DNA of 64,000 nucleotides from Cryomorphaceae bacterium (GTDB lineage Bacteria; Bacteroidota; Bacteroidia; Flavobacteriales; Flavobacteriaceae), in NCBI GenBank assembly GCA_018646865.1, contig JABGTW010000031.1, positions 2,106-66,105 of the forward strand. The letters run 5' to 3'. The notes beneath the pieces were generated by a model, which was not told where the DNA came from, made no database searches, and was given only the letters and a program-made list of their open reading frames with translations. Of this stretch, positions 1-64,000 are shown one piece after another. Made by a program: the position numbers and the translations under genes. The first letter of the stretch is position 1; the number at the start of each line of letters is the position of its first letter.

Positions 1-558
1 AGCTTTCATAAACTCTATATAATCATTCCAATCTCCTTCCCCCCTTCCAGTAATTCCGTTACCTGTTCTACCCCTTGGAAAGTAATCATCTCTATACCAA
101 TCTAGTTGAGAATAATAAAAAAATAATTTGATTCCCTCTTTTCTACAAGCATCAGACAGCATCTTTAAAACATCTTTGCCATAGGGAGTTTTATCAACTA
201 TATTATAGTCAGAGGCAGCAGAGTCAAACATTGAAAACCCATCGTGGTGTCTGCTTGTTATTGTAATATATTTCATTCCAGCTTCCTTTGCCATTTTAAC
301 CCACTTATCAGCATCGAACTCAATTGGATTGAAAAAGCCAGGTAATCTTTCATATTCTTTTATTGAAATATTTTGATTGTTCATTACCCATTCACCATCT
401 CCTAAAACACTATAAACACCCCAATGAATAAAAAGTCCAAATTTTGCTTCCTCAAACCATTTCCTTGCTTCAAGATTTTCTTTGCTTGGTGAGTAATCTT
501 GTTGAGCGTTTGACAAGTTTGAAGTAAAACAAATAAGTATGATAATTAATTTTTTCAT
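1..558 (-). CDS. alpha-L-fucosidase (GH29), partial; C-terminus lies beyond the window start
   Basis: My reverse-strand translation from the ATG at 556-558 reads MKKLIIILICFTSNLSNAQQDYSPSKENLEARKWFEEAKFGLFIHWG... This gives a signal peptide followed by the FGLFIHWG motif typical of GH29 fucosidases. The frame stays open to position 1. Confidence 0.8.
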   Translation of the reverse strand, partial: MKKLIIILICFTSNLSNAQQDYSPSKENLEARKWFEEAKFGLFIHWGVYSVLGDGEWVMNNQNISIKEYERLPGFFNPIEFDADKWVKMAKEAGMKYITITSRHHDGFSMFDSAASDYNIVDKTPYGKDVLKMLSDACRKEGIKLFFYYSQLDWYRDDYFPRGRTGNGITGRGEGDWNDYIEFMKA

Positions 559-731
559 CAGCTATTTCCACCTCCTTCATTTACATCAATTTCATTTAAG
601 TCAACACCGGTTCTTTTAAGAAACTCTTTTTTAAATAGTTCATTTCTATTCTTTCTATCCATTAAATATTTAAAAAATCTTTTAATCATATCTATATTTC
701 TCTCAATAATTATCTATAGAATTTCAAAATT

Positions 732-2192
732 TTAATCAATTCTACCAGGTTCTCTTATATTACTACCTATACGTTTATTTAAATTGTCCCCAAGATCATT
801 TCTTGCTATTTCAGCTAGATTTTCAAGCTCTTTGACAATTTTTGGATAAAGTTCTCTTACATTATATTCTTCACCAGGATCTCTTCTAAGATTATAAAGG
901 GCATATTCTGTAGTAAATTTAGTATAAGGTCCAGGATGACCATCGTTTTTTGGAAGTACATTTTTATACGATCGACTTTCATGAGGGAATACTAACTTCC
1001 AATTATCTTTTCTTACTGCTTCTAAATTATTTTTTCCATAATAATAATATAAATGATCTCTAGGATTAGAATCTATTTTTCCTTCAAGGATGGGAGATAT
1101 ATCAACACCATCTATTTTATGTTTAGGGAGGTCAGATGAAACTATATTAGCAATTGTAGGTAAAATATCAATTGTCGCTGCAATTTTATTTGAGATACTT
1201 CCAGCTGAAATTACTTTTGGCCACTTCATTATTGTTGGTACTCTTTGACCTCCTTCAAAGCTTGTCCCCTTACCTTCTCTTAGTCCTCCTGTAGATCCTG
1301 CATGATTACCAAAATTTAACCATGGCCCATTATCACTTGTGAAGATCACAAGTGTATTTTCTTCTAAGTTGTTCTCCCTTAAGGCTTTTACTATTTCGCC
1401 AACTGACCAATCAATTTCCATCATTAAATCACCATATAGACCTTGGGAACTTTTTCCCTTAAATTTATTTGATACAGCTATAGGAACATGAGGCATAGAA
1501 TGGGGTAAGTATAAGAAGAAAGGATTGTCTTTATTATTATGTATAAATTCAACAGACTTCTCAGTGTATAAGGTTGTGAGTTTAGCTTGATCTTCTAATG
1601 TTCTAATTTCATCAATTTTCTTGAAATCTTCAATTAAAGGTAATTGTGGGTAAGACTTTTTTCTCCAATTCGATGTGTCAGATATTTGATTTCCATCAAA
1701 ATCAACAGGCCACATGTCATTTGAATAGGGTAACCCTAGAAAAGTGTCAAAACCATGATTTAATGGAAGAAATTTTTCTTGAAATCCTAAATGCCATTTG
1801 CCAAATATAGATGTTGCATATCCTTTTTCTTTTAACAATTCAGCTATGGTAATTTCATTTGTATTAAGCCCTACAGTTGAGTAAGGCATTAATGCTCCAT
1901 TTATTCCTATCCTATTAGAATAAGATCCTGTTAGCAGTGCAGCTCTTGAAGCACTACAAACTGCTTGTACTGAATAAAAGTTGGTAAATAAAATTCCTTC
2001 TTGTGCTAGTTTGTTTATATGTGGAGTTTCATAATTTATAGATCCAAATGGCATGATGTCTCCGTATCCTAAATCATCCATAAATATTAAAACGAAATTA
2101 GGGTTTTCAACTAAAGATATTTTTTGCAATGTTTTCTTTTCAGAACAACTAAAAAGGCATAATGTTACAATAAAGAGTATTGTTTTTCTCAT
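732..2192 (-). CDS. formylglycine-dependent sulfatase (arylsulfatase family), lipoprotein
   Basis: 486 aa. Lipoprotein signal MRKTILFIVTLCLFSC. Sulfatase signature CSASRAALLTG (C-x-A/P-x-R) and metal-binding MDDLGYGD near the N-terminus. Confidence 0.9.
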   Translation of the reverse strand: MRKTILFIVTLCLFSCSEKKTLQKISLVENPNFVLIFMDDLGYGDIMPFGSINYETPHINKLAQEGILFTNFYSVQAVCSASRAALLTGSYSNRIGINGALMPYSTVGLNTNEITIAELLKEKGYATSIFGKWHLGFQEKFLPLNHGFDTFLGLPYSNDMWPVDFDGNQISDTSNWRKKSYPQLPLIEDFKKIDEIRTLEDQAKLTTLYTEKSVEFIHNNKDNPFFLYLPHSMPHVPIAVSNKFKGKSSQGLYGDLMMEIDWSVGEIVKALRENNLEENTLVIFTSDNGPWLNFGNHAGSTGGLREGKGTSFEGGQRVPTIMKWPKVISAGSISNKIAATIDILPTIANIVSSDLPKHKIDGVDISPILEGKIDSNPRDHLYYYYGKNNLEAVRKDNWKLVFPHESRSYKNVLPKNDGHPGPYTKFTTEYALYNLRRDPGEEYNVRELYPKIVKELENLAEIARNDLGDNLNKRIGSNIREPGRID

Positions 2193-2291
2193 TATAAATT
2201 AATTAAGATAATTTTAAAAATAAATATAGTAATTGATATTATCCTTATTAATCTCACTTATTTTAGGAAGTAATTTTTTGTATTTTTATTT

Positions 2292-3761
2292 ATGATTAAA
2301 AATCAAAATCAATTCACAAGAAGGACCTTTATTAAGAAGGCTGGATTAACTACTTCTTTATTTTCTCTATATCCTTTATCGTATTCGTCAATTTTTTCTA
2401 ATTCAACTGATGATAAACGAATAATTGTAATAGGTGCAGGTCTAGCAGGTCTATCTTGTGCTTATGAATTAGATCAAGCAGGGTTTAACGTGATGTTGAT
2501 TGAAGCTCGTTCTCGTCCAGGGGGAAGAGTAAACACCTATCGAGACCCTTTTTCTGATAATTTATATTCTGAAATGGGAGCTGAATATGTAGATAGCTCA
2601 GATACATATATTCAGGAGTATTGTAAAAAGTTCAATTTAAAAATTTTGCCAGCAAAACAATATGATGGTGTTTATGTAAAAGGCCAGACTTCCTCTATTG
2701 AAGGATTAAGATCAGGTAGAGATTTATTACCTTTTAAGGGAACTTTGGAGGGTAAATTATTTGGTCAGGAAGTTCAATATATACAGAAATGGATAGACTT
2801 AGTTAAACTAAAGGGTATAAATTCTCCAGAAGTACAGGCATTGGATAGGATCTCGGTTGAAGATATTCTAAAGGAAGGTGGAGCTCCAAAAGATATTATT
2901 GATTTATATACATATGCAAATGCAACTGAAGAGACTGCAGTTCCATCAAAAATGTCTGCATTGTATATGATTTTGTCTAATACAAGAACATCAAACTTTA
3001 GCGAAAATACAGTTGAAGGAAGAATCTTGGGAGGTAACGATCAATTACCTAAAACACTTGCACAAAAATTGGGAACAAAAATTATGTATAATAGACCTTT
3101 GCTACGTCTTGATTATAATTCTAATGGAATCATTGCCACTGTTAAAGAAAAACAAAGACTTGTACAAATTCCAGCAAAAAAATGTGTGTTAGCAATCCCT
3201 GCATCAATATTAAAAAACATAGAAATCAATCCTGGTTTTTCTGAAGAAAAAATAAATTGTATTAACAATCAACAATATGGTCATGCAATGAAAATAGCAA
3301 TGCAGTATAGACAGAGATTTTGGGATAATAAAAATTCTATTGGACAACGTGTTTTTACTGATACTCCACTCCGAAGAGTTTATCATTTTTCAATTGATCA
3401 GCCAGGACCAAGAGGAATTTTATTAAGCTTTACTTCAGGAGAAGATGCAATTAAACTTGGAAAGCTTGATAACAAAAAAAGACTAAATATAGCTCAAAAT
3501 ACTTGTAGAAATATATGGCCAGAAGCACCAATGTTTTGGGAGAAAGGAGTTGTAAAATATTGGAATGAAGATCCTTGGGTAAAAGCCAGTTATTCTTTTG
3601 CTGGTGTTGGTCAGAAAGGTTTTAGAGAAATATTAGCTAAACCAGAGGGACCTGTTTTTTTTGCTGGTGAACATACTGCAATTCAAAGAGCTTCTATGAA
3701 TGGGGCAATAGAATCAGGTATGCGAGTAACCGATGAACTGAAAAGAGCAGAGTCATCATAA
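2292..3761 (+). CDS. flavin-containing amine oxidase / L-amino-acid oxidase family protein, Tat-exported
   Basis: 489 aa. Twin-arginine signal TRRTFIKKAG. FAD fold VIGAGLAGLSCAYEL...EARSRPGGR. C-terminal FFAGEHT motif typical of the flavin amine oxidase family. Confidence 0.8.
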   Translation: MIKNQNQFTRRTFIKKAGLTTSLFSLYPLSYSSIFSNSTDDKRIIVIGAGLAGLSCAYELDQAGFNVMLIEARSRPGGRVNTYRDPFSDNLYSEMGAEYVDSSDTYIQEYCKKFNLKILPAKQYDGVYVKGQTSSIEGLRSGRDLLPFKGTLEGKLFGQEVQYIQKWIDLVKLKGINSPEVQALDRISVEDILKEGGAPKDIIDLYTYANATEETAVPSKMSALYMILSNTRTSNFSENTVEGRILGGNDQLPKTLAQKLGTKIMYNRPLLRLDYNSNGIIATVKEKQRLVQIPAKKCVLAIPASILKNIEINPGFSEEKINCINNQQYGHAMKIAMQYRQRFWDNKNSIGQRVFTDTPLRRVYHFSIDQPGPRGILLSFTSGEDAIKLGKLDNKKRLNIAQNTCRNIWPEAPMFWEKGVVKYWNEDPWVKASYSFAGVGQKGFREILAKPEGPVFFAGEHTAIQRASMNGAIESGMRVTDELKRAESS

Positions 3762-3812
3762 TTTAGGATAAGGGTGTAGTTTATTTATTTTCCTTTTTCA
3801 TATATTAACTAT

Positions 3813-4562
3813 ATGGTTGTATTAGTTACAGGTTCATCTAAAGGTATTGGTTACCAAATTGCAAGTGATTTACTTAATCAAGGTCATGATTTAATTCTTC
3901 ATTGTAATAGAAATCAATCTTCACTTGAAGACTTGTTAAGTGGCTATAAGTCTAACTCTGTAATTATTCAAGCAGATCTTTCTTCTTGTAATGATATTAA
4001 AAAATTGGTAGATGAAACAACTAATAAATTATCTTTTCCTGATTGTGTTATAAATAATGCTGGGATTGCAGAATCTGCTGACATATCTCTAGATATTCAA
4101 GAGTGGGACAAGATGTTTGATAAAACTATTAGTGTAAATCTAAAAGCTCCTGGATTAATTTTTAAAGAGTTTATAAAGTATAAAAGAAAAAATAAAATCA
4201 AAACTAGACTAAGATTTGTAAACATATCTTCTAGGGCAGCATTTAGAGGAGAACAGCAAGACTATATTTCATATGCCTGCTCAAAAGGTGGTCTAATTTC
4301 ATTAACTAAAACCATGTCTAGATCTTTTGGAGATACAGATAATATTGTTGCAATTAGTATTGCTCCTGGTTTTGTTAAAACAGATATGGCTAAAAGCTTT
4401 ATTGATGAACATGGCGAAGAGATGGTTAAAAAAGGGATAACGCTAGACAGATTAACTGAACCAAAAGATATTTCACCATTAGTTTCACTTATAGTATCAG
4501 GTAAACTTGATCATTCAACAGGGTCAACTATTGATATTAATGGAGGAAGCTATTTAAGATAA
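3813..4562 (+). CDS. SDR family oxidoreductase
   Basis: 249 aa. TGSSKGIG cofactor motif, NNAG, and a YxxxK catalytic motif (YACSK). Confidence 0.85.
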   Translation: MVVLVTGSSKGIGYQIASDLLNQGHDLILHCNRNQSSLEDLLSGYKSNSVIIQADLSSCNDIKKLVDETTNKLSFPDCVINNAGIAESADISLDIQEWDKMFDKTISVNLKAPGLIFKEFIKYKRKNKIKTRLRFVNISSRAAFRGEQQDYISYACSKGGLISLTKTMSRSFGDTDNIVAISIAPGFVKTDMAKSFIDEHGEEMVKKGITLDRLTEPKDISPLVSLIVSGKLDHSTGSTIDINGGSYLR

Positions 4563-4577
4563 ACTAAACTAATAATA

Positions 4578-6584
4578 ATGAAAAAACTAATCTTCATAAT
4601 TTTAATCTCATTCAATATATATTCTCAACGATCGGAGATATTTGATCCAATTGATATTTTTGATTTAGAGTATGTATCTAATCCTCAAATTTCTCCAGAC
4701 GGTAATCTTGTTTTATATCAAAGAAATTCTAAAGATATAATGACAGATAAAAATTATTCAAGCATATGGATAATTGATTTTGACGGAAGTAATAATAGAC
4801 CAATCACTACTGGAAATAAAAAAGATAGCTCACCTATTTGGTCTAACACTGGTGACAAGTTTATTTTTAAATCAGATCGAGATGGTAAAACACAGATTTA
4901 CTTGTATGATTTAAAAAATAATTCAACTCAAAAATTAACAAACCTTCAATCATCAATTGGATCAATAAAATGGTCTCCTGACGATAAATTTATTTTGTTT
5001 ACATCTTTTGTTCCAGAAGAAAAAAAGAAATTAGTTAAAATGCCAAAGAAACCTAAAGGAGCTAAATGGAATGATCCACCTGTTGAGATATCTGATGTAA
5101 ATTATAAATATGACAGCTCTGGATTCAGAAAACCTGGAGTAAATCAAATTTTTATATTACCTGTAGAGGGAGGAACTCCTAGGCAGGTTAGTAATCTGAA
5201 TAAAAATGGAGCGCAAGCTCAGTGGATATCAAATAATAGTATTGTTTTTTCTGCCAATCTTCATGAGGACTCTGAGTTAAACCCTAACAACTCAGAAATT
5301 TATTTGCTAGACATTTCAAGTGGTAAACATACTGCTCTAACTGATAGAATAGGACCAGACTTTTCTCCAATTGTATCAAATGATAAAACAAAGATTGCAT
5401 ATTTAGGTTATGATGATGAGTACTTAGGGTATCAGCAAAATTCAATTTATATAATGAATATTGATGGAACTAATAAAGTTAAATTACCAACTGATTTAGA
5501 CAGGAATATTTCTAATATTAATTGGTCAGGTGATGATAAGGAAATCTTTTTTCAATATGATGATAAAGGAATGACTAAACTAGCCTACACATCATTGAAA
5601 GGAAAAATATTAGATGTAATTGATGAAATAGGAGGGTTGTCTTATGGAAGACCTTATAATGGAGGGACCTATAGTCTATCTAAGAATGATAAATATTCTT
5701 TCACCTTCGGTAATGTTTATAATCCAGCTGATCTTGCAACAGGATCAAAGGGATCAAAAAGAAGATTAACTAATCTCAATGACGATTTATTTAAATATAA
5801 AAAACTTGGTAAGGTTGAAGAGATTTGGTATAAGTCATCAGTTGGTGGTGAAATGATTCAAGGGTGGATTATAAAACCTCCAAATTTTGATGAATCAAAA
5901 AAATACCCATTAATCCTAGAAATTCATGGAGGTCCCTTTTCAAATTATGGATTTAGATTTTCTGCAGAACTTCAGTTATTTGCATCAAAAGGATATATTG
6001 TGCTTTATACAAACCCTAGAGGTAGTACTAGTTATGGGAAAAGGTTTGCTAACCTAATTCACCATAATTATCCAAATGAAGACTATGATGATTTAATGTC
6101 GGGAATTGATTATATGTCAAGTAAAGAGTATGTTGATGAAAATAATTTATTTGTCACTGGTGGAAGTGGAGGAGGAGTTTTAACTGCTTGGATAGTTGGA
6201 AAAACTGACAGGTTTAAAGCTGCTGTAGTTGCTAAACCGGTAATCAACTGGTATAGCTTTGTTCTTTATGCTGATAACATCGGATATTTTTATAAATACT
6301 GGTTTAAAGATTTACCATGGAATGATGTTGAAAACTACATGAAAAGATCACCTATTTCTTATGTAAAAAATGTTTCAACTCCTACTATGATTCTAACTGG
6401 AGAAAAAGATTTTAGAACTCCAATGGCTGAGAGTGAACAGTTTTATGCTGGATTAAAACTTAATAAGGTCGAAACTATGTTAGTAAGAATTCCAAATGCT
6501 AACCATGGAATTTCCTCTAGGCCTAGTAATCTTATTGCTAAAGTTAATTCTATATTAGCTTGGTTTGAAAAGTATAAAGATTAA
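4578..6584 (+). CDS. S9 family serine peptidase (prolyl oligopeptidase/acylaminoacyl-peptidase type) with N-terminal beta-propeller
   Basis: 668 aa with a signal peptide. TolB-like propeller repeats (SPDG, WSPDD). C-terminal alpha/beta hydrolase with nucleophile elbow GGSGGG, GEKDFRTP and NHG. Confidence 0.85.
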   Translation: MKKLIFIILISFNIYSQRSEIFDPIDIFDLEYVSNPQISPDGNLVLYQRNSKDIMTDKNYSSIWIIDFDGSNNRPITTGNKKDSSPIWSNTGDKFIFKSDRDGKTQIYLYDLKNNSTQKLTNLQSSIGSIKWSPDDKFILFTSFVPEEKKKLVKMPKKPKGAKWNDPPVEISDVNYKYDSSGFRKPGVNQIFILPVEGGTPRQVSNLNKNGAQAQWISNNSIVFSANLHEDSELNPNNSEIYLLDISSGKHTALTDRIGPDFSPIVSNDKTKIAYLGYDDEYLGYQQNSIYIMNIDGTNKVKLPTDLDRNISNINWSGDDKEIFFQYDDKGMTKLAYTSLKGKILDVIDEIGGLSYGRPYNGGTYSLSKNDKYSFTFGNVYNPADLATGSKGSKRRLTNLNDDLFKYKKLGKVEEIWYKSSVGGEMIQGWIIKPPNFDESKKYPLILEIHGGPFSNYGFRFSAELQLFASKGYIVLYTNPRGSTSYGKRFANLIHHNYPNEDYDDLMSGIDYMSSKEYVDENNLFVTGGSGGGVLTAWIVGKTDRFKAAVVAKPVINWYSFVLYADNIGYFYKYWFKDLPWNDVENYMKRSPISYVKNVSTPTMILTGEKDFRTPMAESEQFYAGLKLNKVETMLVRIPNANHGISSRPSNLIAKVNSILAWFEKYKD

Positions 6585-6638
6585 TTGTTCAACAAATTAA
6601 TATTACTAATTTTAGAACTAATCTTAAAATCAATTTAA

Positions 6639-7328
6639 ATGAAAAATTTTTATTTATTATTACTTACTGTACTTTTTAGTTTTAGTTTTTCAAATGCACA
6701 AAATAATGTAGCGTGGGAAGAAGTTGCTCTAAATGTTGGGTCAGGTAATGCAGGATATGTTCTTAACTTAATGGATGATTTCTACTCAAGTATAGAAATG
6801 CCAGAAGGCACATCAGTTTCTCTTGAAGGACTTTATCATAGTTCAGCTGGAAGTCCATCACACATCATAAATTTTATTGGTCCTGTTGAAGGACTAGTTG
6901 CATTAAGATCTTTAAGATCTGGAGATGCATATGACGCATATAATTCTGGTGTTGAAAAATTTGCAACAATTTTATCTATCAAAGCAGGAAAAACACTTGC
7001 TAGAATTCCAGGATCTGATGAGAATGTTTTTGGAGCACAAGAATGGTCGTTCAATGTTAAAGATCAAGTAAAATTTGGTGCTGCTTTTGTAGAGTTAATG
7101 AAAGTGTTTAAACCAACTGGTTATGTATCACTTGGTCAATATACGCATGGTGAAAAAGGAGAGACTCATTATATATATTCTATGTATGAGGATCAGGCTG
7201 CAATGTTAAATTTTGGCCCAAAGACTGAAGCCGAAATTGCCGCTTTCAACAAATTTTTCTCAAAAACATCTTCAATCTCAGAATACAATGGTTCAAGAAC
7301 AACAGTTCCAGTAAAAACTTGGAACTAA
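6639..7328 (+). CDS. secreted hypothetical protein
   Basis: 229 aa with signal peptide MKNFYLLLLTVLFSFSFSNAQ. I recognise no family. It is the last gene before a strong terminator. Confidence 0.6.
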   Translation: MKNFYLLLLTVLFSFSFSNAQNNVAWEEVALNVGSGNAGYVLNLMDDFYSSIEMPEGTSVSLEGLYHSSAGSPSHIINFIGPVEGLVALRSLRSGDAYDAYNSGVEKFATILSIKAGKTLARIPGSDENVFGAQEWSFNVKDQVKFGAAFVELMKVFKPTGYVSLGQYTHGEKGETHYIYSMYEDQAAMLNFGPKTEAEIAAFNKFFSKTSSISEYNGSRTTVPVKTWN

Positions 7329-7357
7329 AATTAATTTAATATTTTATTGAAAAAATT

Positions 7358-7382
7358 AAACCCTCCACTGGAGGGTTTTTTT
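7358..7382 (+). terminator. rho-independent terminator
   Basis: AAACCCTCC-ACT-GGAGGGTTT stem with a 6-bp GC core (7361-7366 pairs with 7370-7375), followed by a run of 7 T. Confidence 0.75.
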
Positions 7383-7405
7383 ATTAAATTGCATTAAAGA
7401 ATATT

Positions 7406-8893
7406 ATGAACAAATACATTCTAGCTATTGATGCAGGTACTACTAGTTCAAGAGCAATACTGTTTGATAAAAATGCAGAACCTATTGAAATCGCTCAATA
7501 TGAGTTTAATCAAATTTTTCCAAAAGAAGGTTGGGTAGAACATGATGCACTAGAAATATGGAATACTCAATTAAAAGCAGTTAGAGATGTAATAAATAAT
7601 TCTAAAATTGATCCAATTCAAATTGATTCAATAGGTATTACAAATCAAAGAGAGACTACTGTAATCTGGAATAAAAAAACTGGCAAACCAGTTTTTAATG
7701 CAATTGTTTGGCAAGACAGAAGAACTGCAGATTTCTGTGATCAACTTAAAAAAAATAATAAGACTGAATTGATTCAAAACAAAACTGGACTTGTAATTGA
7801 TGCATATTTTTCTGGAACTAAGATTAAATGGATATTAGATAATGATCCTTTAATTAGGAGTCAAGCTAATAGTGGTGAACTTCTTTTTGGAACAATTGAC
7901 ACATGGTTAATTTGGAATTTAACTAATGGAAAATCTCATATAACTGACCCTTCTAATGCCAGTCGAACACTTTTATATAATATTAAAGAAGACGGTTGGG
8001 ATGATGAGCTACTTTCACTTTTTGATATTCCTAAAAATATTTTACCGAAGGTTGTTGATTCATCATCAACTTCTGCCCATATTGATGATAAATTTTTTGG
8101 AGTAAAAATTCCAATCTCTGGAATAGCTGGGGATCAACAAGCTGCTTTATTTGGACAATTATGCACAGAACAAGGAGATATTAAAAACACATATGGAACA
8201 GGTTGTTTTTGTATGATGAACACTGGAAAAACATTTGTTAAATCAAAAAACAAAATGCTCTCTACAATTGCATGGCGAATAGATGGAGAGGTTACATATG
8301 CCCTTGAAGGAAGTGTTTTTGTTGCAGGTGCACTGATTCAATGGCTAAGAGATAAATTAGGTATTATAAAGAATGCCTCAGAGGTTGAAAATCTTGCAAA
8401 ATCAGTCGACAGTAATGGAGGTATTACTTTTATTCCCGCATTGTCTGGACTAGCAGCTCCATATTGGGATCCTTATGCTCAAGGTACAATTTTTGGAATA
8501 ACAAGAGGAACAGAAAATGGTCATATAGCTAGAGCTGCTCTGGAATCAATTGCTTTAAGAACTAGAGATATAATTATTGAGATGGAGAAAGATGCTGGCA
8601 TTAAGTTTTCTAGTTTAAAAGTTGACGGTGGAGCAAGTAATAATGATCTTTTAATGCAAATTCAATCAAATCTTTTGAACACGAATGTTATTAGACCTAA
8701 AACAACAGAAACAACTGCTCTTGGTGTTGCTTTTCTAGCAGGATTAGCAACAGGTTTTTGGAAAGATATTCCTAGTTTAAAAAACCTTTGGATTAAGGAT
8801 AGATCTTTTCAGCCTAATAAAGAAACTGATACAGATAAAATCGTAGAGCTTTGGATTAAAAGAATTAATAATCTTCTTAAGATAAATGAATAG
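7406..8893 (+). CDS. glpK: glycerol kinase
   Basis: 495 aa. FGGY kinase motifs ILAIDAGTTSSRAILF, NQRETTVIW, GDQQAALFGQ. Confidence 0.95.
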   Translation: MNKYILAIDAGTTSSRAILFDKNAEPIEIAQYEFNQIFPKEGWVEHDALEIWNTQLKAVRDVINNSKIDPIQIDSIGITNQRETTVIWNKKTGKPVFNAIVWQDRRTADFCDQLKKNNKTELIQNKTGLVIDAYFSGTKIKWILDNDPLIRSQANSGELLFGTIDTWLIWNLTNGKSHITDPSNASRTLLYNIKEDGWDDELLSLFDIPKNILPKVVDSSSTSAHIDDKFFGVKIPISGIAGDQQAALFGQLCTEQGDIKNTYGTGCFCMMNTGKTFVKSKNKMLSTIAWRIDGEVTYALEGSVFVAGALIQWLRDKLGIIKNASEVENLAKSVDSNGGITFIPALSGLAAPYWDPYAQGTIFGITRGTENGHIARAALESIALRTRDIIIEMEKDAGIKFSSLKVDGGASNNDLLMQIQSNLLNTNVIRPKTTETTALGVAFLAGLATGFWKDIPSLKNLWIKDRSFQPNKETDTDKIVELWIKRINNLLKINE

Positions 8894-10433
8894 AACAGAT
8901 TCAATTGCTAAATTAAATAAATTTACTCAATGGGATGTTGTAATTATTGGCGGTGGCGCTTCAGGTCTTGGCATTGCGGTTGATGCGTCAAGAAGAGGTT
9001 ACAAAACATTACTTCTAGAAAAATATGATTTTGGGAAAGGCACATCCTCTAGAAGTACTAAACTGATTCATGGTGGAGTTAGATACTTACAAAATGGTGA
9101 TATAACATTAGTAATAGAGTCACTTAAAGAAAGAGGAATTTTAAAGAGAAATGCTCCTCATTTAGTGAAAGATTTGAGTTTTGTTATTCCAACATATGAT
9201 TGGTGGGCTAGTCCATTTTATGGAATTGGAATGAAAATTTATGATATGATGGCAGGTAAGCTTGGTCTGGGAAAATCAATAATTATTTCAAAAGAGGAAA
9301 CCGAAAAATTAATCCCTAATGTTAACAAAAAAGGATTAAGAGGGGGCGTCATATATCATGATGGACAATTTGATGATTCAAGAATGGCAATTACACTTGC
9401 ATTATCTGCTAATTCTAAAAAAACTGCCTTGATAAATTATTGTAATGTAGATGGATTAATAAAAAAAGACAATGAAATAACTGGGCTTAATTTCACCGAT
9501 TCTATTAATTCAAAAAAGTATCAAATTAATAGTAAAATAGTAATAAATGCTACAGGAGTTTTTGCAGAGGAAATAATAAGAATGGATCAGCCTAAAATCG
9601 AGAAAATGATTCAACCAAGTCAAGGTGTTCATATTGTTCTTGAGCGAAAGTTTTTAAAAAGTAAACACGCAATTTTAATTCCTCAAACTTCAGATGGAAG
9701 AGTGTTGTTTGCTGTTCCATGGAAAGATTATGTGGTTGTCGGAACTACAGACACACATGTTAAAAATGCGAGTGAAGAACCTGCACCTTTAAAGGAAGAA
9801 ATTGATTTTATTTTAAAAAATGCAAGTAAGTACATGACAATTAAGCCAAAGAGAGAAGACATTACAAGTGTTTTTGCTGGATTAAGACCTTTAGCTGCAA
9901 CATCTAATAAACAATCTACTAAAGAAGTTTCAAGAAGTCATAAGATTGATATTTCACCCTCTGGTTTAATAAGTGTATTAGGTGGCAAATGGACAACTTA
10001 TAGAAAAATTGCTGAGGATGCATTAAATACAGCAATTTCTATAAAGAAACTTAAGAAAAAAAAGTGTAGGACTGAAAGAAAAAAGCTTTATGGTTTCAAA
10101 AAAAATGTTGATTGGTCAGACCCAATGCATGTATATGGTTCATTGAAGAAAAAAGTAAAATCTCTTGGAAGTACAAGTGATAATAAATCTCTGTCAAAGA
10201 AATTTTATATTTCAAACAATATTATAGAATGGTCTATAATTCATGAAATGGCTCTTTCAGTTGAAGATGTTTTAGCAAGAAGAACAAGATGTATTTTTTT
10301 AGATTCTAAAGAGTCAAAGAGAATTGCTCCTCTTGTTGCAAAAAAAATGGCTGATGTTTTAGGAGAAGATCAAGAATGGATAGACGCTGAGTTAAAAAAA
10401 TTTAATAAATTAATAAAAAATTATATAGTATGA
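8886..10433 (+). CDS. glpD: FAD-dependent glycerol-3-phosphate dehydrogenase
   Basis: 515 aa. FAD fold VVIIGGGASGLGIAVDASRRG and SSRSTKLIHGGVRYL. Overlaps glpK by 8 nt. Confidence 0.9.
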   Translation: MNRTDSIAKLNKFTQWDVVIIGGGASGLGIAVDASRRGYKTLLLEKYDFGKGTSSRSTKLIHGGVRYLQNGDITLVIESLKERGILKRNAPHLVKDLSFVIPTYDWWASPFYGIGMKIYDMMAGKLGLGKSIIISKEETEKLIPNVNKKGLRGGVIYHDGQFDDSRMAITLALSANSKKTALINYCNVDGLIKKDNEITGLNFTDSINSKKYQINSKIVINATGVFAEEIIRMDQPKIEKMIQPSQGVHIVLERKFLKSKHAILIPQTSDGRVLFAVPWKDYVVVGTTDTHVKNASEEPAPLKEEIDFILKNASKYMTIKPKREDITSVFAGLRPLAATSNKQSTKEVSRSHKIDISPSGLISVLGGKWTTYRKIAEDALNTAISIKKLKKKKCRTERKKLYGFKKNVDWSDPMHVYGSLKKKVKSLGSTSDNKSLSKKFYISNNIIEWSIIHEMALSVEDVLARRTRCIFLDSKESKRIAPLVAKKMADVLGEDQEWIDAELKKFNKLIKNYIV

Positions 10434-11167
10434 TAAGTCCATATATTGCTGAATTTATTGGCACAACAATTCTTCTACTTCTAGGTACAGGTATTGTAGC
10501 TAATGTTAGTCTTAACAAAACAAAAGGTTCAAACCAAACACCTCTTATAACGATTACAACTGCATGGGGTTTTGCAGTATTTGTTGCTGCCTATATAACC
10601 GGTCAGTTTAGTGGTGCACATCTAAATCCTGCAGTAACAATTGGATTAGTAGTAGCTGGAAAATTCTCAACTGATTTAATGATCGGTTATATAATTGCTC
10701 AAGTTCTTGGTGCAATGCTTGGTAGTTGGTTGACTTATATATTTTATTTAGATCACTACAGGGCTACTTCAGATGAAAATGCTGTAATGGGATCATTTTG
10801 TACATCACCAGCAATAAGGAATTTTAAGAATAATTTTTTCAGTGAATTTCTCGCAACATTTATATTAATTTTCGGTATTCTTTATATAGTTAAACCTAAT
10901 ATTTTAATTGAAGGAATGGATGTGAACTTTGGAATAGGATCATTAGATGCACTTCCAGTAGGAATATTAGTTTGGGTAATTGGATTGAGTCTTGGTGGTA
11001 CAACAGGATATGCAATTAATCCTGCCAGAGATCTTGGACCAAGAATTGTGTATCAATTAATTCCTCGAAAAAATAAACTTTCAGATTGGGCGTATAGTTG
11101 GGTTCCAGTTATAGGTCCTTCGCTAGGAGCTGTAGCAGCAGGTCTCTTATTTATATATTTTAATTAA
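10430..11167 (+). CDS. glpF: aquaglyceroporin (MIP family glycerol facilitator)
   Basis: 245 aa. Two NPA boxes (HLNPAVT, INPARD). Overlaps glpD by 4 nt. Confidence 0.9.
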   Translation: MISPYIAEFIGTTILLLLGTGIVANVSLNKTKGSNQTPLITITTAWGFAVFVAAYITGQFSGAHLNPAVTIGLVVAGKFSTDLMIGYIIAQVLGAMLGSWLTYIFYLDHYRATSDENAVMGSFCTSPAIRNFKNNFFSEFLATFILIFGILYIVKPNILIEGMDVNFGIGSLDALPVGILVWVIGLSLGGTTGYAINPARDLGPRIVYQLIPRKNKLSDWAYSWVPVIGPSLGAVAAGLLFIYFN

Positions 11168-11926
11168 ATGGAAGAAACAAAAAAAATTGCACTAATTACT
11201 GGAGCAACTTCAGGAATTGGAGAGTCAACCTCTTATGAGTTAGCAAATCAATTTTCTCTTATACTATGTGGAAGAAATAGTGATAAGTTAAAAAATCTAG
11301 AGGATTCTCTATCATCAAAAACTAGAGTTAAAACTTTGCAATTTGATGTGAGAAATCAAATTGAAGTCAATGAAAAAATTTCAAGTTTAAGTGATGATTG
11401 GAAAAGTATAGATGTACTGATTAATAATGCCGGTAATGCCCATGGTTTAGATTTTATTCATGAAGGTAAAATTGAAGATTGGGATATGATGATTGATACT
11501 AATGTCAAAGGACTACTTTATGTCAGCAAACCTGTCTTAGATATAATGATAAAAAAAAATAAGGGACATATTATTAATATTGGATCAATTGCTGGAAAAG
11601 AACTTTATCCAAAAGGAAATATTTACTGTGCTTCAAAATTTGCAGTTGATGCTATCTCACAAGGAATGAGAATTGATTTAAATAAATTTAATATTAAGGT
11701 TTCACAGATTAACCCAGGATTGGTTGAAACTAATTTCTCAATGGTTAGATTTAAAAATGATCAGGATAGATCTAAGTCAGTTTATTCTGGAGTTAATCCT
11801 TTGGTTGGTGATGATGTTGCAAAAGTTATATCATACGTAATTAATTGTCCTGAGAATGTTAACATTAGTGATATTACAGTACTAGCAAAATCGCAAGCTT
11901 CTTCAACTGTCCTTAACAGAAGTTAA
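11168..11926 (+). CDS. SDR family NAD(P)-dependent oxidoreductase (YdfG-like)
   Basis: 252 aa. TGATSGIG, NNAG, YCASK. Starts immediately after the glpF stop. Confidence 0.85.
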   Translation: MEETKKIALITGATSGIGESTSYELANQFSLILCGRNSDKLKNLEDSLSSKTRVKTLQFDVRNQIEVNEKISSLSDDWKSIDVLINNAGNAHGLDFIHEGKIEDWDMMIDTNVKGLLYVSKPVLDIMIKKNKGHIINIGSIAGKELYPKGNIYCASKFAVDAISQGMRIDLNKFNIKVSQINPGLVETNFSMVRFKNDQDRSKSVYSGVNPLVGDDVAKVISYVINCPENVNISDITVLAKSQASSTVLNRS

Positions 11927-12474
11927 TTATTAATTAATGATTTATACTTTTCAATTATCTTCTTCGGTATAGGATGGTAACCATTATTAAACTTTAAACT
12001 CTCACTTTTATTTTTTTCCTTTTTAAGATTAATAAAATAGTCCGAAACCTTATTAATTTCAATACAATCATCAACATCATATAAATCATCAGTATGAACC
12101 TGATCTAATCCTTTCATTAAAGTTTCTTTTGCTCTTTTTTTAATTTCAATTTTTTTATCTCCAACAAGAAATTCACTTTCATGCAACTCTTCAAATTTAT
12201 TTTCATCATAACCACCTAGATTAATAAAAAATAATTTATTTTTTGAGATGTTTTTTTTTGATAAAAGAGAAACTTTATAACCATCTACATAATTAATTTC
12301 AACCCAAGAATCTATATGAAGTCTATCTGCATTTCCAAACCACTTATCAAGTAAGTCTATATATGTATCCTGTATTTTTTGACCACAAGTAAAAACTACA
12401 TCGTGAAGCTCTGTATTGCATCCATCTGCTCTTCCTCCAAGATATACAGCAAAAAGTTTAATATTTTCTTTCAT
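11923..12474 (-). CDS. DUF1543 domain-containing protein
   Basis: 183 aa. The N-terminus KLFAVYLGGRADGCNTELHDVVF...LHIDSW matches my memory of the DUF1543 signature. Function unknown. Confidence 0.6.
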   Translation of the reverse strand: MKENIKLFAVYLGGRADGCNTELHDVVFTCGQKIQDTYIDLLDKWFGNADRLHIDSWVEINYVDGYKVSLLSKKNISKNKLFFINLGGYDENKFEELHESEFLVGDKKIEIKKRAKETLMKGLDQVHTDDLYDVDDCIEINKVSDYFINLKKEKNKSESLKFNNGYHPIPKKIIEKYKSLINN

Positions 12475-12548
12475 ATCTAATTGTATTAAAGAATTTTAAA
12501 ATATAGTATTTTTTTATACCAGGTGTTTAATTACCTTGTTAGAAATAT

Positions 12549-13310
12549 ATGAAAAAATTATTATCACCATTTTTTTTAGTATTTATTTTTCTTTTTACAA
12601 GTTGTAATAATACTTCAGATATTATTGTCATAGGTCATAGAGGAGCTATGGGCCATGCACTTGAAAACACTATTGAATCAGTTGAAAAAGCTGTTAATCT
12701 TAATGTTGATGGAATAGAAATTGATGTATTCAAATCCAAAACAGGGGAATTAATAGTTTATCATGATCCTTCATTAAAAAGGTTATCAAATTCAACTGCA
12801 TTAATAGAGGATATATCTTTAGATTCAATAAAAAAAGTTAAACTAAAAGGGGGACTAATGATTCCTATCCTTGAGGAGGTTATTGATGTTATTCCAGAAA
12901 ATATTTTTTTAAACATAGAGCTTAAGGGAAAAAACACAGCTTATGCTACTAACAAAATTATTTCAGAATATTTAACGCGTTATAATTGGCCACCATCAAA
13001 ATTTATAATATCAAGTTTTAATTGGAATGAATTAAAAAATTTTAGAAGTATTAATGCTGACGTTCCTATTGCAATTCTTGTCGACTCATTATATAAAATA
13101 GATAGTGCTATTAGACTTTCAAAGGAACTAAACGCAATATCTTTAAATCCAAACAATAAGTTCTTAACGAATGAAATTGTTAAAAAAATACACTCTAATG
13201 ATATTAAAGTTTATCCCTATACAATTAATGCTCCAGAGAATATAAAGAGAATGAAATTAATGGGAGTAGATGCAATTATAACTGATTATCCAGAAAGAAT
13301 TAATAAATAA
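12549..13310 (+). CDS. glycerophosphodiester phosphodiesterase, lipoprotein
   Basis: 253 aa. Lipobox LFTSC. GDPD motifs GHRGA..ENT, EIDV and ITDYP. Confidence 0.85.
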   Translation: MKKLLSPFFLVFIFLFTSCNNTSDIIVIGHRGAMGHALENTIESVEKAVNLNVDGIEIDVFKSKTGELIVYHDPSLKRLSNSTALIEDISLDSIKKVKLKGGLMIPILEEVIDVIPENIFLNIELKGKNTAYATNKIISEYLTRYNWPPSKFIISSFNWNELKNFRSINADVPIAILVDSLYKIDSAIRLSKELNAISLNPNNKFLTNEIVKKIHSNDIKVYPYTINAPENIKRMKLMGVDAIITDYPERINK

Positions 13311-13322
13311 AAAAGGAAAGCT

Positions 13323-14231
13323 TTATACTCTGTTTTTAGCTACCACAAAATGTTCAATTTTGAAAATATGATTTTCAGGAATGGTTCTTCCAATTGGAGT
13401 AAAATACTTAGAATTAAGATCAGCTAAGGTTTTATTTTCTATTAATGAAAACCTATTTTGAGAGAGTAAATCCTCAATTTCTTCAGCCGAGTATAATGAT
13501 ATCCATGGTTCGCCTACTTTCGCAGCTCCATAGGTTATTAATTTAGCTCGTTTTTCAGTGTTTGGATAACCCTTACCAAAACAGGCCTTTGGATCTTCTC
13601 TCAGAAGGCTATTTACATAAGACATAAAGAGTATTGCATTTGAATTTTGGGTTAAGACAGCCAGTTCATTTAAAGTTGAGTTAAGCGCTTCTCTTGTAAT
13701 ATACTGAGAAACTCCCTCAAGTGTGAATACGGTTGATTTACTTTCATCGAACCCTGCATTCAAAAGTTGTTCTTTGAGAGATTGGTGATTAAAATCAATA
13801 CTCACATAGGTCACGTTTTCTGCATTAGGTATCTCATCTGGAAGTTTAGAACGTTTTCTTTCTTGAACTTCAGGCTGATCAACTTCGAATATTTTTAATC
13901 CTGATGGTAGTTTGAGACGATGCGCTCTTGAGTCGTACCCAGCGCCTAGAATGACATATTGTTCTACCTTATCAGAGGTGCTTTTTTCAATTAGATCATC
14001 TATAAATCGTGTTCGAGAAATTAGAAGTTCATGAAATCCAGGAACGAACTTTTTACTCAACCAGACACTAAACTTATGCCCCATAAGTTTAATTATACCT
14101 GCACCAATTACAAACTTCTTAGCATAAGGATCATAAATAACACGTTTACCAGGTTTAGCAAGTGATTCAATCAATCGCTGTTTTGCAACCCCTTGAGCGG
14201 TCCCATCTTTTCTAAATATGGAGTTACTCAT
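13323..14231 (-). CDS. class I SAM-dependent methyltransferase (leucine carboxyl / O-methyltransferase-like family)
   Basis: 302 aa. VILGAGYDSR SAM-binding motif and EVDQPEV, typical of the LCM/TIGR00027-type methyltransferases. Confidence 0.75.
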   Translation of the reverse strand: MSNSIFRKDGTAQGVAKQRLIESLAKPGKRVIYDPYAKKFVIGAGIIKLMGHKFSVWLSKKFVPGFHELLISRTRFIDDLIEKSTSDKVEQYVILGAGYDSRAHRLKLPSGLKIFEVDQPEVQERKRSKLPDEIPNAENVTYVSIDFNHQSLKEQLLNAGFDESKSTVFTLEGVSQYITREALNSTLNELAVLTQNSNAILFMSYVNSLLREDPKACFGKGYPNTEKRAKLITYGAAKVGEPWISLYSAEEIEDLLSQNRFSLIENKTLADLNSKYFTPIGRTIPENHIFKIEHFVVAKNRV

Positions 14232-14297
14232 TGTGTATATTTATTAATTTCTTTATTGCTTTTATATAAACCATTTTCATTAAATTAATTAAAAAAA

Positions 14298-14975
14298 ATG
14301 AAAATCACTTTTTTAGGACATGCCTCATTAGAAATTAAAATTGATGAATTTAGTATTGTAGTTGATCCATTTATCTCTGGAAATCCTTTTGCTTCAGATG
14401 TTGATATTGATAGTTTAAAACCAGATTTTATTCTTATTACTCATGCTCATCAAGATCATATTTTAGATGTTGAAAAACTAGCTAAAGAAAATGACTCTAT
14501 TATTATTTCAAATTTTGAAATTGTCAATTATTTTCAAAACAAAGGATTAAAGGGTCATCCAATGAATCATGGTGGTAAATGGAATTTTGATTTTGGAGAA
14601 TTAAAGTATGTTAATGCAATTCATACTTCAACCTTTCCTGATGGAGAAAATGGAGGTCAGCCAGGAGGCTTTATAATCTCAGCAAATAATAAATCAATAT
14701 ACATTGCTGGAGATACTGCTTTAACTTATGATATGAAACTTATTCCACTTAAATACAATTTAGATCTTGCTGTTTTACCAATTGGAGATAATTTTACAAT
14801 GGGATATGAAGATGCAATTTTAGCTTCTGACTTTATCCAATGTGATAAAATACTAGGCTACCATTATGACACCTTCGGCTTGATTGAGATTAATGAAACT
14901 AATGCTATAGATAAGTTTAAAGAAAGAGGTAAGAATTTAATTCTATTAAAACCTTTGGAGTCGTTGGAAGTTTAA
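14298..14975 (+). CDS. metal-dependent hydrolase, MBL fold (UPF0173 family)
   Basis: 225 aa. THAHQDH metallo-beta-lactamase motif. Confidence 0.8.
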   Translation: MKITFLGHASLEIKIDEFSIVVDPFISGNPFASDVDIDSLKPDFILITHAHQDHILDVEKLAKENDSIIISNFEIVNYFQNKGLKGHPMNHGGKWNFDFGELKYVNAIHTSTFPDGENGGQPGGFIISANNKSIYIAGDTALTYDMKLIPLKYNLDLAVLPIGDNFTMGYEDAILASDFIQCDKILGYHYDTFGLIEINETNAIDKFKERGKNLILLKPLESLEV

Positions 14976-15679
14976 CTAATTAAACCAAGATCAATTTTAG
15001 ATAGATCATCTTTATTAATAATTTTAATTCTTTTTCCTTTAATGTCAATTAATTTTTTTTCCTTAAAAGACGACAGCATTCTAATACATCCTTCTTTAGA
15101 GGTACCAATCAAATCTCCTATTTCTTTTCTTTTTAAGTAAAGACTTATAAAGCCTTCTGAATCATTTCCAAATTCATTATTCAAATAAATTAAGACATGT
15201 GAAAGTCTTTGTTTAACAGACTTTTGAGCCAAGTTCACAAATTCATTATCTGATTTCTTTAGTTCATTAGATATATTTATAAGTAGTGCTTTCATGAAGC
15301 TTTTATTTTCTGAAAGTTCAAGAATCTTTTCTTTTGGAATAAAGCATAGCTCCATATCAGTTAATGCAATTGCATCTAAATTTGTGGATTCTTCAGAGAT
15401 TAATGATCTTTTACCTAGAAGTTCACCTTTACGAGCAATCTTGACAATTTGGCTATTTCCATTATCACTAATCTTTGACAATTTTGTACTACCACTTTTT
15501 ATGCAATAGACACCTTTTAACTTTTGTCCTTCAATGAATACTTGTTCTCCTTTTTTAAAACTAATTACTTGTTTAACATCAGATATTTTAGATAAATCTT
15601 CTTTATTAAGAGCATTAAAGGAATTTAATTCTCTTATAATACAGCTCTCGCACCTGATATCTAAATGATCTTTATTCAT
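14972..15679 (-). CDS. Crp/Fnr family transcriptional regulator
   Basis: 235 aa. cNMP-binding beta-roll (FKKGEQVFIEGQ, GELLG) and a C-terminal HTH (RKEIGDLIGTSKEGCIRMLSSF). Divergent from the nos operon. Confidence 0.85.
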   Translation of the reverse strand: MNKDHLDIRCESCIIRELNSFNALNKEDLSKISDVKQVISFKKGEQVFIEGQKLKGVYCIKSGSTKLSKISDNGNSQIVKIARKGELLGKRSLISEESTNLDAIALTDMELCFIPKEKILELSENKSFMKALLINISNELKKSDNEFVNLAQKSVKQRLSHVLIYLNNEFGNDSEGFISLYLKRKEIGDLIGTSKEGCIRMLSSFKEKKLIDIKGKRIKIINKDDLSKIDLGLIS

Positions 15680-15711
15680 CTAATAATAAAAGTAAACAAA
15701 ATTTTCAAAGT

Positions 15712-15725
15712 ATGATTTTTATCAT
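15712..15725. promoter_or_regulatory. FNR/CRP-type palindromic operator ATGAT-N4-ATCAT
   Basis: ATGATTTTTATCAT has perfect 5-bp arms containing the TGAT-N4-ATCA core of the FNR consensus TTGAT-N4-ATCAA. Its centre lies 29.5 nt upstream of the -7 box at 15748. Confidence 0.55.
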
Positions 15726-15747
15726 CTTTTAAATTAAAATCATACTT

Positions 15748-15755
15748 TAATTTTG
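15748..15755 (+). promoter_or_regulatory. Bacteroidota-type -7 promoter box (TAnnTTTG) for the nos operon
   Basis: TAATTTTG is an exact match to TAnnTTTG, 30 nt upstream of the cytochrome c ATG. Confidence 0.45.
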
Positions 15756-15785
15756 TCTTATAAAATTCATAAACAAATCTAAATT

Positions 15786-16292
15786 ATGATCAAATCTTTA
15801 AAATTATTAGTATGCTTATTGCTATTTGTTGGTTGTGGAAATAGCCAGTCAAATGAAAAGGAAAAGTTCTCATATGAAAGAACAAAAAAAGATAAAAAAG
15901 AAAATGTTGTTGTCAATCATGATAATCATGATATTAAAGCTTCTGTTATGGTAGACCTTGTAAATAAAGGTGTTGGACCCATTAAAGAAATAAGTTTTGA
16001 TAATGAAATAAATCCACAATTGGTAAGTTCTGGAGAGGAAATTTTTAGTAAGATGTGTTCTGCTTGTCATAAAGTAGGTAAAAAATTTATTGGTCCAAAG
16101 CCAAATAAAATTTTTGATAGAAGAACTCCAGAATGGGTAATGAATATGATATTAAATCCTGAAGAAATGGTCAATAATGATCCTATTGCAAAAAAATTAC
16201 TTGTTGAATTTAATGGTGCTCCAATGGCAAATCAAAATTTAACAGAGGATGAAGCTAGAGCAGTTGTTGAGTATTTCAGAACATTAAATTAA
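15786..16292 (+). CDS. mono-haem c-type cytochrome, lipoprotein (nos-associated)
   Basis: 168 aa. Lipobox LFVGC, haem motif CSACH, distal Met in GAPMANQ. First gene of the nos operon. Confidence 0.85.
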   Translation: MIKSLKLLVCLLLFVGCGNSQSNEKEKFSYERTKKDKKENVVVNHDNHDIKASVMVDLVNKGVGPIKEISFDNEINPQLVSSGEEIFSKMCSACHKVGKKFIGPKPNKIFDRRTPEWVMNMILNPEEMVNNDPIAKKLLVEFNGAPMANQNLTEDEARAVVEYFRTLN

Positions 16293-16298
16293 TTATAT

Positions 16299-16883
16299 AT
16301 GAAAGGTAAATCAATTTCTTTTATTCTAATTTTTTTCTTCACCGTAGCTGTATTAAGTATTTACTTAATGAGAACAAATGAAAAAATAAATAATGAAAAT
16401 AAAATATCAACTACAGATTCAGATAAAATAATTGCTGAAGGTGTTAATGGGCAAGCATTTATCGAAGATTCTTCGGAAATGAATACTGTACTCCATGTCG
16501 CTATTAATTCCAAAGATCATTCCACTTTAGTTCTAGCTGTTCAAGCTGCTGAACTTGAAAACTCTTTGGTAAATGCTGGCCCTTTAACTGTTTTTGCTCC
16601 AACTAATGAAGCTTTTGATGAACTTCCACCTAATACAGTTTCTAGTTTGTTAGAAAGAGAAAACATAGATAAACTAGCATTTATATTAAAGCACCATGTA
16701 ACACCTGGAAATTACTCTAAGGATTTCATTAAAAAATTTAAAAAACTTGGACAAGCAAGTAATGAAAATGTACCTGTTGAGGTTAAAGGAGATGACGTTT
16801 ATATAGGGGGAGCCAAAATTATTGCATCCGTTAAAGCCTCTAATGGCACAGTTCACATAGTAGATAAAGTTATTCTTCCATAA
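16299..16883 (+). CDS. fasciclin (FAS1) domain protein, membrane-anchored
   Basis: 194 aa with an N-terminal TM helix. FAS1 motifs LTVFAPTNEAF and NGTVHIVDKVILP. Confidence 0.85.
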   Translation: MKGKSISFILIFFFTVAVLSIYLMRTNEKINNENKISTTDSDKIIAEGVNGQAFIEDSSEMNTVLHVAINSKDHSTLVLAVQAAELENSLVNAGPLTVFAPTNEAFDELPPNTVSSLLERENIDKLAFILKHHVTPGNYSKDFIKKFKKLGQASNENVPVEVKGDDVYIGGAKIIASVKASNGTVHIVDKVILP

Positions 16884-17464
16884 TGAGTTATATAGGTGGT
16901 ATACTTCCAGATATTAATATTAACTCTGTAAATCATAAATCAGAGGAGGAAATTTTTAATTTTTCAAATAATAATATTAAAACTTTACTGTTCTGGTATC
17001 CTAAAGACTTTACATTTGTTTGTCCTACTGAAATTCATGCTTTTCAAGAAAAATTATCTGAGTTTATAAAAAGAGGTTACCGTGTTATAGGAGCCTCGTG
17101 TGATACAATACAGATTCATTTAGAATGGCTAAAAACTTCAAAAAAAAATGCAGGTATAGAGGGTATTACATTTCCCTTAATTTCAGATCCAAGAAGAACG
17201 TTATCTAAAAAACTCAAAATTTTGGGCAAAGATAATGTTACGTACCGAGCAACTTATCTTATTGACGAAAACAACTTAGTTTATTATGAATCTATTAATG
17301 AAATGTCAATAGGAAGAAATATAGATGAGCTTTTAAGAATCATAGATGCTAAAATTCATCATGATTTAAATGGAGAAGTGTGTCCAGCTAATTGGATTTT
17401 AGGCAAAAAAGCTCTTAAAGAATCAACAGAAAGTGTAAAAAAATATTTTTCAAACTTAAAGTAA
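16883..17464 (+). CDS. typical 2-Cys peroxiredoxin (AhpC/Prx1 type), no signal peptide
   Basis: 193 aa. Peroxidatic FVCPTE and resolving EVCPANW motifs. The start overlaps the fasciclin stop (TAATG). Confidence 0.9.
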   Translation: MSYIGGILPDININSVNHKSEEEIFNFSNNNIKTLLFWYPKDFTFVCPTEIHAFQEKLSEFIKRGYRVIGASCDTIQIHLEWLKTSKKNAGIEGITFPLISDPRRTLSKKLKILGKDNVTYRATYLIDENNLVYYESINEMSIGRNIDELLRIIDAKIHHDLNGEVCPANWILGKKALKESTESVKKYFSNLK

Positions 17465-17469
17465 ATCTT

Positions 17470-19419
17470 ATGAAACATTATATTAAAAAATCATTATTAA
17501 TTTTCTTATCGATGTTAGTTTTTTCGGCTTGTAATAATTTATCAATAAATGAAAGTACTCTACCATCAAGTGCCGCAGAAAAAGTGTATGTTCCACCAGG
17601 AGAACATGATGAATTTTATGCTTTTTTATCAGGCGGGTTTAGTGGTCAATTATCAGTTTATGGTTTGCCCTCTGGAAGATTATTTAAAATAATTCCTGTT
17701 TTTTCCGTCGATGCTGAAAAGGGATATGGATTCAATGAAGAAACTAAAGACTTGTTAAATACTTCATTTGGTAGAATACCATGGGGAGATTCTCATCATC
17801 CAGATATATCTCAAACAAATGGTAAGTTAGACGGAAGATGGATTTTTATTAATGAAAATAATACACCTAGAATCGGTAAAATTGATTTATCAGTTTTTGA
17901 GACAACAGAGACTATTGAAATTCCAAATACAGCTGGTAATCATAGCTCCTCATATGTTACAGAAAACACAGAATATGTTATCGCAGGAACCAGGTTTTCT
18001 ATTCCAGTTCCTCAAAGAGATATGCCAATTGATGAGTACAAAGGAAACTTCAAAGGTGTATTGTCATTTCTAGAAGTTGATTCAGAAGATGGTGAAATGG
18101 ACTTGTCTTTTCAAATAATGATGCCAGGATTTAATTATGATAAGGCACATCCTGGAAGAGGTAAATCTCATGGCTGGTTTTTCTATACAACTTATAATAC
18201 CGAGGAAGCAAATTCATTACTTGAAGTGAATGCATCTCAAAATGATAAAGATTTTATTGCGGCAGTTAATTGGAAAAAAGCAGAAGAATACATAAAGCAG
18301 GGTAAGTTTAAAACAATGAAGACTAATTATGCCCATAATAAATATGATGAATCTACTCATACAGCTAAGACAGAGTGGGTAAAAGAAGTTAAAGTACTTG
18401 ATCCTGCTGAATTACCAGGTCTTGTATATTTTTTACCAACTCCAAAATCTCCTCATGGTTGTGATGTAGATCCATCAGGAGAATATATTGTTGGAAGTGG
18501 TAAGCTATCATCAGATGTAACAGTTCACTCTTTTTCTAAAATGATAAATGCTATTGAAGAAGAAAATTTTTCTGGTGAAGCTTATGGAATTCCTATTTTA
18601 AATTTTGAAGCAGTTCATGCTGGAAGTGTTAAGCAGTCTGGTCTAGGCCCCTTACATACAGAATTTGATAACAAGGGTAATGCATATACCTCTTTCTTTA
18701 TTTCATCAGAGGTAGTTAAATGGAAATTAGGGACATGGGAGGTATTAGACAGAAAACCATCATTTTATTCAGTAGGACATCTAATGATTCCTGGCGGTAA
18801 TTCTGGTGAACCTTTTGGAAAATATGCTTTAGCAATGAATAAAATTACTAAAGATAGATATTTGCCAACAGGACCTGAGGTAACTCAGTCTGCACAGCTA
18901 TATGACATTACAGGAAGTAAAATGGAACTTTTGCTAGATTTTCCAACTGTAGGTGAACCTCATTATGCTGCTGGAATTCCTGCAGAACTTGTTAAGCCAA
19001 GATCAAAAAAAATATTTAAACTTGAAGATAATAAACATGAATATGCAACACTCTCCGAAAGAGACACTAAAGTAGTGAGAAACGGAAAAGAAGTTCATAT
19101 TTATATGACCACTATTAGAAGTCATTTTTCACCTGATAATATTGAGGGAATAAAGGTGGGAGACAAAGTTTATTTCCATATCACCAACCTCGAACAGGAC
19201 TATGACGTTCCCCATGGAGTTGCAATGATAGGAGCAAATACTTCGGAAGTTTTAATTATGCCCGGTCAAACTGAAACATTTATTTGGGAGCCAAAAAAAG
19301 TAGGTGTATGGCCTTTTTATTGTACTGACTTTTGTTCTGCACTTCATCAAGAAATGCAAGGATATGTTAGGGTTTCACCTAAAAATTCAAGTATAAAACT
19401 TTCTTGGTCACTAGATTAA
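17470..19419 (+). CDS. nosZ: nitrous-oxide reductase, Sec-dependent (clade II)
   Basis: 649 aa. Lipoprotein-type Sec signal (LSMLVFSAC) with no twin-arginine. C-terminal CuA site DVPHGV...CTDFCSALHQEM. Followed by nosL/D/F/Y. Confidence 0.95.
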   Translation: MKHYIKKSLLIFLSMLVFSACNNLSINESTLPSSAAEKVYVPPGEHDEFYAFLSGGFSGQLSVYGLPSGRLFKIIPVFSVDAEKGYGFNEETKDLLNTSFGRIPWGDSHHPDISQTNGKLDGRWIFINENNTPRIGKIDLSVFETTETIEIPNTAGNHSSSYVTENTEYVIAGTRFSIPVPQRDMPIDEYKGNFKGVLSFLEVDSEDGEMDLSFQIMMPGFNYDKAHPGRGKSHGWFFYTTYNTEEANSLLEVNASQNDKDFIAAVNWKKAEEYIKQGKFKTMKTNYAHNKYDESTHTAKTEWVKEVKVLDPAELPGLVYFLPTPKSPHGCDVDPSGEYIVGSGKLSSDVTVHSFSKMINAIEEENFSGEAYGIPILNFEAVHAGSVKQSGLGPLHTEFDNKGNAYTSFFISSEVVKWKLGTWEVLDRKPSFYSVGHLMIPGGNSGEPFGKYALAMNKITKDRYLPTGPEVTQSAQLYDITGSKMELLLDFPTVGEPHYAAGIPAELVKPRSKKIFKLEDNKHEYATLSERDTKVVRNGKEVHIYMTTIRSHFSPDNIEGIKVGDKVYFHITNLEQDYDVPHGVAMIGANTSEVLIMPGQTETFIWEPKKVGVWPFYCTDFCSALHQEMQGYVRVSPKNSSIKLSWSLD

Positions 19420-19435
19420 TCTAAAAAATATTAAA

Positions 19436-20041
19436 ATGAGAGCTTTTTTTCATAATGCTAGAGTAATTATGTTTATTGCTGCAGTTTTACCGCTAGCTGT
19501 TTTTATATTTCCTATCTGGAATGTAACACTTGAGGCACCGCAATACCCAACACCCTTAGGTATAAATATTCATATAAATGATTTTTCTGATGTAAATCCA
19601 CATGATATAAAAAACATAAATCTTTTGAATCATTATATTGGAATGAAGTATATTCCAGATGCGATTCCAGAATTTAAAATTTTTCCATGGGGAATAATCT
19701 TGACATCAATTTTAGGTATTGTCATTTCTCTAAAATTTGAAAATAAATACTTTTTATACTGGTTTATTTTAATGTGCTTATTGAGTGCAGCAGGTCTGTT
19801 TGATTTCTACCTGTGGGAACATGATTATGGATATAACCTAGACTCAAAGGCTATACTTAAATTTACAAATGCAGATGGAACAGCTTTGGCATATCAACCT
19901 CCTGTGTTTGGAACAAAACAAGTATTAAATTTTACAGTTCATTCATATCCAAGATTAGGAGCATATTTTTTAGGATTTGGAATTATTCTATCACTTTACG
20001 CATTTAAACTTTCTAAAAATCTAAAATTAGATGTTAAATAA
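19436..20041 (+). CDS. nos-cluster integral membrane protein (tentatively NosB-like)
   Basis: 201 aa with about 4 TM helices. Its position directly after nosZ matches that of the clade-II-specific membrane gene. Identity is by position only. Confidence 0.55.
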   Translation: MRAFFHNARVIMFIAAVLPLAVFIFPIWNVTLEAPQYPTPLGINIHINDFSDVNPHDIKNINLLNHYIGMKYIPDAIPEFKIFPWGIILTSILGIVISLKFENKYFLYWFILMCLLSAAGLFDFYLWEHDYGYNLDSKAILKFTNADGTALAYQPPVFGTKQVLNFTVHSYPRLGAYFLGFGIILSLYAFKLSKNLKLDVK

Positions 20042-20486
20042 ACTCCATTTAATTGGTTTAATTTTTTTATTTATCTCGTGTAACTTTTCACCAGAACCTA
20101 TAAATTATGGGGTAGATGAATGTAATTATTGTAAAATGATTATAGTTGATAACGCTCATTCTTCGGAGATTTTTACAAATAAAGGTAAATCTTATAAGTT
20201 TGATTCAATAGAATGTATGGTAAATTACTTACATGAAAATCATGATACTGATTATGTTCAAAAACCTGATAAAACTTTAATATTAGTCAGTAATTTTAAT
20301 TCGCCGGGGAGTATGCTCAATGTTACAAATGCAAAATTCCTCATAAGTGAAAAAATATCAAGTCCTATGGGAGCAAATTTATCAGCTTTCACTTCAATTA
20401 AAGAAATTTTAGAAATAGACAATAATGCTCAAATATTAGACTGGAATACTCTAGTTGAGAACTTTAGAAATTTAATTCAAAATTAA
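20031..20486 (+). CDS. nosL: copper chaperone lipoprotein NosL
   Basis: 151 aa. Lipobox LFISC and the CNYCKM motif characteristic of NosL. Confidence 0.8.
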   Translation: MLNKLHLIGLIFLFISCNFSPEPINYGVDECNYCKMIIVDNAHSSEIFTNKGKSYKFDSIECMVNYLHENHDTDYVQKPDKTLILVSNFNSPGSMLNVTNAKFLISEKISSPMGANLSAFTSIKEILEIDNNAQILDWNTLVENFRNLIQN

Positions 20487-20490
20487 ATTA

Positions 20491-21744
20491 ATGGTACTTA
20501 ATGAAGTTATAATATCGAAGTCTAAATTATTATTTCTAATACTTTTATGGAGCTGTTTTATCAACTCGCAAACTATTGATGTTTGTAAGACTTGTAATTT
20601 CAAAACAATTAAGAAAGCAATTAAGTTTTCAAGTATAAATGATACAATATTTATACAAAAAGGAACATATAAAGAGTCTGATATTGAAATTAATAAACCA
20701 CTAATTATTATTGGAAATGACCGTCCAATAATAGATGGTGAATATGAAGGAGAGATTTTTAATATAAAATCAGACGATGTTATAATTAAAGGACTTAAAA
20801 TAGTCAATGTTGGTAAAAGCTACATAAAAGATTATGCTGCAATCAGAGTAATAAAAGCTAAAAACTTTAATATTTCTGATAATATTTTTGATAATCTTTT
20901 TTTTGGAATTTATATTGAAAAATCAAGTCATGGAGTCATTTATAATAATAAAATTTATGGTAATTCAAAAGAAGAGTATAGTTCAGGAAATGGAATACAA
21001 TTGTGGTACTCAAACGACATCTTGGTTTCAAATAATTATGTTACTGGAGTAAGAGATGGAATTTATCTTGAGTTTTCAGATAACTGTAAGATTATTTCAA
21101 ATACTAGTCATAATAATTTAAGGTATGGATTACACTTTATGTTTTCAGATAATGACATATATGAGAAAAATAGTTTCGTGGATAATGGAGCGGGTGTTGC
21201 TGTTATGTTTTCAAAACAAATTAACATGAATGATAATTTATTTAAAGATAATTGGGGTACAGCATCTTATGGTTTACTGCTTAAAGAAATAAATGATTCA
21301 AATATCACAAATAATATTTTTGATAAAAATACTACAGCAGTAAATATAGAGGGATCCAATAGATTAATTTTTAAGCATAATAACTTCACTAATAATGGTT
21401 GGGCAATTAAGGTAAGAGGTGCGTGTTACGCTAATAATTTTACTTATAATAATTTTATTTTTAATTCGTTTGATCTTTCTTATAATAGTTCAGTTAACGA
21501 TAATATTTTTGAAAATAATTATTGGAGTAGCTATAATGGATATGACCTAGATAATGATGGATATGGAGATGTTCCATACAGACCAGTCAAATTATTTACT
21601 TATATAGTTAATACTGTACCCGAAACTGTAGTTCTTCTAAGAGGTTTATTTGTACATATAATTAATTTTTCCGAAAAAGTTTCTCCTGTGTTTACTCCAA
21701 AAAAATTACTAGATCAAAATCCTCTAATGAATATTATAAGATGA
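20491..21744 (+). CDS. nosD: periplasmic beta-helix protein NosD
   Basis: 417 aa with a signal peptide. Many parallel beta-helix repeats (NNxIxGN-type). Overlaps nosF. Confidence 0.9.
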   Translation: MVLNEVIISKSKLLFLILLWSCFINSQTIDVCKTCNFKTIKKAIKFSSINDTIFIQKGTYKESDIEINKPLIIIGNDRPIIDGEYEGEIFNIKSDDVIIKGLKIVNVGKSYIKDYAAIRVIKAKNFNISDNIFDNLFFGIYIEKSSHGVIYNNKIYGNSKEEYSSGNGIQLWYSNDILVSNNYVTGVRDGIYLEFSDNCKIISNTSHNNLRYGLHFMFSDNDIYEKNSFVDNGAGVAVMFSKQINMNDNLFKDNWGTASYGLLLKEINDSNITNNIFDKNTTAVNIEGSNRLIFKHNNFTNNGWAIKVRGACYANNFTYNNFIFNSFDLSYNSSVNDNIFENNYWSSYNGYDLDNDGYGDVPYRPVKLFTYIVNTVPETVVLLRGLFVHIINFSEKVSPVFTPKKLLDQNPLMNIIR

Positions 21745-22475
21745 TACGTATAGAAAACTTACATAAAAATTTTAAGGAAAACATAGTCCTAAATGATATA
21801 GATTTAAAAGTTAAACCTAATAATGTTACTACAATAGTTGGACCTAATGGATCAGGTAAAACAACAATCATTAAATGTATTCTGGGAATGCTAATCCCTA
21901 AAAGAGGGAAAATTTATATAGATAATATAAATATTTCCAAGTCTCACACATATAGAAACTATATTACTTATTTACCTCAAGTTGAAAGCTTTCCTCCAAA
22001 TCTAAAGGTTCATGAACTTCTTGACATGATAAAAAATTTAAGAAATAATGACATTAGTTATCTTTCATTAGTCAATCATTTTAATTTAAAACAATATTTA
22101 CAACATAGAACTTCAACTTTATCTAAAGGAACTAGACAAAAAATCAATCTAGTAATTACTTTTATGTTTGATTGCCCAATTATTATTTTAGACGAGCCTA
22201 CTGCTGGTCTTGATCCAATTTCAGTAATTAAATTAAAAGAACTAATAGATATTGAAAAGAAAAAAGGTAAAACAATTCTTATTACATCGCATATCATGAG
22301 TTTTATTGATGAGGTTTCTAGTGAGATAATTTTGCTATCTGAGGGTCAGATTTTTTATAATGGATCAATTAAAAAATTGAAAAAAAATATTGTAAAGAAC
22401 AGGAATAATAAAAAATCTTATTTAACTGATTTAGAATATGCATTAACAAAAATAATTGATGAAAAAAATGTTTAA
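21741..22475 (+). CDS. nosF: ABC transporter ATP-binding protein NosF
   Basis: 244 aa. Walker A GPNGSGKTT, signature LSKGTRQK, Walker B IIILDEP. Confidence 0.85.
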   Translation: MIRIENLHKNFKENIVLNDIDLKVKPNNVTTIVGPNGSGKTTIIKCILGMLIPKRGKIYIDNINISKSHTYRNYITYLPQVESFPPNLKVHELLDMIKNLRNNDISYLSLVNHFNLKQYLQHRTSTLSKGTRQKINLVITFMFDCPIIILDEPTAGLDPISVIKLKELIDIEKKKGKTILITSHIMSFIDEVSSEIILLSEGQIFYNGSIKKLKKNIVKNRNNKKSYLTDLEYALTKIIDEKNV

Positions 22476-23250
22476 AATTCTAAAATATTGTTTATCTGAT
22501 TTGATGAGAAGTCATTGGATACTTTTTTATTTTTTGTTTTATCTTCTTATTGGATTTGGATTATTACTCATAAATACAAGTTTTTCAAATACAATTATTA
22601 CTTTATTAAATATTATAATTGTTTTATCTCCTTTAATTTCATCTGTATTTGGCATAACATATTTTTATAATTCTAAAAACTTCACTCAACTATTATTAGC
22701 TCAACCAATTGATAGAAAAAAGATTTTTATTGCACAATACCTGGGAGTATCATTTTCTTTATCATTGAGTTTGATTTTAGGTTTATCAATCCCTTTTATC
22801 CTTTTCGGTATTTTAAGTTCACAAAATTTATATGAGTTTATATTATTACTGGGAATATCTTCAGTTTTGACATTTATATTCTCTTGTATATCATTCTACA
22901 TAGGTATTTTAAACAACAATAAACTAAGGGGGTTTGGATTAACTGTTGTTGTATGGCTAATTATGGCAGTTGTTTATGATGGATTAATAATGATTTTGTT
23001 AATGATATTTAGAGAATATCCCTTAACGAATCCTTCATTAATTGCTATGCTACTTAACCCAATAGATTTAGCAAGAACAGTATTGATAATTAATCTAGAT
23101 TTATCTGCACTTTTGGGATATACAGGAGCAAGTTTTAAATTATTTTTTGGAACATTTTATGGAATTATTATTTGCACAATATCCCTTTTAATTTGGTTAT
23201 TCATCCCTTTGACACTTTTAATTAGAAGAATTGAGAATAAAGATTTCTAA
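22456..23250 (+). CDS. nosY: ABC-2 type permease NosY
   Basis: 264 aa with about 6 TM helices. Overlaps nosF by 20 nt. Confidence 0.8.
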   Translation: MMKKMFKILKYCLSDLMRSHWILFYFLFYLLIGFGLLLINTSFSNTIITLLNIIIVLSPLISSVFGITYFYNSKNFTQLLLAQPIDRKKIFIAQYLGVSFSLSLSLILGLSIPFILFGILSSQNLYEFILLLGISSVLTFIFSCISFYIGILNNNKLRGFGLTVVVWLIMAVVYDGLIMILLMIFREYPLTNPSLIAMLLNPIDLARTVLIINLDLSALLGYTGASFKLFFGTFYGIIICTISLLIWLFIPLTLLIRRIENKDF

Positions 23251-23534
23251 ATGGCAAGATTTAATATAATTACAATAATATTATAAACTAGGCTAGTTAT
23301 AATTAAATTGAAAATTATTTTATAAGATTGAACTGATAATACAGCAGCATTATAAATACTACATATAAATACTGCAATTCCTATTTGAATCCAATTAATT
23401 AAATTATATCCATTCATCATTATCACCATAACAGCAATTGATCCCACTAGAGTTGAAATCACAATACCTATAGAAGAATTAAATCTATAATTATCTCTGA
23501 AAGCTAACTTGACACTATTATATTTATTAATCAT
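23247..23534 (-). CDS. small 3-TM membrane protein (unknown function)
   Basis: 95 aa from the ATG at 23534 (a GTG lies at 23537). Three hydrophobic helices. Its 3' end overlaps the nosY stop by 4 nt. Its start overlaps the stop of the upstream Cys-rich small ORF. Confidence 0.55.
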   Translation of the reverse strand: MINKYNSVKLAFRDNYRFNSSIGIVISTLVGSIAVMVIMMNGYNLINWIQIGIAVFICSIYNAAVLSVQSYKIIFNLIITSLVYNIIVIILNLAI

Positions 23535-23646
23535 CACAATTTTTATTATTATGTTTTTTAACTGAAGAACATGTTTTGTGTTTCTTATCTAAAGATTTGT
23601 CTTTGCATTTTTTGCCTGAAGAACAGGACTTACATTTCTTATTCAT
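23527..23646 (-). CDS. candidate 39-aa Cys/Lys-rich small protein (not in the ORF track)
   Basis: My translation is MNKKCKSCSSGKKCKDKSLDKKHKTCSSVKKHNNKNCDD*. It has 5 Cys and 13 Lys, with an internal repeat K[ST]CSS[GV]KK. It overlaps the downstream ATG by 8 nt. It is preceded by a promoter module shared with the nos operon. Confidence 0.4.
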   Translation of the reverse strand: MNKKCKSCSSGKKCKDKSLDKKHKTCSSVKKHNNKNCDD

Positions 23647-23667
23647 TTTTATTGACTTTATAATGAA

Positions 23668-23675
23668 TAAAATTA
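23668..23675 (-). promoter_or_regulatory. -7-like promoter box TAATTTTA (minus strand)
   Basis: Differs from the nos -7 box TAATTTTG only at the last base. It has the same 18-nt spacer after the operator module, and lies 21 nt upstream of the small-ORF ATG. Confidence 0.4.
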
Positions 23676-23697
23676 TGCTTAAAGACTAAGATGAAAG

Positions 23698-23711
23698 ATG
23701 ATAATAATCAT
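23698..23711. promoter_or_regulatory. second FNR/CRP-type operator ATGAT-N4-ATCAT
   Basis: ATGATAATAATCAT, sitting inside the 16-bp palindrome GATGATAATAATCATC. On the minus strand the 18-mer ATGATTATTATCATCTTT is 17/18 identical to the nos promoter copy. Confidence 0.5.
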
Positions 23712-23748
23712 CATATCTTAAAAAAAGGTATATTAAAAAAAACAAGTT

Positions 23749-24051
23749 ATGAGAATTATATATTTTATATTATGCGTTTTAGGAATTGCGTTACCTTATT
23801 ACAATTTGATCAATTTTCTTAAAGTTAATAATTGGTCAATGGATGGTTTTTTCAGTCTTTTATATGAAAATTATGCTGTATCAATGTTGTCAATGGATTT
23901 AACTGTAGCTGCTAGCTCTTTTTTAATTTTCTTAATTTATAAAAACAGAAAATCTCCTTTGAAAATTTTTAGATATTTAGTTCCAATGTTTTTAGTAGGA
24001 TTTTCTTTAGCATTGCCTTTATATCTTTATGACAATCATGATTCTAACTAG
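23749..24051 (+). CDS. DUF2834-like small membrane protein
   Basis: 100 aa with 3 TM helices. The pattern LPYYNLINFL...SLALPLYLY resembles DUF2834 family members as I remember them. Confidence 0.5.
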   Translation: MRIIYFILCVLGIALPYYNLINFLKVNNWSMDGFFSLLYENYAVSMLSMDLTVAASSFLIFLIYKNRKSPLKIFRYLVPMFLVGFSLALPLYLYDNHDSN

Positions 24052-24232
24052 ATAGTTTTCTTGTATTTATCATTACACATACTCCTGCATTAACAAAAAT
24101 TAGTGATAAAGTTCCTATCAAGAAAAAATCTAAACCTTGAGACTTTCTAATTATTGCTTCTCCTAACAAACATAATCCTGAACTAAAAGTTAATATTCCT
24201 AAAGTTCCTATAATTGTATACTTATTAATCAT
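24044..24232 (-). CDS. small 2-TM membrane protein (hypothetical)
   Basis: 62 aa with two hydrophobic helices. Its 3' end overlaps the convergent gene by 8 nt. Confidence 0.4.
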   Translation of the reverse strand: MINKYTIIGTLGILTFSSGLCLLGEAIIRKSQGLDFFLIGTLSLIFVNAGVCVMINTRKLSS

Positions 24233-24273
24233 CTTTTATTACATTTAATTCTAAATTTAATAAATTCAATCTT

Positions 24274-25533
24274 ATGACAAGTGAAGTATGGTTTGTAGTA
24301 ATTATATGCCTTGTAATTTTTAATTTTCTATTCTCAAATATTTTAGGTTATCTGAATCATAAAAACTGGAAAGATGAAATTCCATTAGAATTAAAGAATT
24401 TCTATGACATAGAAAAATATAAAAAAGCAAAGCTATATGCAATAAGTAAAAATAAAATTGGATTACTTTCTTCTACCACAAGTTTTTTATTTGTTAGTTC
24501 ACTTTTAGTTTTTGATGGTTATGGCTTTCTTGATCAATTAGTTAATTCTGATAGTTTGAATTTATTTTTACCTTTTGAAATTAATTCAAATTTTGCTAAA
24601 TCAGGAATGTTTTTTCTAATTCTATTTGTTTTAAATTCTTTAATATCAATCCCCTTTTCATATTATAACACTTTTGTTATTGAGGAAAAATATGGATTTA
24701 ACAAGACTTCTAAAGCTACATTCTTTCTTGATATAGTTAAATCTTCAATACTGTCAATTTTAATTGGCGGAATTCTTCTGTTAGCCGCGCTATACATATA
24801 TGATAATATCAATGATGGATTTTGGCTATGGTTATGGATAGGGCTTTCATCACTAATGATTGTCTTAAATATGTTCTACGCAGATTTAATTGTACCAATT
24901 TTTAATAAACTAACTCCTTTAAATGATGGTGAATTAAGACAAAAAATTGAAAAGTATTCAAAAAAAGTTGGGTATCTCTTAAAGAATATATATGTAATAG
25001 ATGGATCAAAAAGATCAACAAAAGCAAATGCTTTCTTTAGTGGTTTAGGCCCTAGAAAAACAATTGCACTTTATGATACTTTAATTGAAAAGCATACAGA
25101 AAATGAATTAGTAGCTGTTTTGGCTCATGAGGTTGGGCATTTTAAGAAAAAACATATCTTTTCAGGTTTAATAATGTCAGTTATTCAAATAGGGGTAATG
25201 ACTTTTTTCTTTGAATTATGTTTGAAACTACCAGAAATTTCAATGGCATTAGGAGGATCAGATAGTAGTTTTCACCTTGGTTTAATTGGGTTTACTATAA
25301 TTTTCTCACCAATATCAATGATTTCCAGCATATGGATGAATTTTATAAGTAGAAAAAATGAATTTGAAGCGGACGCTTATGCTAAAGAAACATTTAATGG
25401 AGAGGATTTATCATTGGCATTAAAAAAATTATCAGTAGACAGTTTATCAAATATTTACCCACACCCATTATATGTATTTTTTCACTATTCTCATCCTCCA
25501 TTAATTGAGAGGTTAAGAGCTTTAAATAAATAA
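24274..25533 (+). CDS. M48 family metallopeptidase (Ste24/CAAX protease-like)
   Basis: 419 aa, multi-TM. Zinc motif AHEVGHFKKKH and a downstream EFEAD. Confidence 0.85.
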   Translation: MTSEVWFVVIICLVIFNFLFSNILGYLNHKNWKDEIPLELKNFYDIEKYKKAKLYAISKNKIGLLSSTTSFLFVSSLLVFDGYGFLDQLVNSDSLNLFLPFEINSNFAKSGMFFLILFVLNSLISIPFSYYNTFVIEEKYGFNKTSKATFFLDIVKSSILSILIGGILLLAALYIYDNINDGFWLWLWIGLSSLMIVLNMFYADLIVPIFNKLTPLNDGELRQKIEKYSKKVGYLLKNIYVIDGSKRSTKANAFFSGLGPRKTIALYDTLIEKHTENELVAVLAHEVGHFKKKHIFSGLIMSVIQIGVMTFFFELCLKLPEISMALGGSDSSFHLGLIGFTIIFSPISMISSIWMNFISRKNEFEADAYAKETFNGEDLSLALKKLSVDSLSNIYPHPLYVFFHYSHPPLIERLRALNK

Positions 25534-25534
25534 T

Positions 25535-26491
25535 ATGAAAAGACGAAATTTTATTTTTGATATATTTAGTATTGGATTAATGTCTTCCTTAACAACAAGA
25601 CTTAAAGCAAAAACTTTTAATATTACCCCTATGGTAAGATCTATTTCAACTTGGAAAACCACTGAAGCTAATCTTAAGGCTGGAGTAATGCTTGATCAAG
25701 GAATTGATGGGTTAACTGCCGCTGTTGCAGGTGTTGCAATTGAAGAAGAAAACCCTAAAAATACTACTGTTGGATTTGGTGGTGCTCCAGATAGAACAGG
25801 TAGTGTAACTCTTGATGCATGTGTTATGAATCATCTTGGAGACTGCGGCTCAGTAGTTGCTGTAGAAAATATTGTCAATGTTGCTAAACTTGCTAGAGAT
25901 GTGATGGAAAAAACACCACACGTTATGTTGGCTGGAAAAGGAGCAGAGGAATTTGGTGTTTCTGAAGGTTATGAAAAAATTAATCTTCTAACTGAAGCTT
26001 CCAAAAATGAATGGAAAAAGTGGCTAGAAAACGAGGAATACAAACCATTAATTAATATTGAAAATCATGATACAATAGGCATGTTATGTCTTGATAAAGA
26101 TAATAATATGTCAGGAGCATGCACGACAAGCGGGCTTGCATATAAGATGAAAGGTAGAGTAGGCGACTCTCCAATTATTGGTTCTGGTTTATTTATTGAT
26201 AATAAGATTGGTGGTGCAGTTGCAACTGGTTTAGGAGAGGAAGTTGTAAAAACAGTTGGATCATTCCTAGTTGTTGAATTAATGAGACAGGGTATGTCCC
26301 CACAGGAAGCTTGTGAAAATGCCGTTAATAGAATTGTTTCCTCAAATTCTCAGAAAAATAAATTTCAAGTTGCATATATCGCTATGAATAAAAATGGAGA
26401 GGTAGGATCTTTCAGCATCGAACCAGGCTTTACTTATATGGATTATGTTAATGGAAAAAACGAAGAAATTAAAACAGGATCAGCTCTGTAA
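25535..26491 (+). CDS. N4-(beta-N-acetylglucosaminyl)-L-asparaginase (glycosylasparaginase, Ntn hydrolase)
   Basis: 318 aa. HDTIGM autoprocessing site with Thr nucleophile, and GDSPIIGSG. Confidence 0.85.
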   Translation: MKRRNFIFDIFSIGLMSSLTTRLKAKTFNITPMVRSISTWKTTEANLKAGVMLDQGIDGLTAAVAGVAIEEENPKNTTVGFGGAPDRTGSVTLDACVMNHLGDCGSVVAVENIVNVAKLARDVMEKTPHVMLAGKGAEEFGVSEGYEKINLLTEASKNEWKKWLENEEYKPLINIENHDTIGMLCLDKDNNMSGACTTSGLAYKMKGRVGDSPIIGSGLFIDNKIGGAVATGLGEEVVKTVGSFLVVELMRQGMSPQEACENAVNRIVSSNSQKNKFQVAYIAMNKNGEVGSFSIEPGFTYMDYVNGKNEEIKTGSAL

Positions 26492-26492
26492 C

Positions 26493-27266
26493 TTATGAGA
26501 AAATAGATTTCATTTTATCCATTTCTTCCTCTGCTAATTTTGGATCAACAAGGATTCTACCACTGTATTCATCTGTAATAATTTTCTGTCTAGAAGCAAT
26601 TTCCATTTGAACTTGCGGAGGTATTGTAAAATAAGAACCACCTGAGGCATTTCTTTCAATAGGAACAACAGCAAGACCATTTCTAACATTAGATCTAATT
26701 CTTTTATAGGCATCTATTAATTTGTCTTCAATCTTTTTTTCAAATTCCTTAGACTTACTTAATAGAGTTTTTTCTTCTTTATCAGTTTCTTTAAGAATTT
26801 CTCCTAGTTCAGAGTTTTTTGCTTTAAGATGTGATTTTCTATCTTTAATTTTATTTTTCTGCTCGTCAAGAACAACTGTTTTGTTTTCAATTATCTCCTT
26901 ATACTGAGATATTTTTTTTTCAGAAAGTTTTATTTCTAATTCCTGAAACTCTTGTTCTTTAACAATAGCATTATACTCTCTGTTGTTTCTAACCTTCTTT
27001 AAATCACCTTCATATTTTTTATGATTTTCTTTAGAGGTAGAAATTGAGTTTTCTTCAAATTTGATTCCATCTTCACTTTCTTTAATTTCATTCTCAAAAC
27101 TCTCAAGTCTTTTATTTAATCCCTCTATTTCATTTTCAAGATCTTCAACTTCTAGAGGAAGTTCACCTCTTATACTTCTAATTTGATCGATTCTTGAATC
27201 AATTAACTGAAGATCAAAGAGAGCTCTTAGTTTTTCTTCAACTGATATTTCAACTTTTTTTGCCAT
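26493..27266 (-). CDS. COG1579/DUF164-type coiled-coil protein with a degenerate (Cys-less) zinc-ribbon tail
   Basis: 257 aa. Long coiled coil. It is the conserved neighbour of Nif3. The C-terminal ...NASGGSYFTIP...DEYSGRILV aligns to the usual CxxC...CxxCGRIL ribbon, but all Cys are replaced. Confidence 0.7.
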   Translation of the reverse strand: MAKKVEISVEEKLRALFDLQLIDSRIDQIRSIRGELPLEVEDLENEIEGLNKRLESFENEIKESEDGIKFEENSISTSKENHKKYEGDLKKVRNNREYNAIVKEQEFQELEIKLSEKKISQYKEIIENKTVVLDEQKNKIKDRKSHLKAKNSELGEILKETDKEEKTLLSKSKEFEKKIEDKLIDAYKRIRSNVRNGLAVVPIERNASGGSYFTIPPQVQMEIASRQKIITDEYSGRILVDPKLAEEEMDKMKSIFS

Positions 27267-27267
27267 T

Positions 27268-28062
27268 TTAGTAATAGTTTACAGGGTTTATATTTTGCTT
27301 GGATAAAAGGATCGTAAAATTAGGTAATTTTTTATTAAGAAATTCCTTAATTATCAATTTTATATGGTTTTCACTCTCATAATGACCGATATCTATCAAT
27401 ACAGCCTGATTATCTGCTTCAAAAAAATTATGATACTTTAAATCTGAAGTAATAAATGCATCTACATTACATTCTAAAGAATTTTTAATAGCAAAACTTC
27501 CAGAACCAACAACTATTGACACTGTTGATATTTTTTTATCAATTTTCACAGAGTGTCTAAGATATTTCAAGTCTAATTTATCTTTAAGTAAATTAAAGAA
27601 ATCATCTTCTTGCAAAGGTTCTTTTAGCTCTCCTTTAATACCCATTCCTATTTTTAGATTACTATTATCAATTTTTTTTGTAATTAGAGTAGAGGTGTTT
27701 TTTAAACCTATTTTTTTAGATAAAAAATAACTAATTCCTTCTGGGTGATTATCTAAAGATGTATGAATAGCATAAACTGAAATATTATTTTTTACTGCTT
27801 TAATTATAGATTTCTGAACGTATCCAGCGTCTGAAGTAACTTTTTTTAAATCATTAAAAATTATAGGATGATAGCTTATAATTAAATTACAATTTTTATC
27901 TAAAGCTTCATCTATTACATTTGAAGTTGTATCAAGAGTTACCAAAATATTTTTCACCTCGGAATTAGAATCACCTATCAGTAATCCAACATTATCAAAA
28001 TCTTCTGCAATTGATCTTGGCATCCATTTATCTAGAATTTCTGTAATTTCACTAACTTTCAT
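27268..28062 (-). CDS. Nif3-like dinuclear metal centre protein
   Basis: 264 aa. DNVGLLIG, ISYHPIIF, AIHTSLD and GHYESE motifs of the NIF3/YbgI family. Confidence 0.85.
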   Translation of the reverse strand: MKVSEITEILDKWMPRSIAEDFDNVGLLIGDSNSEVKNILVTLDTTSNVIDEALDKNCNLIISYHPIIFNDLKKVTSDAGYVQKSIIKAVKNNISVYAIHTSLDNHPEGISYFLSKKIGLKNTSTLITKKIDNSNLKIGMGIKGELKEPLQEDDFFNLLKDKLDLKYLRHSVKIDKKISTVSIVVGSGSFAIKNSLECNVDAFITSDLKYHNFFEADNQAVLIDIGHYESENHIKLIIKEFLNKKLPNFTILLSKQNINPVNYY

Positions 28063-28105
28063 ATAAGTATAGATTCATAGCAAATATAATATTATCTTTC
28101 CTCTA

Positions 28106-29131
28106 GTGAAAAAATTGAAATTTTTATTATATCCTTTATCACTCATATATGGACTATATACATCTTTTCGAAACTTTCTTTTTGATCTTGGTATAATTGA
28201 TTCAATTGTTTATAAAATTCCTACTATAGGGGTTGGAAATCTGTCTACAGGTGGAACAGGAAAATCAATTGTAGTTGATTACATTATAGAAAAACATAAA
28301 CATAAAAACAAGATTACAACTTTAAGTAGAGGTTATAATCGAAATACTAAGGGATTTATTCAAGCATCAAAAAAATCAACTGCTTATGAGATTGGCGACG
28401 AACCATTTCAATTTTATTCTAAGCATCCAGAAATTAATGTAGTTGTATGTGAAGATAGAAGAAAAGGAATGAATATTATTTTAAAGAACTTACCTAATAC
28501 TGATTTTTGTATCTGGGATGATGTTTTTCAACATAGATTTGTAAAACCTGGTTTAATGATACTAACTACAACTTTTCAATATCCTTTTTATAAAGATGAA
28601 ATTCTTCCAATTGGAAATCTAAGAGAAAATAAAAGCTCTGCTAAAAGAGCTGATTTTATTGTTGTTACAAAATGCCCTGATAATTTATCTAAAAAGGATA
28701 AAAACTTGTTTATTCAATCATTAAATCCTGTTGAAAATCAAAAAGTATTCTTTAGCTCTTTGACGTATTTGCAAAAAATTAAATCACAATCTGAAGAAAT
28801 TGATATTGATGTCTTAAAAGATGATAATTTTATTTTAGTCACAGGTATAGCAGACTCTTCCTATCTGGTAAATTTTTTAAAACTTAAAGATTTAAAGTTT
28901 AAACATCTTAGATACTCAGATCACTATAACTTTAACAAATCATCAATAGATAAAATATCTGAATTATCATTAAATAAAAAAATTCTAACTACTGAAAAAG
29001 ATTTTGGTAGACTCAATCCAAAAATAAATAATCGAGATATATTTTATATTGAGGTAGGACTGAAATTTCCTAACGAAATAAATGAAGATGATTTTGATAG
29101 TTATTTAGAGGGGTACTTAAAAAGAGATTAA
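28106..29131 (+). CDS. lpxK: tetraacyldisaccharide 4'-kinase
   Basis: 341 aa with a GTG start. P-loop [11 protein letters not shown] and DDVFQHR. Confidence 0.9.
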
Positions 29132-30054
29132 TGAATATGTTTATGAGCTTTATAAGAAGATCTAACTAACGGTCCACTTTCAACATGTCTAAACCCCATT
29201 TCTTTACCAATTATCTCATATTCTTTGAACTCTTCAGGAGTTATAAAATCTTTAACTGGTAAATGTTTTTTTGATGGTTGAAGATATTGACCTAAAGTTA
29301 CAATGTCAACTCCTATATTACGCAGCTCTTTCATTGTTTCTAATACTTCTTCTTTTATTTCACCAAGACCAAGCATTATACCTGATTTAGTTCTATTAAT
29401 ACCATTATCCTTTAAATATTTTAATACTTCTAAACTCCTGTCATATTTAGCTTGAATTCTAACTTCACGAGTAAGCCTTCTAACAGTTTCAAGATTATGA
29501 GAAACTACTTCAGGAGCAACTTCTATAATTCTATCTATATTTTCAGTTTCACCTTTAAAATCAGGTATTAAAGTCTCAATTGTAGTTTTAGGATTTAAAT
29601 CTCTAACAGCATTAACTGTCTCTGCCCAAATAATTGATCCTCCATCTTTTAAATCATCTCTATCTACTGAAGTTATTACGGCATGTTTAACTCCCATAAT
29701 ACTTATAGACCTAGCTACTTTGAAAGGTTCCAACTCATCCGCAGGTAAAGGGCTTCCAGTTTGAACATTACAAAAACCACATGATCTAGTACAAATATTA
29801 CCAAGAATCATAAAAGTCGCCGTTCCTTCTGTCCAACATTCTCCCATATTAGGACAATTCCCAGAAACACATATTGTGTGAAGATTATTTTTTTCAACAG
29901 TTGATCGAAGTTGCGTATATTTTTTTCCAATAGGAAGTTTAACTCTAATCCAATCAGGTTTCTTAATTCTAATTTTTGTATTGGATTCTTTTTTGGAAAT
30001 ATTAAGCTTTACCCAACCCTGATTTACTGTTTTTGTCTCCGACATACTCAACAA
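29128..30054 (-). CDS. lipA: lipoyl synthase
   Basis: 308 aa. Auxiliary cluster CPNMGECW and radical-SAM [10 protein letters not shown]. Confidence 0.95.
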
Positions 30055-30063
30055 AGATACAAA

Positions 30064-31275
30064 CTAAATAAACCTAGTCAAAATATACCCAAGTGCAAAA
30101 AAGGTAAGAAATAAAATACCTATTATACTCAGAATTCTCAGAGCTTTGGAGGGTTTATGTGATTCAGGCATATTTTTACTCATTATCAATTTATAATTTA
30201 AAATTGCATAAAAAGGGGCTGTTATAAAAGATAATATAGTAGCTAATTCAACTAATGCTCCCATTTCAGAGAGTAAAAAATAAAATATTAACATTGTACC
30301 TACTGCCAAAGCAGATATCCACTGAAAATAATAATTTTTGTTATTATTCGTTAATAGTTGTGTAGCTCTAGACATTGTCCTTGGCGATGCATCTAGGCAT
30401 GTGATGGTTGTGCTTAGCATTGTAGTAAATGCACAAATTGAAATTATTAAATAAAAACTATCACCCAAGTTAGATGTATATAATTCAATAAGTTGATTAG
30501 CAAAAATACCTCCACTATTTGAAAAACTTATGCCAGAGTTATACATTACTAGTGCACCTAAACTAACAAAACAAACACCTAAAATAACAGTTGCAAAATA
30601 TCCTACATTGAAATCAAATAAACTTTCTTTTGGAGTTATTTTTTGATTCTTTTTTTTCTCAAGAGTCCATAAAGAATGCCAAATTGAAATATCAAGGGGG
30701 GCAGGCATCCATCCCATAAATGCTACTAAAAAAACCAAACCACTTCCTGTTGGAAATATTTGTTTAAAGCTATAAACCTCCTGAGCATTTATTGACGCAA
30801 CTCCAGTTGAAAATAGTGTGCTAATTGCTAAAATTAAGATTATGACTTTTATCATTTTATCTAAAACCTTGTATTTGCCAAGTAATAATATCCCATAGCA
30901 AATAATGGTAATTATAAGACTCCAAATAACCATATTGTCAGTTACTCCAAAAAGACTGGAAGCAAGCCCAGCTGTTACTATTGTAACCGCTGTTTGAATA
31001 GTAAACATTGTTGCTAAATTTAAAATGAAGTAAGTAATTAAAAACACTTTACCAACCTTGTAATATCCATCAAGTAAACTTTCACCAGTTGCCATAGCAT
31101 ATCTGGGGCCATATTGAAAAAAAGGATATTTAAAAATATTAACTAGTATTAAAGCCCAAATTAAACCCCAACCAAAGTCAGCTCCCGCTCGAGTTGATTG
31201 AACTAGGTGGGATACTCCAATTGCAGCTCCTGCAAAAAGTAAACCTGGTCCAAGTTTGGAAATTATTTTAATCAT
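30064..31275 (-). CDS. Nramp family divalent metal (Mn2+/Fe2+) transporter
   Basis: 403 aa with about 11 TM helices. The N-terminal GPGLLFAGAAIGVSHLVQSTRAGA resembles the Nramp/MntH signature region. Lies 9 nt upstream of lipA. Confidence 0.8.
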   Translation of the reverse strand: MIKIISKLGPGLLFAGAAIGVSHLVQSTRAGADFGWGLIWALILVNIFKYPFFQYGPRYAMATGESLLDGYYKVGKVFLITYFILNLATMFTIQTAVTIVTAGLASSLFGVTDNMVIWSLIITIICYGILLLGKYKVLDKMIKVIILILAISTLFSTGVASINAQEVYSFKQIFPTGSGLVFLVAFMGWMPAPLDISIWHSLWTLEKKKNQKITPKESLFDFNVGYFATVILGVCFVSLGALVMYNSGISFSNSGGIFANQLIELYTSNLGDSFYLIISICAFTTMLSTTITCLDASPRTMSRATQLLTNNNKNYYFQWISALAVGTMLIFYFLLSEMGALVELATILSFITAPFYAILNYKLIMSKNMPESHKPSKALRILSIIGILFLTFFALGYILTRFI

Positions 31276-31469
31276 TTAACATCATTAGCACATTCTGAAC
31301 TTGTTGGAATTTTTCCGCAAATACCACAGGGTTCACCTGACTTGTTTAAGAAGGGGCTCTGACTAGCACAAGTACCAGAAAATTCTCCATTTTTTTTTAA
31401 AATCAATTTAATTGCGATTCCTAAAAATGCAATGGCAATCAAGCAGACTGAGATTAGAAATATCTCCAT
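31272..31469 (-). CDS. single-pass Cys-rich small membrane protein
   Basis: 65 aa. An N-terminal TM helix is followed by KKNGEFSGTCASQSPFLNKSGEPCGICGK...SSEC. ATGA stop/start overlap with the Nramp gene. Confidence 0.6.
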   Translation of the reverse strand: MEIFLISVCLIAIAFLGIAIKLILKKNGEFSGTCASQSPFLNKSGEPCGICGKIPTSSECANDVK

Positions 31470-31503
31470 TGGACAAAGCTATAAAAAAATCGTAATTTTA
31501 GTT

Positions 31504-31980
31504 GTGCTTAACTTAATTAAGAATTATAATATTAAGTTTTATTCAAAGTGGTTGCTACTTGTAATCACATTAGTTTCTTGTGATTCTAACTTTTTAAAAG
31601 TACCAGAATCTGAAATTGAATCTGCATCTTCTTGGACAATTAATGATCAACCTCCATCATTTCCTGAATGTGAAAATTTAATAATTGATGATCAATTAAT
31701 ATGTTTTAGAAATAAAATTGAAATTGAAATGAATAATTTTCTTGATAAGAAAGTTTTTCCACTAGACACCACAGAGTATACTCTTACATTGAAAATTGAT
31801 ATTAATGGAAACTTTAGTTTGGATAAACTTTTACCTCAAAATAAACTAGATCAGAAATCAGTTTTAATAATTCAACAGGCAATAGAACAGTTACCTAAAG
31901 CCTTACCTGCAATTAAAACAAACGTTGGTGAATTTGTTGAAGTAAAATTTAATCTGCCCTTTAAACTTAACTATGAGTAA
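31504..31980 (+). CDS. lipoprotein with TonB-C-terminal-like domain (hypothetical)
   Basis: The tracked ORF starts at 31432, but that extension overlaps the divergent gene. A GTG at 31504 gives the signal peptide ...KWLLLVITLVSC. The PPSFPECE...CF motif resembles flavobacterial TonB-C-like lipoproteins. The start is uncertain. Confidence 0.5.
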   Translation: MLNLIKNYNIKFYSKWLLLVITLVSCDSNFLKVPESEIESASSWTINDQPPSFPECENLIIDDQLICFRNKIEIEMNNFLDKKVFPLDTTEYTLTLKIDINGNFSLDKLLPQNKLDQKSVLIIQQAIEQLPKALPAIKTNVGEFVEVKFNLPFKLNYE

Positions 31981-32536
31981 TAATATACCTGACAATTCAA
32001 TAATAATGGGAATTGATCCTGGAACAAACATAATGGGATTTGGTATAATTAAAATCCATGGAAATAATATGCAGTTAATTGATCTAGTTGAATATAAATT
32101 ACCAACTAAAGATGATCATAGTGTTAAGTTGTCAAAAATATTTAAAAAAACATCTGAATTAATTAAATCCTATAGTCCAGATTTAATTGCAATAGAAGCT
32201 CCTTTTTTTGGTAAAAATGTTCAGTCAATGTTGAAGTTGGGAAGAGCTCAAGGTGTTTCAATTGCTGCAGCCCTTAATTCTGATATTCCTATTACAGAAT
32301 ATTCACCTAAAAAAATAAAAATGGCAATTACTGGGAATGGTAACTCCAGTAAAGAACAAGTTGCAAAAATGCTCAAAAGTATGCTTAAAATCAAAGAGCT
32401 ACCTAAGAACTTAGATTCAACTGATGGATTGGCAGCAGCAGTATGTCATTTTTTTAATTTTGATAATGATAAACAGAAAAAAAAATATTCTAATTGGTCA
32501 AGTTTTATTAATAAAAATCCTGACAAAATTGTTTAA
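31973..32536 (+). CDS. ruvC: crossover junction endodeoxyribonuclease RuvC
   Basis: 187 aa. MGIDPGTNIMGFGII and AIEAPFFGKNVQS. Confidence 0.9.
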   Translation: MSNNIPDNSIIMGIDPGTNIMGFGIIKIHGNNMQLIDLVEYKLPTKDDHSVKLSKIFKKTSELIKSYSPDLIAIEAPFFGKNVQSMLKLGRAQGVSIAAALNSDIPITEYSPKKIKMAITGNGNSSKEQVAKMLKSMLKIKELPKNLDSTDGLAAAVCHFFNFDNDKQKKKYSNWSSFINKNPDKIV

Positions 32537-33906
32537 CCACTAAAATGCTTATAAAAGTTTTGAATAGTTTCAATGCCAATAAAAAAGTTCTTTACCCCAT
32601 AGTTTTCATCAGGTGAATGAATAGCATCACTATCAAGTCCAAATCCCATTAAAACTGTTTTTATACCAAGAATACTCTCAAACATTGGAACTATAGGAAT
32701 ACTTCCACCGTCTTTTTGAGGTATGGGGTCTATTCCAAAACTATCCTTATAAGCATTCATAGCAGATTCATAACCTTTAAAACCCTCTGGAGTTATGTAA
32801 GGATTTCCTCCATGATGAGTAGTTACTTCAATTGACACAGAATTAGGAGTAATACTCTTAATATGATTTGTAAATAATTCACTTACCTTTTCCCAATTTT
32901 GATTTGGCACTAATCTCATAGAAATTTTTGCACATGCTTCACTTGGTATTACAGTTTTGGACCCTTCTCCTGTATAACCACCCCAAATACCATTTACATC
33001 AAGGGTAGGTCGGATTGATAATCTTTCTAGTGTTGAATACCCTTTCTCTCCTTTTGTTTCTTTAAGACCAATAGAGTTTTTAAAATTATCATTATCAAAT
33101 TTTGACATTTCTTCTATAGATTCCCTTTTAGATTTATCTATTTCTAAAACATCATCGTAAAACCCAGGTATTGTTATTCTACCTTCACTATCTATAAGTG
33201 AACTTATCATGTCTGATAAAATATTTATAGGATTAGCTAAAGCTCCTCCATAAATTCCAGAGTGAAGGTCTCTATTGGGACCAGTTATCTTAATTTCCAT
33301 GTATGATAAACCCCTAAGTCCTACTGTAAAGGTGGGCTTGTTAAGATTGCTTAATCCAGTATCTGATATTAATATAACATCAGCATTAAGTTTAGCTTTA
33401 TTTTCTAAAAGGAATTTTTCAAGATTATCACTTCCAACCTCTTCTTCTCCCTCAATCATAAATTTTACATTACAATTTAATTTATCTTTTTTTATAAGCT
33501 GTTCAAAAGCCTTAACATGCATAAAGACTTGACCTTTGTCATCACAAGCACCTCTAGCAAAAATGGCACCTTCTGGATGAATATCTGTATTTTTAATTAC
33601 TGGTTCAAAAGGTGGGTTAGTCCAAAGTTCAATTGGATCAGGAGGTTGAACATCATAATGACCATAAACTAAAATTGTTGGAAATGATTCATCTATAAAT
33701 TTCTCTCCATAAACTATAGGATGTCCATCTGTTTCATAAACATTTGATGATTCACATCCAGATTTAACAAGTTCATTTGAGAGCCATTCAGCTGTTTTAA
33801 TCATACTTTCCTTATACCTAGAATCAGCACTAATTGATGGGAGTTTTAAAAACTCGAATAACTCATTTAAATATTTCTCTTTTTCCTTTTCAGATAATGT
33901 ACTCAT
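32533..33906 (-). CDS. M20 family dipeptidase/metallohydrolase
   Basis: 457 aa. GHYDVQP, ARGACDDKGQ and EGEEEVGS motifs. Confidence 0.85.
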   Translation of the reverse strand: MSTLSEKEKEKYLNELFEFLKLPSISADSRYKESMIKTAEWLSNELVKSGCESSNVYETDGHPIVYGEKFIDESFPTILVYGHYDVQPPDPIELWTNPPFEPVIKNTDIHPEGAIFARGACDDKGQVFMHVKAFEQLIKKDKLNCNVKFMIEGEEEVGSDNLEKFLLENKAKLNADVILISDTGLSNLNKPTFTVGLRGLSYMEIKITGPNRDLHSGIYGGALANPINILSDMISSLIDSEGRITIPGFYDDVLEIDKSKRESIEEMSKFDNDNFKNSIGLKETKGEKGYSTLERLSIRPTLDVNGIWGGYTGEGSKTVIPSEACAKISMRLVPNQNWEKVSELFTNHIKSITPNSVSIEVTTHHGGNPYITPEGFKGYESAMNAYKDSFGIDPIPQKDGGSIPIVPMFESILGIKTVLMGFGLDSDAIHSPDENYGVKNFFIGIETIQNFYKHFSG

Positions 33907-33950
33907 AGTTGATCTATTTTTAAAAACTTATTTATATTTGTTCACCTTTT

Positions 33951-34032
33951 GCGGGTGTGGTGAAATTGGTAGACACGCTAGACTTAGGATCTAGTGCCTA
34001 ACAGCTTGGGGGTTCGAGTCCCTTCACCCGCA
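33951..34032 (+). tRNA. tRNA-Leu (anticodon TAG)
   Basis: Cloverleaf read by eye. Acceptor stem GCGGGTG/CACCCGC plus discriminator A. Anticodon stem CTAGA/TCTAG with loop CTTAGGA. Long variable arm. T-loop GGTTCGAGTCC. No encoded CCA. Confidence 0.9.
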
Positions 34033-34281
34033 CTATTTTTCTTTTAATTTTTTCAATTCTTTTATTATACTATCCATTTGATTCATTTGGTGATTATGTG
34101 ACAGATAATGATTTTCTTTTCTATAACGTTCTTGTTCGATATCTTCCATAGGTCCAAAAATAAAGAATCCTAAACTAAAGACTGTAATAAATACAATAGT
34201 AAAAATCGATACAATTACTGATATAAAAGTAAGTAAGATTTTTATATAATTTTTAGAATTATAGAACTTGATTAAATTCAT
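34033..34281 (-). CDS. small single-TM protein, paralog 2 (hypothetical)
   Basis: 82 aa. Shares its architecture and motifs with the upstream 79-aa ORF. Its stop codon abuts the tRNA-Leu 3' end. Confidence 0.5.
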   Translation of the reverse strand: MNLIKFYNSKNYIKILLTFISVIVSIFTIVFITVFSLGFFIFGPMEDIEQERYRKENHYLSHNHQMNQMDSIIKELKKLKEK

Positions 34282-34517
34282 GCCTGATTAATCTCTTTTA
34301 ATAATTTTATTATCTGATCAAGCTTTTCAGCTTCTTGTTGGTGTTGAATTCTATGTTTTTCAGTTGGAGAAATTTCTTGAGAGTCTGAATTTAAGTCAGA
34401 AATAATTGCAAAAGAAAGTAACACTGTAACTGTGAAGCAAATTAGAAAGATGCATGAAGCAATTATTGTTAGACTGATTCTAATATATTTATCTGAATTG
34501 AAAAGTTTATTAAACAT
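34278..34517 (-). CDS. small single-TM protein, paralog 1 (hypothetical)
   Basis: 79 aa. Shared motifs are FxNSxxYI[RK]I..T and a C-terminal E.H...H..Q....D.IIK.LK. Overlaps both neighbouring genes (1 nt and 4 nt). Confidence 0.5.
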   Translation of the reverse strand: MFNKLFNSDKYIRISLTIIASCIFLICFTVTVLLSFAIISDLNSDSQEISPTEKHRIQHQQEAEKLDQIIKLLKEINQA

Positions 34518-36127
34518 TAATTAGAGGTGATAAAGCCAGACCCTTTAACAAATCTTCCAGGAAATTTATCAGTATGTTCACCTTTAGAAATCACTTGAAC
34601 TCCATTAACAAAAACTTGTTCAACTCCAACAGCAAATTGAAGAGGTTTTTCAAAAGTTGCTTTGTCATCAATAAGATCAGGATCAAAAACCACAATATCA
34701 GCATAATAACCAGGTTTTAAATAACCTCTATTATTAATGCCAAGATTATCAGCCGGAAAGCCAGAAAGTCTTCTTATAGCATCTTCCATTGAAATTAATT
34801 TTTCATCTCTAACGTATTTACCAAGAACTCTAACAAAGCTTCCAAATGCTCTAGGATGAGTAATAAAATCTTTTGAAATATCAGAATAAGATCCAGCGTC
34901 AGAATCAAATGAAACCCAAGGCAACATTATTTTTTTTCGAATATTTTCTTCAGACATACTAAAGTAAATACATTGAATTCTACTTTCATCTTCAATTATT
35001 AGATTTACTATTGCTTCTTCAGGAGATTCATTTCTAATTTTTGCTGCTTCGGCAATTGTCATACCTCTATATTTTTTAGACATAGATGCTTTATTAAATC
35101 CAACCATTAAAATATCTTCTGGAGGCTGTTCAGAAAGTTCTTTTCTAATATCTTTAAATAATCTTTCCCTAACATCTGGCTTCTTCATTCTGTTTATCCA
35201 TGCCTGTCGTCCACCTTCTTGAACCCAAGTAGGTATTACTCCAGTTAAACCAGTAGAAGATGCAGGATAAGTATACATGTCTGCAGTTATTTTTAATCCT
35301 TTTTTCCTAGCATTTTCAACTTTCTGAATAACTGAATCTAGAAGATGCCAATTGGCTTTCCTAGATGATTTTAAATGATAAATCTGTGATGGTATATTGG
35401 CTCTTTCTGCAATTTCAATTAATTCATCAACTGCTTGAAGGACCCTAGAATCTTCATTTCTCATATGAGATATATACTTACCTCCATAAAAAGATGCAAC
35501 TTTTGATAATTCAACTAACTCATCTGTATCAGCATAATCAGCAGGTGCATAGATCAGAGAGGATCCAATTCCAATTGCACCTTGCATCATTGCAAGTTTA
35601 ACAATATTTCTCATTGATTCCATCTCATCACTAGTAGCTTTTCTATTAGCATATCCAATTTCCTGAATCCTTACTGTAGTTGCTCCTAAATAAGATGCTA
35701 TATTAGTTGAGACACCACTCGCTTCTAGTTTTTCCATTGCTTCACCAAAGGATACATAATTATTGTTTTCTACTGAACCATATGGTCCTGGTGAAGTTCC
35801 CTCACCAAAAACTTCGAGAGTTACTCCTTGTTTAAGATCACTAAGCGATCTCCCATCTTGCATTAAAGTACTATAACCCCAGCTGAGCATATTTATAAAT
35901 CCAGGAGAGACTATTTTACCAGAAGCATCTATAGTTTTATTAGCTATAAAATTCCCTTTTTTCCCTACATAAAAAATAGTATCATTTTTTATTGCAACAT
36001 TGCCAACGTATCCGTTCATTCCAGAACCATCATGAATAGTTCCACCCTTAATTAAAACATCTATATTTAAAGGGTCATTATCACAGGACAATACAAATAT
36101 TACAAAAGCAAAAAGTAATTTTTTCAT
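34517..36127 (-). CDS. N-acyl-D-amino-acid deacylase (D-aminoacylase) family amidohydrolase, lipoprotein
   Basis: 536 aa. Lipobox VLSC. The N-terminal IKGGTIHDGSG and C-terminal GYYADIVVFDP are typical of the D-aminoacylase family. Confidence 0.8.
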   Translation of the reverse strand: MKKLLFAFVIFVLSCDNDPLNIDVLIKGGTIHDGSGMNGYVGNVAIKNDTIFYVGKKGNFIANKTIDASGKIVSPGFINMLSWGYSTLMQDGRSLSDLKQGVTLEVFGEGTSPGPYGSVENNNYVSFGEAMEKLEASGVSTNIASYLGATTVRIQEIGYANRKATSDEMESMRNIVKLAMMQGAIGIGSSLIYAPADYADTDELVELSKVASFYGGKYISHMRNEDSRVLQAVDELIEIAERANIPSQIYHLKSSRKANWHLLDSVIQKVENARKKGLKITADMYTYPASSTGLTGVIPTWVQEGGRQAWINRMKKPDVRERLFKDIRKELSEQPPEDILMVGFNKASMSKKYRGMTIAEAAKIRNESPEEAIVNLIIEDESRIQCIYFSMSEENIRKKIMLPWVSFDSDAGSYSDISKDFITHPRAFGSFVRVLGKYVRDEKLISMEDAIRRLSGFPADNLGINNRGYLKPGYYADIVVFDPDLIDDKATFEKPLQFAVGVEQVFVNGVQVISKGEHTDKFPGRFVKGSGFITSN

Positions 36128-37176
36128 TTTTTTATGATTCCTTCTAATTTATCAAAAATTTCAGTATTATCATAAATACCTGTGAAAATGGATGAATATT
36201 TGCCAAAACTAAATACTGGTACCATTGTAGCTGTATGGTTACCTGAAACATATTTATTTATTACTTTAGAATTTTCTAGATTACCATTTACAATAGCAAC
36301 GCCACCCGTTTCATGGTCTGCAGTTACTACAACTAATGTGTTTTTGTCTTTTTCTGCATAGTCTAAAACATTTTCAATTGTTTTATCAAATTCAATAAAC
36401 TCACTAATCATATGTTTTTGATCTTTATCATGAGACCCCCAATCAATTTGAGAACCTTCTACTAAAAGGAAAAAAGGTTTATCTAAATCAACTAGTTTTT
36501 GAATTGTAATCTCAACTGCTTTATCTAATGAAGGCTCTCTATTTTTAAATTTTTCAATAGGTTCTTCATAAGCAGTTAAAAAACCAATTTTTTTTGAGTT
36601 TGACTTTTGATATTCATCAAGATTTTTAGGGAAATAATATTTGTTCATTTCTTTTATAAGATTCCTTTTGTCAGATCTATTTATAAAATATTTCTCACCC
36701 CCACCAATAAAGAAATCAACTTTGCTTTTTGATAATTGATTAGCAATCTTGTCATATTCATATCTATTCTCTACATGAGCATAATAAGATGCTGGAGAGG
36801 CATGAACTATACTAGATGTAACAACAATAGCAGTTGAGTAACCTAATTTAATACACATTTCCAAAATAGTTTCAACCGAATTATCATTAGAATCAAGACC
36901 AATAACTTTATTATTTGTTTTTACTCCTGAAGACATAGCTGTTGCACTTGCGGCAGAATCAGTTACTAAATCATCAAATGAATGAGTCTTAGATAAACCA
37001 ATATATTCAGACCTTTCAAGAGAAGTATAATTGTTATTTGAATACATTCCTGATGAGATGGCTGAAAGCCCCATACCATCACCAATCATCATTACAATAT
37101 TTGGAGGCTTAGAATCTTGCCCAAAGATATTTACTGTTGAACATAAAATTAATATAAGGATAAGCTTTTGAGACAT
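36124..37176 (-). CDS. alkaline phosphatase (PhoA family)
   Basis: 350 aa with a signal peptide. GDGMG and the active-site TDSAASATA. Confidence 0.9.
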   Translation of the reverse strand: MSQKLILILILCSTVNIFGQDSKPPNIVMMIGDGMGLSAISSGMYSNNNYTSLERSEYIGLSKTHSFDDLVTDSAASATAMSSGVKTNNKVIGLDSNDNSVETILEMCIKLGYSTAIVVTSSIVHASPASYYAHVENRYEYDKIANQLSKSKVDFFIGGGEKYFINRSDKRNLIKEMNKYYFPKNLDEYQKSNSKKIGFLTAYEEPIEKFKNREPSLDKAVEITIQKLVDLDKPFFLLVEGSQIDWGSHDKDQKHMISEFIEFDKTIENVLDYAEKDKNTLVVVTADHETGGVAIVNGNLENSKVINKYVSGNHTATMVPVFSFGKYSSIFTGIYDNTEIFDKLEGIIKK

Positions 37177-37202
37177 ACTGTAAATTTAAATTTATAATTT
37201 AA

Positions 37203-38435
37203 TTATTGTAAATTTTTAATGAGAGAATTGATGATTTTTGAATTCTTTTCTACATTTTTTAAAATATAATCGAAATTTATTTTTCCAGATTTATTTCTTA
37301 AGTCTATATCATCTAACAAAGAAAATACTTTAGAGAATTCATCAGGATTTTTAACGGAGTAGACCCCCCCAAGTTCTAGTAACTGTTCAGCCTCACTAAA
37401 ACCTTTATAATTTTGACCGATAATAACTGGACAAGAAAAAACTGCAGGTTCCAAAATATTATGAAGACCATTATTAGACATCCCTCCTCCAATATATGAG
37501 ACATGTCCGTATTTATAAATATATTTTAAACTTCCTATTGAATCAATAATTAATATTTTTTTATCAAAATCACCTTCAGATTTTAAACATGAATATTTGA
37601 CGGCTTTATCTCCATATAAATTCTCTAATTTTTTGATAAAATTAGAAGAGATGTTATGTGGTGCAATTATAGATTTAATATTATTTTTTTGTACAACTTT
37701 ATCAATTATACTGATATCTTTTTCCCAAACACTTCCAGCGATAAGACATTTTTGATTATCAATGAATTTCTCAATGTAATTTATTTGATTATTCTCTTCA
37801 AGTGTTTTAATAACTGATGTGAATCTTGAATCTCCTGAAATATTTATATTTTTTAATGAGTACTTTTTTAGTATACTTTCTGAATTAAAATCCTGGATAT
37901 AAAAGAAATCTATATTTTTTAATTTTTTTAGAAACCAATTACCATAAAATTTAAAATAAAACTGTGATTCATCGAACTTTGAGGATACTGAATAAATTAA
38001 AGAATTATTTTGCTTTAAGTAAGTTAAATAATTAGACCAAATATCATTTTTTATAAAAACTGCAACTTTTGGATTGACTATTTTTACAAATTTTTTCGCA
38101 TTTAATGATAAATCAAGTGGGAGATAAACCATTGAATCAGCAATTGTGTAATCTTTTGAATTTTCTAGCCCAGATGGAGAAAAAAAAGTAACTATAATCT
38201 TAATATCAGCTACGTTTGATTTTAATGACTCAATTATTGGTTTCGCTATTTCAAATTCTCCCAAAGATGCTACATGAAACCATATATTTTTATCAGAAGG
38301 ACTTACCTCTTTTCTTAGAATTTTAAAAGAATCCTTTCTCCCTTTAAAAAATAGATTTGTTTTAGATGAGAAAACTCTAAAAGGTTGAGATAGCAAATAA
38401 GCTAGGATTATAAATATTTCATAAATAAATTTCAC
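37203..38435 (-). CDS. waaA: 3-deoxy-D-manno-octulosonic acid (Kdo) transferase
   Basis: 410 aa. The WFHVASLGEFE motif is typical of KdtA/WaaA. Confidence 0.85.
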   Translation of the reverse strand: MKFIYEIFIILAYLLSQPFRVFSSKTNLFFKGRKDSFKILRKEVSPSDKNIWFHVASLGEFEIAKPIIESLKSNVADIKIIVTFFSPSGLENSKDYTIADSMVYLPLDLSLNAKKFVKIVNPKVAVFIKNDIWSNYLTYLKQNNSLIYSVSSKFDESQFYFKFYGNWFLKKLKNIDFFYIQDFNSESILKKYSLKNINISGDSRFTSVIKTLEENNQINYIEKFIDNQKCLIAGSVWEKDISIIDKVVQKNNIKSIIAPHNISSNFIKKLENLYGDKAVKYSCLKSEGDFDKKILIIDSIGSLKYIYKYGHVSYIGGGMSNNGLHNILEPAVFSCPVIIGQNYKGFSEAEQLLELGGVYSVKNPDEFSKVFSLLDDIDLRNKSGKINFDYILKNVEKNSKIINSLIKNLQ

Positions 38436-38477
38436 TAGATCCTTTTTTCCAAAAATACTTTTTTAATTTTGTTTTCG

Positions 38478-39608
38478 ATGAAAAAAATTAATATGGTTGA
38501 CCTAAATGGTCAATACCGAAAAATTAGATGGCAAGTTAATAGAGAGATGAAAAAAGTGATTAATTCATCATCATTCATTAATGGTCCAGTTGTAAAGGAA
38601 TTCCAAAATAATTTACAGCAATATCTAGATGTAAAACATGTTATTCCTTGTGCTAACGGTACCGATGCTCTTCAAATTGCTCTTATGGCTCTTGATTTAA
38701 AAAGAGGTGATGAGGTTATCACAACCAACTTTTCTTTTGCTTCAACTATTGAGGTTATACTTTTACTAGGTCTAAAACCAGTTGTAGTTGACATAGATTC
38801 AAGAACTTTCAATATAAACCCAAGTTTAATACAAGATAAAATTACTGATAGAACGAGAGCTATAATTCCTGTACACTTATTTGGTCAATCTTGTAGAATG
38901 GAGGAAATATTAGAAATAGCAAACAAAAATAATCTTCAAGTAATAGAAGATAATGCTCAAGCACTAGGGTCTAAATACAAATTTTCAAATTCTCATAAGC
39001 AAATGGCTGGAGCTATTGGAGATATTGCAACAACATCCTTTTTCCCATCAAAAAATCTTGGTTGTTATGGAGATGGAGGTGCTATTTTTACAAATTCAGA
39101 TACTCTAGCCTACAAGATGAGAGGTATTGTCAATCACGGAATGTATGAAAGGTACTATCATGATGAAATTGGAGTAAATTCTCGTCTAGATTCTATTCAA
39201 GCAGCAATATTGAATGTTAAGTTAAAGTACCTAAATAAATATAATATAAGTAGACAGGAAGCTGCTAATCTGTATAATAAGAGTTTTGAGGGAATAGATG
39301 AAATTGAAGTGCCATTTGTTGAATCAGATGTTGATTCGCATGTATATCATCAATACACATTAAAAATTAACAATGGAAAACGAGATGAATTAGCCGACCA
39401 TTTACAAAAAAATAATATTCCATTTGGAATCTATTATCCGCTTGGTTTCCATGAGCAAAAGGCATATAAACAAGAATTTATATCTGATAATGACTTTCCT
39501 GAAACAAATAAAGTAAAGGGTGAGGTTATCTCTTTGCCGATGCATACTGAGCTTACAAAAAAACAGATTAAGTTTATAACAAATACAATTATTAGTTTTT
39601 TTGAATAA
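38478..39608 (+). CDS. DegT/DnrJ/EryC1/StrS family sugar aminotransferase
   Basis: I prefer the ATG at 38478 over the tracked TTG at 38469. NGTDALQIAL and the PLP-Lys region SFFPSKNLG. Confidence 0.85.
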   Translation: MKKINMVDLNGQYRKIRWQVNREMKKVINSSSFINGPVVKEFQNNLQQYLDVKHVIPCANGTDALQIALMALDLKRGDEVITTNFSFASTIEVILLLGLKPVVVDIDSRTFNINPSLIQDKITDRTRAIIPVHLFGQSCRMEEILEIANKNNLQVIEDNAQALGSKYKFSNSHKQMAGAIGDIATTSFFPSKNLGCYGDGGAIFTNSDTLAYKMRGIVNHGMYERYYHDEIGVNSRLDSIQAAILNVKLKYLNKYNISRQEAANLYNKSFEGIDEIEVPFVESDVDSHVYHQYTLKINNGKRDELADHLQKNNIPFGIYYPLGFHEQKAYKQEFISDNDFPETNKVKGEVISLPMHTELTKKQIKFITNTIISFFE

Positions 39609-39642
39609 TTAGTCTTTTAAATTACTTTAGTAAAAAACAATC

Positions 39643-40917
39643 ATGAAAAATTTATTAATCTTTTTATTGATGACAACTACTTTGATGTCTCAAGACAAGT
39701 ATATTCATGCAGGTAAAATCTATGATTCTTCATCTGGTAAATATCACTTAAATAAAACCATAATTATTTCTGGAAATATTATTAGTTCAATAGAAGATGG
39801 TTTTATAGAACCAAAAAATGAAAAAATACTTATTTATGACCTTAAGTCTAAGGTTATACTCCCAGGACTTATAGACTTTCATGTTCACATGGAAAGTGAA
39901 TCAGGAGGAAAAGATAGATATATAAATAGATTTCAAGAGAATAAAGCAGATGTTGCATTTAAATCAACTCTTGTTGCAAAAAAAACACTTTTAGCTGGCT
40001 TTACAACCGTAAGAGATGTGGGAGGTTCAGGAGTTAATATTTCACTTAGAAATGCAATAAACAATGGAGTAGTTATTGGACCTCGAATATTTACATCAGG
40101 AAAAACCATTGCTACTACAGGAGGTCATGGTGATCCAACTAATGGTTATAAAGAAGGATTGATTGATGATCCAGGACCAAAAGATGGAGTAGTAAACTCT
40201 ATCAGTGATGCAAGAAAAGCTGTAAGGTATAGATATAAAAACGGTGCGGATTTAATTAAAATTACTGCAACTGGTGGTGTAATGAGTATGGCAAAAAATG
40301 GTCAAAACCCTCAATTCACTGAAGAGGTTATTAATGCTGTGGTTAGTACGGCTAAAGATTATGGAATGCATGTAGCAGCTCATGCTCATGGTGATGAAGG
40401 CATGTATAGGGCAGTTAAATCTGGAGTAAAAACTATTGAGCATGGTTCAATAATGAAAGAGAGAACAATGAAACTTATGCGAGAAAAGAACGCTTATCTA
40501 GTACCGACAATTAGCGCTGGAGAACATGTTGCAAAAATGGCAAAAATACCAGGTTATTATCCAGATATAATAATTCCTAAAGCTATTGAAGTTGGAGTCC
40601 AAAATAAAGCAACAACAAAGAAAGCTTTTCAAATGGGAGTTCCTATTGCTTTTGGAACAGATGCAGGAGTTTATCCACATGGAGACAATGCAGGTGAGTT
40701 TTTATATATGGATGAAATAGGTATACCAGCAGAATACTCAATTAAATCTGCAACAATTACAAATGCCAAACTTTTAAATATGGAGAATTTGATTGGTCAA
40801 ATCAAGAAAGGTTTTTTTGCCGATATTATTGCTACAGATAAAAGTCCAACTGAAGATATCTCTACTTTAAAAAATGTGATTTTTGTAATGAAAAATGGTG
40901 AGGTTTATAAAAAGTAA
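39643..40917 (+). CDS. amidohydrolase family protein (secreted)
   Basis: 424 aa with a signal peptide. HVH metal motif (DFHVHME), AHAHG and GTDAG. Confidence 0.8.
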   Translation: MKNLLIFLLMTTTLMSQDKYIHAGKIYDSSSGKYHLNKTIIISGNIISSIEDGFIEPKNEKILIYDLKSKVILPGLIDFHVHMESESGGKDRYINRFQENKADVAFKSTLVAKKTLLAGFTTVRDVGGSGVNISLRNAINNGVVIGPRIFTSGKTIATTGGHGDPTNGYKEGLIDDPGPKDGVVNSISDARKAVRYRYKNGADLIKITATGGVMSMAKNGQNPQFTEEVINAVVSTAKDYGMHVAAHAHGDEGMYRAVKSGVKTIEHGSIMKERTMKLMREKNAYLVPTISAGEHVAKMAKIPGYYPDIIIPKAIEVGVQNKATTKKAFQMGVPIAFGTDAGVYPHGDNAGEFLYMDEIGIPAEYSIKSATITNAKLLNMENLIGQIKKGFFADIIATDKSPTEDISTLKNVIFVMKNGEVYKK

Positions 40918-40919
40918 AC

Positions 40920-41792
40920 CTAGATTTTGCCAACTGTTATGTCATTATCTATTTTTCTTATCAAACCTTGAAGAATATTGCCAGGACCAACTTCATAAAA
41001 TTCTTTAACCCCATCATTTATCATTTTATTTACACTCTGTGTCCAAAGAACTGCACCCGTTAATTGACTTAGTAGATTTGATTTAATAATAGATGGATTT
41101 TTCACAGGATCTGAAGTAAAATTCTGATAAATAGGACAATTAGGGGTTTTAAACTCAGTTTTTTCAATACCTTTTTTTAATTCATCTGCAGCAGAGCTCA
41201 TTAATTCAGAGTGAAAAGCACCACCAACAGAAAGAATTAATGCTCTTTTCGCTCCCTTTTCTTTAAGTAATTCACAGGCTTCTTTAACTGCTTTAACTTC
41301 TCCTGAAATAACTAATTGACCCGGACAGTTGTAATTTGCTGGGTTAACAATCCCTTCAATTTCATTACATGTTGACTCAACAATATTATCTGCTAAGCCA
41401 AGTATTGCAGCCATAGTTCCGTTAGTTTCTTGACATGCTTTTTGCATTGCGTTAGCTCTGATAGAAACTAACTTAAGTCCATCTTCAAAACTAATTGAAT
41501 TAGATACAACAAGAGCAGAAAATTCACCTAGAGAATGACCAGCACATACATTAGGTTCAAAACTTTTTGATGTTAATGCTGAGATAACAGAATGAATAAA
41601 AATAGCAGGTTGAGTAACTTTTGTTTGTGATAAGTCTTCACTAGAGCCTTCAAACATTAACTCAGTGATATTAAAGTTTAAAATTTTATTAGCTTTTTTA
41701 AAAAGATCTCTAGATTCAGAGACCTCATTAAATATTTCTTGACCCATGCCAGGTTTCTGAGATCCTTGACCAGGAAACACATATGCTTTCAT
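40920..41792 (-). CDS. fabD: malonyl CoA-ACP transacylase
   Basis: 290 aa. FPGQGSQ and GHSLGEFSAL. Confidence 0.95.
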   Translation of the reverse strand: MKAYVFPGQGSQKPGMGQEIFNEVSESRDLFKKANKILNFNITELMFEGSSEDLSQTKVTQPAIFIHSVISALTSKSFEPNVCAGHSLGEFSALVVSNSISFEDGLKLVSIRANAMQKACQETNGTMAAILGLADNIVESTCNEIEGIVNPANYNCPGQLVISGEVKAVKEACELLKEKGAKRALILSVGGAFHSELMSSAADELKKGIEKTEFKTPNCPIYQNFTSDPVKNPSIIKSNLLSQLTGAVLWTQSVNKMINDGVKEFYEVGPGNILQGLIRKIDNDITVGKI

Positions 41793-41793
41793 A

Positions 41794-42288
41794 TTATTTC
41801 TTTATATAAGTTAAAAAAGAATATTTAATATTTTCAACACCTTTAAGTTCATAAGCTTCTTCACTAACTAATTTGAATTTATCAAGAGGAACATCAGGAA
41901 AGTATGCATCTCCTTCATAATCTTTAAAGACTCTTGTTAGTTCAATCTTCTCTACAATATTTATAGTTTGAGAATATATTTCACCTCCACCGATCACAAA
42001 AGGTTGAGGGTCATTTTTGCAATGATCTAATGCTTCATTAATACTTTTACAGACTATTACTTCATCATGTTGATATTCGGTATTTCTCGTAACAACAATA
42101 TTTACTCTATTAGGCAGAGGATTGGGTAATGATTCAAAGGTCTTTCGTCCCATTATGACAGAGTGACCCTGGGTTAGTTCTTTAAACCTTTTTAAGTCTT
42201 TGGGAATATCCCATATCAGTCTATTATCAAGCCCAATAACATTGTTTGTTGATGCTGCAGCAATTATGGTAAGTCCATTTTTTATCAT
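41794..42288 (-). CDS. folA: dihydrofolate reductase
   Basis: 164 aa. IAAAS..NVIG, GRKTFESLP and VIGGGEIY. Confidence 0.9.
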   Translation of the reverse strand: MIKNGLTIIAAASTNNVIGLDNRLIWDIPKDLKRFKELTQGHSVIMGRKTFESLPNPLPNRVNIVVTRNTEYQHDEVIVCKSINEALDHCKNDPQPFVIGGGEIYSQTINIVEKIELTRVFKDYEGDAYFPDVPLDKFKLVSEEAYELKGVENIKYSFLTYIKK

Positions 42289-42292
42289 ATTT

Positions 42293-43117
42293 CTAAACTG
42301 AAATCTTACCCTTTATCGAGGGATGAGAATTATAATTTAATATTTCTATATCTTCAAATTTGAAATCTTCTATATTTTTAACTCTTTGATTAAGCTTTAA
42401 TTTAGGAAGTGGCATAGGAGCTCTTGATAATTGAAGTTTAACCTGCTCAAGATGGTTAAGGTAAATATGTGTATCTCCAAAAGTGTGAACAAAATCACCA
42501 ACCTCATATCCACATACTTGAGCTATCATATGAGTAAGTAAGGAATAAGAAGCTATATTAAATGGAACACCTAAAAATACATCTGCACTTCTCTGATACA
42601 TTTGGCATGATAGCTTATTATCTGCAACATAAAATTGAAAAAAAGCATGACAGGGTGGTAATGCAGCCTTACCATCTTTTACATTTTCACTAAAAGATTT
42701 TTTGCTATCTGGAATTATATTTGGATTCCATGCAGTTACTATCATTCTCCTACTTGAAGGATTAGTTTTAAGAGAGTTAATTACATCCTTTAGTTGATCT
42801 ATTCCATCACTATTCCAGTTTCTCCATTGATGACCATAAATTGGGCCAAGATTACCTTTATTATCTGCCCACTCATCCCAAATTGTAACACCGTTATCCT
42901 TTAAATATTTAATATTTGTTTCACCGTTAATAAACCAAATTAGTTCGTGAATTATAGATCTTAAATGTAATTTTTTTGTGGTTACAAGTGGAAACCCATT
43001 TTGTAGATTGAATCTCATTTGATAACCGAATACACTAATAGTTCCTGTACCAGTTCTGTCTTTCTTCTCTACACCATTATCATTTATATGCTTCAGTAAA
43101 TCAATATATTGTTTCAT
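42293..43117 (-). CDS. thyA: thymidylate synthase
   Basis: 274 aa. DRTGTGT, active-site [12 protein letters not shown], and [16 protein letters not shown]. Confidence 0.95.
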
Positions 43118-43731
43118 TTTATACTTTTTCTAGTATTTAACTCATCTCTTAGTTTTGCAGCCAGTTCATAATCTTCACTTTGAATACTTTTTTCAAGCAT
43201 TTTTTTAATTTTATTTGAAGATATTTTTTTTATGTCTTTTGATTCTTTAATAGTTTTATCAGGTGTATCAGTTTTAAAAAAACTATCATCTATAAAATTA
43301 ATTTCTTCAGGATATCTTTCATTATCTTCAAATCCAGCTTGATCTAAAATTTCTTTATCAATAAATATAGGAGCACTAAATCTAATAGATAATGCAATAG
43401 CGTCTGATGTCCTAGAATCAATTTTAATTATTTCATTATCCTTTTCACATACTATATTTGAAAAAAACACACCATCAATTAATTTGTGTATTAAAACATG
43501 ATTAAGTTTAATGTCAAATTTATCTGCAAATCCTTTAAATAATTCATGAGTTAAAGGTCTAGAGGTCTTAATTTTTTTTTCAAGTGCTATTGCAATAGCC
43601 TGAGCTTCAAATCCGCCAATTACAATTGGCAACTTTTTATTTCCATTTATCTCATCAAGAATTAGAGCAAAAGCTCCAGAAGTATTATCGCTGTATGATA
43701 TTCCTTGAATTTTTAATTCTACCAATTCCAT
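43114..43731 (-). CDS. bifunctional nuclease (DUF151) with C-terminal UVR motif
   Basis: 205 aa. [13 protein letters not shown] and RPLTHEL motifs, plus a C-terminal UVR-like [13 protein letters not shown]. Confidence 0.75.
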
Positions 43732-43834
43732 TTAAAAATATAATTGCACAAATTAATTAAATAAAATTTAAATCTCATCAGAGCACAATAGGAAATATTT
43801 TTTTTATGATTAAATTCGCATAAAATTATTAAGT

Positions 43835-44812
43835 ATGAAGACAGTCCAGTTTAGACAAGCAATTTGTGAAGCGATGTCAGAAGAAATGAGAAGAGATGAA
43901 ACTATCTATCTTATGGGTGAAGAAGTTGCTGAATATAATGGTGCTTACAAAGCATCAAAAGGGATGTTAGATGAATTTGGAGATTTAAGAGTGATTGATA
44001 CACCAATATCAGAGGCAGGTTTTTCTGGTGTTGGAGTTGGTTCAACTATGGTTGGAGCAAGACCTATAATAGAATTTATGACTTTTAATTTTGCATTAGT
44101 TGGAATAGATCAAATAATTAATAATGCTGCAAAAATAAGACAAATGTCAGGAGGTCAGTTTCCTTGTCCAATTGTTTTTAGAGGACCAACTGCATCTGCA
44201 GGTCAACTTGGTGCAACTCACTCTCAGGCTTTTGAAAGCTGGTTTGCTAACTGTCCTGGCTTAAAAGTAATTGTTCCATCAAATCCATATGATGCTAAAG
44301 GCTTACTTAAATCTGCAATAAGAGATGACGACCCTGTAATTTTTATGGAGTCAGAACAAATGTATGGTGATAAAGGAGAGATTCCAGAGGGTGAATATAC
44401 ACTTCCTATTGGAGTTGCTGATATTAAAAGAAAAGGAAAAGATGTGACTGTTGTATCTTTTGGAAAGATTATTAAAGAGGCCTATAAGGCAGCTGAAGCT
44501 CTTGAAAAAGAAGGTATTGAGTGTGAAATTATTGATCTTAGAACACTTAGGCCAATTGATTATGACACTGTTATTGATTCTGTTAAAAAGACTAACAGAC
44601 TTGTTATTCTGGAAGAAGCCTGGCCATTTGGAAATATTTCTACAGATATTTCACATAAAGTTCAAAATGATATTTTCGATTATCTAGATGCGCCTGTTGA
44701 AAAGGTAAATAATGCTGATACTCCTACTCCATATTCTCCCGTTCTCTTAGAAGAGTGGCTTCCAAATAGTGAAGAAGTAATTAAAGCAGTTAAAAAAGTA
44801 CTTTACCTTTAA
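43835..44812 (+). CDS. pyruvate/2-oxoacid dehydrogenase E1 component beta subunit
   Basis: 325 aa. [18 protein letters not shown] and the transketolase C-terminal domain. Confidence 0.9.
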
Positions 44813-46926
44813 AGTAATGGAGCTATAACTAGAGCAACTACTGCAATTAATTTCAATAGAATATTAAGCGAAGGTCCAGATGTATCTTTAAATGGATCAC
44901 CAACTGTGTCCCCAACCACTGCAGCTTTGTGAGCATCAGATCCTTTTCTACCATCCTCTTCAATCATTTTTTTTGCATTATCCCATGCTCCTCCAGCATT
45001 TGATTGAAAAATAGCCATCAAAACTCCACATGAAGTAACACCAGCAAGAAGACCTCCTAACATTTCAGCTCCTCCAGCAAAACCAATTATTACTGGAACA
45101 GAAATTGCCATTAATCCAGGTAATACCATTTCTCTTAATGCAGCTTGTGTGGAAATTTCCACACATTTACTATATTCTGCTACACCATCAGCTTCATTAA
45201 AAATCTTTAAATCTTCTTTTGTTGCCTTTGAAAGATCTGAATCATACTTTCTCATAATTTCAAGAGCTGCTTTAAGTTTAGGAAGATCTCTAAATTGTCT
45301 TCTAACTTCTTCGATCATACTCATCGCTGCTTTACCAACTGCTTTCATTGAAAGAGCAGAAAAAACAAAAGGTAACATTGCTCCTAGAAGTAATCCGGTC
45401 ATTACAATTGGCTTTGAAATATCTATTGAAGTAATTTCTGCGGTCTGCATAAAAGCTGCAAACAATGCTAAAGCAGTTAATGCTGCTGATGCAATTGCAA
45501 AACCCTTACCAATAGCTGCAGTTGTATTTCCTACAGCGTCAAGTTTATCTGTTCTTTCCCTTACTTTAGGATCTAAATCAGCCATTTCTGCAATCCCTCC
45601 AGCGTTATCTGAAATTGGACCATATGCATCTACTGCTAATTGTATACCAGTATTAGCAAGCATTCCAACTGCAGCAATTGCAATACCATACAATCCAGCA
45701 AACTCATATGAAAGAAGAATCGCAGCACAGATAAAAATAATTGGTAAAGCCGTTGAAATCATACCAACACCTAATCCTGCAATAATAGTAGTTGCAGCAC
45801 CAGTTTCAGATTGCTCTACGATTGAAAGAACAGGCTTTTTACCAGTTGCTGTATAATATTCGGTTACTTTTCCAACTGCAAGTCCTGCTAACAAACCACT
45901 TATTGTTGCACCAAAAACACCATTTGAAGTATATACAATCTCATTAAATACCCATGATTCAGGAAGTAAATTTTGTATTAAAAAATATGTAACAACAATC
46001 ATTAATCCTGCTGATAGAAACTCTCCTGTATTAAGAGCTTTATGTGGATCACCACCTTCTTTAACTCTAACAAAGAAAGTACCAATTATAGACATTATAA
46101 TTCCAGCAGCAGCTATGTAAAGTGGAAGTAATACAGCATTTATTTCAATTCCAGAAAATTCAGATAAACCAACATAGGCAGCTCCTAAAACCATTGCACC
46201 AATAATAGAACCAACAAATGATTCAAATAAATCTGCACCCATTCCAGCAACATCTCCAACATTATCTCCAACATTATCTGCAATTGTTGCAGGGTTCAAA
46301 GGATGATCCTCAGGAATACCTGCTTCAACTTTTCCAACAAGATCAGCACCAACGTCAGCAGCTTTAGTGTAAATTCCACCACCAACTCTAGCAAATAAGG
46401 CAATTGAAGACGCACCTAATGAAAATCCTGATAATACTTGAATTACAGTATTTATGTCAGTAAACATTGGTCTATAAATTATAAACAAAGATCCAAGTCC
46501 AAGAACACCAAGTCCTACAACACCCATACCCATTACAGATCCACCAGAAAAAGCAATTTCAAGTGCTTTTCCAATAGATTCTTGAGCAGCATTTGTTGTT
46601 CTTACATTAGCTTTGGTTGCAACTTGCATACCTATAAATCCAGCTAATCCAGAACAAAAAGCACCAACAACAAACGATACAGCAACTAACCAGCTACTAC
46701 CTTCGTTTATTCCTTTAAATGCTAGTAATACAGCAGTTATTATAACAAATACTGATAGTATTTTATATTCAGCTTTAAGAAAGGCCATAGCGCCATCAGC
46801 AATATTTTTTGCAATTTCTGCCATCTTAGCATTTCCAACTTCTTTTTTAGAAATTGATAAGTTTTTAATAAAAACAAAAATTAAAGCTAGAATTCCAGCT
46901 GTGGGGATAAGATATATGTAGTCCAT
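44809..46926 (-). CDS. hppA: membrane-bound ion-translocating pyrophosphatase (K+-dependent subtype by signature)
   Basis: 705 aa, multi-[19 protein letters not shown] and [22 protein letters not shown] carries Ala rather than Lys at the K+-dependence position. Confidence 0.95.
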
Positions 46927-46994
46927 TTTTTAAATTTTTTTCAAATATAATACAATGATAAAAATGGTGAGCAAAAATATTGAGAAAGATGTAA

Positions 46995-47609
46995 CTAAAG
47001 TTCCTTTTTAATGAGTTCAAGGATAGTTTCATAATCAGTCTTATTTTCGACAAAATCTAGATCATCTACATTAACCTTTAGGAGATTACCGCTATTATAG
47101 TTCGTAATCCATGCTTCATATCTCTCATTAAGCCTACTCAAATACTCAATACTAATTGTCTTTTCGTAATCTCTCCCACGTTTGTGAATTTTATTAACTA
47201 AGTTAGGAATACTACTTTGAAGATATACTAATAGATCTGGTGGTTTAACTAGATTTAACATAGTGTCAAACAAAGACAAATAATTATCATAGTCTCTCTG
47301 AGTCATTAATCCCATTGAATTTAGGTTAGGAGCAAAAATAAATGCATCTTCATAAATGGTTCTATCTTGAATTACATTTTCATTTACTTTATCAATTGCA
47401 ACTAACTGTTTAAAACGACTGTTTAAAAAATATATTTGGAGATTAAACGACCACCTTTCCATATGATTGTAAAAATCATCTAGATATGGATTGGCAATTA
47501 CATCTTCATAATATGGTTTGTATTTTAAACTTTTTGAAAGTTGTTTAGTTAGACTGGTTTTTCCAGCACCAATATTTCCTGCTATAGCTATTCTCATAAT
47601 TTTAGCCAA
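46995..47609 (-). CDS. deoxynucleoside kinase
   Basis: 204 aa. P-loop GNIGAGKTS and the DRTIYED (DRS-like) motif. Confidence 0.85.
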   Translation of the reverse strand: MAKIMRIAIAGNIGAGKTSLTKQLSKSLKYKPYYEDVIANPYLDDFYNHMERWSFNLQIYFLNSRFKQLVAIDKVNENVIQDRTIYEDAFIFAPNLNSMGLMTQRDYDNYLSLFDTMLNLVKPPDLLVYLQSSIPNLVNKIHKRGRDYEKTISIEYLSRLNERYEAWITNYNSGNLLKVNVDDLDFVENKTDYETILELIKKEL

Positions 47610-47645
47610 AGTAGGAGGTTTTTTTTAAAGAAAAAAGAAGAATAA

Positions 47646-47675
47646 TTTGAAATATATATTTTTTTTATACTTTTG
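47646..47675 (+). promoter_or_regulatory. Bacteroidota-type promoter (-33 TTTG, -7 TACTTTTG) for the metK operon
   Basis: TTTG at 47646-47649, then TACTTTTG (TAnnTTTG) at 47668-47675 after an 18-nt spacer. This implies a 5' UTR of about 100 nt. Confidence 0.45.
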
Positions 47676-47680
47676 TATAG

Positions 47681-47783
47681 AACAGAGGAAGGATTTGACT
47701 GATTGCAACCTCTTAAAAAAATTGCTAAAGCAGTAATTCTTTTTACTCGCAATCTTTCATTCTATTTCTCACAAATTTATTTT
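47681..47783 (+). promoter_or_regulatory. structured metK 5' leader; candidate SAM-responsive pseudoknot riboswitch (SAM-II/SAM-V-like, class unresolved)
   Basis: P1 AGAGG (47684-88) pairs with CCTCT (47709-13). Loop GCAA (47705-08) can pair with the 3' tail TTGC (47722-25), which is preceded by an A7 tract and followed by TAAAGC. An alternative helix is GATTGC (47701-06) with GCAATC (47749-54). The leader sits in front of metK-metY-metX. Confidence 0.35.
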
Positions 47784-49037
47784 ATGTCGTATTTATTTAC
47801 GTCCGAATCAGTTAGTGAAGGACACCCAGATAAGGTATCGGATCAAATTAGCGATGGTATATTAGACAATTTTTTAGCTTTTGACCCTAATAGTAAGGTG
47901 GCTTGTGAAACTCTTGTAACAACTGGACAAGTGATACTCTCAGGAGAGGTGTCTAGTTCTACTTACATTGATGTTCAAGATATTGCCAGAGATGTGATAA
48001 AGGACATAGGTTATAATAATGACCAATATAAATTTTCTGGGGAATCTTGCGCTGTTATGTCATTAATACATGAACAATCAGAAGATATTTTAAGAGGAGT
48101 AGAAAGAAATAAAAAAGAAGATCAAGGTGCTGGAGATCAAGGAATAATGTTTGGTTATGCGTGTAACGAAACTGATGACTCCATTCCATTAACTTTAGAT
48201 ATTGCCAATAGATTGTTATTAGAACTTTCAAATCTTAGGAAATCTAAAAAAATTCCATACTTAAGGCCAGACTCTAAGTCTCAAGTAACTGTTGAATATG
48301 ATGAAAATGATAATCCATTAAGGATTGATACAATAGTAGTTTCAACACAACATGATGAATTTGATAGTGATGATGAGAGAATGCTAGATAAAATTAGAAA
48401 AGATATAATTGAGGTTTTAATTCCAATCGTAAAGAATGGTTATTCTTCTGAAATTAAAAAATTATTTAATAAAAATATTAAATATCATATTAATCCTACT
48501 GGTAAATTTGTTATTGGAGGCCCTCATGGTGATACTGGTTTAACTGGGCGTAAAATAATAATAGACACATATGGGGGAAGAGGAGCTCATGGCGGAGGTG
48601 CTTTTAGCGGTAAAGATTCAAGTAAAGTAGATAGAAGTGCTGCATATGCTGCAAGACACATCTCTAAAAATTTAGTAAAGGCAGGAGTCTCTGACGAAAT
48701 ATTAATTCAAGTTGGATATGCTATAGGTGTTGCAGAACCAGTATCACTTAATGTAAACACTTGTGGGAAGTCTAAACTAAGTATTTCAGATTCAAAACTA
48801 TCGAAAATAGTCAACGAAATGTTTGACTTAAAACCTCATTCGATAGAATCAAGATTTAAATTAAGAGATCCTATTTATCTTGAAACAGCTTCATATGGAC
48901 ATATGGGCAGAAAATCTGAAAAAAAAACCAAAACATTTAACTCAAAATATTCTGGAGTTAAGAAAATTGAGGTTGAGCTTTTTCCTTGGGAAAAGTTAGA
49001 ATATGTTAACCAATTAATTAAAACACTTAAAACATGA
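47784..49037 (+). CDS. metK: S-adenosylmethionine synthetase
   Basis: True start is MSYLFTSESVSEGHPDKVSDQISD. The tracked TTG at 47703 is a leader read-through. GGPHGDTGLTGRKIIIDTYGG. Confidence 0.95.
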   Translation: MSYLFTSESVSEGHPDKVSDQISDGILDNFLAFDPNSKVACETLVTTGQVILSGEVSSSTYIDVQDIARDVIKDIGYNNDQYKFSGESCAVMSLIHEQSEDILRGVERNKKEDQGAGDQGIMFGYACNETDDSIPLTLDIANRLLLELSNLRKSKKIPYLRPDSKSQVTVEYDENDNPLRIDTIVVSTQHDEFDSDDERMLDKIRKDIIEVLIPIVKNGYSSEIKKLFNKNIKYHINPTGKFVIGGPHGDTGLTGRKIIIDTYGGRGAHGGGAFSGKDSSKVDRSAAYAARHISKNLVKAGVSDEILIQVGYAIGVAEPVSLNVNTCGKSKLSISDSKLSKIVNEMFDLKPHSIESRFKLRDPIYLETASYGHMGRKSEKKTKTFNSKYSGVKKIEVELFPWEKLEYVNQLIKTLKT

Positions 49038-50305
49038 ATCATAATGATCAAACCCTAGCATTACATGCTGGGCATAACACAACTAAAACTGAAGGAACTA
49101 GAGCAGTTCCTATATATCAAACAACATCATATGTTTTTGATAATACTGACCATGCAGCTAATTTATTTTCTTTGGCTGAACCTGGGTATATATATACAAG
49201 ATTAAATAATCCAACAGCAGATGTCCTTGAACAAAGATTAGCTTCTTTAGAAGGGGGTATTGCTGCAGTTGCAACTTCATCTGGATCAGCTGCACTAGCT
49301 ACAACTCTTTTGACACTTTTAAAAACAGGAGATCATATTGTTGCTTCAAATAGTTTATATGGGGGGACTTATAACTTGCTAAATGTTACTTTACCAAGAT
49401 ATGGTATTACAACTACTTTTGTTGATCCTGATGACATTGAAAATTTTTCAAAAGCAATCAATAAGAATACTAGAGTTGTCTATATAGAGAGTATAGGTAA
49501 TCCTAAACTTGATATTCTAGACATAGAATCTATTTCAAAAATTGCAAAAGCATCAAAACTTCCATTAATTGTTGATAACACTGTTGCTACGCCATATCTA
49601 TTAAAACCAATAAGTTATGGAGCAGATATAGTTATTCACTCTACAACAAAATATATTACTGGAAATGGAACTTCAATTGGAGGTGTAATAATTGATGCTG
49701 GAAACTTTGATTGGAGTAGTGGCCTATTTGATGAATTTACAGAACCATCTGCAGGATATCATGGATTAGTATATCATGAAGCACTAGGACCAGCTGCATT
49801 TATAGCTAAAGTCAGAATAGAGGGATTGAGAGATCTAGGTAGTGCTCCAAGTCCATTTAATTGTTTTCAAACTATTCAAGGTCTTGAAACTTTATCAATT
49901 AGAATAAAGAAACACTCTGAAAATGCATTAAAAATTGCGGAATGGCTTGAAAATCAAGATGAGGTAGCTTGGGTTAATTATCCAGGTTTAAAGTCTTCTA
50001 AATATCATAATTTATCAAAAAAATATTTAAAAGATGGGCAAAGTGGGATTGTTACTTTTGGTTTAAAAGGTGGTTTTGAGTCTGCTAAAAAATTAACTGA
50101 TAGTACAAAGATATTTTCATTACTAGCAAATTTTGGAGATTCAAAATCTTTAATAATTCATCCATCAAGTACTACTCATCAACAATTAAATGAGGAACAA
50201 CAAAAATCGACAGGTGCTACAGCAGATCTTGTGAGACTTAGTATTGGTCTTGAAGATCCTATTGATTTAATTAATGACCTTAAAGATGCTTTGGGCTCAA
50301 TATAA
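49034..50305 (+). CDS. metY: O-acetylhomoserine aminocarboxypropyltransferase (sulfhydrylase)
   Basis: 423 aa. Cys/Met-metabolism PLP enzyme with the Lys region HSTTKYITGNG. Confidence 0.9.
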   Translation: MNHNDQTLALHAGHNTTKTEGTRAVPIYQTTSYVFDNTDHAANLFSLAEPGYIYTRLNNPTADVLEQRLASLEGGIAAVATSSGSAALATTLLTLLKTGDHIVASNSLYGGTYNLLNVTLPRYGITTTFVDPDDIENFSKAINKNTRVVYIESIGNPKLDILDIESISKIAKASKLPLIVDNTVATPYLLKPISYGADIVIHSTTKYITGNGTSIGGVIIDAGNFDWSSGLFDEFTEPSAGYHGLVYHEALGPAAFIAKVRIEGLRDLGSAPSPFNCFQTIQGLETLSIRIKKHSENALKIAEWLENQDEVAWVNYPGLKSSKYHNLSKKYLKDGQSGIVTFGLKGGFESAKKLTDSTKIFSLLANFGDSKSLIIHPSSTTHQQLNEEQQKSTGATADLVRLSIGLEDPIDLINDLKDALGSI

Positions 50306-50307
50306 TA

Positions 50308-51270
50308 TTGGAAGAAGAATTAAAATATATACTACTAGAGAATTTTGAAACTTTATCTGGAACAAAGGTTAATAAGATTAATCTTAGCTACCAGGTCTTT
50401 GGAAAGAAATTAGGGAGTGCTCCAGTTATTCTTGTTAATCATGCATTAACTGGGAATTCTCTTGTTTCTGGAATAAATGGGTGGTGGAGTGAGATAATAG
50501 GAAATGAAAAACCAATTAATACAAATAAGTACTCAATTTTATGTTTTAATATTCCAGGTAATGGTTTCAATGAAAATAATTTTGATTATGACTTAGACTT
50601 TAATCTTGGTGATATAGCATTATTATTTATTAAAGCCATTGATGAGCTTAATCTTCCAAAGCTTCATGCCATTATTGGAGGTTCAATTGGAGGATGTTTA
50701 ACTTGGGAAATGATAGCATTAAAAAATGATTTAGCATCATTAATAATTCCAGTTGCTGCAGATTGGAAAGCAAATGATTGGCTTTTAGCAAATACTTTCC
50801 TTCAAGACAGAATCCTAAAAAACTCCAGAGACCCTGTAAGTGATGCTCGAATACATGCAATGACATTTTACAGAACTCCAAAATCTTTAAATACAAGATT
50901 TAGCAGAACAAAAAATTTAGATAAAAAAATGTTTAATGTAGAATCATGGCTTAGTCACCATGGTAAAAAACTTCGTCAAAGATTTAGTCTTGAATCATAT
51001 TTGTTTATGAATAAACTTTTGAGTTCCACTGACATTACTCGTGATGGTGAGAGTTTTGAAACTAAAATTTCTAAAATAACATCTTCAATTCATATAATAT
51101 CTGTCGATTCAGATATTTTCTTTTTACCTGAAGAGGACAATGAAACATATACTATAGCTAGAAAAAATAATATTAATATTAAGAATCATATTGTTAACTC
51201 TATTCATGGTCATGATTCTTTTTTGATTGAAACAAAACAAATTTCAGATATCTTTATAAAAATATTTTAA
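50308..51270 (+). CDS. metX: homoserine O-acetyltransferase
   Basis: 320 aa with a TTG start (uncertain). Alpha/beta hydrolase with GGSIGG nucleophile elbow and a C-terminal HGHDSFL. Confidence 0.8.
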   Translation: MEEELKYILLENFETLSGTKVNKINLSYQVFGKKLGSAPVILVNHALTGNSLVSGINGWWSEIIGNEKPINTNKYSILCFNIPGNGFNENNFDYDLDFNLGDIALLFIKAIDELNLPKLHAIIGGSIGGCLTWEMIALKNDLASLIIPVAADWKANDWLLANTFLQDRILKNSRDPVSDARIHAMTFYRTPKSLNTRFSRTKNLDKKMFNVESWLSHHGKKLRQRFSLESYLFMNKLLSSTDITRDGESFETKISKITSSIHIISVDSDIFFLPEEDNETYTIARKNNINIKNHIVNSIHGHDSFLIETKQISDIFIKIF

Positions 51271-51272
51271 AA

Positions 51273-51701
51273 ATGGCAGTTTACTTAGACAGAGTTAATG
51301 ACAAATATTTATTTGAGTTAACCAATAAAAATGGACATCAAGTTTTTCTAGACAGGAAATATTCTCCTGATTATAATGTTAAAGGAGTGAGTCCAATGGA
51401 GTTATTATTAATGGGTGTTGCAGGATGCAGTAGTATAGATATTATATCTATTTTAGAAAAACAAAAACTGAATCCTGTTTCATATAAAATGGAAGTTGAA
51501 GGAGAAAGAGAATCAATTCCTGGTGAACCCTATAAAAAAATTCATGTAAAGCTTTACATCGATGGTGATATTCCTGGTGAAAAGATAATTCGAGCAGCAG
51601 CATTAAGTTTTGATAAGTATTGCTCAGTTTCAAAGAATCTTGAGAAGTCTACTTCAATAGAGCATTCTATTTATCTAAATGGATCTATAATTAAAAAATA
51701 G
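51273..51701 (+). CDS. OsmC/Ohr family protein
   Basis: 142 aa. OsmC-type paired Cys (GVAGCSSIDI and KYCSVS). Confidence 0.8.
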   Translation: MAVYLDRVNDKYLFELTNKNGHQVFLDRKYSPDYNVKGVSPMELLLMGVAGCSSIDIISILEKQKLNPVSYKMEVEGERESIPGEPYKKIHVKLYIDGDIPGEKIIRAAALSFDKYCSVSKNLEKSTSIEHSIYLNGSIIKK

Positions 51702-51710
51702 ACTAAAAAA

Positions 51711-51741
51711 TTTGTTTTTATGTATACCTATTATACTTTTG
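51711..51741 (+). promoter_or_regulatory. Bacteroidota-type promoter (-33 TTTG, -7 TACTTTTG) for the aromatic amino-acid operon
   Basis: TTTG at 51711-14, a 19-nt spacer, then TACTTTTG at 51734-41. The leader ATG follows 7 nt later. Confidence 0.5.
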
Positions 51742-51748
51742 TTTAATA

Positions 51749-51811
51749 ATGACAAATAATTTTAATTTTTATTATAACTATTATTACTTCTTTAATCAGA
51801 AGAAAGGATAA
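51749..51811 (+). CDS. Phe/Tyr-rich leader peptide (20 aa) of the pheA operon
   Basis: ATG ACA AAT AAT TTT AAT TTT TAT TAT AAC TAT TAT TAC TTC TTT AAT CAG AAG AAA GGA TAA encodes MTNNFNFYYNYYYFFNQKKG. It has 4 Phe and 5 Tyr. It lies between the promoter and a terminator hairpin that abuts pheA. Confidence 0.6.
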   Translation: MTNNFNFYYNYYYFFNQKKG

Positions 51812-51840
51812 CTATGTTATAAAAAGAAATTAAATATACT

Positions 51841-51868
51841 AGTCCTGTCAAATCAGGACTTTTTTTTT
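51841..51868 (+). terminator. intrinsic terminator (attenuator) upstream of pheA
   Basis: AGTCCTG-tcaaat-CAGGACT gives a 7-bp perfect stem followed by T8. It ends 2 nt before the pheA ATG. Confidence 0.75.
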
Positions 51869-51870
51869 AT

Positions 51871-52683
51871 ATGAAAGTATCAATTCAAGGAATTAAAGGA
51901 TCATTTCACCATATGGTGGCAAATCATTATTTTGATTCATTTGAGTTAAATGAGTGTTTGACTTTTGAGAGCCTTGTTAAATCAGTAGTTAATAATGAAT
52001 CAGAGTATGGAATAATGGCTATAGAAAATTCAATTGCAGGTTCTATACTCCCTAACTATGCTCTTATAGATGAGTATAATCTTTCAATTATTGGAGAATA
52101 CAGTTTAAGTATAGATCATAATTTAATGTGTCTTCCAAATCAAAATATTACTGAAATTAAAGAAGTTCACTCTCATCCAATGGCGTTATTACAATGTTCT
52201 AAGTTCTTTAGTAATTACCCTCATATTAAATTAATTGAAACTGAGGATACCGCTTTATATGCTAAAAATATAAGAGATAATAAGATCAGTGGTGTAGGAG
52301 CAATTGCAAGTTTAGATGCATCTAAAATATATACTTTGCAAATTTTGGAATCTTCTATTCAAACTATCAAAAATAATAAAACGCGATTTGTAATTCTTGA
52401 AAAGAATAAAAATAATAAAATGGACTATGATAAAGCTGCTCTTAAATTTATTCTTGATCATAAAAGAGGAAGTTTAGCCACAGTATTGAATATGATGAGT
52501 GATTGTAGTTTAAATCTTACAAAGATTCAATCTTTACCAGTTATTCAAACTCCTGGCAAATATGCATTTTTTGTTGACATTACTTTCAAATCAATTGAAA
52601 ATTACCAAAAAGCAGTTAAAATTATTGAATTAATGGCTCAAGAATTTAAAATTCTAGGTGAGTATAAATATCAAAAATCATGA
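51871..52683 (+). CDS. pheA: prephenate dehydratase
   Basis: 270 aa. PDT domain (AIENSIAGSI, TRF) and a C-terminal ACT domain. Confidence 0.9.
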   Translation: MKVSIQGIKGSFHHMVANHYFDSFELNECLTFESLVKSVVNNESEYGIMAIENSIAGSILPNYALIDEYNLSIIGEYSLSIDHNLMCLPNQNITEIKEVHSHPMALLQCSKFFSNYPHIKLIETEDTALYAKNIRDNKISGVGAIASLDASKIYTLQILESSIQTIKNNKTRFVILEKNKNNKMDYDKAALKFILDHKRGSLATVLNMMSDCSLNLTKIQSLPVIQTPGKYAFFVDITFKSIENYQKAVKIIELMAQEFKILGEYKYQKS

Positions 52684-53528
52684 AAGTTGGTATAGTAGGT
52701 TTAGGTTTAATAGGTGGATCTGTTGCTTTAAAATTAAAGGAAGTAAATAATAATATTACTATTTATGGTTTTGATCAAAATAATCGTTCACTCGACTTTT
52801 CATTGAAAAATGAAATTATTGATAAAAAGTTTGATCCTGACTCATTATTAGACTTTGATTATTTATTTCTTGCAATACCAGTTGAATCAATTAAAAAACA
52901 ACTAAAAAGTATTCTAGATAAAATATCTGAAAAAACTTTAGTAATTGATTTAGGTTCAACAAAATATGAAATTTGTAACTCTATAAAAAATCATAATAAA
53001 AGAGAAAACTTTTTAGCAGCCCACCCTATAGCTGGTACAGAATTTTCAGGTCATGTTGCAGCAAAAAAAGATTTATTTGACAATAAGGTTATGATTTTGT
53101 GTGAAACTGAAAACACAAACTCTATTTTACTTTCAGGCGCAATTAAAATCTTTAAAACTTTAGGAATGAGTATTAAGACAATGGATTCAATAGATCATGA
53201 TAAACATATTGCCTATGTATCTCATTTGTCTCATATTTCATCTTTTATGTTAGGTAAAACAGTAATGGATAAAGAGGACAATGAACAGACAATTTATGAT
53301 ATGGCAGGAAGTGGGTTTGAATCAACTGTCAGATTAGCAAAAAGTTCTCCTGAAATGTGGTCTTCAATTTTTATTGAAAACAAAAAAAATATTATTGAAT
53401 CTCTTGAGGAATACATATTAAATATTAATAATTTTAAAAAGTTAATTGAAAGTAGTGATCAAGAGAATCTTAATGCTGAGATGAAAAAAATCAATGGAAT
53501 TAAAGGAATTTTAAAAGGAATTAACTAG
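52680..53528 (+). CDS. tyrA: prephenate dehydrogenase
   Basis: 282 aa. NAD fold VGIVGLGLIGGS and HPIAGTE. Confidence 0.85.
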   Translation: MKVGIVGLGLIGGSVALKLKEVNNNITIYGFDQNNRSLDFSLKNEIIDKKFDPDSLLDFDYLFLAIPVESIKKQLKSILDKISEKTLVIDLGSTKYEICNSIKNHNKRENFLAAHPIAGTEFSGHVAAKKDLFDNKVMILCETENTNSILLSGAIKIFKTLGMSIKTMDSIDHDKHIAYVSHLSHISSFMLGKTVMDKEDNEQTIYDMAGSGFESTVRLAKSSPEMWSSIFIENKKNIIESLEEYILNINNFKKLIESSDQENLNAEMKKINGIKGILKGIN

Positions 53529-53534
53529 AAAATT

Positions 53535-54617
53535 ATGGAAAATAAAAAAGAGTATAGGAATTGGCTTAATAAGATGAATTTGGATCATCCTCTTGTTATT
53601 GCTGGGCCATGTAGTGCGGAAACTGAAGAACAAGTTTTAAAAATTGCACATGAGTTAAAAGATACTGATGTAAGTGCGTATAGAGCTGGTATTTGGAAAC
53701 CAAGAACAAGACCAGGAATGTTTGAAGGAGTAGGTGCAATTGGATTGAAGTGGTTAGAAAAAGTAAAAAAAGAAACAGGCTTATTAATTGCAACAGAGGT
53801 TGCAAATTCTGTTCATGTTGATCTAGCACTAAAACATGATGTTGATATATTATGGATTGGAGCAAGATCAACTGTAAGTCCATTTATTGTTCAAGAAATT
53901 GCAGATGCATTAAAGGGAACAGACAAGACAGTTTTAATAAAAAATCCTGTTAATCCTGATTTATCTCTTTGGATGGGTGGTGTAGAAAGAATTTATAGTG
54001 CAGACATAAAGAATATTGGGGTTATTCATAGAGGTTTCTCTTCATATGATAAGTCTAAATATAGAAATAATCCTGAATGGCAAATTGCTGTTGAATTTCA
54101 AAATAATTTTCCAGATATTCCTCTGATATGTGATCCTTCTCACATAGCAGGTAAAAGAGATTTAATATATGATTTAAGCCAAACATCACTGGATCTAAAT
54201 TATGATGGTTTAATGATTGAATCTCATTGGGATCCTGACAATGCATGGAGTGATGCTGCACAACAGGTTACGCCTAAAAGTTTAATTCAAATAATGAAAG
54301 ATCTTAAAATAAGAGAGAAGACTTCTCAGGGAGAAGATTATCAAAATCAATTAAATAATTTGAGATCTCAAATTGATGTTGCAGATCAAAATTTATTGAC
54401 AACGCTAGGTAAAAGAATGAAAGTTGCAAAAAATATCGGGAAACTAAAGTCAGATAATAATGTCGCAATACTTCAAAATAAAAGATGGAATGAGATATTA
54501 GGTAAGATGATTTTAGATGGAGAAGACCATGGATTAAGTGAAGAATTTATACTAAGATTTTTTAAAGCAATACATCAAGAATCTATTAATAACCAAAAGA
54601 AAATTTTAAATAAATAA
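53535..54617 (+). CDS. bifunctional 3-deoxy-7-phosphoheptulonate synthase / chorismate mutase
   Basis: 360 aa. Type I-beta DAHP synthase core (AGPCSAE, WIGARS, CDPSH) fused to a C-terminal chorismate mutase type II helix bundle (LRSQID..D..LL..L..R). Confidence 0.9.
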   Translation: MENKKEYRNWLNKMNLDHPLVIAGPCSAETEEQVLKIAHELKDTDVSAYRAGIWKPRTRPGMFEGVGAIGLKWLEKVKKETGLLIATEVANSVHVDLALKHDVDILWIGARSTVSPFIVQEIADALKGTDKTVLIKNPVNPDLSLWMGGVERIYSADIKNIGVIHRGFSSYDKSKYRNNPEWQIAVEFQNNFPDIPLICDPSHIAGKRDLIYDLSQTSLDLNYDGLMIESHWDPDNAWSDAAQQVTPKSLIQIMKDLKIREKTSQGEDYQNQLNNLRSQIDVADQNLLTTLGKRMKVAKNIGKLKSDNNVAILQNKRWNEILGKMILDGEDHGLSEEFILRFFKAIHQESINNQKKILNK

Positions 54618-54625
54618 TCAAAAAA

Positions 54626-55807
54626 ATGTTATCAGATAAAATCAATTCATTACCAATTTCGCAAACTGTAGCAATGACTGCTAAAGCTCATGACTTAAAG
54701 AATCAAGGTGTAGACGTTATTACTTTAAGCGCAGGTGAACCTGACTTTAATATACCTGATTATATAAAGGAAGCAGCCATCGCGGCTATAAATGAAAATT
54801 ATCATAAATATTCTCCAGTTGATGGATTTTTAGATCTTAAAAAAGCAATTTGTAAAAAATTTAAAAGAGACAATAATCTTGATTATGAAACTGATCAAAT
54901 TGTTGTATCTACTGGAGCTAAACAATCTATTGCTAATGTATGTATGTCTCTTATAAATAAAGGTGATGAGGTAGTGATTCCAACTCCCTATTGGGTAAGT
55001 TATAGTGCTATGGTATCTCTTGCAGATGGAATACCAGTATTTGTTCATCCAGATGAGGATGCAAATTATAAAGTAACTGCAGAACAGCTTGAGTCTGCAA
55101 TTACTGAAAAAACAAAAATGATAATGCTTAATTCGCCGAATAACCCAAGTGGTTCGGTATTTAGTCAAGAAGAATATTTGGAATTCTCAAAAGTTTTACA
55201 AAAATACCCTGATGTAATTGTTGTATCAGACGAAATATACGAACATATAAATTATGGTTCTAAAAGTGTAAGTTTTGCAAGTCTACCTGGAATGTATGAA
55301 AGAACTGTAACTGTAAATGGAATATCTAAAGCATTTGCAATGACAGGTTGGAGAATAGGGTATCTAGCAGCTCCAAAATTTTTAGCAAAAGCATGCAATA
55401 AAATGCAGGGCCAAATTACAAGTGGTGCTAATTGTATTGCACAAAGAGCTGCAATTAAAGCATTGGAAGAATCTCCGGAAAGGATTAAATATATGGTTGA
55501 TGAATTTAAAATTAGAAGAGATTTAATAATTGATCTAGTCAATCAGATTAATGGATTTAAAATCAAGCATCCTCCATCTGGAGCATTCTATATTTTTCCA
55601 GAAATCTCAAATTTATTTGGAAAAACATTTAGTGGCCAAACTGTAAATACTGCAAATGATTTGTCAATGCTAATTTTAGAAAAAGCTCATGTTGCTACTG
55701 TCCCTGGTGACGCATTTGGTTATCCAAATTGCATAAGAATTTCATATTCAGCATCTAAAGAACAAATAGAGGAAGCGATAAGAAGAATTAAAGATCTTTT
55801 ATCTTGA
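54626..55807 (+). CDS. class I PLP-dependent (aspartate/aromatic) aminotransferase
   Basis: 393 aa. NSPNNPSG and SKAFAMTGWRIGY (PLP Lys). Confidence 0.9.
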   Translation: MLSDKINSLPISQTVAMTAKAHDLKNQGVDVITLSAGEPDFNIPDYIKEAAIAAINENYHKYSPVDGFLDLKKAICKKFKRDNNLDYETDQIVVSTGAKQSIANVCMSLINKGDEVVIPTPYWVSYSAMVSLADGIPVFVHPDEDANYKVTAEQLESAITEKTKMIMLNSPNNPSGSVFSQEEYLEFSKVLQKYPDVIVVSDEIYEHINYGSKSVSFASLPGMYERTVTVNGISKAFAMTGWRIGYLAAPKFLAKACNKMQGQITSGANCIAQRAAIKALEESPERIKYMVDEFKIRRDLIIDLVNQINGFKIKHPPSGAFYIFPEISNLFGKTFSGQTVNTANDLSMLILEKAHVATVPGDAFGYPNCIRISYSASKEQIEEAIRRIKDLLS

Positions 55808-56427
55808 ATGAAATAGAAAAATATTTTCCAAATTTATCTAAAGAACAAATAGAAAAACTTAATAAGTTAATACCCTTATATACTTATTGGAATTCAAAAG
55901 TGAATTTAATATCAAGAAGAGATATTGATAATTTATTTATCAACCATATTCTCCATTCTCTAGCAATTGTAAAAATCATTAATTTTGAAGATGGATCAAA
56001 TGTTCTTGATGTAGGAACTGGAGGTGGTTTTCCAGGTATTCCTTTATCTATTTTTTTTCCAAATGTCAATTTTACATTATTAGATAGTATAGGTAAAAAA
56101 ATCAAAGTTGTAGAATCAATATCTAATGATTTATCACTTAAAAATGTCAGAACAGTTAATGATAGAGTAGAAAATCATTTTGATAAATATGAATTTATAG
56201 TTTCAAGGGCTGTATCAAGAATGAATAAATTTTATTCTATGGTTAGTAAAAATATAAATTCAAAATCCTTGAATAAATTACCGAATGGGATTGTCTCTTT
56301 AAAAGGTGGAGATCTTGAAAATGAATTAAAAGAATTTAAAAATAATCAGATTTATGAAATCTCAGAATTCTTTTCTTACGACTTTTTTGAAACAAAAAAA
56401 ATTGTTTATATACCTTACTCAAATTAG
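55804..56427 (+). CDS. rsmG: 16S rRNA (guanine527-N7)-methyltransferase
   Basis: 207 aa. DVGTGGGFPGIPL SAM motif. GidB family. Confidence 0.9.
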   Translation: MNEIEKYFPNLSKEQIEKLNKLIPLYTYWNSKVNLISRRDIDNLFINHILHSLAIVKIINFEDGSNVLDVGTGGGFPGIPLSIFFPNVNFTLLDSIGKKIKVVESISNDLSLKNVRTVNDRVENHFDKYEFIVSRAVSRMNKFYSMVSKNINSKSLNKLPNGIVSLKGGDLENELKEFKNNQIYEISEFFSYDFFETKKIVYIPYSN

Positions 56428-56439
56428 ATATTAACACTG

Positions 56440-57159
56440 ATGAATTTCTCTAAACAAATTTTTATAGTTGTACTAATTATATTAACATTTGGCTGTAATT
56501 CTAAATCTAAAAATTTTGATAAAACATCAAAACCAAATCAAGATGCAAAGGTATTTGAAAAGAAAGAACTAAATCAGGCCCCCAAAAAAGAGAATGATAA
56601 ATTTACATTGACAGATGATAATGTAATTGATTTTTTATTTGAATATGAAAAAAATAATAAAGAAAATCATGTTAGAATTCATACAACATTCGGTAATATA
56701 GATATATTGCTTTACGCTAACACTCCTTATCACAGATCAAATTTTATTTACTTAACAAAAAAAAAATACTTTGATGGGACACAATTTTACAGAGTAATTA
56801 ATGATTTTGTAATCCAAGCAGGAAATAGTGATAATATAAAGGTTTCCAAAAAAAGAAAAGTGATTGGAAAATATCTTTTACCAAATGATTTTGACAAAGG
56901 CCATACGCACAAAAGAGGAATAGTTAGCATGCCAAGTAGTTCAGTAGATAATCCCTATAAAATGGCTTCTCCTTTTGAGTTTTTTATAGTACAAAAAAAA
57001 GATGGAGCTCATCACCTAGACGGAAATTATACAATTTTTGGAAAAGTAATAGATGGAATGGAAACAGTAGATAAAATAGCTAATTTACCAACCGATAATA
57101 GAGATTGGCCATTAAATAATGTTTACATAAATAAAGTTTTAATTATAAATGATAATTAA
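56440..57159 (+). CDS. cyclophilin-type peptidyl-prolyl isomerase, lipoprotein
   Basis: 239 aa. Lipobox LTFGC. FYRVINDFVIQAG and YTIFGKVIDGMETVDKI. Confidence 0.85.
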   Translation: MNFSKQIFIVVLIILTFGCNSKSKNFDKTSKPNQDAKVFEKKELNQAPKKENDKFTLTDDNVIDFLFEYEKNNKENHVRIHTTFGNIDILLYANTPYHRSNFIYLTKKKYFDGTQFYRVINDFVIQAGNSDNIKVSKKRKVIGKYLLPNDFDKGHTHKRGIVSMPSSSVDNPYKMASPFEFFIVQKKDGAHHLDGNYTIFGKVIDGMETVDKIANLPTDNRDWPLNNVYINKVLIINDN

Positions 57160-57163
57160 TTAT

Positions 57164-58789
57164 CTAGCCCATAAATGGGTATGTAAAATCTTTAGCTGGT
57201 AGGAAAGTTTCTTTAATTAATCTAGGAGATGCCCATCTCAAGAGATTAAGGTAAGAACCTGCTTTATCATTAGTTCCAGATCCTCTCGCTCCACCAAATG
57301 GTTGTTGACCTACAACTGCACCAGTACACTTGTCATTTATATAAAAATTACCTGCACAATTTTGAAGCTTATCTACAGCATCGCTAAGTATATACCTGTC
57401 TTCACAGAAAACTGCCCCAGTTAATGCATATTCAGAAGTTTCATCAACAGTTTTTAGTGTTTCTTCCCATTGATCATCTTCATATTCATAAATAGTAACT
57501 ACTGGTCCAAATAATTCAGTTTCCATTGAATAATAATTTGGGTTGGATGTCTTAATAACTGTAGGTTCTATAAAATACCCTTTAGATTTATCATATCCGC
57601 CGCCAATTGAAATTTCTGCATCTTTATCAACCTTAGCCTTTTCAATTGCATTAACTAATTTATCAAATGAACTTTCATGAATAACAGCGGTCATAAAATT
57701 TTTAAAATCTTCAGGACTTCCCATTTTTATTTTACTAATACCAGATTTTAATTTTTCAAAAAACTCTTTCGATATTGATTTAGGGATATAAACTCTTGAT
57801 GCAGCAGAACATTTTTGGCCTTGAAATTCAAATGCGCCTCTAATAACTGCAGTAGCTAATTCTTCAGTGTCTGCAGAGTTATGAGCTAAAATAAAATCTT
57901 TACCTCCTGTTTCACCAACAATTCTGGGATATGAATTATAATTCTCAATATTAGTTCCAATTTTTTTCCATAAACCTTTAAAAACTGATGTAGATCCAGT
58001 AAAATGAATTCCAGCAAAATCCTTTGAATCTAACACTGTATTTGTAATCATCTCTGGATCTCCGTAAACTGCATTTATAACTCCATCTGGAAGACCAGCT
58101 TCTCTGAATACATCAATAACAATCTTTGCAGAAAAAATCTGATGATCACTAGGTTTCCAAACAACAGTATTTCCCATCATTGCAGCACTGCCAGGAAGAT
58201 TACCAGATATTGCGGTAAAATTAAATGGAGTTATTGCATAAACAAAACCCTCAAGAGGTCTATACCCAAGTCTATTCCAAACCCCTGGATCTGATTTTGG
58301 TTGTTGGCTATATATATGTTGCATACTATAAACATTAAACTTTAAAAAATCAACCAACTCACATGCTGCATCAATTTCAGCTTGGAAAATTGTTTTAGAT
58401 TGAGCTAACATCGTAGCGGCATTAATTCTATCTCTGTAAGGACCTGCTACAAGCTCTGCTGCTTTTAAAAAAATGGCTGCTCTTTCTTCCCACTTCATAT
58501 TTGCCCATTCATCTTTCGCATCTAAGGCAGATTTTATTGCTAGTTCAACATGTTTTTTTTCTGCTAAATAATATTTACCAAGAATATGTTTATGATCATG
58601 AGGGGGTGACATATTTGAGGTTTGAGAACTTTCAATAAATTTACCACCAATCCACATTTTTACATCTGTTGTAGAATCTTTAAGTTTTTTATAAGTTGCA
58701 AGTACTGATTCTTTTTCTGGACTCCCTGGCTTATATTCCTTTATAGGTTCATTGACTGGATTTGGTACATTAACAATAGAGTTATTCAT
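57164..58789 (-). CDS. pruA: L-glutamate gamma-semialdehyde (1-pyrroline-5-carboxylate) dehydrogenase
   Basis: Aldehyde dehydrogenase with ETGGKD and catalytic FEFQGQKCSAASR. I prefer the ATG at 58789 (MNNSIVNVPNPVNEP...) over the tracked TTG at 58810. Confidence 0.9.
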   Translation of the reverse strand: MNNSIVNVPNPVNEPIKEYKPGSPEKESVLATYKKLKDSTTDVKMWIGGKFIESSQTSNMSPPHDHKHILGKYYLAEKKHVELAIKSALDAKDEWANMKWEERAAIFLKAAELVAGPYRDRINAATMLAQSKTIFQAEIDAACELVDFLKFNVYSMQHIYSQQPKSDPGVWNRLGYRPLEGFVYAITPFNFTAISGNLPGSAAMMGNTVVWKPSDHQIFSAKIVIDVFREAGLPDGVINAVYGDPEMITNTVLDSKDFAGIHFTGSTSVFKGLWKKIGTNIENYNSYPRIVGETGGKDFILAHNSADTEELATAVIRGAFEFQGQKCSAASRVYIPKSISKEFFEKLKSGISKIKMGSPEDFKNFMTAVIHESSFDKLVNAIEKAKVDKDAEISIGGGYDKSKGYFIEPTVIKTSNPNYYSMETELFGPVVTIYEYEDDQWEETLKTVDETSEYALTGAVFCEDRYILSDAVDKLQNCAGNFYINDKCTGAVVGQQPFGGARGSGTNDKAGSYLNLLRWASPRLIKETFLPAKDFTYPFMG

Positions 58790-58871
58790 AACATAAATTT
58801 TGCTTATCAAATTTAAATTAAATTGATAATAATTTTAATAAAAATACTTTTTTTTCTTAAAGTGTTTATAG

Positions 58872-58879
58872 TAAATTTG
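58872..58879 (+). promoter_or_regulatory. candidate -7 promoter box (TAAATTTG) for the nqr operon
   Basis: Matches TAnnTTTG, 23 nt upstream of the nqrA ATG. No clear -33 TTTG. Confidence 0.3.
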
Positions 58880-58902
58880 CAGTCACAAATTACTAATATT
58901 TC

Positions 58903-60252
58903 ATGTCTAAAGACATAAGCATTAAAAACGGTGCTAATTTATATCTAAAAGGGCTAGCTTCAAAAGAACTTGAAGTTGCAAAAAAAAGCTTAACCTACGC
59001 TATAAACCCCGACAACTTTTTTTCTCTAGTTCCACGTATGCTTGTTAAAGAAGGAGATAAAGTTTCTAAAGGTCAACCAATTTTCCATGATAAAAATGAT
59101 GAAACAATAAAAATTGTTTCTCCAGTTAGCGGAAAAGTTAAAGAAATTAGAAGAGGTGCAAAGAGAAAAATATTATATGTTATAATTAAGGCTGAAGGCG
59201 ATGATGTTATAAAATTTGATATTCCTGAGTTACAAAAAATCACTAAAGAACAAATAATTGAACTTCTTAGTGAGTCAGGCTCATTAGCTTATATAAGACA
59301 AAGACCTTATAATATAATAGCAAAGACTAATAAGTTACCAAAATCAATCTTTGTATCAACTCATTCTACTGCTCCATTTGATGTTGACTATGATTTTTTA
59401 ATGAGTAATAGAGTTGATGATTTGCAAACTGGTATTGACATTATGAGTGCAATAATTGATAAACCAATCAATTTTTCAATTACACATAAAAAAGATAGTG
59501 GTTTTAAAAACTTAAATAATGTTGAAATCTACAACATCAAAGGTGTTCATCCTTCTGGAAATGAAAGTTTTCAAATAAATAAAATTGACCCTCTGAATTT
59601 TGGAGAAACTATTTGGGTAATTAAACCTGAAGACCTCTCAAATATTGGAGCTTTTTTTAGAACTGGTGTTTTCTCTTCATCAAGAACTGTAGCCATTTCA
59701 GGAGATTCATTAAAATCACCAAAATATTACAGTACTGTTATTGGAGCTTCAATTTCATCATTAATTAATAGTGATGACATGAATGATATTAAGAATTATA
59801 GATTTATAAATGGTGATCCTTTGAGTGGATCAAAAGTTGAATATTCAGAATTCTTAGGATTTTACAACAACTCTCTAAGTGTAATTGAAGAAGGAAATCA
59901 GTATAGAATGCTTGGATGGCTCCCTTTCATGTATAACTCTGTTCCTAGTTTTTCAAAAACTTCATTTTCATGGTTATTAGGGGGGGCAAAAAAAGTTAAT
60001 ACAAATCTTAATGGTGAAGAGAGAGCTATTGTTGTAACAGGAGAAATGGAAAAATATTTCCCAATGGATATATTTCCAATGCAATTGATAAAAGCATGTA
60101 TGAGAGGTGATATTGAAAAAATGGAATCTTTGGGTATCTATGAAGTTATTCCAGAAGATTTTGGTTTAGTTGATTTTTCTTGTACATCAAAAATTGAAGC
60201 TCAAGAAATAATTAAAAGTGGAATAGAAATAATGTTAAAAGAAGTAGGATAA
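58903..60252 (+). CDS. nqrA: Na+-translocating NADH:quinone oxidoreductase subunit A
   Basis: 449 aa. First gene of a six-gene nqr array with start/stop overlaps. Confidence 0.9.
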   Translation: MSKDISIKNGANLYLKGLASKELEVAKKSLTYAINPDNFFSLVPRMLVKEGDKVSKGQPIFHDKNDETIKIVSPVSGKVKEIRRGAKRKILYVIIKAEGDDVIKFDIPELQKITKEQIIELLSESGSLAYIRQRPYNIIAKTNKLPKSIFVSTHSTAPFDVDYDFLMSNRVDDLQTGIDIMSAIIDKPINFSITHKKDSGFKNLNNVEIYNIKGVHPSGNESFQINKIDPLNFGETIWVIKPEDLSNIGAFFRTGVFSSSRTVAISGDSLKSPKYYSTVIGASISSLINSDDMNDIKNYRFINGDPLSGSKVEYSEFLGFYNNSLSVIEEGNQYRMLGWLPFMYNSVPSFSKTSFSWLLGGAKKVNTNLNGEERAIVVTGEMEKYFPMDIFPMQLIKACMRGDIEKMESLGIYEVIPEDFGLVDFSCTSKIEAQEIIKSGIEIMLKEVG

Positions 60253-61409
60253 TGAATTTTATTAGAAAACAGGTAGATGTATTAAAAAAACCATTCCTTA
60301 AAGGGGGAAAATTAGAAATGTTATATCCTGCTTTTAATGCATTTGAAACTATGCTTTTTGTTCCTGACCATACTACTTCAAAAGGATCTCATATTCGTGA
60401 TGGAGTTGATTTAAAAAGAACAATGATAACGGTTATAATTGCTCTTTTACCAGCATTATTTTATGGAATATATAATACAGGTTATCAATACTTTATTCAA
60501 ACTGGTCTTGATTTTACATTTTTAGATGCAGTTCTTCATGGGGCTTACAAAATTTTTCCAATGATTGCAGTTTCATATGCAGTTGGTTTAGCAATTGAGT
60601 TTGCATTTGCAGTTTATAGAAATCACCCAGTTAACGAAGGATACCTAGTAACAGGTCTTCTTATTCCAATGATAATGCCAATAGATATGCCATTATGGAT
60701 GTTAGCAATCTCTGTTGTTTTTGCTGTATTAATTGCCAAAGAAGCTTTTGGTGGAACAGGAATGAATATACTTAATCCAGCCCTAACTGCTAGAGCTTTT
60801 GCATTTTTTGCATATCCCACTTTTATGTCGGGAGATAAAGTATGGGTTTCAGAAGCAAGTAATGTAGATGCAATATCTGGTGAAACTATACTTGGAGCTC
60901 TTGCAGCCAATGGAGATGTAACATATTCATCTTTAAATATGTTTATGGGAGCTATTCCAGGATCTGTTGCTGAAACTTCAGTATTTTTTGTGCTAATAGG
61001 AGCCTTAATCTTAATCTCAACTGGAGTAGGTAGCTGGAGAATAATTATAAGTGGAATTCTTGGCGCTTCATTAGTAGGAGTCTTGTTTAATTTTTGGGGT
61101 GCTAATTCTTTGATGAGTTTTGATTGGTATAATCATCTTTTAGTTGGTGGTTTTGCATTTGGAATTGTCTTTATGGCTACCGACCCTGTCTCAGCTGCTC
61201 AGACAACAAAAGGCAAGTGGATATATGGATTTTTAGTTGGGGTTTTCTGTATTTTAATTAGAGTATTTAATCCTGCTTATCCTGAGGGAGTTATGTTAGC
61301 AATACTGCTGATGAATGTCTTCGCTCCACTAATTGATCACTATGTGATTGAAGCAAATGTTTCTAAAAGAAGAAAAAGATGGGCTAGTATTAAATTAAAA
61401 ACTTCATAA
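60252..61409 (+). CDS. nqrB: Na+-NQR subunit B
   Basis: 385 aa, multi-TM. Flavinylation-type motif DAISGETILG and MATDPVS. Confidence 0.9.
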   Translation: MNFIRKQVDVLKKPFLKGGKLEMLYPAFNAFETMLFVPDHTTSKGSHIRDGVDLKRTMITVIIALLPALFYGIYNTGYQYFIQTGLDFTFLDAVLHGAYKIFPMIAVSYAVGLAIEFAFAVYRNHPVNEGYLVTGLLIPMIMPIDMPLWMLAISVVFAVLIAKEAFGGTGMNILNPALTARAFAFFAYPTFMSGDKVWVSEASNVDAISGETILGALAANGDVTYSSLNMFMGAIPGSVAETSVFFVLIGALILISTGVGSWRIIISGILGASLVGVLFNFWGANSLMSFDWYNHLLVGGFAFGIVFMATDPVSAAQTTKGKWIYGFLVGVFCILIRVFNPAYPEGVMLAILLMNVFAPLIDHYVIEANVSKRRKRWASIKLKTS

Positions 61410-62125
61410 TGAATAGAGACTCTAATAGACATACATACATCTTTGCTGCCTTAATGGTTATCTCAGTAGCCTTTGTATTATCATTTACTTCTGAGTCACT
61501 TAAAGAATTACAAAATGCTAATGTAAAAAAAGAGAAAATGCAAAATATTCTTTCAACGGTTGGGATTAATGTGAGTAGAGATGAATCTGAATCTCTTTAT
61601 AAGGATTACATCTCCGAAGAACTTTCTTTAAAATCTGATGGAACAATTGATAATGTAATTAATGCCTTTAATATAAACCTAGCATTAGAAGTTAAGAAAG
61701 ATTCAGATATTCAGAGATACCCATTATATATTGCAAACGTTAAAAACGAAAAATTTTATGTTATTCCTCTGCGAGGAGCTGGATTATGGGCAGAGATTTG
61801 GGGTTATATTGCATTAAGGGATGATATTAATACAATTAAAGGCGTATCATTTGATCATAAAAGTGAAACTGCAGGACTAGGAGCTGAAATTACCGAAGAC
61901 TGGTTTATTAATAGTTTCAATGATGAAAAGATAAAAGACATCCAAGGAGAATTTGTTGGTATATATGTATCAAAATCAAACAATGATCCTGACAATAATG
62001 ATAAAATGGATAATGAAATAGATGCTATTTCTGGTGCAACTATTACTGGTGATGGGGTATCTGATATGATAAAAGAGAGAATTCAAAACTATCTTCCATA
62101 TTTTAATAAAATAAGTAATGAATAA
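61409..62125 (+). CDS. nqrC: Na+-NQR subunit C
   Basis: 238 aa with a single TM helix. FMN attachment motif DAISGATITG. Confidence 0.9.
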   Translation: MNRDSNRHTYIFAALMVISVAFVLSFTSESLKELQNANVKKEKMQNILSTVGINVSRDESESLYKDYISEELSLKSDGTIDNVINAFNINLALEVKKDSDIQRYPLYIANVKNEKFYVIPLRGAGLWAEIWGYIALRDDINTIKGVSFDHKSETAGLGAEITEDWFINSFNDEKIKDIQGEFVGIYVSKSNNDPDNNDKMDNEIDAISGATITGDGVSDMIKERIQNYLPYFNKISNE

Positions 62126-62765
62126 GGAAAAAGAACCATTATTTTCTAAGAAGAATAGGGCATTATTAACAGACCCTTTAGATGATGATAACCCAATTAC
62201 CGTTCAAGTTTTAGGTATTTGTTCAGCACTTGCTATTACTGTTAAGCTTGAGCCTGCTGTTGTCATGACACTATCTGTAATATTTGTTATGGCTTCAAGT
62301 AATGTTATTGTCTCAATACTTAGAAATATTATTCCAACAAGAATAAGAATCATTGTTCAATTAGTCGTTGTAGCATCTCTTGTAGCACTTGTTGATCAGT
62401 TTCTAAAAGCATATGCATATGATGTTAGTAAACAATTAGCAATTTTTATAGGGCTTATAATTACAAATTGTATAGTGATGGGAAGACTTGAGGCGTTTGC
62501 TTTAGGAAATGGTGTTTGGAAATCATTTTTAGATGGTGTTGGAAATGCTGCTGGATATGGCTGGATTCTAATTATTGTTGCTTTTATAAGAGAATTATTT
62601 GGATCTGGTGAGTTATGGGGTATTCCTGTAATTCCTCAATTTATTTATGATTTAGGATATACTGATAATGGCCTTATGCTATTATCTCCTATGGCACTAA
62701 TTATTGTTGGAGTTTATATATGGATACAAAGATATTATAACAGAAAATTAATTGAAAAAGACTAA
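62118..62765 (+). CDS. nqrD: Na+-NQR subunit D
   Basis: 215 aa with 6 TM helices. NqrD/RnfE family (LGICSALA, ITNCIVMGR). Confidence 0.9.
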   Translation: MNKEKEPLFSKKNRALLTDPLDDDNPITVQVLGICSALAITVKLEPAVVMTLSVIFVMASSNVIVSILRNIIPTRIRIIVQLVVVASLVALVDQFLKAYAYDVSKQLAIFIGLIITNCIVMGRLEAFALGNGVWKSFLDGVGNAAGYGWILIIVAFIRELFGSGELWGIPVIPQFIYDLGYTDNGLMLLSPMALIIVGVYIWIQRYYNRKLIEKD

Positions 62766-63383
62766 ATGGAAGATCTAGTTAACTTATTTATAAAAAGTAT
62801 TTTCATAGAGAATATGGTCTTTGCATATTTTCTTGGAATGTGTTCTTATTTAGCAGTTTCAAAAACAGTAAAAACTGCAGTTGGACTTGGTTATGCAGTA
62901 ATCTTTGTTTTAACCATTACAGTACCAATAAACTATTTAATAAATTCATATTTATTAGCTCCAGGAGCTCTTACATGGATTGGTCCTCAATTTGCAGATA
63001 TTGATTTATCATTTTTAACTTTCATAATGTTCATAGCTGTAATTGCATCAATGGTTCAGCTGGTTGAAATGATTGTGGAAAAAGTTTCACCAAGTTTATA
63101 CGGTTCACTTGGTATATTTCTTCCACTTATTGCTGTAAACTGTGCAATTCTAGGAGGATCTTTATTTATGCAACAAAAAGATTTTATAAATACGTTGGAA
63201 TCTGCAATATACGGTTTAGGATCTGGTATTGGATGGTTTCTTGCTATTGTTGCAATAGCTGCAATAAGAGAAAAAATAACTTACTCAAATATTCCCGAAC
63301 CTTTAAAAGGACTTGGTATAACTTTCATAATTACTGGATTAATGGCTTTTGGTTTTATGAGTTTTATGGGAATTAAATTATAA
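62766..63383 (+). CDS. nqrE: Na+-NQR subunit E
   Basis: 205 aa with 6 TM helices. NqrE/RnfA family ([17 protein letters not shown]). Confidence 0.9.
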
Positions 63384-63386
63384 GAG

Positions 63387-64000
63387 ATGGACATTAATGT
63401 AATAATTGCTAGTACTGTAGGCCTTTTTGTAATAACACTATTATTAGTGACAATGCTTTTGTTTGCAAAATCAAGACTTCTACCATCAGGTCCAGTAAAA
63501 TTAATAATCAATGGAGAAAAGGATGTCGAGGTTAATTCAGGGGATACCTTATTAACAACACTAGGAAATAATAAAATATTTCTACCATCAGCGTGTGGTG
63601 GAGGAGGAACTTGTATCCAATGTAAGTGTCAAGTTGTTGAAGGTGGAGGAGAAATTCTTCCTACAGAAGAGCCTCATTTTACAAGAAAAGAAATTTCTGA
63701 AGGGTGGAGACTGGGTTGTCAAGTTAAAGTTAAACAAGACATGAAAATTGAAGTTCCTGAGGAGGTTTTCGGTATCAAAAAATGGGAAGCTAAAGTTAAA
63801 AGTAATTACAATGTTGCATCTTTCATCAAAGAATTTGTAATTGAAATTCCAGAAGAAATGAATTACAAAGCAGGTGGGTATATTCAAATCGAGATTCCAG
63901 AGTGTGATATAAATTATGAGGATATGGATATTACATCTCATCCTAAAGAACATCCAGATGATCCTCAAAAATTTAAACTTGAATGGGATAAGTTTCATCT
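63387..64000 (+). CDS. nqrF: Na+-NQR subunit F, partial (C-terminus beyond the window)
   Basis: Not in the ORF track because there is no stop in the window. My translation is MDINVIIASTVGLFVITLLLVTMLLFAKSRLL...LPSACGGGGTCIQCKCQV...WRLGCQV. That gives a TM anchor plus a 2Fe-2S ferredoxin motif. Confidence 0.9.
   Translation, partial: MDINVIIASTVGLFVITLLLVTMLLFAKSRLLPSGPVKLIINGEKDVEVNSGDTLLTTLGNNKIFLPSACGGGGTCIQCKCQVVEGGGEILPTEEPHFTRKEISEGWRLGCQVKVKQDMKIEVPEEVFGIKKWEAKVKSNYNVASFIKEFVIEIPEEMNYKAGGYIQIEIPECDINYEDMDITSHPKEHPDDPQKFKLEWDKFH

Follow-up and report, generated by a model that had tools for sequence, protein, structure and literature searches.

A 39-codon Cys/Lys-rich small ORF lies between an FNR/Crp-type promoter and the gene of a 95-aa membrane protein beside nosY, and it has the appearance of a selected ORF that is probably translated and is coupled to that three-transmembrane (3-TM) gene. 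The small ORF is kept in three diverged lineages of uncultured marine flavobacteria, with a length of 34–42 aa. In every lineage it starts at the first AUG after the ATGAT-N4-ATCAT and TAATTTTA boxes and overlaps the start of the membrane protein gene. As far as the sequences go, the evidence ties the pair of genes to a Crp/FNR-linked low-oxygen/nitric-oxide response rather than to the copper loading of NosZ. For comparative work the locus is a clean case, in which a small ORF confined to certain lineages has been placed between a promoter and a gene of older origin; the lineage-specific stretch that holds it, from the promoter to the membrane protein gene, is about 115 nt. The features are listed in Table 1 with their positions in the window, the 64-kb stretch of DNA that was analysed.

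Table 1. Positions of the small ORF, its partner gene and the associated promoter elements in the window
Feature	Position	Strand	Description
Crp/FNR-family regulator	14972..15679	(-)	cNMP_binding and HTH_Crp_2 domains; ortholog directly downstream of the pair in group B
Second FNR-type box, ATGATTTTTATCAT	15712..15725	(+)	divergent region between the Crp/FNR gene and the first nos operon gene
nosY	22456..23250	(+)	final nos operon gene; its stop and that of the 95-aa ORF have 4 nt in common
95-aa membrane protein	23247..23534	(-)	unnamed Flavobacteriaceae family; short N-terminal helix and 3 TM helices
Overlap of small-ORF stop and 95-aa ORF start, ATGATTAA	23527..23534	(-)	8 nt
39-aa Cys/Lys-rich small ORF (group A form)	23527..23646	(-)	translation MNKKCKSCSSGKKCKDKSLDKKHKTCSSVKKHNNKNCDD
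Internal repeat TGTTCTTCAG, copy 2	23562..23571	(-)	in frame, 18 codons downstream of copy 1
Internal repeat TGTTCTTCAG, copy 1	23616..23625	(-)	encodes C-S-S
TAATTTTA box	23668..23675	(-)	22 nt downstream of the FNR-type box
FNR/Crp-type box, ATGATTATTATCAT	23698..23711	(-)	ATGAT-N4-ATCAT; centre ~58 nt upstream of the small-ORF ATG

Architecture of the small ORF and its overlap with the membrane protein gene

The translation of the small ORF contains 13 Lys, 5 Cys, and 2 His, with the Cys residues of the group A form (the groups are defined below) spaced as C5-x2-C8-x5-C14-x11-C26-x10-C37, and its start codon is the first AUG 3' of the promoter boxes. The two copies of TGTTCTTCAG inside it are separated by 54 nt (18 codons), and the repeat occurs three times in the window against an expectation of 0.24. 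A first-pass annotation of this DNA had described an ORF of this composition with an internal duplication, an 8-nt overlap of its stop with the start of the 3-TM gene, and an overlap of the 3-TM gene stop with that of nosY. Each of these was found, the duplication being the 10-nt repeat TGTTCTTCAG. The small-ORF TAA at 23529-23527 overlaps the ATG of the 95-aa ORF at 23534 through ATGATTAA, and at the far end of the pair the last positions of the 95-aa ORF and of nosY are 23247 and 23250, so that 4 nt are common to both stops. The description of the small ORF as unannotated is right in that it is uncalled in L001-L004 and nameless in every source, but some pipelines do call it (P0173-P0178; L021-L024, L027).

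Cys-rich ORFs of this size are otherwise confined to coding regions of the window. Ten ORFs of 30–60 aa have at least four Cys; eight lie inside long genes, and the only intergenic ones are the small ORF and an antisense ORF of the same stretch. When the window leader was shuffled by dinucleotides, 2.9% of cases had a first-AUG ORF that extended to the downstream start, and 0.02% had one with at least four Cys; the proteome average of Cys is 0.8%. The Lys-richness of the peptide may simply mirror its A-rich leader, in a genome of 30% GC.

Analysis of the peptide revealed neither a hydrophobic signal sequence nor another export signal, and it is therefore expected to stay cytoplasmic; a hydrophobic or amphipathic segment and a leader sequence were also not found in it. 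The AlphaFold model of the peptide (pLDDT 49) is uninformative and has no confident fold. The model of the 95-aa protein has a mean pLDDT of 88 and consists of a short N-terminal helix and three long helices. A Foldseek search of this confident model against the PDB returned only generic helical bundles with E values above 2. Scans of the 95-aa ORF against Pfam and NCBIfam gave no match, and the UniRef label 'DUF1634' on one member of its family (P0119) was not reproduced by Pfam. The peptide likewise had no match in Pfam (6 variants, E up to 10) or in NCBIfam, and its profile gave only chance-level matches in the PDB, the best being ribosomal protein L37e (E = 2.5). A homology search with a 6-sequence alignment of the peptide recovered the three lineages only.

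A promoter module common to the pair and the nos operon

Comparison of the two FNR-type boxes in the window revealed a 25-nt module common to the nos promoter and the small-ORF promoter, confirming the duplicated FNR-type module that had been noted and a promoter design common to the pair and the nos operon. These are the only two intergenic TGAT-N4-ATCA boxes in the window, one at 15713 in the nos promoter and the other at 23699 upstream of the small ORF. The columns of the box are invariant among the promoters of groups A, B, and C and the nos promoter of the window. Downstream of it, TAATTTT is invariant in six of six aligned promoters, at a spacing equal to that of the nos promoter (TAATTTTG), and the TAATTTTA box resembles the Bacteroidetes -7 element, TAnnTTTG. 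Genes of the 95-aa family in other Flavobacteriaceae have the same type of box 60–63 nt upstream. With its conserved, promoter-proximal TGAT-N4-ATCA palindrome, the small-ORF unit has a promoter feature expected of an FNR/Crp regulon member.

Conservation of the small ORF in three lineages

Group A comprises the window, L001-3, L010, L015, and L027; group B comprises L004 and L021-24; and group C comprises L011-17. The 95-aa protein is 81% identical between groups A and B and 52% between groups A and C, and the peptide is about 50% identical between A and B and about 23–30% to group C. The overlap of stop and start has a form of its own in each lineage, ATGATTAA in group A, ATGACTAA in group B, and ATGCAAATAG in group C, and the frame relation at the overlap in group C differs from that in groups A and B. 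A stop that overlaps or abuts the next start and is conserved in relatives, as expected of a translationally coupled upstream ORF, is present in groups A, B, and C; its retention in three lineages supports the putative translational coupling that had been suggested for the window. In group C, the downstream AUG lies in an A-rich, apparently favourable context that would not need coupling.

The reading frame is conserved in the relatives, being open in three lineages with length differences of whole codons among the variants. At the position where group A starts, L004 carries ACG, but four codons upstream of it lies an ATG; L021-24 have both. At least four Cys are present in 11 of 11 peptide variants, despite the single losses C26Y, C15Y, and C28S. 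Only one Cys column is invariant (alignment A3), and neither the exact Cys positions nor the acidic C-terminus pointed out in the window peptide is conserved among lineages. In shuffles of each lineage's own composition, such an ORF arose in 1–3% of trials per lineage, and one with at least four Cys in at most 0.2%.

Substitution rates give different pictures over short and long range. Between the small ORFs of groups A and B, pS is 0.59 and pN 0.21–0.24, giving an omega of about 0.2, and the changes by codon position number 7, 9, and 14 of 36, a third-position excess that is not significant. Within lineages, 1 synonymous change contrasts with about 11 non-synonymous changes, counts that fit neutrality and would be unlikely under omega = 0.2 (P about 0.004, binomial estimate). 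Since the short-range and long-range signals conflict, dN/dS is not taken as decisive. The omega estimate for the small ORF could be inflated by transition bias.

Gene contexts of the pair and of the wider membrane protein family

In groups A and C the pair lies stop-to-stop with nosY, with NosY 61% identical between the groups and protein sequences about 40–50% different. The flanking genes of the Crp-nos-pair block differ among contigs, a pattern that would fit joint inheritance of the block. BLAST of the divergent contig ends of L025 and L026 against the collected sequences gave no match. In group B the gene that comes directly after the pair is the orthologous Crp/FNR regulator, 77% identical, and the nos operon is absent at the locus. 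At the loci sampled, the pair adjoins nosY in groups A and C and not in group B, a mixed picture for co-occurrence with nosZ.

In six further contexts of the wider 95-aa family, the small ORF is absent and nos is not adjacent. The neighbours there are Crp/FNR regulators, a group III truncated haemoglobin, ResB/CcsA, Usp, or, in one context, an Rrf2-ScdA/RIC-hemerythrin cluster. The group III truncated haemoglobin (PDB 2ig3, E = 1e-10) is the usual downstream partner of the family elsewhere. No metal-responsive regulator or transporter was found within the locus.

Comparison with known systems

Small bacterial metallothionein-like peptides include SmtA/BmtA and the mycobacterial MymT, a small Cu(I)-binding ORF that was initially unannotated. 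The peptide resembles them in being very small, Cys-rich, Lys/Ser-rich, foldless without metal, fast-evolving, and prone to be missed in annotation, and in that the number of Cys is better conserved than their position. It differs from them in its Cys content (4–5 Cys, about 13%, versus roughly 15–30%), in lying under an FNR-type box, in overlapping a membrane protein gene, and in the absence of a metal-responsive regulator nearby. Members of Metallothio_Pro/SmtA-BmtA have about 9 Cys plus His, a Zn4 cluster, and a zinc-finger-like fold. Assignment to this Pfam family was rejected, as the peptide has 4–5 Cys and none of 6 variants matched it at E up to 10.

Compact Cys motifs are known from desulforedoxin (36 aa, Fe(Cys)4), from ferredoxins (C-x2-C-x2-C-x3-C), and from the N-terminal part of E. 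coli FNR (C-x2-C-x5-C). The group B peptide has exactly C-x2-C-x2-C-x3-C and the group A peptide C-x2-C-x5-C, and the peptide is comparable to desulforedoxin in size. However, the spacing differs per lineage, with C...C-C-C-x4-C in group C, and, in contrast to the ferredoxin motif, the Pro after the fourth Cys is absent and a natural group B variant with C15Y (P0181) breaks the spacing. A 4Fe-4S ferredoxin-type motif, found in group B only and absent in A and C, with no Pfam match, was rejected, as was a desulforedoxin/rubredoxin Fe(Cys)4 site, which had no Pfam or PDB match and would need two Cys pairs, C-x2-C plus C-x2-C or C-C, in fixed places, the Cys pairs here being at non-conserved positions.

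Ctb, the group III truncated haemoglobin of C. jejuni, is not known to have a membrane-protein partner. The ctb gene is induced by nitrosative stress through NssR, a regulator of the Crp/FNR family (PMC5577044). Flavobacteriaceae units in which a Crp/FNR-family gene and a Ctb-like globin flank the 95-aa gene, under the same kind of box, resemble these NssR-Ctb units, whereas the lineage of the window has no globin at the locus and has the small ORF upstream instead.

Alternative explanations

The main rival is a purely regulatory upstream ORF, whose translation would deliver ribosomes to a poorly placed AUG of the 95-aa gene or tune their delivery (e.g. by stalling at Cys/Lys codons) while the peptide itself is functionless; we regard this as possible but doubtful. 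Like coupled upstream small ORFs and leader peptides, the small ORF is short, uses the first AUG of the transcript, and has a stop that overlaps the next start, with the overlap conserved and the sequence not. The overlap is indeed its best-conserved property and is kept in two frame relations. The fast turnover of the peptide relative to its neighbour protein points the same way, as do the nearly all non-synonymous changes within lineages, which include Cys to Tyr, and the position of the small ORF, which lies where, about 60 nt from the box, the 95-aa gene of other genomes begins. However, a pure spacer has no need to retain its Cys composition across lineages, yet 4–5 Cys are kept in every variant, far above the proteome average and at a shuffle probability of at most 0.2%, and the group C downstream AUG seems well placed without coupling. 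Neither a terminator/antiterminator nor an alternative RNA structure for attenuation was found, in contrast to leader peptides. A leader-peptide transcription attenuator was rejected, as no terminator-like site is present in 23000-24300, the RNA fold of the leader is no better than shuffles (z = +0.35), and the ORF overlaps the next start; an Rfam scan of the region at a permissive threshold returned snoRNA noise only. A programmed frameshift fusing both ORFs was also rejected, given the different frame relations at the overlap in groups A/B and in group C and the Cys-free N-terminal extensions in long members of the 95-aa family. That the ORF belongs to an untranslated 5' leader, open by chance in A-rich, T-poor sequence, we consider unlikely. 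Gene callers leave it uncalled in several assemblies, its short-range substitutions look neutral, and the reverse frames of the stretch are also nearly stop-free because of strand composition; yet three lineages, two of them almost unalignable, have it as an open, overlapping frame with an AUG start, at shuffle frequencies of 1–3% each, its indels are whole codons, and its start codon is replaced and not lost (L004, L021-24).

Bacteriocin/immunity pairs, with a small cationic peptide beside a membrane protein of ~95 aa, have an arrangement similar to that of the pair. It is nevertheless highly improbable that the pair is a cationic toxin or bacteriocin and its small membrane immunity partner, or that the locus holds a small gene on the other strand: hydrophobic or amphipathic segments and a leader are missing from the peptide, the unit is driven by an FNR box, and the membrane protein family occurs mostly without the peptide and with a globin. 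The opposite strand does carry an antisense hydrophobic ORF of 30 aa at 23571-23663, which was rejected because group B lacks its ATG and has an internal stop. The described nos accessory genes are nosR, X, L, D, F, and Y, together with nosB, G, H, C1, and C2 of clade II, and the copper centres CuA and CuZ of NosZ are assembled outside the cytoplasm by NosL and NosDFY. The first-pass annotation had proposed the peptide and the 3-TM protein as a dedicated nos accessory pair, which would buffer Cu(I) or hand it on for NosZ maturation. In its favour, the pair adjoins nosY stop-to-stop in groups A and C although NosY is only 61% identical, has the promoter module of the nos operon, and forms with Crp and nos a block that resembles one inherited unit amid differing flanking genes. 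On the other hand, group B retains both pair and regulator, and nos does not intervene, the wider 95-aa family lacks the small ORF and is unlinked to nos in the contexts sampled, and a peptide without an export signal is hard to reconcile with copper centres assembled outside the cytoplasmic membrane, so that a role as a copper chaperone for NosZ appears quite unlikely. The accompanying remark that the peptide is not a described nos gene is well supported, as neither ORF matches a nos family in Pfam or NCBIfam or figures in the flavobacterial nos inventory, which holds nosZ, nosB, nosL, nosD, nosF, and nosY only (PMC9697520).

Proposed explanation and significance

Our preferred reading, held tentatively and drawn from sequence comparison, is that the small ORF is a translationally coupled gene, specific to these lineages, for a thiolate-rich cytoplasmic peptide of a low-O2/N-oxide regulon. 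The pair would form a two-cistron unit under a Crp/FNR-dependent promoter of the same design as that of the nos operon. Transcription would start a few bases 3' of the TAATTTTA box, and the first AUG would open the 39-codon ORF. Termination at the small-ORF TAA would leave ribosomes at the start codon of the 95-aa gene, where they could re-initiate. The peptide would be cytoplasmic, polycationic, thiolate-rich, and intrinsically unstructured, and may act at the inner membrane face beside its presumed N-in 3-TM partner, with its at least four Cys ligating one metal or Fe-S centre or serving as a sacrificial or redox thiol pool. The unit would be assigned to the low-oxygen/N-oxide regulon of the adjacent regulator, not to the machinery that inserts copper into NosZ in the periplasm; in most Flavobacteriaceae, the 95-aa family would be co-transcribed with the group III truncated haemoglobin instead. 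A bolder version, which we advance as speculation with a slim chance of being right, is that a new minimal (34–42 aa) cytoplasmic Cys4 metal/Fe-S peptide has arisen in the 5' leader of abundant, streamlined marine Flavobacteriales. Together with its 3-TM partner, it would make up an O2/NO-labile or Cu-buffering module, needed for or protecting N2O respiration in the oxic-anoxic ocean, as an unseen component of clade II nos islands.

Uncultured marine Flavobacteriales with clade II nosZ are candidate N2O sinks, and a small protein that is co-regulated and has escaped several annotations could be an overlooked part of running or protecting N2O reduction at low oxygen. The FNR-type box, the Crp/FNR neighbour, and the truncated-haemoglobin partner also give a first functional handle on an unnamed Flavobacteriaceae membrane protein family. 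If the small ORF is only a coupling device, its interest would be modest and would lie mainly in translation control in the Shine-Dalgarno-poor Bacteroidota. The 95-aa partner protein occurs with its exact sequence on at least 317 contigs, Tara surface-ocean data among them.

Anatomy of the small ORF and its promoter

On the plus strand before nosY, the window contains a clade II nos operon of the usual flavobacterial type, whose 201-aa membrane protein contains LNHYIGM, the motif for recognising NosB in flavobacteria (PMC9697520). Ahead of nosZ (15786-17464) are genes for a cytochrome c, a fasciclin-domain protein, and a 1-Cys-type peroxiredoxin, which are retained in the comparison contigs L001 and L027; the latter two genes lie outside the standard nos gene list. 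The first-pass annotation had proposed a nos accessory pair convergent on nosY, consisting of a 39-aa Cys/Lys-rich ORF (the small ORF) and a three-helix membrane protein of 95 aa, and its description of the locus was reproduced, including the residue counts, the stop/start overlap, and the stop-to-stop contact with nosY. The internal duplication is also present, the 10-mer TGTTCTTCAG occurring twice within the small ORF at a spacing of 18 codons (three copies in the whole window versus 0.24 expected). The window has a G+C content of 30%, with Cys at 0.8% in its long ORFs, and holds 10 ORFs of 30-60 aa with at least four Cys; eight lie within long genes, and the only intergenic ones are the small ORF and its own antisense.

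Only two intergenic TGAT-N4-ATCA boxes are found in the window, at 15713 (between the divergent regulator and nos genes) and at 23699 (upstream of the small ORF). Both belong to a common 25-nt module, and the pair lies behind a duplicated FNR-type promoter module, as first noted. The other four matches were rejected as promoter candidates because all fall within ORFs (36419 and 36608 inside 36124-37176, checked directly; 13786 within 13323-14231 and 1687 within 732-2192, judged by coordinates). An alignment of six promoters showed two invariant elements, ATGAT-N4-ATCAT and, 22 nt downstream of it, a TAATTTT box. We take the latter to resemble the Bacteroidetes -7 element TAnnTTTG, which would place the transcript start approximately 15 nt before the small-ORF ATG. 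Judged by this anatomy, the small ORF is predicted to be served by an FNR-box promoter. The N terminus of the regulator has only C-x2-C (C10 and C13), plus C59 and C112, and the full FNR-type Cys cluster is absent. The stops of the 95-aa ORF (end 23247) and nosY (end 23250, opposite strand) have 4 nt in common, and no terminator-like hairpin is present in 23000-24300, so that the two FNR-box promoters would read into each other and antisense interference is possible.

Features of the window and of the comparison loci (genome and metagenome contigs L001-L027)
Feature	Location	Strand	Description
Crp/FNR-family regulator	14972-15679	-	divergent from the nos operon
nos operon	window	+	cytochrome c, fasciclin-domain protein, peroxiredoxin, NosZ (649 aa), 201-aa membrane protein, NosL, NosD, NosF, NosY
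Small ORF	23646..23527	-	MNKKCKSCSSGKKCKDKSLDKKHKTCSSVKKHNNKNCDD; 5 Cys, 13 Lys, 2 His
95-aa ORF	ATG 23534, end 23247	-	start within ATGATTAA, which also holds the small-ORF TAA
Small ORF, group A	window, L001-3, L010, L015, L027		39 aa
Small ORF, group B	L004, L021-24		42 aa, MSIK[T/M]DDKSNYCSSC[G/E]KCKFKCLDKTNK[I/K]CYTVKVNNTKFDD
Small ORF, group C	L011-17		34-35 aa, MDNIFDKKESRCTKDIVDKEKSIKTKC[C/S]CINKKCK
Group III truncated haemoglobins after the 95-aa family gene	L005 6289-6678; L006 6298-6708; L008 6293-6688; L018 6283-6672; L019 5189-5575		without stored Pfam annotation

Conservation of the small ORF in three lineages

A search of a 5.8-billion-protein set returned two close relatives of the 95-aa protein, and scanning of genomes and metagenomes extended these by a third group with 52-54% identity. 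Inspection of the DNA upstream of every relative identified the small ORF in three flavobacterial lineages (groups A, B, and C). In each, it starts at the first AUG past the two boxes and overlaps the membrane-protein gene start (ATGATTAA in A, ATGACTAA in B, and ATGCAAATAG in C, the last with a different frame relation), and the length differences are whole codons; the frame, whose conservation the first-pass annotation had put forward as a check, is open and overlapping throughout. In L004 (group B), ACG stands at the group A ATG position, but an ATG lies four codons upstream, and L021-24 have both; the start codon is thus substituted, not lost. A profile search with six peptides matched groups A, B, and C only, and all 11 distinct peptide variants have at least four Cys, with one polymorphic Cys per lineage (C26Y in A, C15Y in B, and C28S in C). 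The ORF is not uniformly unannotated, being called as a gene by some pipelines and skipped by others, and it is nameless in every source.

When the leader of each lineage was shuffled with its dinucleotides preserved, the first ATG opened an ORF of 30 or more codons extending to the downstream start in 2.9% of trials for group A, 2.4-2.6% for B, and 1.1% for C, and one with at least four Cys in at most 0.2%. Since the group A/B and group C peptides are almost unalignable (23-31% identity), A/B and C are close to independent trials. Comparison of groups A and B gave pS of 0.59, pN of 0.21-0.24, and omega of ~0.2, an estimate that transition bias could inflate and that is similar to the values for the regulator and the adjacent 95-aa gene; changes by codon position were 7, 9, and 14 of 36, a third-position excess not significant alone. 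Within lineages, ~11 non-synonymous versus 1 synonymous changes fit neutrality and are unlikely under omega = 0.2 (P ~0.004, binomial estimate from those counts), and the two dN/dS signals therefore conflict. We conclude that the small ORF as such (open, AUG-initiated, overlapping, and Cys-rich) is probably under selection, and that the exact amino-acid sequence of the peptide is only weakly constrained.

An Rfam search of the small-ORF stretch gave no match, and the predicted fold of the leader RNA is no more stable than that of shuffled sequences (z = +0.35); with this fold score and no terminator-like site nearby, the small ORF differs from leader-peptide attenuators. The antisense ORF at 23571-23663 was discarded, as it is not retained in group B. 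The AlphaFold model of the peptide showed no confident fold (pLDDT 49), and comparison with Pfam and PDB yielded nothing beyond chance.

Two local rearrangements were observed. In L011 (~4760-4870; same in L016), a ~110-nt insertion resembling a miniature transposable element (MITE) separates the FNR-type promoter from the group C small ORF. It has inverted ends ATATATCACCATTTTG / CAAAATGGTGATATAT and lies between the copies of a 23-nt direct duplication (ATAAAATATCATGGATAATATAT); the duplication recreates an intact small-ORF start beside the membrane-protein gene, and the first copy opens a different 28-codon ORF. The short metagenome contigs L025 (from 2319) and L026 (from ~1641) are identical to groups A and C, respectively, as far as an A-run in the 3' portion of the small ORF and divergent from there to their ends, which matched none of the sequences compared here. 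Either the contig ends are chimeric, or the contigs represent strain variants with the membrane-protein gene and nos replaced.

The 95-aa membrane-protein family

Exhaustive HMMER and profile searches placed the 95-aa protein in a nameless family of 92-97-aa proteins, all labelled hypothetical and lacking a Pfam or NCBIfam model, from Gelidibacter, Christiangramia, Maribacter, Ulvibacter, Aureibaculum, Kordia, and many metagenomes. Its confident AlphaFold model (pLDDT 88) comprises a short N-terminal helix and three transmembrane helices, with no informative structural neighbours. In six distinct family contexts, there is no room for the small ORF or no trace of it. An FNR-type box (7-10 of 10 matches) is centred 60-63 nt upstream of the family-gene ATG in five of the six, the expected rate of boxes with at least nine matches being 0.06 per 260 nt. 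A gene of ~130 aa directly follows in five of six; the protein from L006 hits Ctb, the group III truncated haemoglobin of Campylobacter (PDB 2ig3, E = 1e-10), and there is a weak Bac_globin match. A ResB/CcsA fusion comes after the truncated haemoglobin in two contexts (L006 and L008), and in Maribacter the family gene ends an Rrf2-cupin-ScdA/RIC-hemerythrin cluster. A Crp/FNR-family gene is adjacent or nearby in four of the six contexts. The Crp/FNR family also includes the C. jejuni regulator NssR. Nitrosative stress induces ctb in that species, acting through NssR (PMC5577044). Given these contexts, the family appears to take part in a low-O2/N-oxide response. The box of the window lineage is centred 58 nt from the small-ORF ATG; by this spacing, the small ORF occupies the position where the family gene normally starts, with the 95-aa start displaced by ~115 nt, and is a lineage-specific addition.

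Linkage of the pair to nos

The proposed link to nos is partial, with the pair adjacent to nosY in two lineages and no nos genes beside it at the locus of the third. In groups A and C, the pair is stop-to-stop with nosY, despite identities of 61% for NosY and 52% for the membrane protein, and its promoter follows the nos operon design. The group B pair is flanked by a Usp gene and by an ortholog of the window regulator (77% identical, 33 nt downstream, same strand), with no nos genes between pair and regulator; apart from the missing nos operon, this arrangement is exactly that of the window. Since groups A and C are both nos-adjacent, group B most simply would have lost nos at this site while the pair stayed intact. 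The Usp gene diverges from the same box as the pair (L004 10001-11032; L021-L024), and the closely following regulator may be co-transcribed from its own box-dependent promoter, which would amount to autoregulation.

The genes flanking the regulator-nos-pair block differ between the window, L001, L013, and L015/L027: MBL hydrolase and DUF2834 in the window (region compared, 13323-24051), GDPD and DUF2834 in L001, and MBL and another gene in L015/L027. An LCM-type methyltransferase adjoins the small ORF in group C and lies on the far side of the block in the window (13323-14231). These shifts suggest that the block moves or recombines as an island. On the minus strand, a 62-aa ORF (24044-24232) overlaps the DUF2834 gene end; it is among the annotated genes of L001, L002, and L025, matches no known family, and has a 42-nt direct repeat within it (24077-24118 / 24170-24211, 74% identity).

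Proposed mechanism and alternatives

The small ORF most resembles small metallothionein-type or minimal Cys4 peptides and coupled upstream ORFs. Its anatomy is that of a coupled upstream ORF, and it fails profile or motif tests for SmtA-type metallothioneins, ferredoxins, and desulforedoxin/rubredoxin. The group A spacing C-x2-C-x5-C is that of the E. coli FNR N terminus, the group B spacing C-x2-C-x2-C-x3-C is that of ferredoxins, and group C has C...CCC-x4-C; these spacings are suggestive but inconsistent between groups. Both ORFs fail profile tests for all described nos families, in agreement with the first-pass annotation. On sequence evidence, we regard the small ORF as a putative, narrowly distributed, nameless family beside a nameless membrane-protein family.

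The most likely mechanism, which we hold tentatively, is a coupled bicistron encoding a cytoplasmic thiolate peptide. Crp/FNR would activate a bicistronic mRNA, the small ORF would be translated from the first AUG, and termination/re-initiation at the overlap would allow translation of the 95-aa ORF. The peptide would be polycationic, unstructured on its own, and cytoplasmic because it has no hydrophobic stretch, and its four or more thiolates could bind one metal or Fe-S centre, or act as a reactive thiol pool, beside an N-in membrane partner. The main rival, under which the act of translating the small ORF is all that matters, is somewhat less likely; it accounts for the fast sequence turnover but leaves the retained Cys content unexplained. 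A chance or untranslated ORF is improbable. A dedicated copper chaperone for nos, as the first-pass annotation envisaged, is about equally improbable. NosL and NosDFY build the CuA and CuZ centres of NosZ outside the cytoplasm, and the pair persists without nos in group B, so direct copper delivery to NosZ by the peptide is unlikely; the nos-specific reading is weakened, and translation and function are putative. The exact 95-aa partner protein was found on 317 contigs; the carrier is abundant in ocean data, and a link to N2O reduction would be ecologically relevant.

Follow-up and report, generated by a model that had tools for sequence, protein, structure and literature searches.

The stretch of DNA considered here, called the window below, is 64,000 nucleotides long, has a G+C content of ~30% and carries a nine-gene nos operon starting with a cytochrome c gene. 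A gene encoding a Crp/Fnr-family regulator, the only one of its kind in the window, lies upstream of this operon on the opposite strand. Beyond the last nos gene, two small genes on the minus strand face the operon. They are o39, a Cys/Lys-rich small ORF, and o96, encoding a membrane protein with three transmembrane (3-TM) helices; divergent from them is a DUF2834 gene. Within the nos operon, neither the 201-aa ORF after nosZ (19436-20041) nor the gene taken as nosY (22456-23250) has a match in Pfam or NCBIfam, and all 80 nos loci have conserved counterparts of both, at 46-77% and 47-62% identity, respectively. nosY and o96 converge and share 4 nt at their stop codons (23247-23250). A generic sigma-70 promoter and terminator scan, uninformative for this phylum, gave no terminator-like hairpin between them, and the operons on the nosY and o96 sides, for which joint induction is predicted, would be transcribed into each other. 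The coordinates of the main features are collected in Table 1.

Table 1. Genes and promoter elements around the two palindrome modules of the window.
Feature	Coordinates	Strand	Basis or remark
Crp/Fnr-family regulator gene (fnr), 235 aa	14972..15679	-	Pfam cNMP_binding and HTH_Crp_2
First-copy operator palindrome ATGATTTTTATCAT	15712..15725	+	nos operon promoter
First-copy 18-mer ATGATTTTTATCATCTTT	15712-15729	+	
-7 box TAATTTTG, nos promoter	15748..15755	+	22 nt 3' of palindrome
nos operon: cytochrome c, fasciclin, peroxiredoxin, nosZ, 201-aa ORF, nosL, nosD, nosF, nosY	15786..23250	+	
Cytochrome c gene	15786-16292	+	
nosZ, Sec-type (clade II)	17470-19419	+	
o96, 3-TM membrane protein gene	23247..23537	-	likely ATG at 23534, giving 95 aa
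o39, 39-codon Cys/Lys-rich ORF MNKKCKSCSSGKKCKDKSLDKKHKTCSSVKKHNNKNCDD	23527..23646	-	stop overlaps o96 start
-7 box TAATTTTA, o39-o96 promoter	23668..23675	-	TAnnTTTG type, last G replaced by A; 22 nt 3' of palindrome
CTTT operator flank, second copy	23694..23697	-	position counts, 70 independent sites
Second-copy 18-mer ATGATTATTATCATCTTT	23711..23694	-	
Second-copy operator palindrome ATGATTATTATCAT	23698..23711	-	exact pattern search
DUF2834 gene	23749-24051	+	divergent from second module

The two intergenic regions flanking the nos cluster each contain one exact ATGAT-N4-ATCAT palindrome, as stated in a first-pass annotation of this DNA, and the identity of their 18-mers at 17 of 18 positions was reproduced from the sequence together with the coordinates. 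Both palindromes are followed by CTTT, a stretch of 18 nt and then TAATTTT[G/A], that is, TAATTTTG before the nos operon and TAATTTTA before o39. The 29.5 nt given earlier as the distance between the centre of the palindrome and the box, counted to its first base, hold at both copies. Rfam has no match at the locus; the only gathering-level matches in the window are a SAM-II riboswitch at 47679-47738 (79.9 bits) and a tRNA at 33951-34032.

Because the -7 box TAnnTTTG recognized with sigma-A occupies positions -12 to -5 in the transcription start site map of Flavobacterium psychrophilum (PMC9723704) and the spacer here is 22 nt, each palindrome would span -48 to -35 with its centre at -41.5. 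The predicted transcription start sites are near 23663 on the minus strand for o39-o96 and near 15760 on the plus strand for the nos operon. The nos box fits TAnnTTTG and the o39 box ends in A, a base found at this position in 11 of the 70 sites, taken from outside the lineages A-C described below, from which a position weight matrix (PWM) was built; the other 59 have G. The matrix consensus is aaAT-ATGAT-N4-ATCAT-aTTT, its flanks being conserved as aaAT...aTTT around a core that is invariant by construction in these sites. The upstream -33 element (TTTG/TTG, ~19 nt 5' of the -7 box) is absent from both promoters, where only a G-less CTTT/aTTT is found at -34 to -31. The T-run at about -33 to -31 doubles as the symmetric flank of the operator. 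Indeed, the CTTT of the second copy agrees with the consensus flank aTTT and is similar to a G-less -33 element. A promoter devoid of its upstream element is expected to need an activator, and a centre at -41.5 is the class II position of CRP and FNR activators. Both window sites contain an inverted repeat of 5+4+5 bp with a TGA-N6-TCA core. The canonical FNR half-site TTGAT is not found, the outer base being A at both sites; the search pattern used for other loci fixed ATGA, so that those loci are uninformative on the outer base. From sequence comparison, the module thus described appears to be a Flavobacteriia version of the FNR box, placed as in class II promoters.

Spacing was counted over 1.75 Mb comprising the window and the comparison loci, in which 129 palindromes of the form ATGAY-N4-RTCAT occur. 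Counting the cases in which TAnnTTTR follows, 83 have the box at 22 nt, 14 at 23 nt and 5 at 21 nt, with 0-3 at each other distance between 14 and 30 nt, and the spacing between palindrome and box is apparently under selection. The module also precedes the first gene of the nos operon in 56 of the 77 other flavobacterial-type nosZ loci (counted if no more than 400 nt upstream of that gene, with at most 2 mismatches to ATGAT-N4-ATCAT and a TAnnTTT box after it). Spacings of 21-23 nt were allowed in this count, and all 56 modules have 22.

Besides nos operons, the module is found before genes for Rrf2 regulators divergent from nos, universal stress proteins (usp), a HemN-type radical-SAM coproporphyrinogen oxidase, the S30AE ribosome hibernation factor, a NorC-like cytochrome c and MoeA. 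Such a gene make-up is that of the low-oxygen or anaerobic regulon of FNR-type regulators. Because it stands before hemN, usp, hibernation-factor, Rrf2 and cytochrome c genes as well, the box would be that of a low-oxygen-type regulon. In five loci (L003 at 8707, L007 at 8780, L011 at 8697, L023 at 3353 and L077 at 8799), a single palindrome has a -7 box at 22 nt in either direction and would serve the nos operon in one direction and an Rrf2-family regulator gene in the other. Rrf2 itself thus appears to be a target of the box.

For comparison across lineages, 80 loci were collected via NosZ and further loci via the o96 protein. Loci carrying both o96 and the regulator fall into lineage A (the window and the near-identical L082-L085), lineage B (L081, with a regulator 77% identical) and lineage C (L001 and L086-L089, with regulators 57-59% identical). 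In all three, the small ORF is preceded by the palindrome, exactly 22 nt and TAATTTTA, and the nos operon or its remains, where present, by the palindrome, 22 nt and TAATTTTG. The second-copy palindrome is a perfect ATGAT-N4-ATCAT in L081, L001 and L086-L089 too, and the sole imperfect one among the modules of the three lineages is ATGATATTTCTCAT in the nos promoter of L001. The sequence of the 22-nt spacer diverges freely between lineages. The modules at both operons can be taken as real because the palindrome, the 22 nt and TAATTTT[G/A] were kept while the spacers diverged.

These comparisons support the second copy as a genuine operator and promoter module with a regulator in common with the nos operon, and the element at 23668-23711 is very probably a functional regulatory promoter for o39-o96. 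The duplication of the module is borne out in orthologous loci, both operons carrying it wherever lineages A and C keep nos genes or their remains. The co-regulation of the small ORF and the 3-TM gene with N2O reductase by the adjacent Crp/Fnr protein, put forward in the first-pass annotation, is upheld in part. Conservation in three lineages and the gene order of L081 indicate a module directed at these two genes and a regulator common with nos, whereas a box private to nos does not hold, as other genes have it as well.

The L081 locus has no nos genes. Its module precedes the small ORF, o96 (10001-10288) and fnr (10322-11032) as one unit. Read on its minus strand, the window shows the same order of o39, o96 and fnr with an antisense nos operon between o96 and fnr (14972-23646 of the window against 9827-11032 of L081 and 9694-12131 of L086). 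The nos cluster of the window is thus nested inside the unit, because these genes are contiguous in the nos-less L081. In L086, all that is left between o96 and fnr is the peroxiredoxin gene with a short ORF that may be a fasciclin remnant, and the box is kept. The nos cluster therefore seems, from gene order, to be nested in an older unit and to behave as a cassette that can be inserted or deleted. In addition, L081 contains a one-mismatch site at 11900 with TAACTTTG at 22 nt, directed towards an HSP20 gene.

A separate ~1-kb segment of the window (13284-14304), containing a gene of the leucine carboxyl methyltransferase family (13323-14231, minus strand), shares 94% DNA identity with loci of lineage C (L001 16308-17338, L086, L088 and L089), where it is placed instead between o96 and DUF2834 and where the flanking genes show only 55-76% protein identity. 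The sister genome L082 lacks both this segment and the neighbouring metallo-beta-lactamase-fold gene (14298-14975). The segment looks like a recently transferred cassette.

Neither product of the putative target operon, o39 or o96, matches a curated family in Pfam or NCBIfam. The small ORF is kept at 34-42 codons in the three lineages, always rich in Cys and Lys and always overlapping the o96 start, and its sequences are barely alignable between lineages. Within lineage A, versions of o39 differ by 4-5 nonsynonymous and 0 synonymous changes, with one Cys lost, and its product may be unimportant given that only nonsynonymous differences are found. L087 has an in-frame 3-nt deletion. In L086, the small ORF is partly duplicated (9738-10000), with a truncated copy (MDNISPFCNCF...) after the promoter and a full copy ~100 nt beyond it, 5' of o96.

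The ORF o39 may encode a small protein that is composition-driven, or it may serve o96 as a translated leader. In the latter case, the promoter would be real, and the only role of o39 would be to load ribosomes onto the 3-TM gene, with no functional protein made. The Bacteroidota are a phylum without Shine-Dalgarno sites. The overlap of stop and start in all lineages, the poorly conserved amino-acid sequence, the excess of nonsynonymous changes including the lost Cys, and distant o96 homologues that leave no room for such an ORF agree with a leader, whereas the Cys/Lys-rich composition recurring in three otherwise dissimilar versions and the frame preserved by the L087 indel argue for a protein. 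A pure leader is therefore a possibility to be taken seriously, although we do not consider it the probable one, and the promoter assignment is common to both readings.

The o96 protein is modelled by AF2 with a pLDDT of 86.5 as a short N-terminal helix and three long helices, and this fold has no Foldseek match in the PDB at E <= 0.001. The family is small, with 37 representatives at 50% identity in 1.84 billion proteins, and the named sources among 290 word-index matches are all Flavobacteriia. A profile HMM found no o96-family gene in the other 78 nos loci, and the adjacency of nos and o96 is thus lineage-specific. Among seven distant members, six adjoin a Crp-family gene (Aequorivita, Gelidibacter, Flavobacterium, Spongiimicrobium, Xanthomarina and a Confluentibacter-like contig), and the seventh, from Flavivirga, is just downstream of an Rrf2-led gene cluster, beside an H-NOX system. 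The neighbouring Crp protein is 195-198 aa long, has no N-terminal Cys and a helix RVETVIR, and is ~20% identical to the regulator type of the window. The distant o96 genes have ATGA-N6-TCAT (GTGA once) ~70 nt upstream of their ATG and, at a spacing of 22-23 nt, a -7-like box, so that the palindrome is nearly always at -41.5 or -42.5. In four of these loci (L091, L092, L095 and L096, with the o96 homologue at 8001 or 5001, from Aequorivita, Gelidibacter, Xanthomarina and a related contig), the divergent 195-aa Crp-family gene is upstream of this homologue; downstream come a gene for a conserved, unannotated protein (128-134 aa) and a fused ResB/CcsA gene for cytochrome c biogenesis.

It can be speculated that the 3-TM family, accompanied here by the Cys-rich ORF, acts as a partner specific to the ATGAT-box Crp/Fnr regulators of Flavobacteriia, perhaps as a membrane-located modulator or signal input. 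The idea comes from three features, namely that o96 adjoins a Crp/Fnr gene in six of the seven distant genera, in L081 and, with nos nested between them, in the window, that the partnering regulators form two subfamilies only ~20% identical, and that the o96 gene is nearly always behind a box at -41.5 or -42.5. We nevertheless regard such a partnership as rather improbable.

The regulator has PF00027 (4e-19) and PF13545 (2.3e-13) domains, and its best NCBIfam model is Fnr, at 98.8 bits and thus under the 228-bit cut-off. Among solved structures, the best match is a Porphyromonas gingivalis Crp/Fnr protein and the next is FNR of Aliivibrio fischeri, the alignment with which starts at residue 8 and takes in the N-terminal cysteine region. 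Residues C10, C13 and C112 align with C20, C23 and C122 of Escherichia coli FNR, the position of C29 being occupied by Asn. Orthologues with 47-58% identity are present in Leeuwenhoekiella, Mesonia, Nonlabens, Winogradskyella, Mangrovimonas, Tamlana, Flavobacterium and others; 17 of them, drawn from many genera, share C10, C13, C59, C112 and a recognition helix of the form E..IR without exception. The protein thus appears to belong to an FNR subfamily spread throughout the Flavobacteriia and characterized by four invariant cysteines and an E..IR helix. In E. coli FNR, this helix reads E..SR, and its serine (Ser212) contacts the outer T of TTGAT; the change from Ser to Ile would go with the A in ATGAT. 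The four cysteines suggest an Fe-S sensor with one ligand at a different position. Ligand sets can vary, as in the Fnr of Bacillus, which uses three Cys and one Asp. The adjacent regulator is probably the main binder of both operators, and low oxygen would, on balance, be the signal. The nos-side box may also act on fnr itself, and on the minus strand of the window the -7-like sequence TACTTTTA lies 17 nt from the palindrome, not 22.

The box alone does not name the paralogue that binds it, because the shorter Crp protein adjoins o96 homologues with nearly the same box. A functional box might accordingly be bound mainly by another Crp/Fnr paralogue encoded elsewhere, sensing for example NO or a metabolite, with the adjacent gene either not being the regulator or sharing the sites. 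Most of the 56 nos loci with the box have no FNR homologue within 10 kb, and the short 195-aa type, with its helix RVETVIR and no N-terminal Cys, is encoded beside o96 homologues that follow ATGA-N6-TCAT. This reading is unlikely, however, as the adjacent gene has kept its linkage to the boxes in three lineages (in L081 it follows o96 after 34 nt, in the same orientation) and the window contains no other Crp/Fnr gene. Moreover, its orthologues across the Flavobacteriia can serve loci that lack a neighbouring regulator. The adjacent FNR-type protein is thus retained as the probable binder.

With the palindrome centre 44.5 nt from the DUF2834 ATG, control in both directions had also been suggested. 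Indeed, the L081 palindrome has two -7-like boxes at 22 nt, one on each strand; one faces the small ORF and the other, TACTTTTA, a usp gene, and two-way use therefore exists elsewhere. The plus-strand 8-mer found at 22 nt in the window, TAAAAAAA, is no -7 box. In lineage C, a methyltransferase gene stands between the module and DUF2834, the module staying with the small-ORF operon. These observations do not support the two-way proposal for the window, although the site could still hinder a putative DUF2834 promoter. The fixed -41.5 position and the missing -33 TTG fit activation, and it is thus very improbable that the site is a repressor operator or a bidirectional element also controlling DUF2834. 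Activation of o39-o96 remains the preferred function.

The motif was searched for over the whole window. ATGAT-N4-ATCAT occurs exactly twice, compared with a mean of 0.30 in dinucleotide shuffles; 3 of 100 shuffles reach two copies. The full module ATGAT-N4-ATCAT-N22-TAATTTT, with at most one mismatch, has two matches in the window and 0 in 100 shuffles. No further copy of the 18-mer was found with up to 2 mismatches, and two matches with 3 mismatches are at chance level. The many copies inside coding regions that had been named as the mark of a mere AT-rich word did not turn up. The exact and mismatch searches gave only a relaxed palindrome ATGAY-N4-RTCAT, ATGACTTTTATCAT at 30842-30855 (19.0 bits with the PWM, whose match starts at 30838), which has no promoter geometry, no -7 box being found at 22 nt from it. 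It sits within an Nramp-like gene (30064-31275, minus strand) and may be due to chance or be a non-promoter binding site. With the same matrix, the nos site scores 19.4 bits and the o39 site 12.4, maxima in shuffles being 7-15. Taken by sequence alone, the o39 operator is marginal, and its support lies in geometry and conservation. The notion that the two copies are a coincidence of AT-rich words, which might appeal to the low G+C content and to the few shuffles with two bare palindromes, deserves practically no credit beside the full module absent from all shuffles, the conservation across lineages and the sharp preference for 22 nt, and is already refuted by the comparative data.

Class II FNR promoters of Proteobacteria have TTGAT-N4-ATCAA at -41.5, as for E. 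coli FNR, ANR, FnrP and FnrL. The present module shares with them a 14-bp inverted repeat with a TGA-N6-TCA core, its predicted centre at -41.5 and an activator site in place of the upstream promoter element, and the genes behind it (hemN, usp, cytochrome c genes, nos) are also those of proteobacterial FNR regulons. The half-site is nevertheless ATGAT instead of TTGAT, and the promoter is of the Bacteroidota sigma-A type with -7 TAnnTTTG instead of -10 and -35 elements. In the same way, the regulator resembles E. coli FNR in its Crp/Fnr fold, N-terminal C-x2-C and central Cys, whereas its recognition helix differs (E..IR instead of E..SR), the C29 equivalent is missing and C59 is an extra invariant cysteine.

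That FNR or FixK proteins control nos is well established in Proteobacteria; for example, nosRZDFYLX is under FixK2, of the FNR type, in Bradyrhizobium diazoefficiens (PMC5582078). This system, like those of other clade I denitrifiers, has in common with the present one a Crp/Fnr activator, a palindromic box before nos and coupling to low oxygen. It differs in being an alphaproteobacterial clade I nos system with NosR, in which FixK2 has no Fe-S cluster and acts downstream of FixLJ, whereas the clade II (Sec-type) nos operon of the window has no nosR and a sensor-type regulator encoded alongside. For the campylobacterium Nitrosophilus labii, one of the few studies on the transcriptional control of clade II nosZ proposes Crp/Fnr regulators, the evidence being a negative correlation in transcriptomes (PMC11539149). 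Neither "binding motif" nor "palindrom" is used in its text, which does include a section on predicted regulator binding sites (PMC11539149). A metagenome survey of marine Bacteroidota scaffolds listed Rrf2 and Crp/Fnr genes near clade II nos clusters of flavobacterial type and described no sites (PMC6264515). The Rrf2 genes divergent from the nos operons in L003, L007, L011, L023 and L077 are similar to this arrangement, and in the intergenic regions there the FNR-type box is combined with a -7 box on either strand. The o39-o96 operon, conserved alongside the regulator, is a further difference from the known systems. No described Flavobacteriia FNR box or nos operator was found in the literature searched, which is not proof of unpublished status. 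The kind of mechanism, class II activation by FNR, is already known and not surprising in principle; the box variant and the target operon are undescribed.

Taken together, the minus-strand element at 23668-23711 would be a promoter of class II that depends on an FNR-type activator. The neighbouring FNR protein, of the Flavobacteriia type, would bind as a dimer to ATGAT-N4-ATCAT, centred 41.5 bp before the predicted start and overlapping the place of the missing -33 element, and would recruit RNA polymerase to the -7 box TAATTTTA. The resulting transcript would comprise the 39-codon Cys/Lys-rich ORF translationally coupled to the gene for the 95-aa three-helix membrane protein. The identical arrangement at 15712-15755 would drive the nos operon. 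Because both units have this same arrangement, they would be switched on together, the most likely signal being low oxygen perceived through an Fe-S cluster on the four invariant cysteines. We hold this combined mechanism to be likely as a whole, its start site, the adjacent protein as binder, an activating and not a repressing role, and the signal being deduced from sequence.

The control of clade II N2O reductase is poorly understood. Marine Flavobacteriia are among the many non-denitrifying N2O consumers that carry this clade. A single box of fixed geometry before most flavobacterial nos operons, together with a matching FNR subfamily, offers a testable model in which N2O would be consumed at low oxygen. 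The box may also serve as a signature by which the low-oxygen regulon can be predicted from genome and metagenome sequences. Finally, an unstudied gene pair, the Cys-rich small ORF and the 3-TM protein, appears to travel with the regulator, and the nos cluster would be a cassette that can be nested in the o96/fnr unit or lost from it.

Follow-up and report, generated by a model that had tools for sequence, protein, structure and literature searches.

Genomic context

The window, by which we denote the whole stretch of 64,000 nt that was analysed, has a G+C content of about 30%. It carries, on the forward strand, four genes of aromatic amino acid biosynthesis: pheA, a tyrA-type prephenate dehydrogenase gene, a gene encoding a DAHP synthase fused to chorismate mutase (aroG/CM) and an aminotransferase gene (Table 1). 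In PheA, the window shares 89% identity with 'Cryomorphaceae bacterium MED-G11' (order Flavobacteriales) and around 60-64% with cultured Flavobacteriaceae. An earlier note on this DNA had described, directly in front of pheA, a promoter, a short ORF in which nine of eleven codons specify Phe or Tyr, a 7-bp terminator hairpin and an alternative helix, and had read the ensemble as a leader-peptide attenuator. All of these elements were found in place, and the codon content of the leader matches the gene context, in which enzymes of the Phe and Tyr branches are combined with the DAHP synthase/chorismate mutase.

The leader is preceded by an OsmC-like gene that runs in the same direction and ends 47 nt before the leader ATG, a compaction that is consistent with a streamlined genome. 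A SAM-II (long-loop) riboswitch at 47679-47738 (79.9 bits) heads the genes for SAM synthetase (metK), a Cys/Met PLP enzyme, an alpha/beta hydrolase and the OsmC-like protein. In the region 47646-47738 the sequence TTTG-N18-TACTTTTG ends at 47675, 3 nt before the match to this riboswitch. Elsewhere in the window, positions 20001-24000 have an unusually low G+C content (0.247 versus about 0.30), and a single tRNA-Leu gene was found at 33951-34033.

Table 1. Features of the pheA leader and of the genes downstream, in positions of the window
Feature	Position	Strand	Basis
-33 promoter element, TTTG	51711..51714	+	sequence; lineage conservation
-7 promoter element TACTTTTG, Bacteroidota sigma-A type	51734..51741	+	sequence; position; conservation
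Predicted transcription start (predicted 5' UTR of 2-3 nt)	51746..51747	+	inferred from promoter spacing
Leader ORF, 20 codons, MTNNFNFYYNYYYFFNQKKG and TAA	51749..51811	+	sequence; conservation
Regulatory codon run (sensor), nine F/Y among 11 codons	51761..51793	+	sequence; lineage comparison
Long AU-rich '1:2'-like helix (anti-antiterminator), F/Y codons 51761-51785 with 51807-51834	51761..51834	+	minimum-energy fold, window-specific prediction
Small hairpin, last Phe codons UUCUUU with GAAGAA	51788..51804	+	minimum-energy fold; RNAalifold
Antiterminator 5' arm (segment 2), overlaps Gly codon and leader stop	51805..51818	+	folding; covariation
Antiterminator 3' arm, holds 6 of the 7 nt of the terminator 5' arm	51833..51846	+	folding; covariation
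Intrinsic terminator, 7-bp stem AGUCCUG/CAGGACU, 6-nt loop and U tract	51841..51868	+	sequence; terminator scan; folding
Regulated genes, pheA to aminotransferase	51871..55807	+	ORF list and Pfam matches
pheA, prephenate dehydratase	51871-52683	+	Pfam
tyrA-type prephenate dehydrogenase	52680-53528	+	Pfam
DAHP synthase fused to chorismate mutase (aroG/CM)	53535-54617	+	Pfam
Aminotransferase, class I/II	54626-55807	+	Pfam

The leader ORF and its conservation

The first structural gene is preceded by a short ORF that is rich in codons for the amino acids of the operon: codons 5-15 read F N F Y Y N Y Y Y F F, and the TAA stop follows at 51809-51811. Such a run is exceptional in its surroundings. 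As a chance control, ORFs of 10-45 codons that begin with ATG were collected from the two strands of the window, 883 in number; the leader is the only one with more than six Phe or Tyr codons in any stretch of 11. First-order Markov simulations yielded, per 128 kb, 0.65 ORFs with at least seven such codons and none with at least nine.

Within the lineage of the window, the aromatic positions of the peptide exchange Phe for Tyr and vice versa (TAT for TTT, TAC for TTC) or vary between synonymous codons, the frame and the position of the stop are kept, and the insertions and deletions are multiples of three. Such variation is the signature expected of selection acting on translated codons. No Shine-Dalgarno sequence was found at the leader ORF of the window, as is expected for the Bacteroidota, in which initiation has been described as relying on unstructured start regions and not on Shine-Dalgarno pairing.

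For a wider comparison, one genome per species was taken and 80 Flavobacteriales loci were collected by PheA alignment. In 76 of them, an automated search recovered upstream of pheA an ORF that begins with ATG, spans 16-29 codons, encodes 6-12 aromatic residues and is followed by a T6-T9 tract. Inspection of the other four revealed two leaders that start with GTG, one leader with a mis-scored hairpin (L012) and one locus that lacks upstream sequence. An F/Y(/W)-rich leader with a terminator precedes pheA in all 79 evaluable species loci of the Flavobacteriales. The two GTG-initiated leaders encode (M)TNLNYTFYNWYYFFFGKRAETLFV (L059, 2860-2940) and (M)RNNNTYYNWFYYFFS (L067, 2810-2870). A scan of metagenomes added some 33 contigs of the window lineage (PheA 78-100% identical), all with a leader; most metagenomic contigs in which PheA is only 44-53% identical bear F/Y/W-rich leaders as well. 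The comparison of upstream regions of related pheA genes supports the reading in the earlier note, in that the Phe/Tyr leader, the terminator and, as set out below, the antiterminator are conserved and covarying.

A conserved Trp codon lies within the aromatic run of many leaders of the Flavobacteriaceae, as in TYYNWFYFFF (L006, L015, L017, L023, L026, L030, L033, L040, L041, L066, L074 and others). The leader of Flavobacterium psychrophilum likewise includes a Trp codon, whereas the window lineage is devoid of any. The DAHP synthase of the operon is common to the synthesis of Phe, Tyr and Trp, so that a response to Trp as well is possible in some lineages. One of the contigs that were recovered (L020, CAVBJB010000057.1) is labelled 'Lachnospiraceae bacterium'. 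Its pheA resembles those of the Flavobacteriaceae (60% identical), its leader is rich in Phe codons and its -7 box reads TACATTTG; the contig looks like mis-binned Bacteroidota DNA.

Promoter and predicted transcription start

The two promoter elements upstream of the leader are separated by 19 nt, and the -7 element ends 7 nt before the leader ATG (51749). The arrangement TTTG-N19-TAnnTTTG is retained in about 33 contigs of the window lineage and fits the Bacteroidota consensus. Matches to the pattern are no more frequent in the window than chance would give (4 found, 3.1 expected); the support for this promoter comes from its position and its conservation. An internal check on the geometry is provided by the SAM-II riboswitch, the match to which is preceded by the same -7 motif.

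In F. johnsoniae, transcription starts 4-5 nt downstream of the -7 element, and the mapped promoter of the F. psychrophilum pheA leader has, according to the supplementary data of Guerin et al. (PMC9723704), a G at -5. The spacing in the window therefore predicts a 5' UTR of 2-3 nt. In every member of the lineage (about 37 sequences) the -7 element lies 5-9 nt ahead of the leader ATG, which gives a predicted 5' UTR of 1-5 nt throughout; the interval widens to 16-18 nt in many of the marine Flavobacteriaceae and to 27-32 nt in Flavobacterium. So short a 5' UTR is atypical for the Bacteroidota (87% of the leaders in F. johnsoniae exceed 10 nt), and efficient and fast ribosome loading is for this reason an assumption in what follows. 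Translation of the leader peptide from a transcript with a 5' UTR of about 1-5 nt, in the streamlined marine lineage formed by the relatives of 'Cryomorphaceae bacterium MED-G11', is accordingly proposed here with reserve, as a conjecture whose chances we put slightly below even. If it is true, a ribosome that does not use Shine-Dalgarno pairing must engage a near-leaderless RNA so quickly that its coupling to RNA polymerase is maintained for about 100 nt.

A comparable spacing was noted for two other genes of the window. In both a lipoyl-synthase-like radical SAM gene (29128-30045, reverse strand; region 30046-30082) and a DegT-family aminotransferase gene (38478-39608, forward strand; region 38464-38480), only 6 nt separate the -7 box from the ATG. 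With the pheA leader ORF counted, a -7 box could be recognised no more than 80 nt from the start of nine window genes, and three of these show near-leaderless spacing. Near-leaderless initiation might be frequent in the source genome, in which case the attenuator would be a natural reporter for it.

Terminator and antiterminator

An intrinsic terminator is located between the leader ORF and pheA. Its hairpin (51841-51860) has a predicted energy of -10.4 kcal/mol and was also detected by the terminator scan; the T tract extends to 51868 (nine T, including the closing T) and is followed by AT and by the pheA ATG at 51871. The terminator is invariant in 32 sequences of the lineage. Over 76 loci (alignment A2) 98.1% of the cells are paired, with changes on both sides at seven of the nine pairs, against at most 50% in slid controls. 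The 5' arm occurs as AGUCCUG, AGUCUCG, AUCCUG, AUCCCG, AGUUCCG, ACCCUG or AGCCUCG, and the 3' arm covaries with it. According to the same scan, terminator-like sites are absent between the metK...OsmC operon and this hairpin, which may in the window lineage additionally stop read-through from the upstream genes.

The 5' arm of the terminator can alternatively be sequestered by a helix that pairs 51805-51818 with 51833-51846 through ten Watson-Crick pairs and two G-U pairs, with two mismatches. At -5.3 to -7.1 kcal/mol this antiterminator is weaker than the terminator. On an alignment made with MAFFT and not fitted to the structure, 83.4% of the cells are paired (28-46% in slid controls; none of 500 shuffles was as good) and changes on both sides occur at six of seven pairs, in 75 cells. 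The segment that pairs with the terminator 5' arm changes in step with it, taking the forms AGGAU/GGGACU, CGAGAC/CGAGGC, GGGAU, GGAACU, CAGGGU and CGAGGU. Within the lineage, the outer part of the helix is 98% paired.

RNAalifold returned no structure for the nascent-transcript alignment (A3), in which MAFFT had misregistered some groups by 1-5 columns; the named structure was for that reason tested directly, and an alignment-free swap test was added. In the latter, each terminator arm was combined with its own upstream region or with foreign regions, taken from loci that have a different terminator arm. The mean energy was -7.3 kcal/mol with the own region versus -4.1 kcal/mol with foreign ones, and in the matrix of arm classes the diagonal was best or near-best except for a single class (ATCCTGA), which reflects a boundary effect of the mask. 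The covariation of terminator and antiterminator spans around 75 loci, by which measure the helix put forward in the earlier note is real and conserved.

Other folds of the leader

Folded as a whole, the leader is more stable than its dinucleotide shuffles (z = -3.95). Besides the terminator, the RNAalifold consensus of 32 lineage leaders contains a single helix, of four pairs (51788-51791 with 51798-51801). It corresponds to the small hairpin formed by 51788-51793 and 51799-51804 in the fold of the window, and a UUCUU...AGAAG motif is seen across the family (alignment A2). A role of this hairpin as a pause or anti-antiterminator element is possible.

A further, long AU-rich helix appears in the minimum-energy fold of the window, where it is predicted to remove the antiterminator as long as no ribosome is present, much as the classical 1:2 hairpin does. 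We do not count it among the conserved parts of the element: across 32 leaders of the lineage its pairing reaches 75%, compared with 48-64% for slid controls, and it did no better than shuffles. As far as the comparison of sequences goes, the conserved core consists of the two competing hairpins and of the small one in which the last Phe codons pair with the purine-rich codons behind them. The 'two-hairpin' description in the earlier note is apt for this core, but perhaps not for the sequence of the window itself, to which the minimum-energy fold adds the long helix, a feature that the note does not mention. Folded without a ribosome, 49 of the 76 leaders are predicted to adopt the antiterminator by default; for 20, among them that of the window, the prediction is the terminator, so that the logic of an untranslated leader is not uniform across the family.

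Ribosome position and the proposed mechanism

To model the effect of a translating ribosome, we barred the nucleotides under its footprint from pairing and folded the nascent transcript as far as the terminator loop. For the window, placing the A site at any of the codons 5-15 gave the proposed antiterminator as the minimum-energy structure, with a pairing probability of the arm of at least 0.94. The antiterminator was lost from codon 16 onwards, and nothing paired with the arm from codon 18 onwards or with the ribosome at the stop. Over 76 loci, the mean probability of the antiterminator core was 0.96 in the stalled state (at least 0.5 in all 76) and 0.00 at the stop, where the outcome is partly built in since segment 2 lies inside the masked footprint. 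In silico, a stalled ribosome permits the antiterminator and a terminating ribosome prevents it, in line with the original observation that the leader stop is located inside the 5' arm of that helix. When the full-length leader was folded to equilibrium the terminator won even with a stalled ribosome; the switch must therefore be kinetic, as it is in classical attenuators.

We propose the following mechanism. Transcription would begin about 2-3 nt ahead of the leader AUG, and a ribosome would translate the 20 codons as RNA polymerase proceeds. When Phe and Tyr are ample, the ribosome would reach the stop codon (51809-51811) and cover 51805-51818 with its footprint. The nascent segment 51841-51847 could then pair only with 51854-51860, the terminator would form and transcription would end at the U tract, just 2 nt short of pheA. 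A shortage of Phe or of Tyr would instead stall the ribosome within codons 5-15 and leave 51805-51818 free to pair with 51833-51846 before the 3' arm of the terminator has been made, which would result in read-through into pheA. If the leader of the window were left untranslated, its F/Y codons would fold onto 51807-51834, likewise favouring termination.

It thus appears highly probable that the element is a ribosome-mediated transcription attenuator of the pheA-tyrA-aroG/CM-aminotransferase operon, which senses the supply of charged tRNA-Phe and tRNA-Tyr. The elements themselves, their conservation, the covariation of both helices and the footprint folding all support the reading as a Phe/Tyr leader-peptide attenuator that had been given to the sequence at the outset; translation of the ORF, the transcription start and the actual response to the amino acids are inferred.

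Relation to known attenuators

The closest known system is that of F. psychrophilum, in which Guerin et al. (2021, ISME Commun, PMC9723704; SI D9 and Table S7) mapped a 170-nt 5' segment upstream of pheA. As described in those sections, the leader has a mapped start and is transcribed as a discrete segment whose expression profile is its own, the terminator is read through under specific conditions and transcription of the pheA operon is highest in minimal nutrient media. The same source reports that the element is conserved in other genera of the Flavobacteriaceae and that it has no match in Rfam, both of which were reproduced in the present analysis. In the parts of the article and its supplement that were consulted, we saw neither an antiterminator model nor a covariation analysis for the F. 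psychrophilum element.

The two elements have in common their place directly upstream of pheA and a peptide with an aromatic run followed by a terminator. They differ in layout. The F. psychrophilum element (peptide MNTNNTFYSNNSFYFYWNIGRDCYMVI, terminator with a U9 tract) has a mapped 5' UTR of 20 nt and a leader of 27 codons, one of them for Trp, and precedes a pheA-aspC3 operon; in the window the leader has 20 codons and lacks Trp, the promoter lies 7 nt from the ATG and the terminator 2 nt from pheA, and the operon includes tyrA and aroG/CM. A covariance model (R1) was built from 68 leaders outside the window lineage together with the F. psychrophilum sequence. It recovered the window element at 51779-51866 with 55.6 bits (E about 4e-6), the next match scoring 23 bits. 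By this criterion of sequence and structure the window element, which comes from an uncultured marine lineage, is a member of the Flavobacteriaceae pheA family of Guerin et al.

At the gathering thresholds of Rfam, no leader family (Phe_leader, Trp_leader, Bacteroid-trp and leu/phe leader among them) matched the window or 18 related loci, and in a permissive scan of the region the only match to a leader family was Trp_leader, at 16 bits against a threshold of 41 bits. A literature search for an earlier comparative-genomics report of a pheA attenuator in the Bacteroidota returned Guerin et al. (2021) only; Vitreschak 2004 and Lopatovskaya 2010 lay outside its reach. Naville and Gautheret (2010) mention neither pheA nor the Bacteroidetes, and Baez 2019 does not mention leader peptides.

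In principle the element resembles pheL-pheA of E. coli (Rfam Phe_leader) and the trp, his, leu and thr leaders, with which it shares an ORF rich in codons for the product of the operon and the mutual exclusion of antiterminator and terminator. In this classical class the position of the ribosome is described as the sensor (PMC3082878, PMC1183508). The window element nevertheless has no similarity to the proteobacterial leaders in sequence or by covariance model. It also differs from them in that its leader, which has no Shine-Dalgarno sequence, combines codons for Phe and for Tyr, both of which are products of the operon, and in that its 1:2-like segment is not supported by covariation. In E. 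coli, pheL is a Phe-only leader and tyrA is under the control of TyrR.

Translation from a leaderless transcript occurs for some leader ORFs of the Actinobacteria. The leader peptides of trpE, leuA, ilvB and aroF in Corynebacterium glutamicum belong to the Actinobacteria, in which leaderless mRNAs are common, and have no homology to the window element; the aroF leader peptide (PMC3890552) is a precedent for a leader in front of a gene of the aromatic pathway. Within the Bacteroidota, the Bacteroid-trp leader (Rfam RF01692) was reported as a cis-regulatory RNA motif (Weinberg et al. 2010, PMC2864571). In the account of Guerin et al. (PMC9723704) it is called a tryptophan peptide leader RNA and mapped before the trp operon of F. 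psychrophilum. It concerns another operon and another amino acid, and at Rfam thresholds it matched neither the window nor the 18 related loci.

Alternative explanations

The close spacing of terminator and gene also suits a different reading, in which control is mainly translational and the hairpin at 51841-51860 with its U tract would govern the access of ribosomes to pheA, modulated by translation of the leader. In 44 of the 76 loci the end of the U tract is no more than 10 nt away from the pheA start codon (0 nt in several, 2 nt in the window), so that on read-through transcripts the tract would constitute the entire translation-initiation region of pheA, in a phylum for which a requirement for unstructured start regions has been described. 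However, a hairpin followed by 7-9 U is a canonical terminator, and it is retained even where pheA starts 40-110 nt further downstream; in F. psychrophilum, moreover, the leader is transcribed separately and read-through depends on the conditions, as stated in the supplement of Guerin et al. (PMC9723704). We therefore regard mainly translational control as improbable. Translational control may add to termination, not replace it, and the short gap between terminator and pheA is suggestive of a coupled layer of translational control or of U-rich enhancers of initiation.

More improbable still is a switch that binds a ligand, a tRNA or a protein (a riboswitch, a T-box-like element or protein-mediated attenuation) and in which the ORF would be incidental. 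A pair of competing terminator and antiterminator helices is found in riboswitches too, and no leader family of Rfam matches. Yet no conserved aptamer was found, the only conserved structure beyond the two helices being a hairpin of 4-6 bp, and conservation tracks the codons (aromatic class, frame and stop) rather than the nucleotides. Segment 2 is always placed between -26 and +15 nt relative to the leader stop codon, which makes sense only if the ribosome is the effector.

That the hairpin is a mere terminator of the co-directional metK...OsmC genes, with the F/Y-rich ORF a by-product of AT-richness, might be suggested by the nearby end of the OsmC-like gene, by the lack of another terminator-like site before pheA and by the commonness of TTT and TAT codons at about 30% G+C, but it is contradicted by the comparative sequence data and hardly credible: the leader ORF is a unique outlier in the window, its codon class is preserved through exchanges of Phe and Tyr, the antiterminator covaries with the terminator, and ORF and terminator stay beside pheA in the 45 of 73 loci where the upstream neighbour lies on the opposite strand, so that the terminator belongs to pheA and not to the upstream gene.

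Biological implications

The ribosome-mediated attenuator favoured here is of a kind that was already known, its homologue having been described for F. psychrophilum in the sections cited of PMC9723704, and the current understanding of attenuation is not changed by it. What is added to that description is an explicit antiterminator, covariation for both helices, the phylogenetic spread and the predicted near-leaderless layout that is specific to one lineage. The first three of these are sufficient to define a family in the manner of Rfam. The supply of Phe and Tyr, acting through the speed of the ribosome, probably controls the synthesis of aromatic amino acids across the Flavobacteriales and, within them, in abundant marine lineages that have not been cultured. 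In the window lineage, the compact version with its predicted near-leaderless start could be a simple test system for Shine-Dalgarno-independent initiation and for the coupling of transcription and translation in the Bacteroidota.
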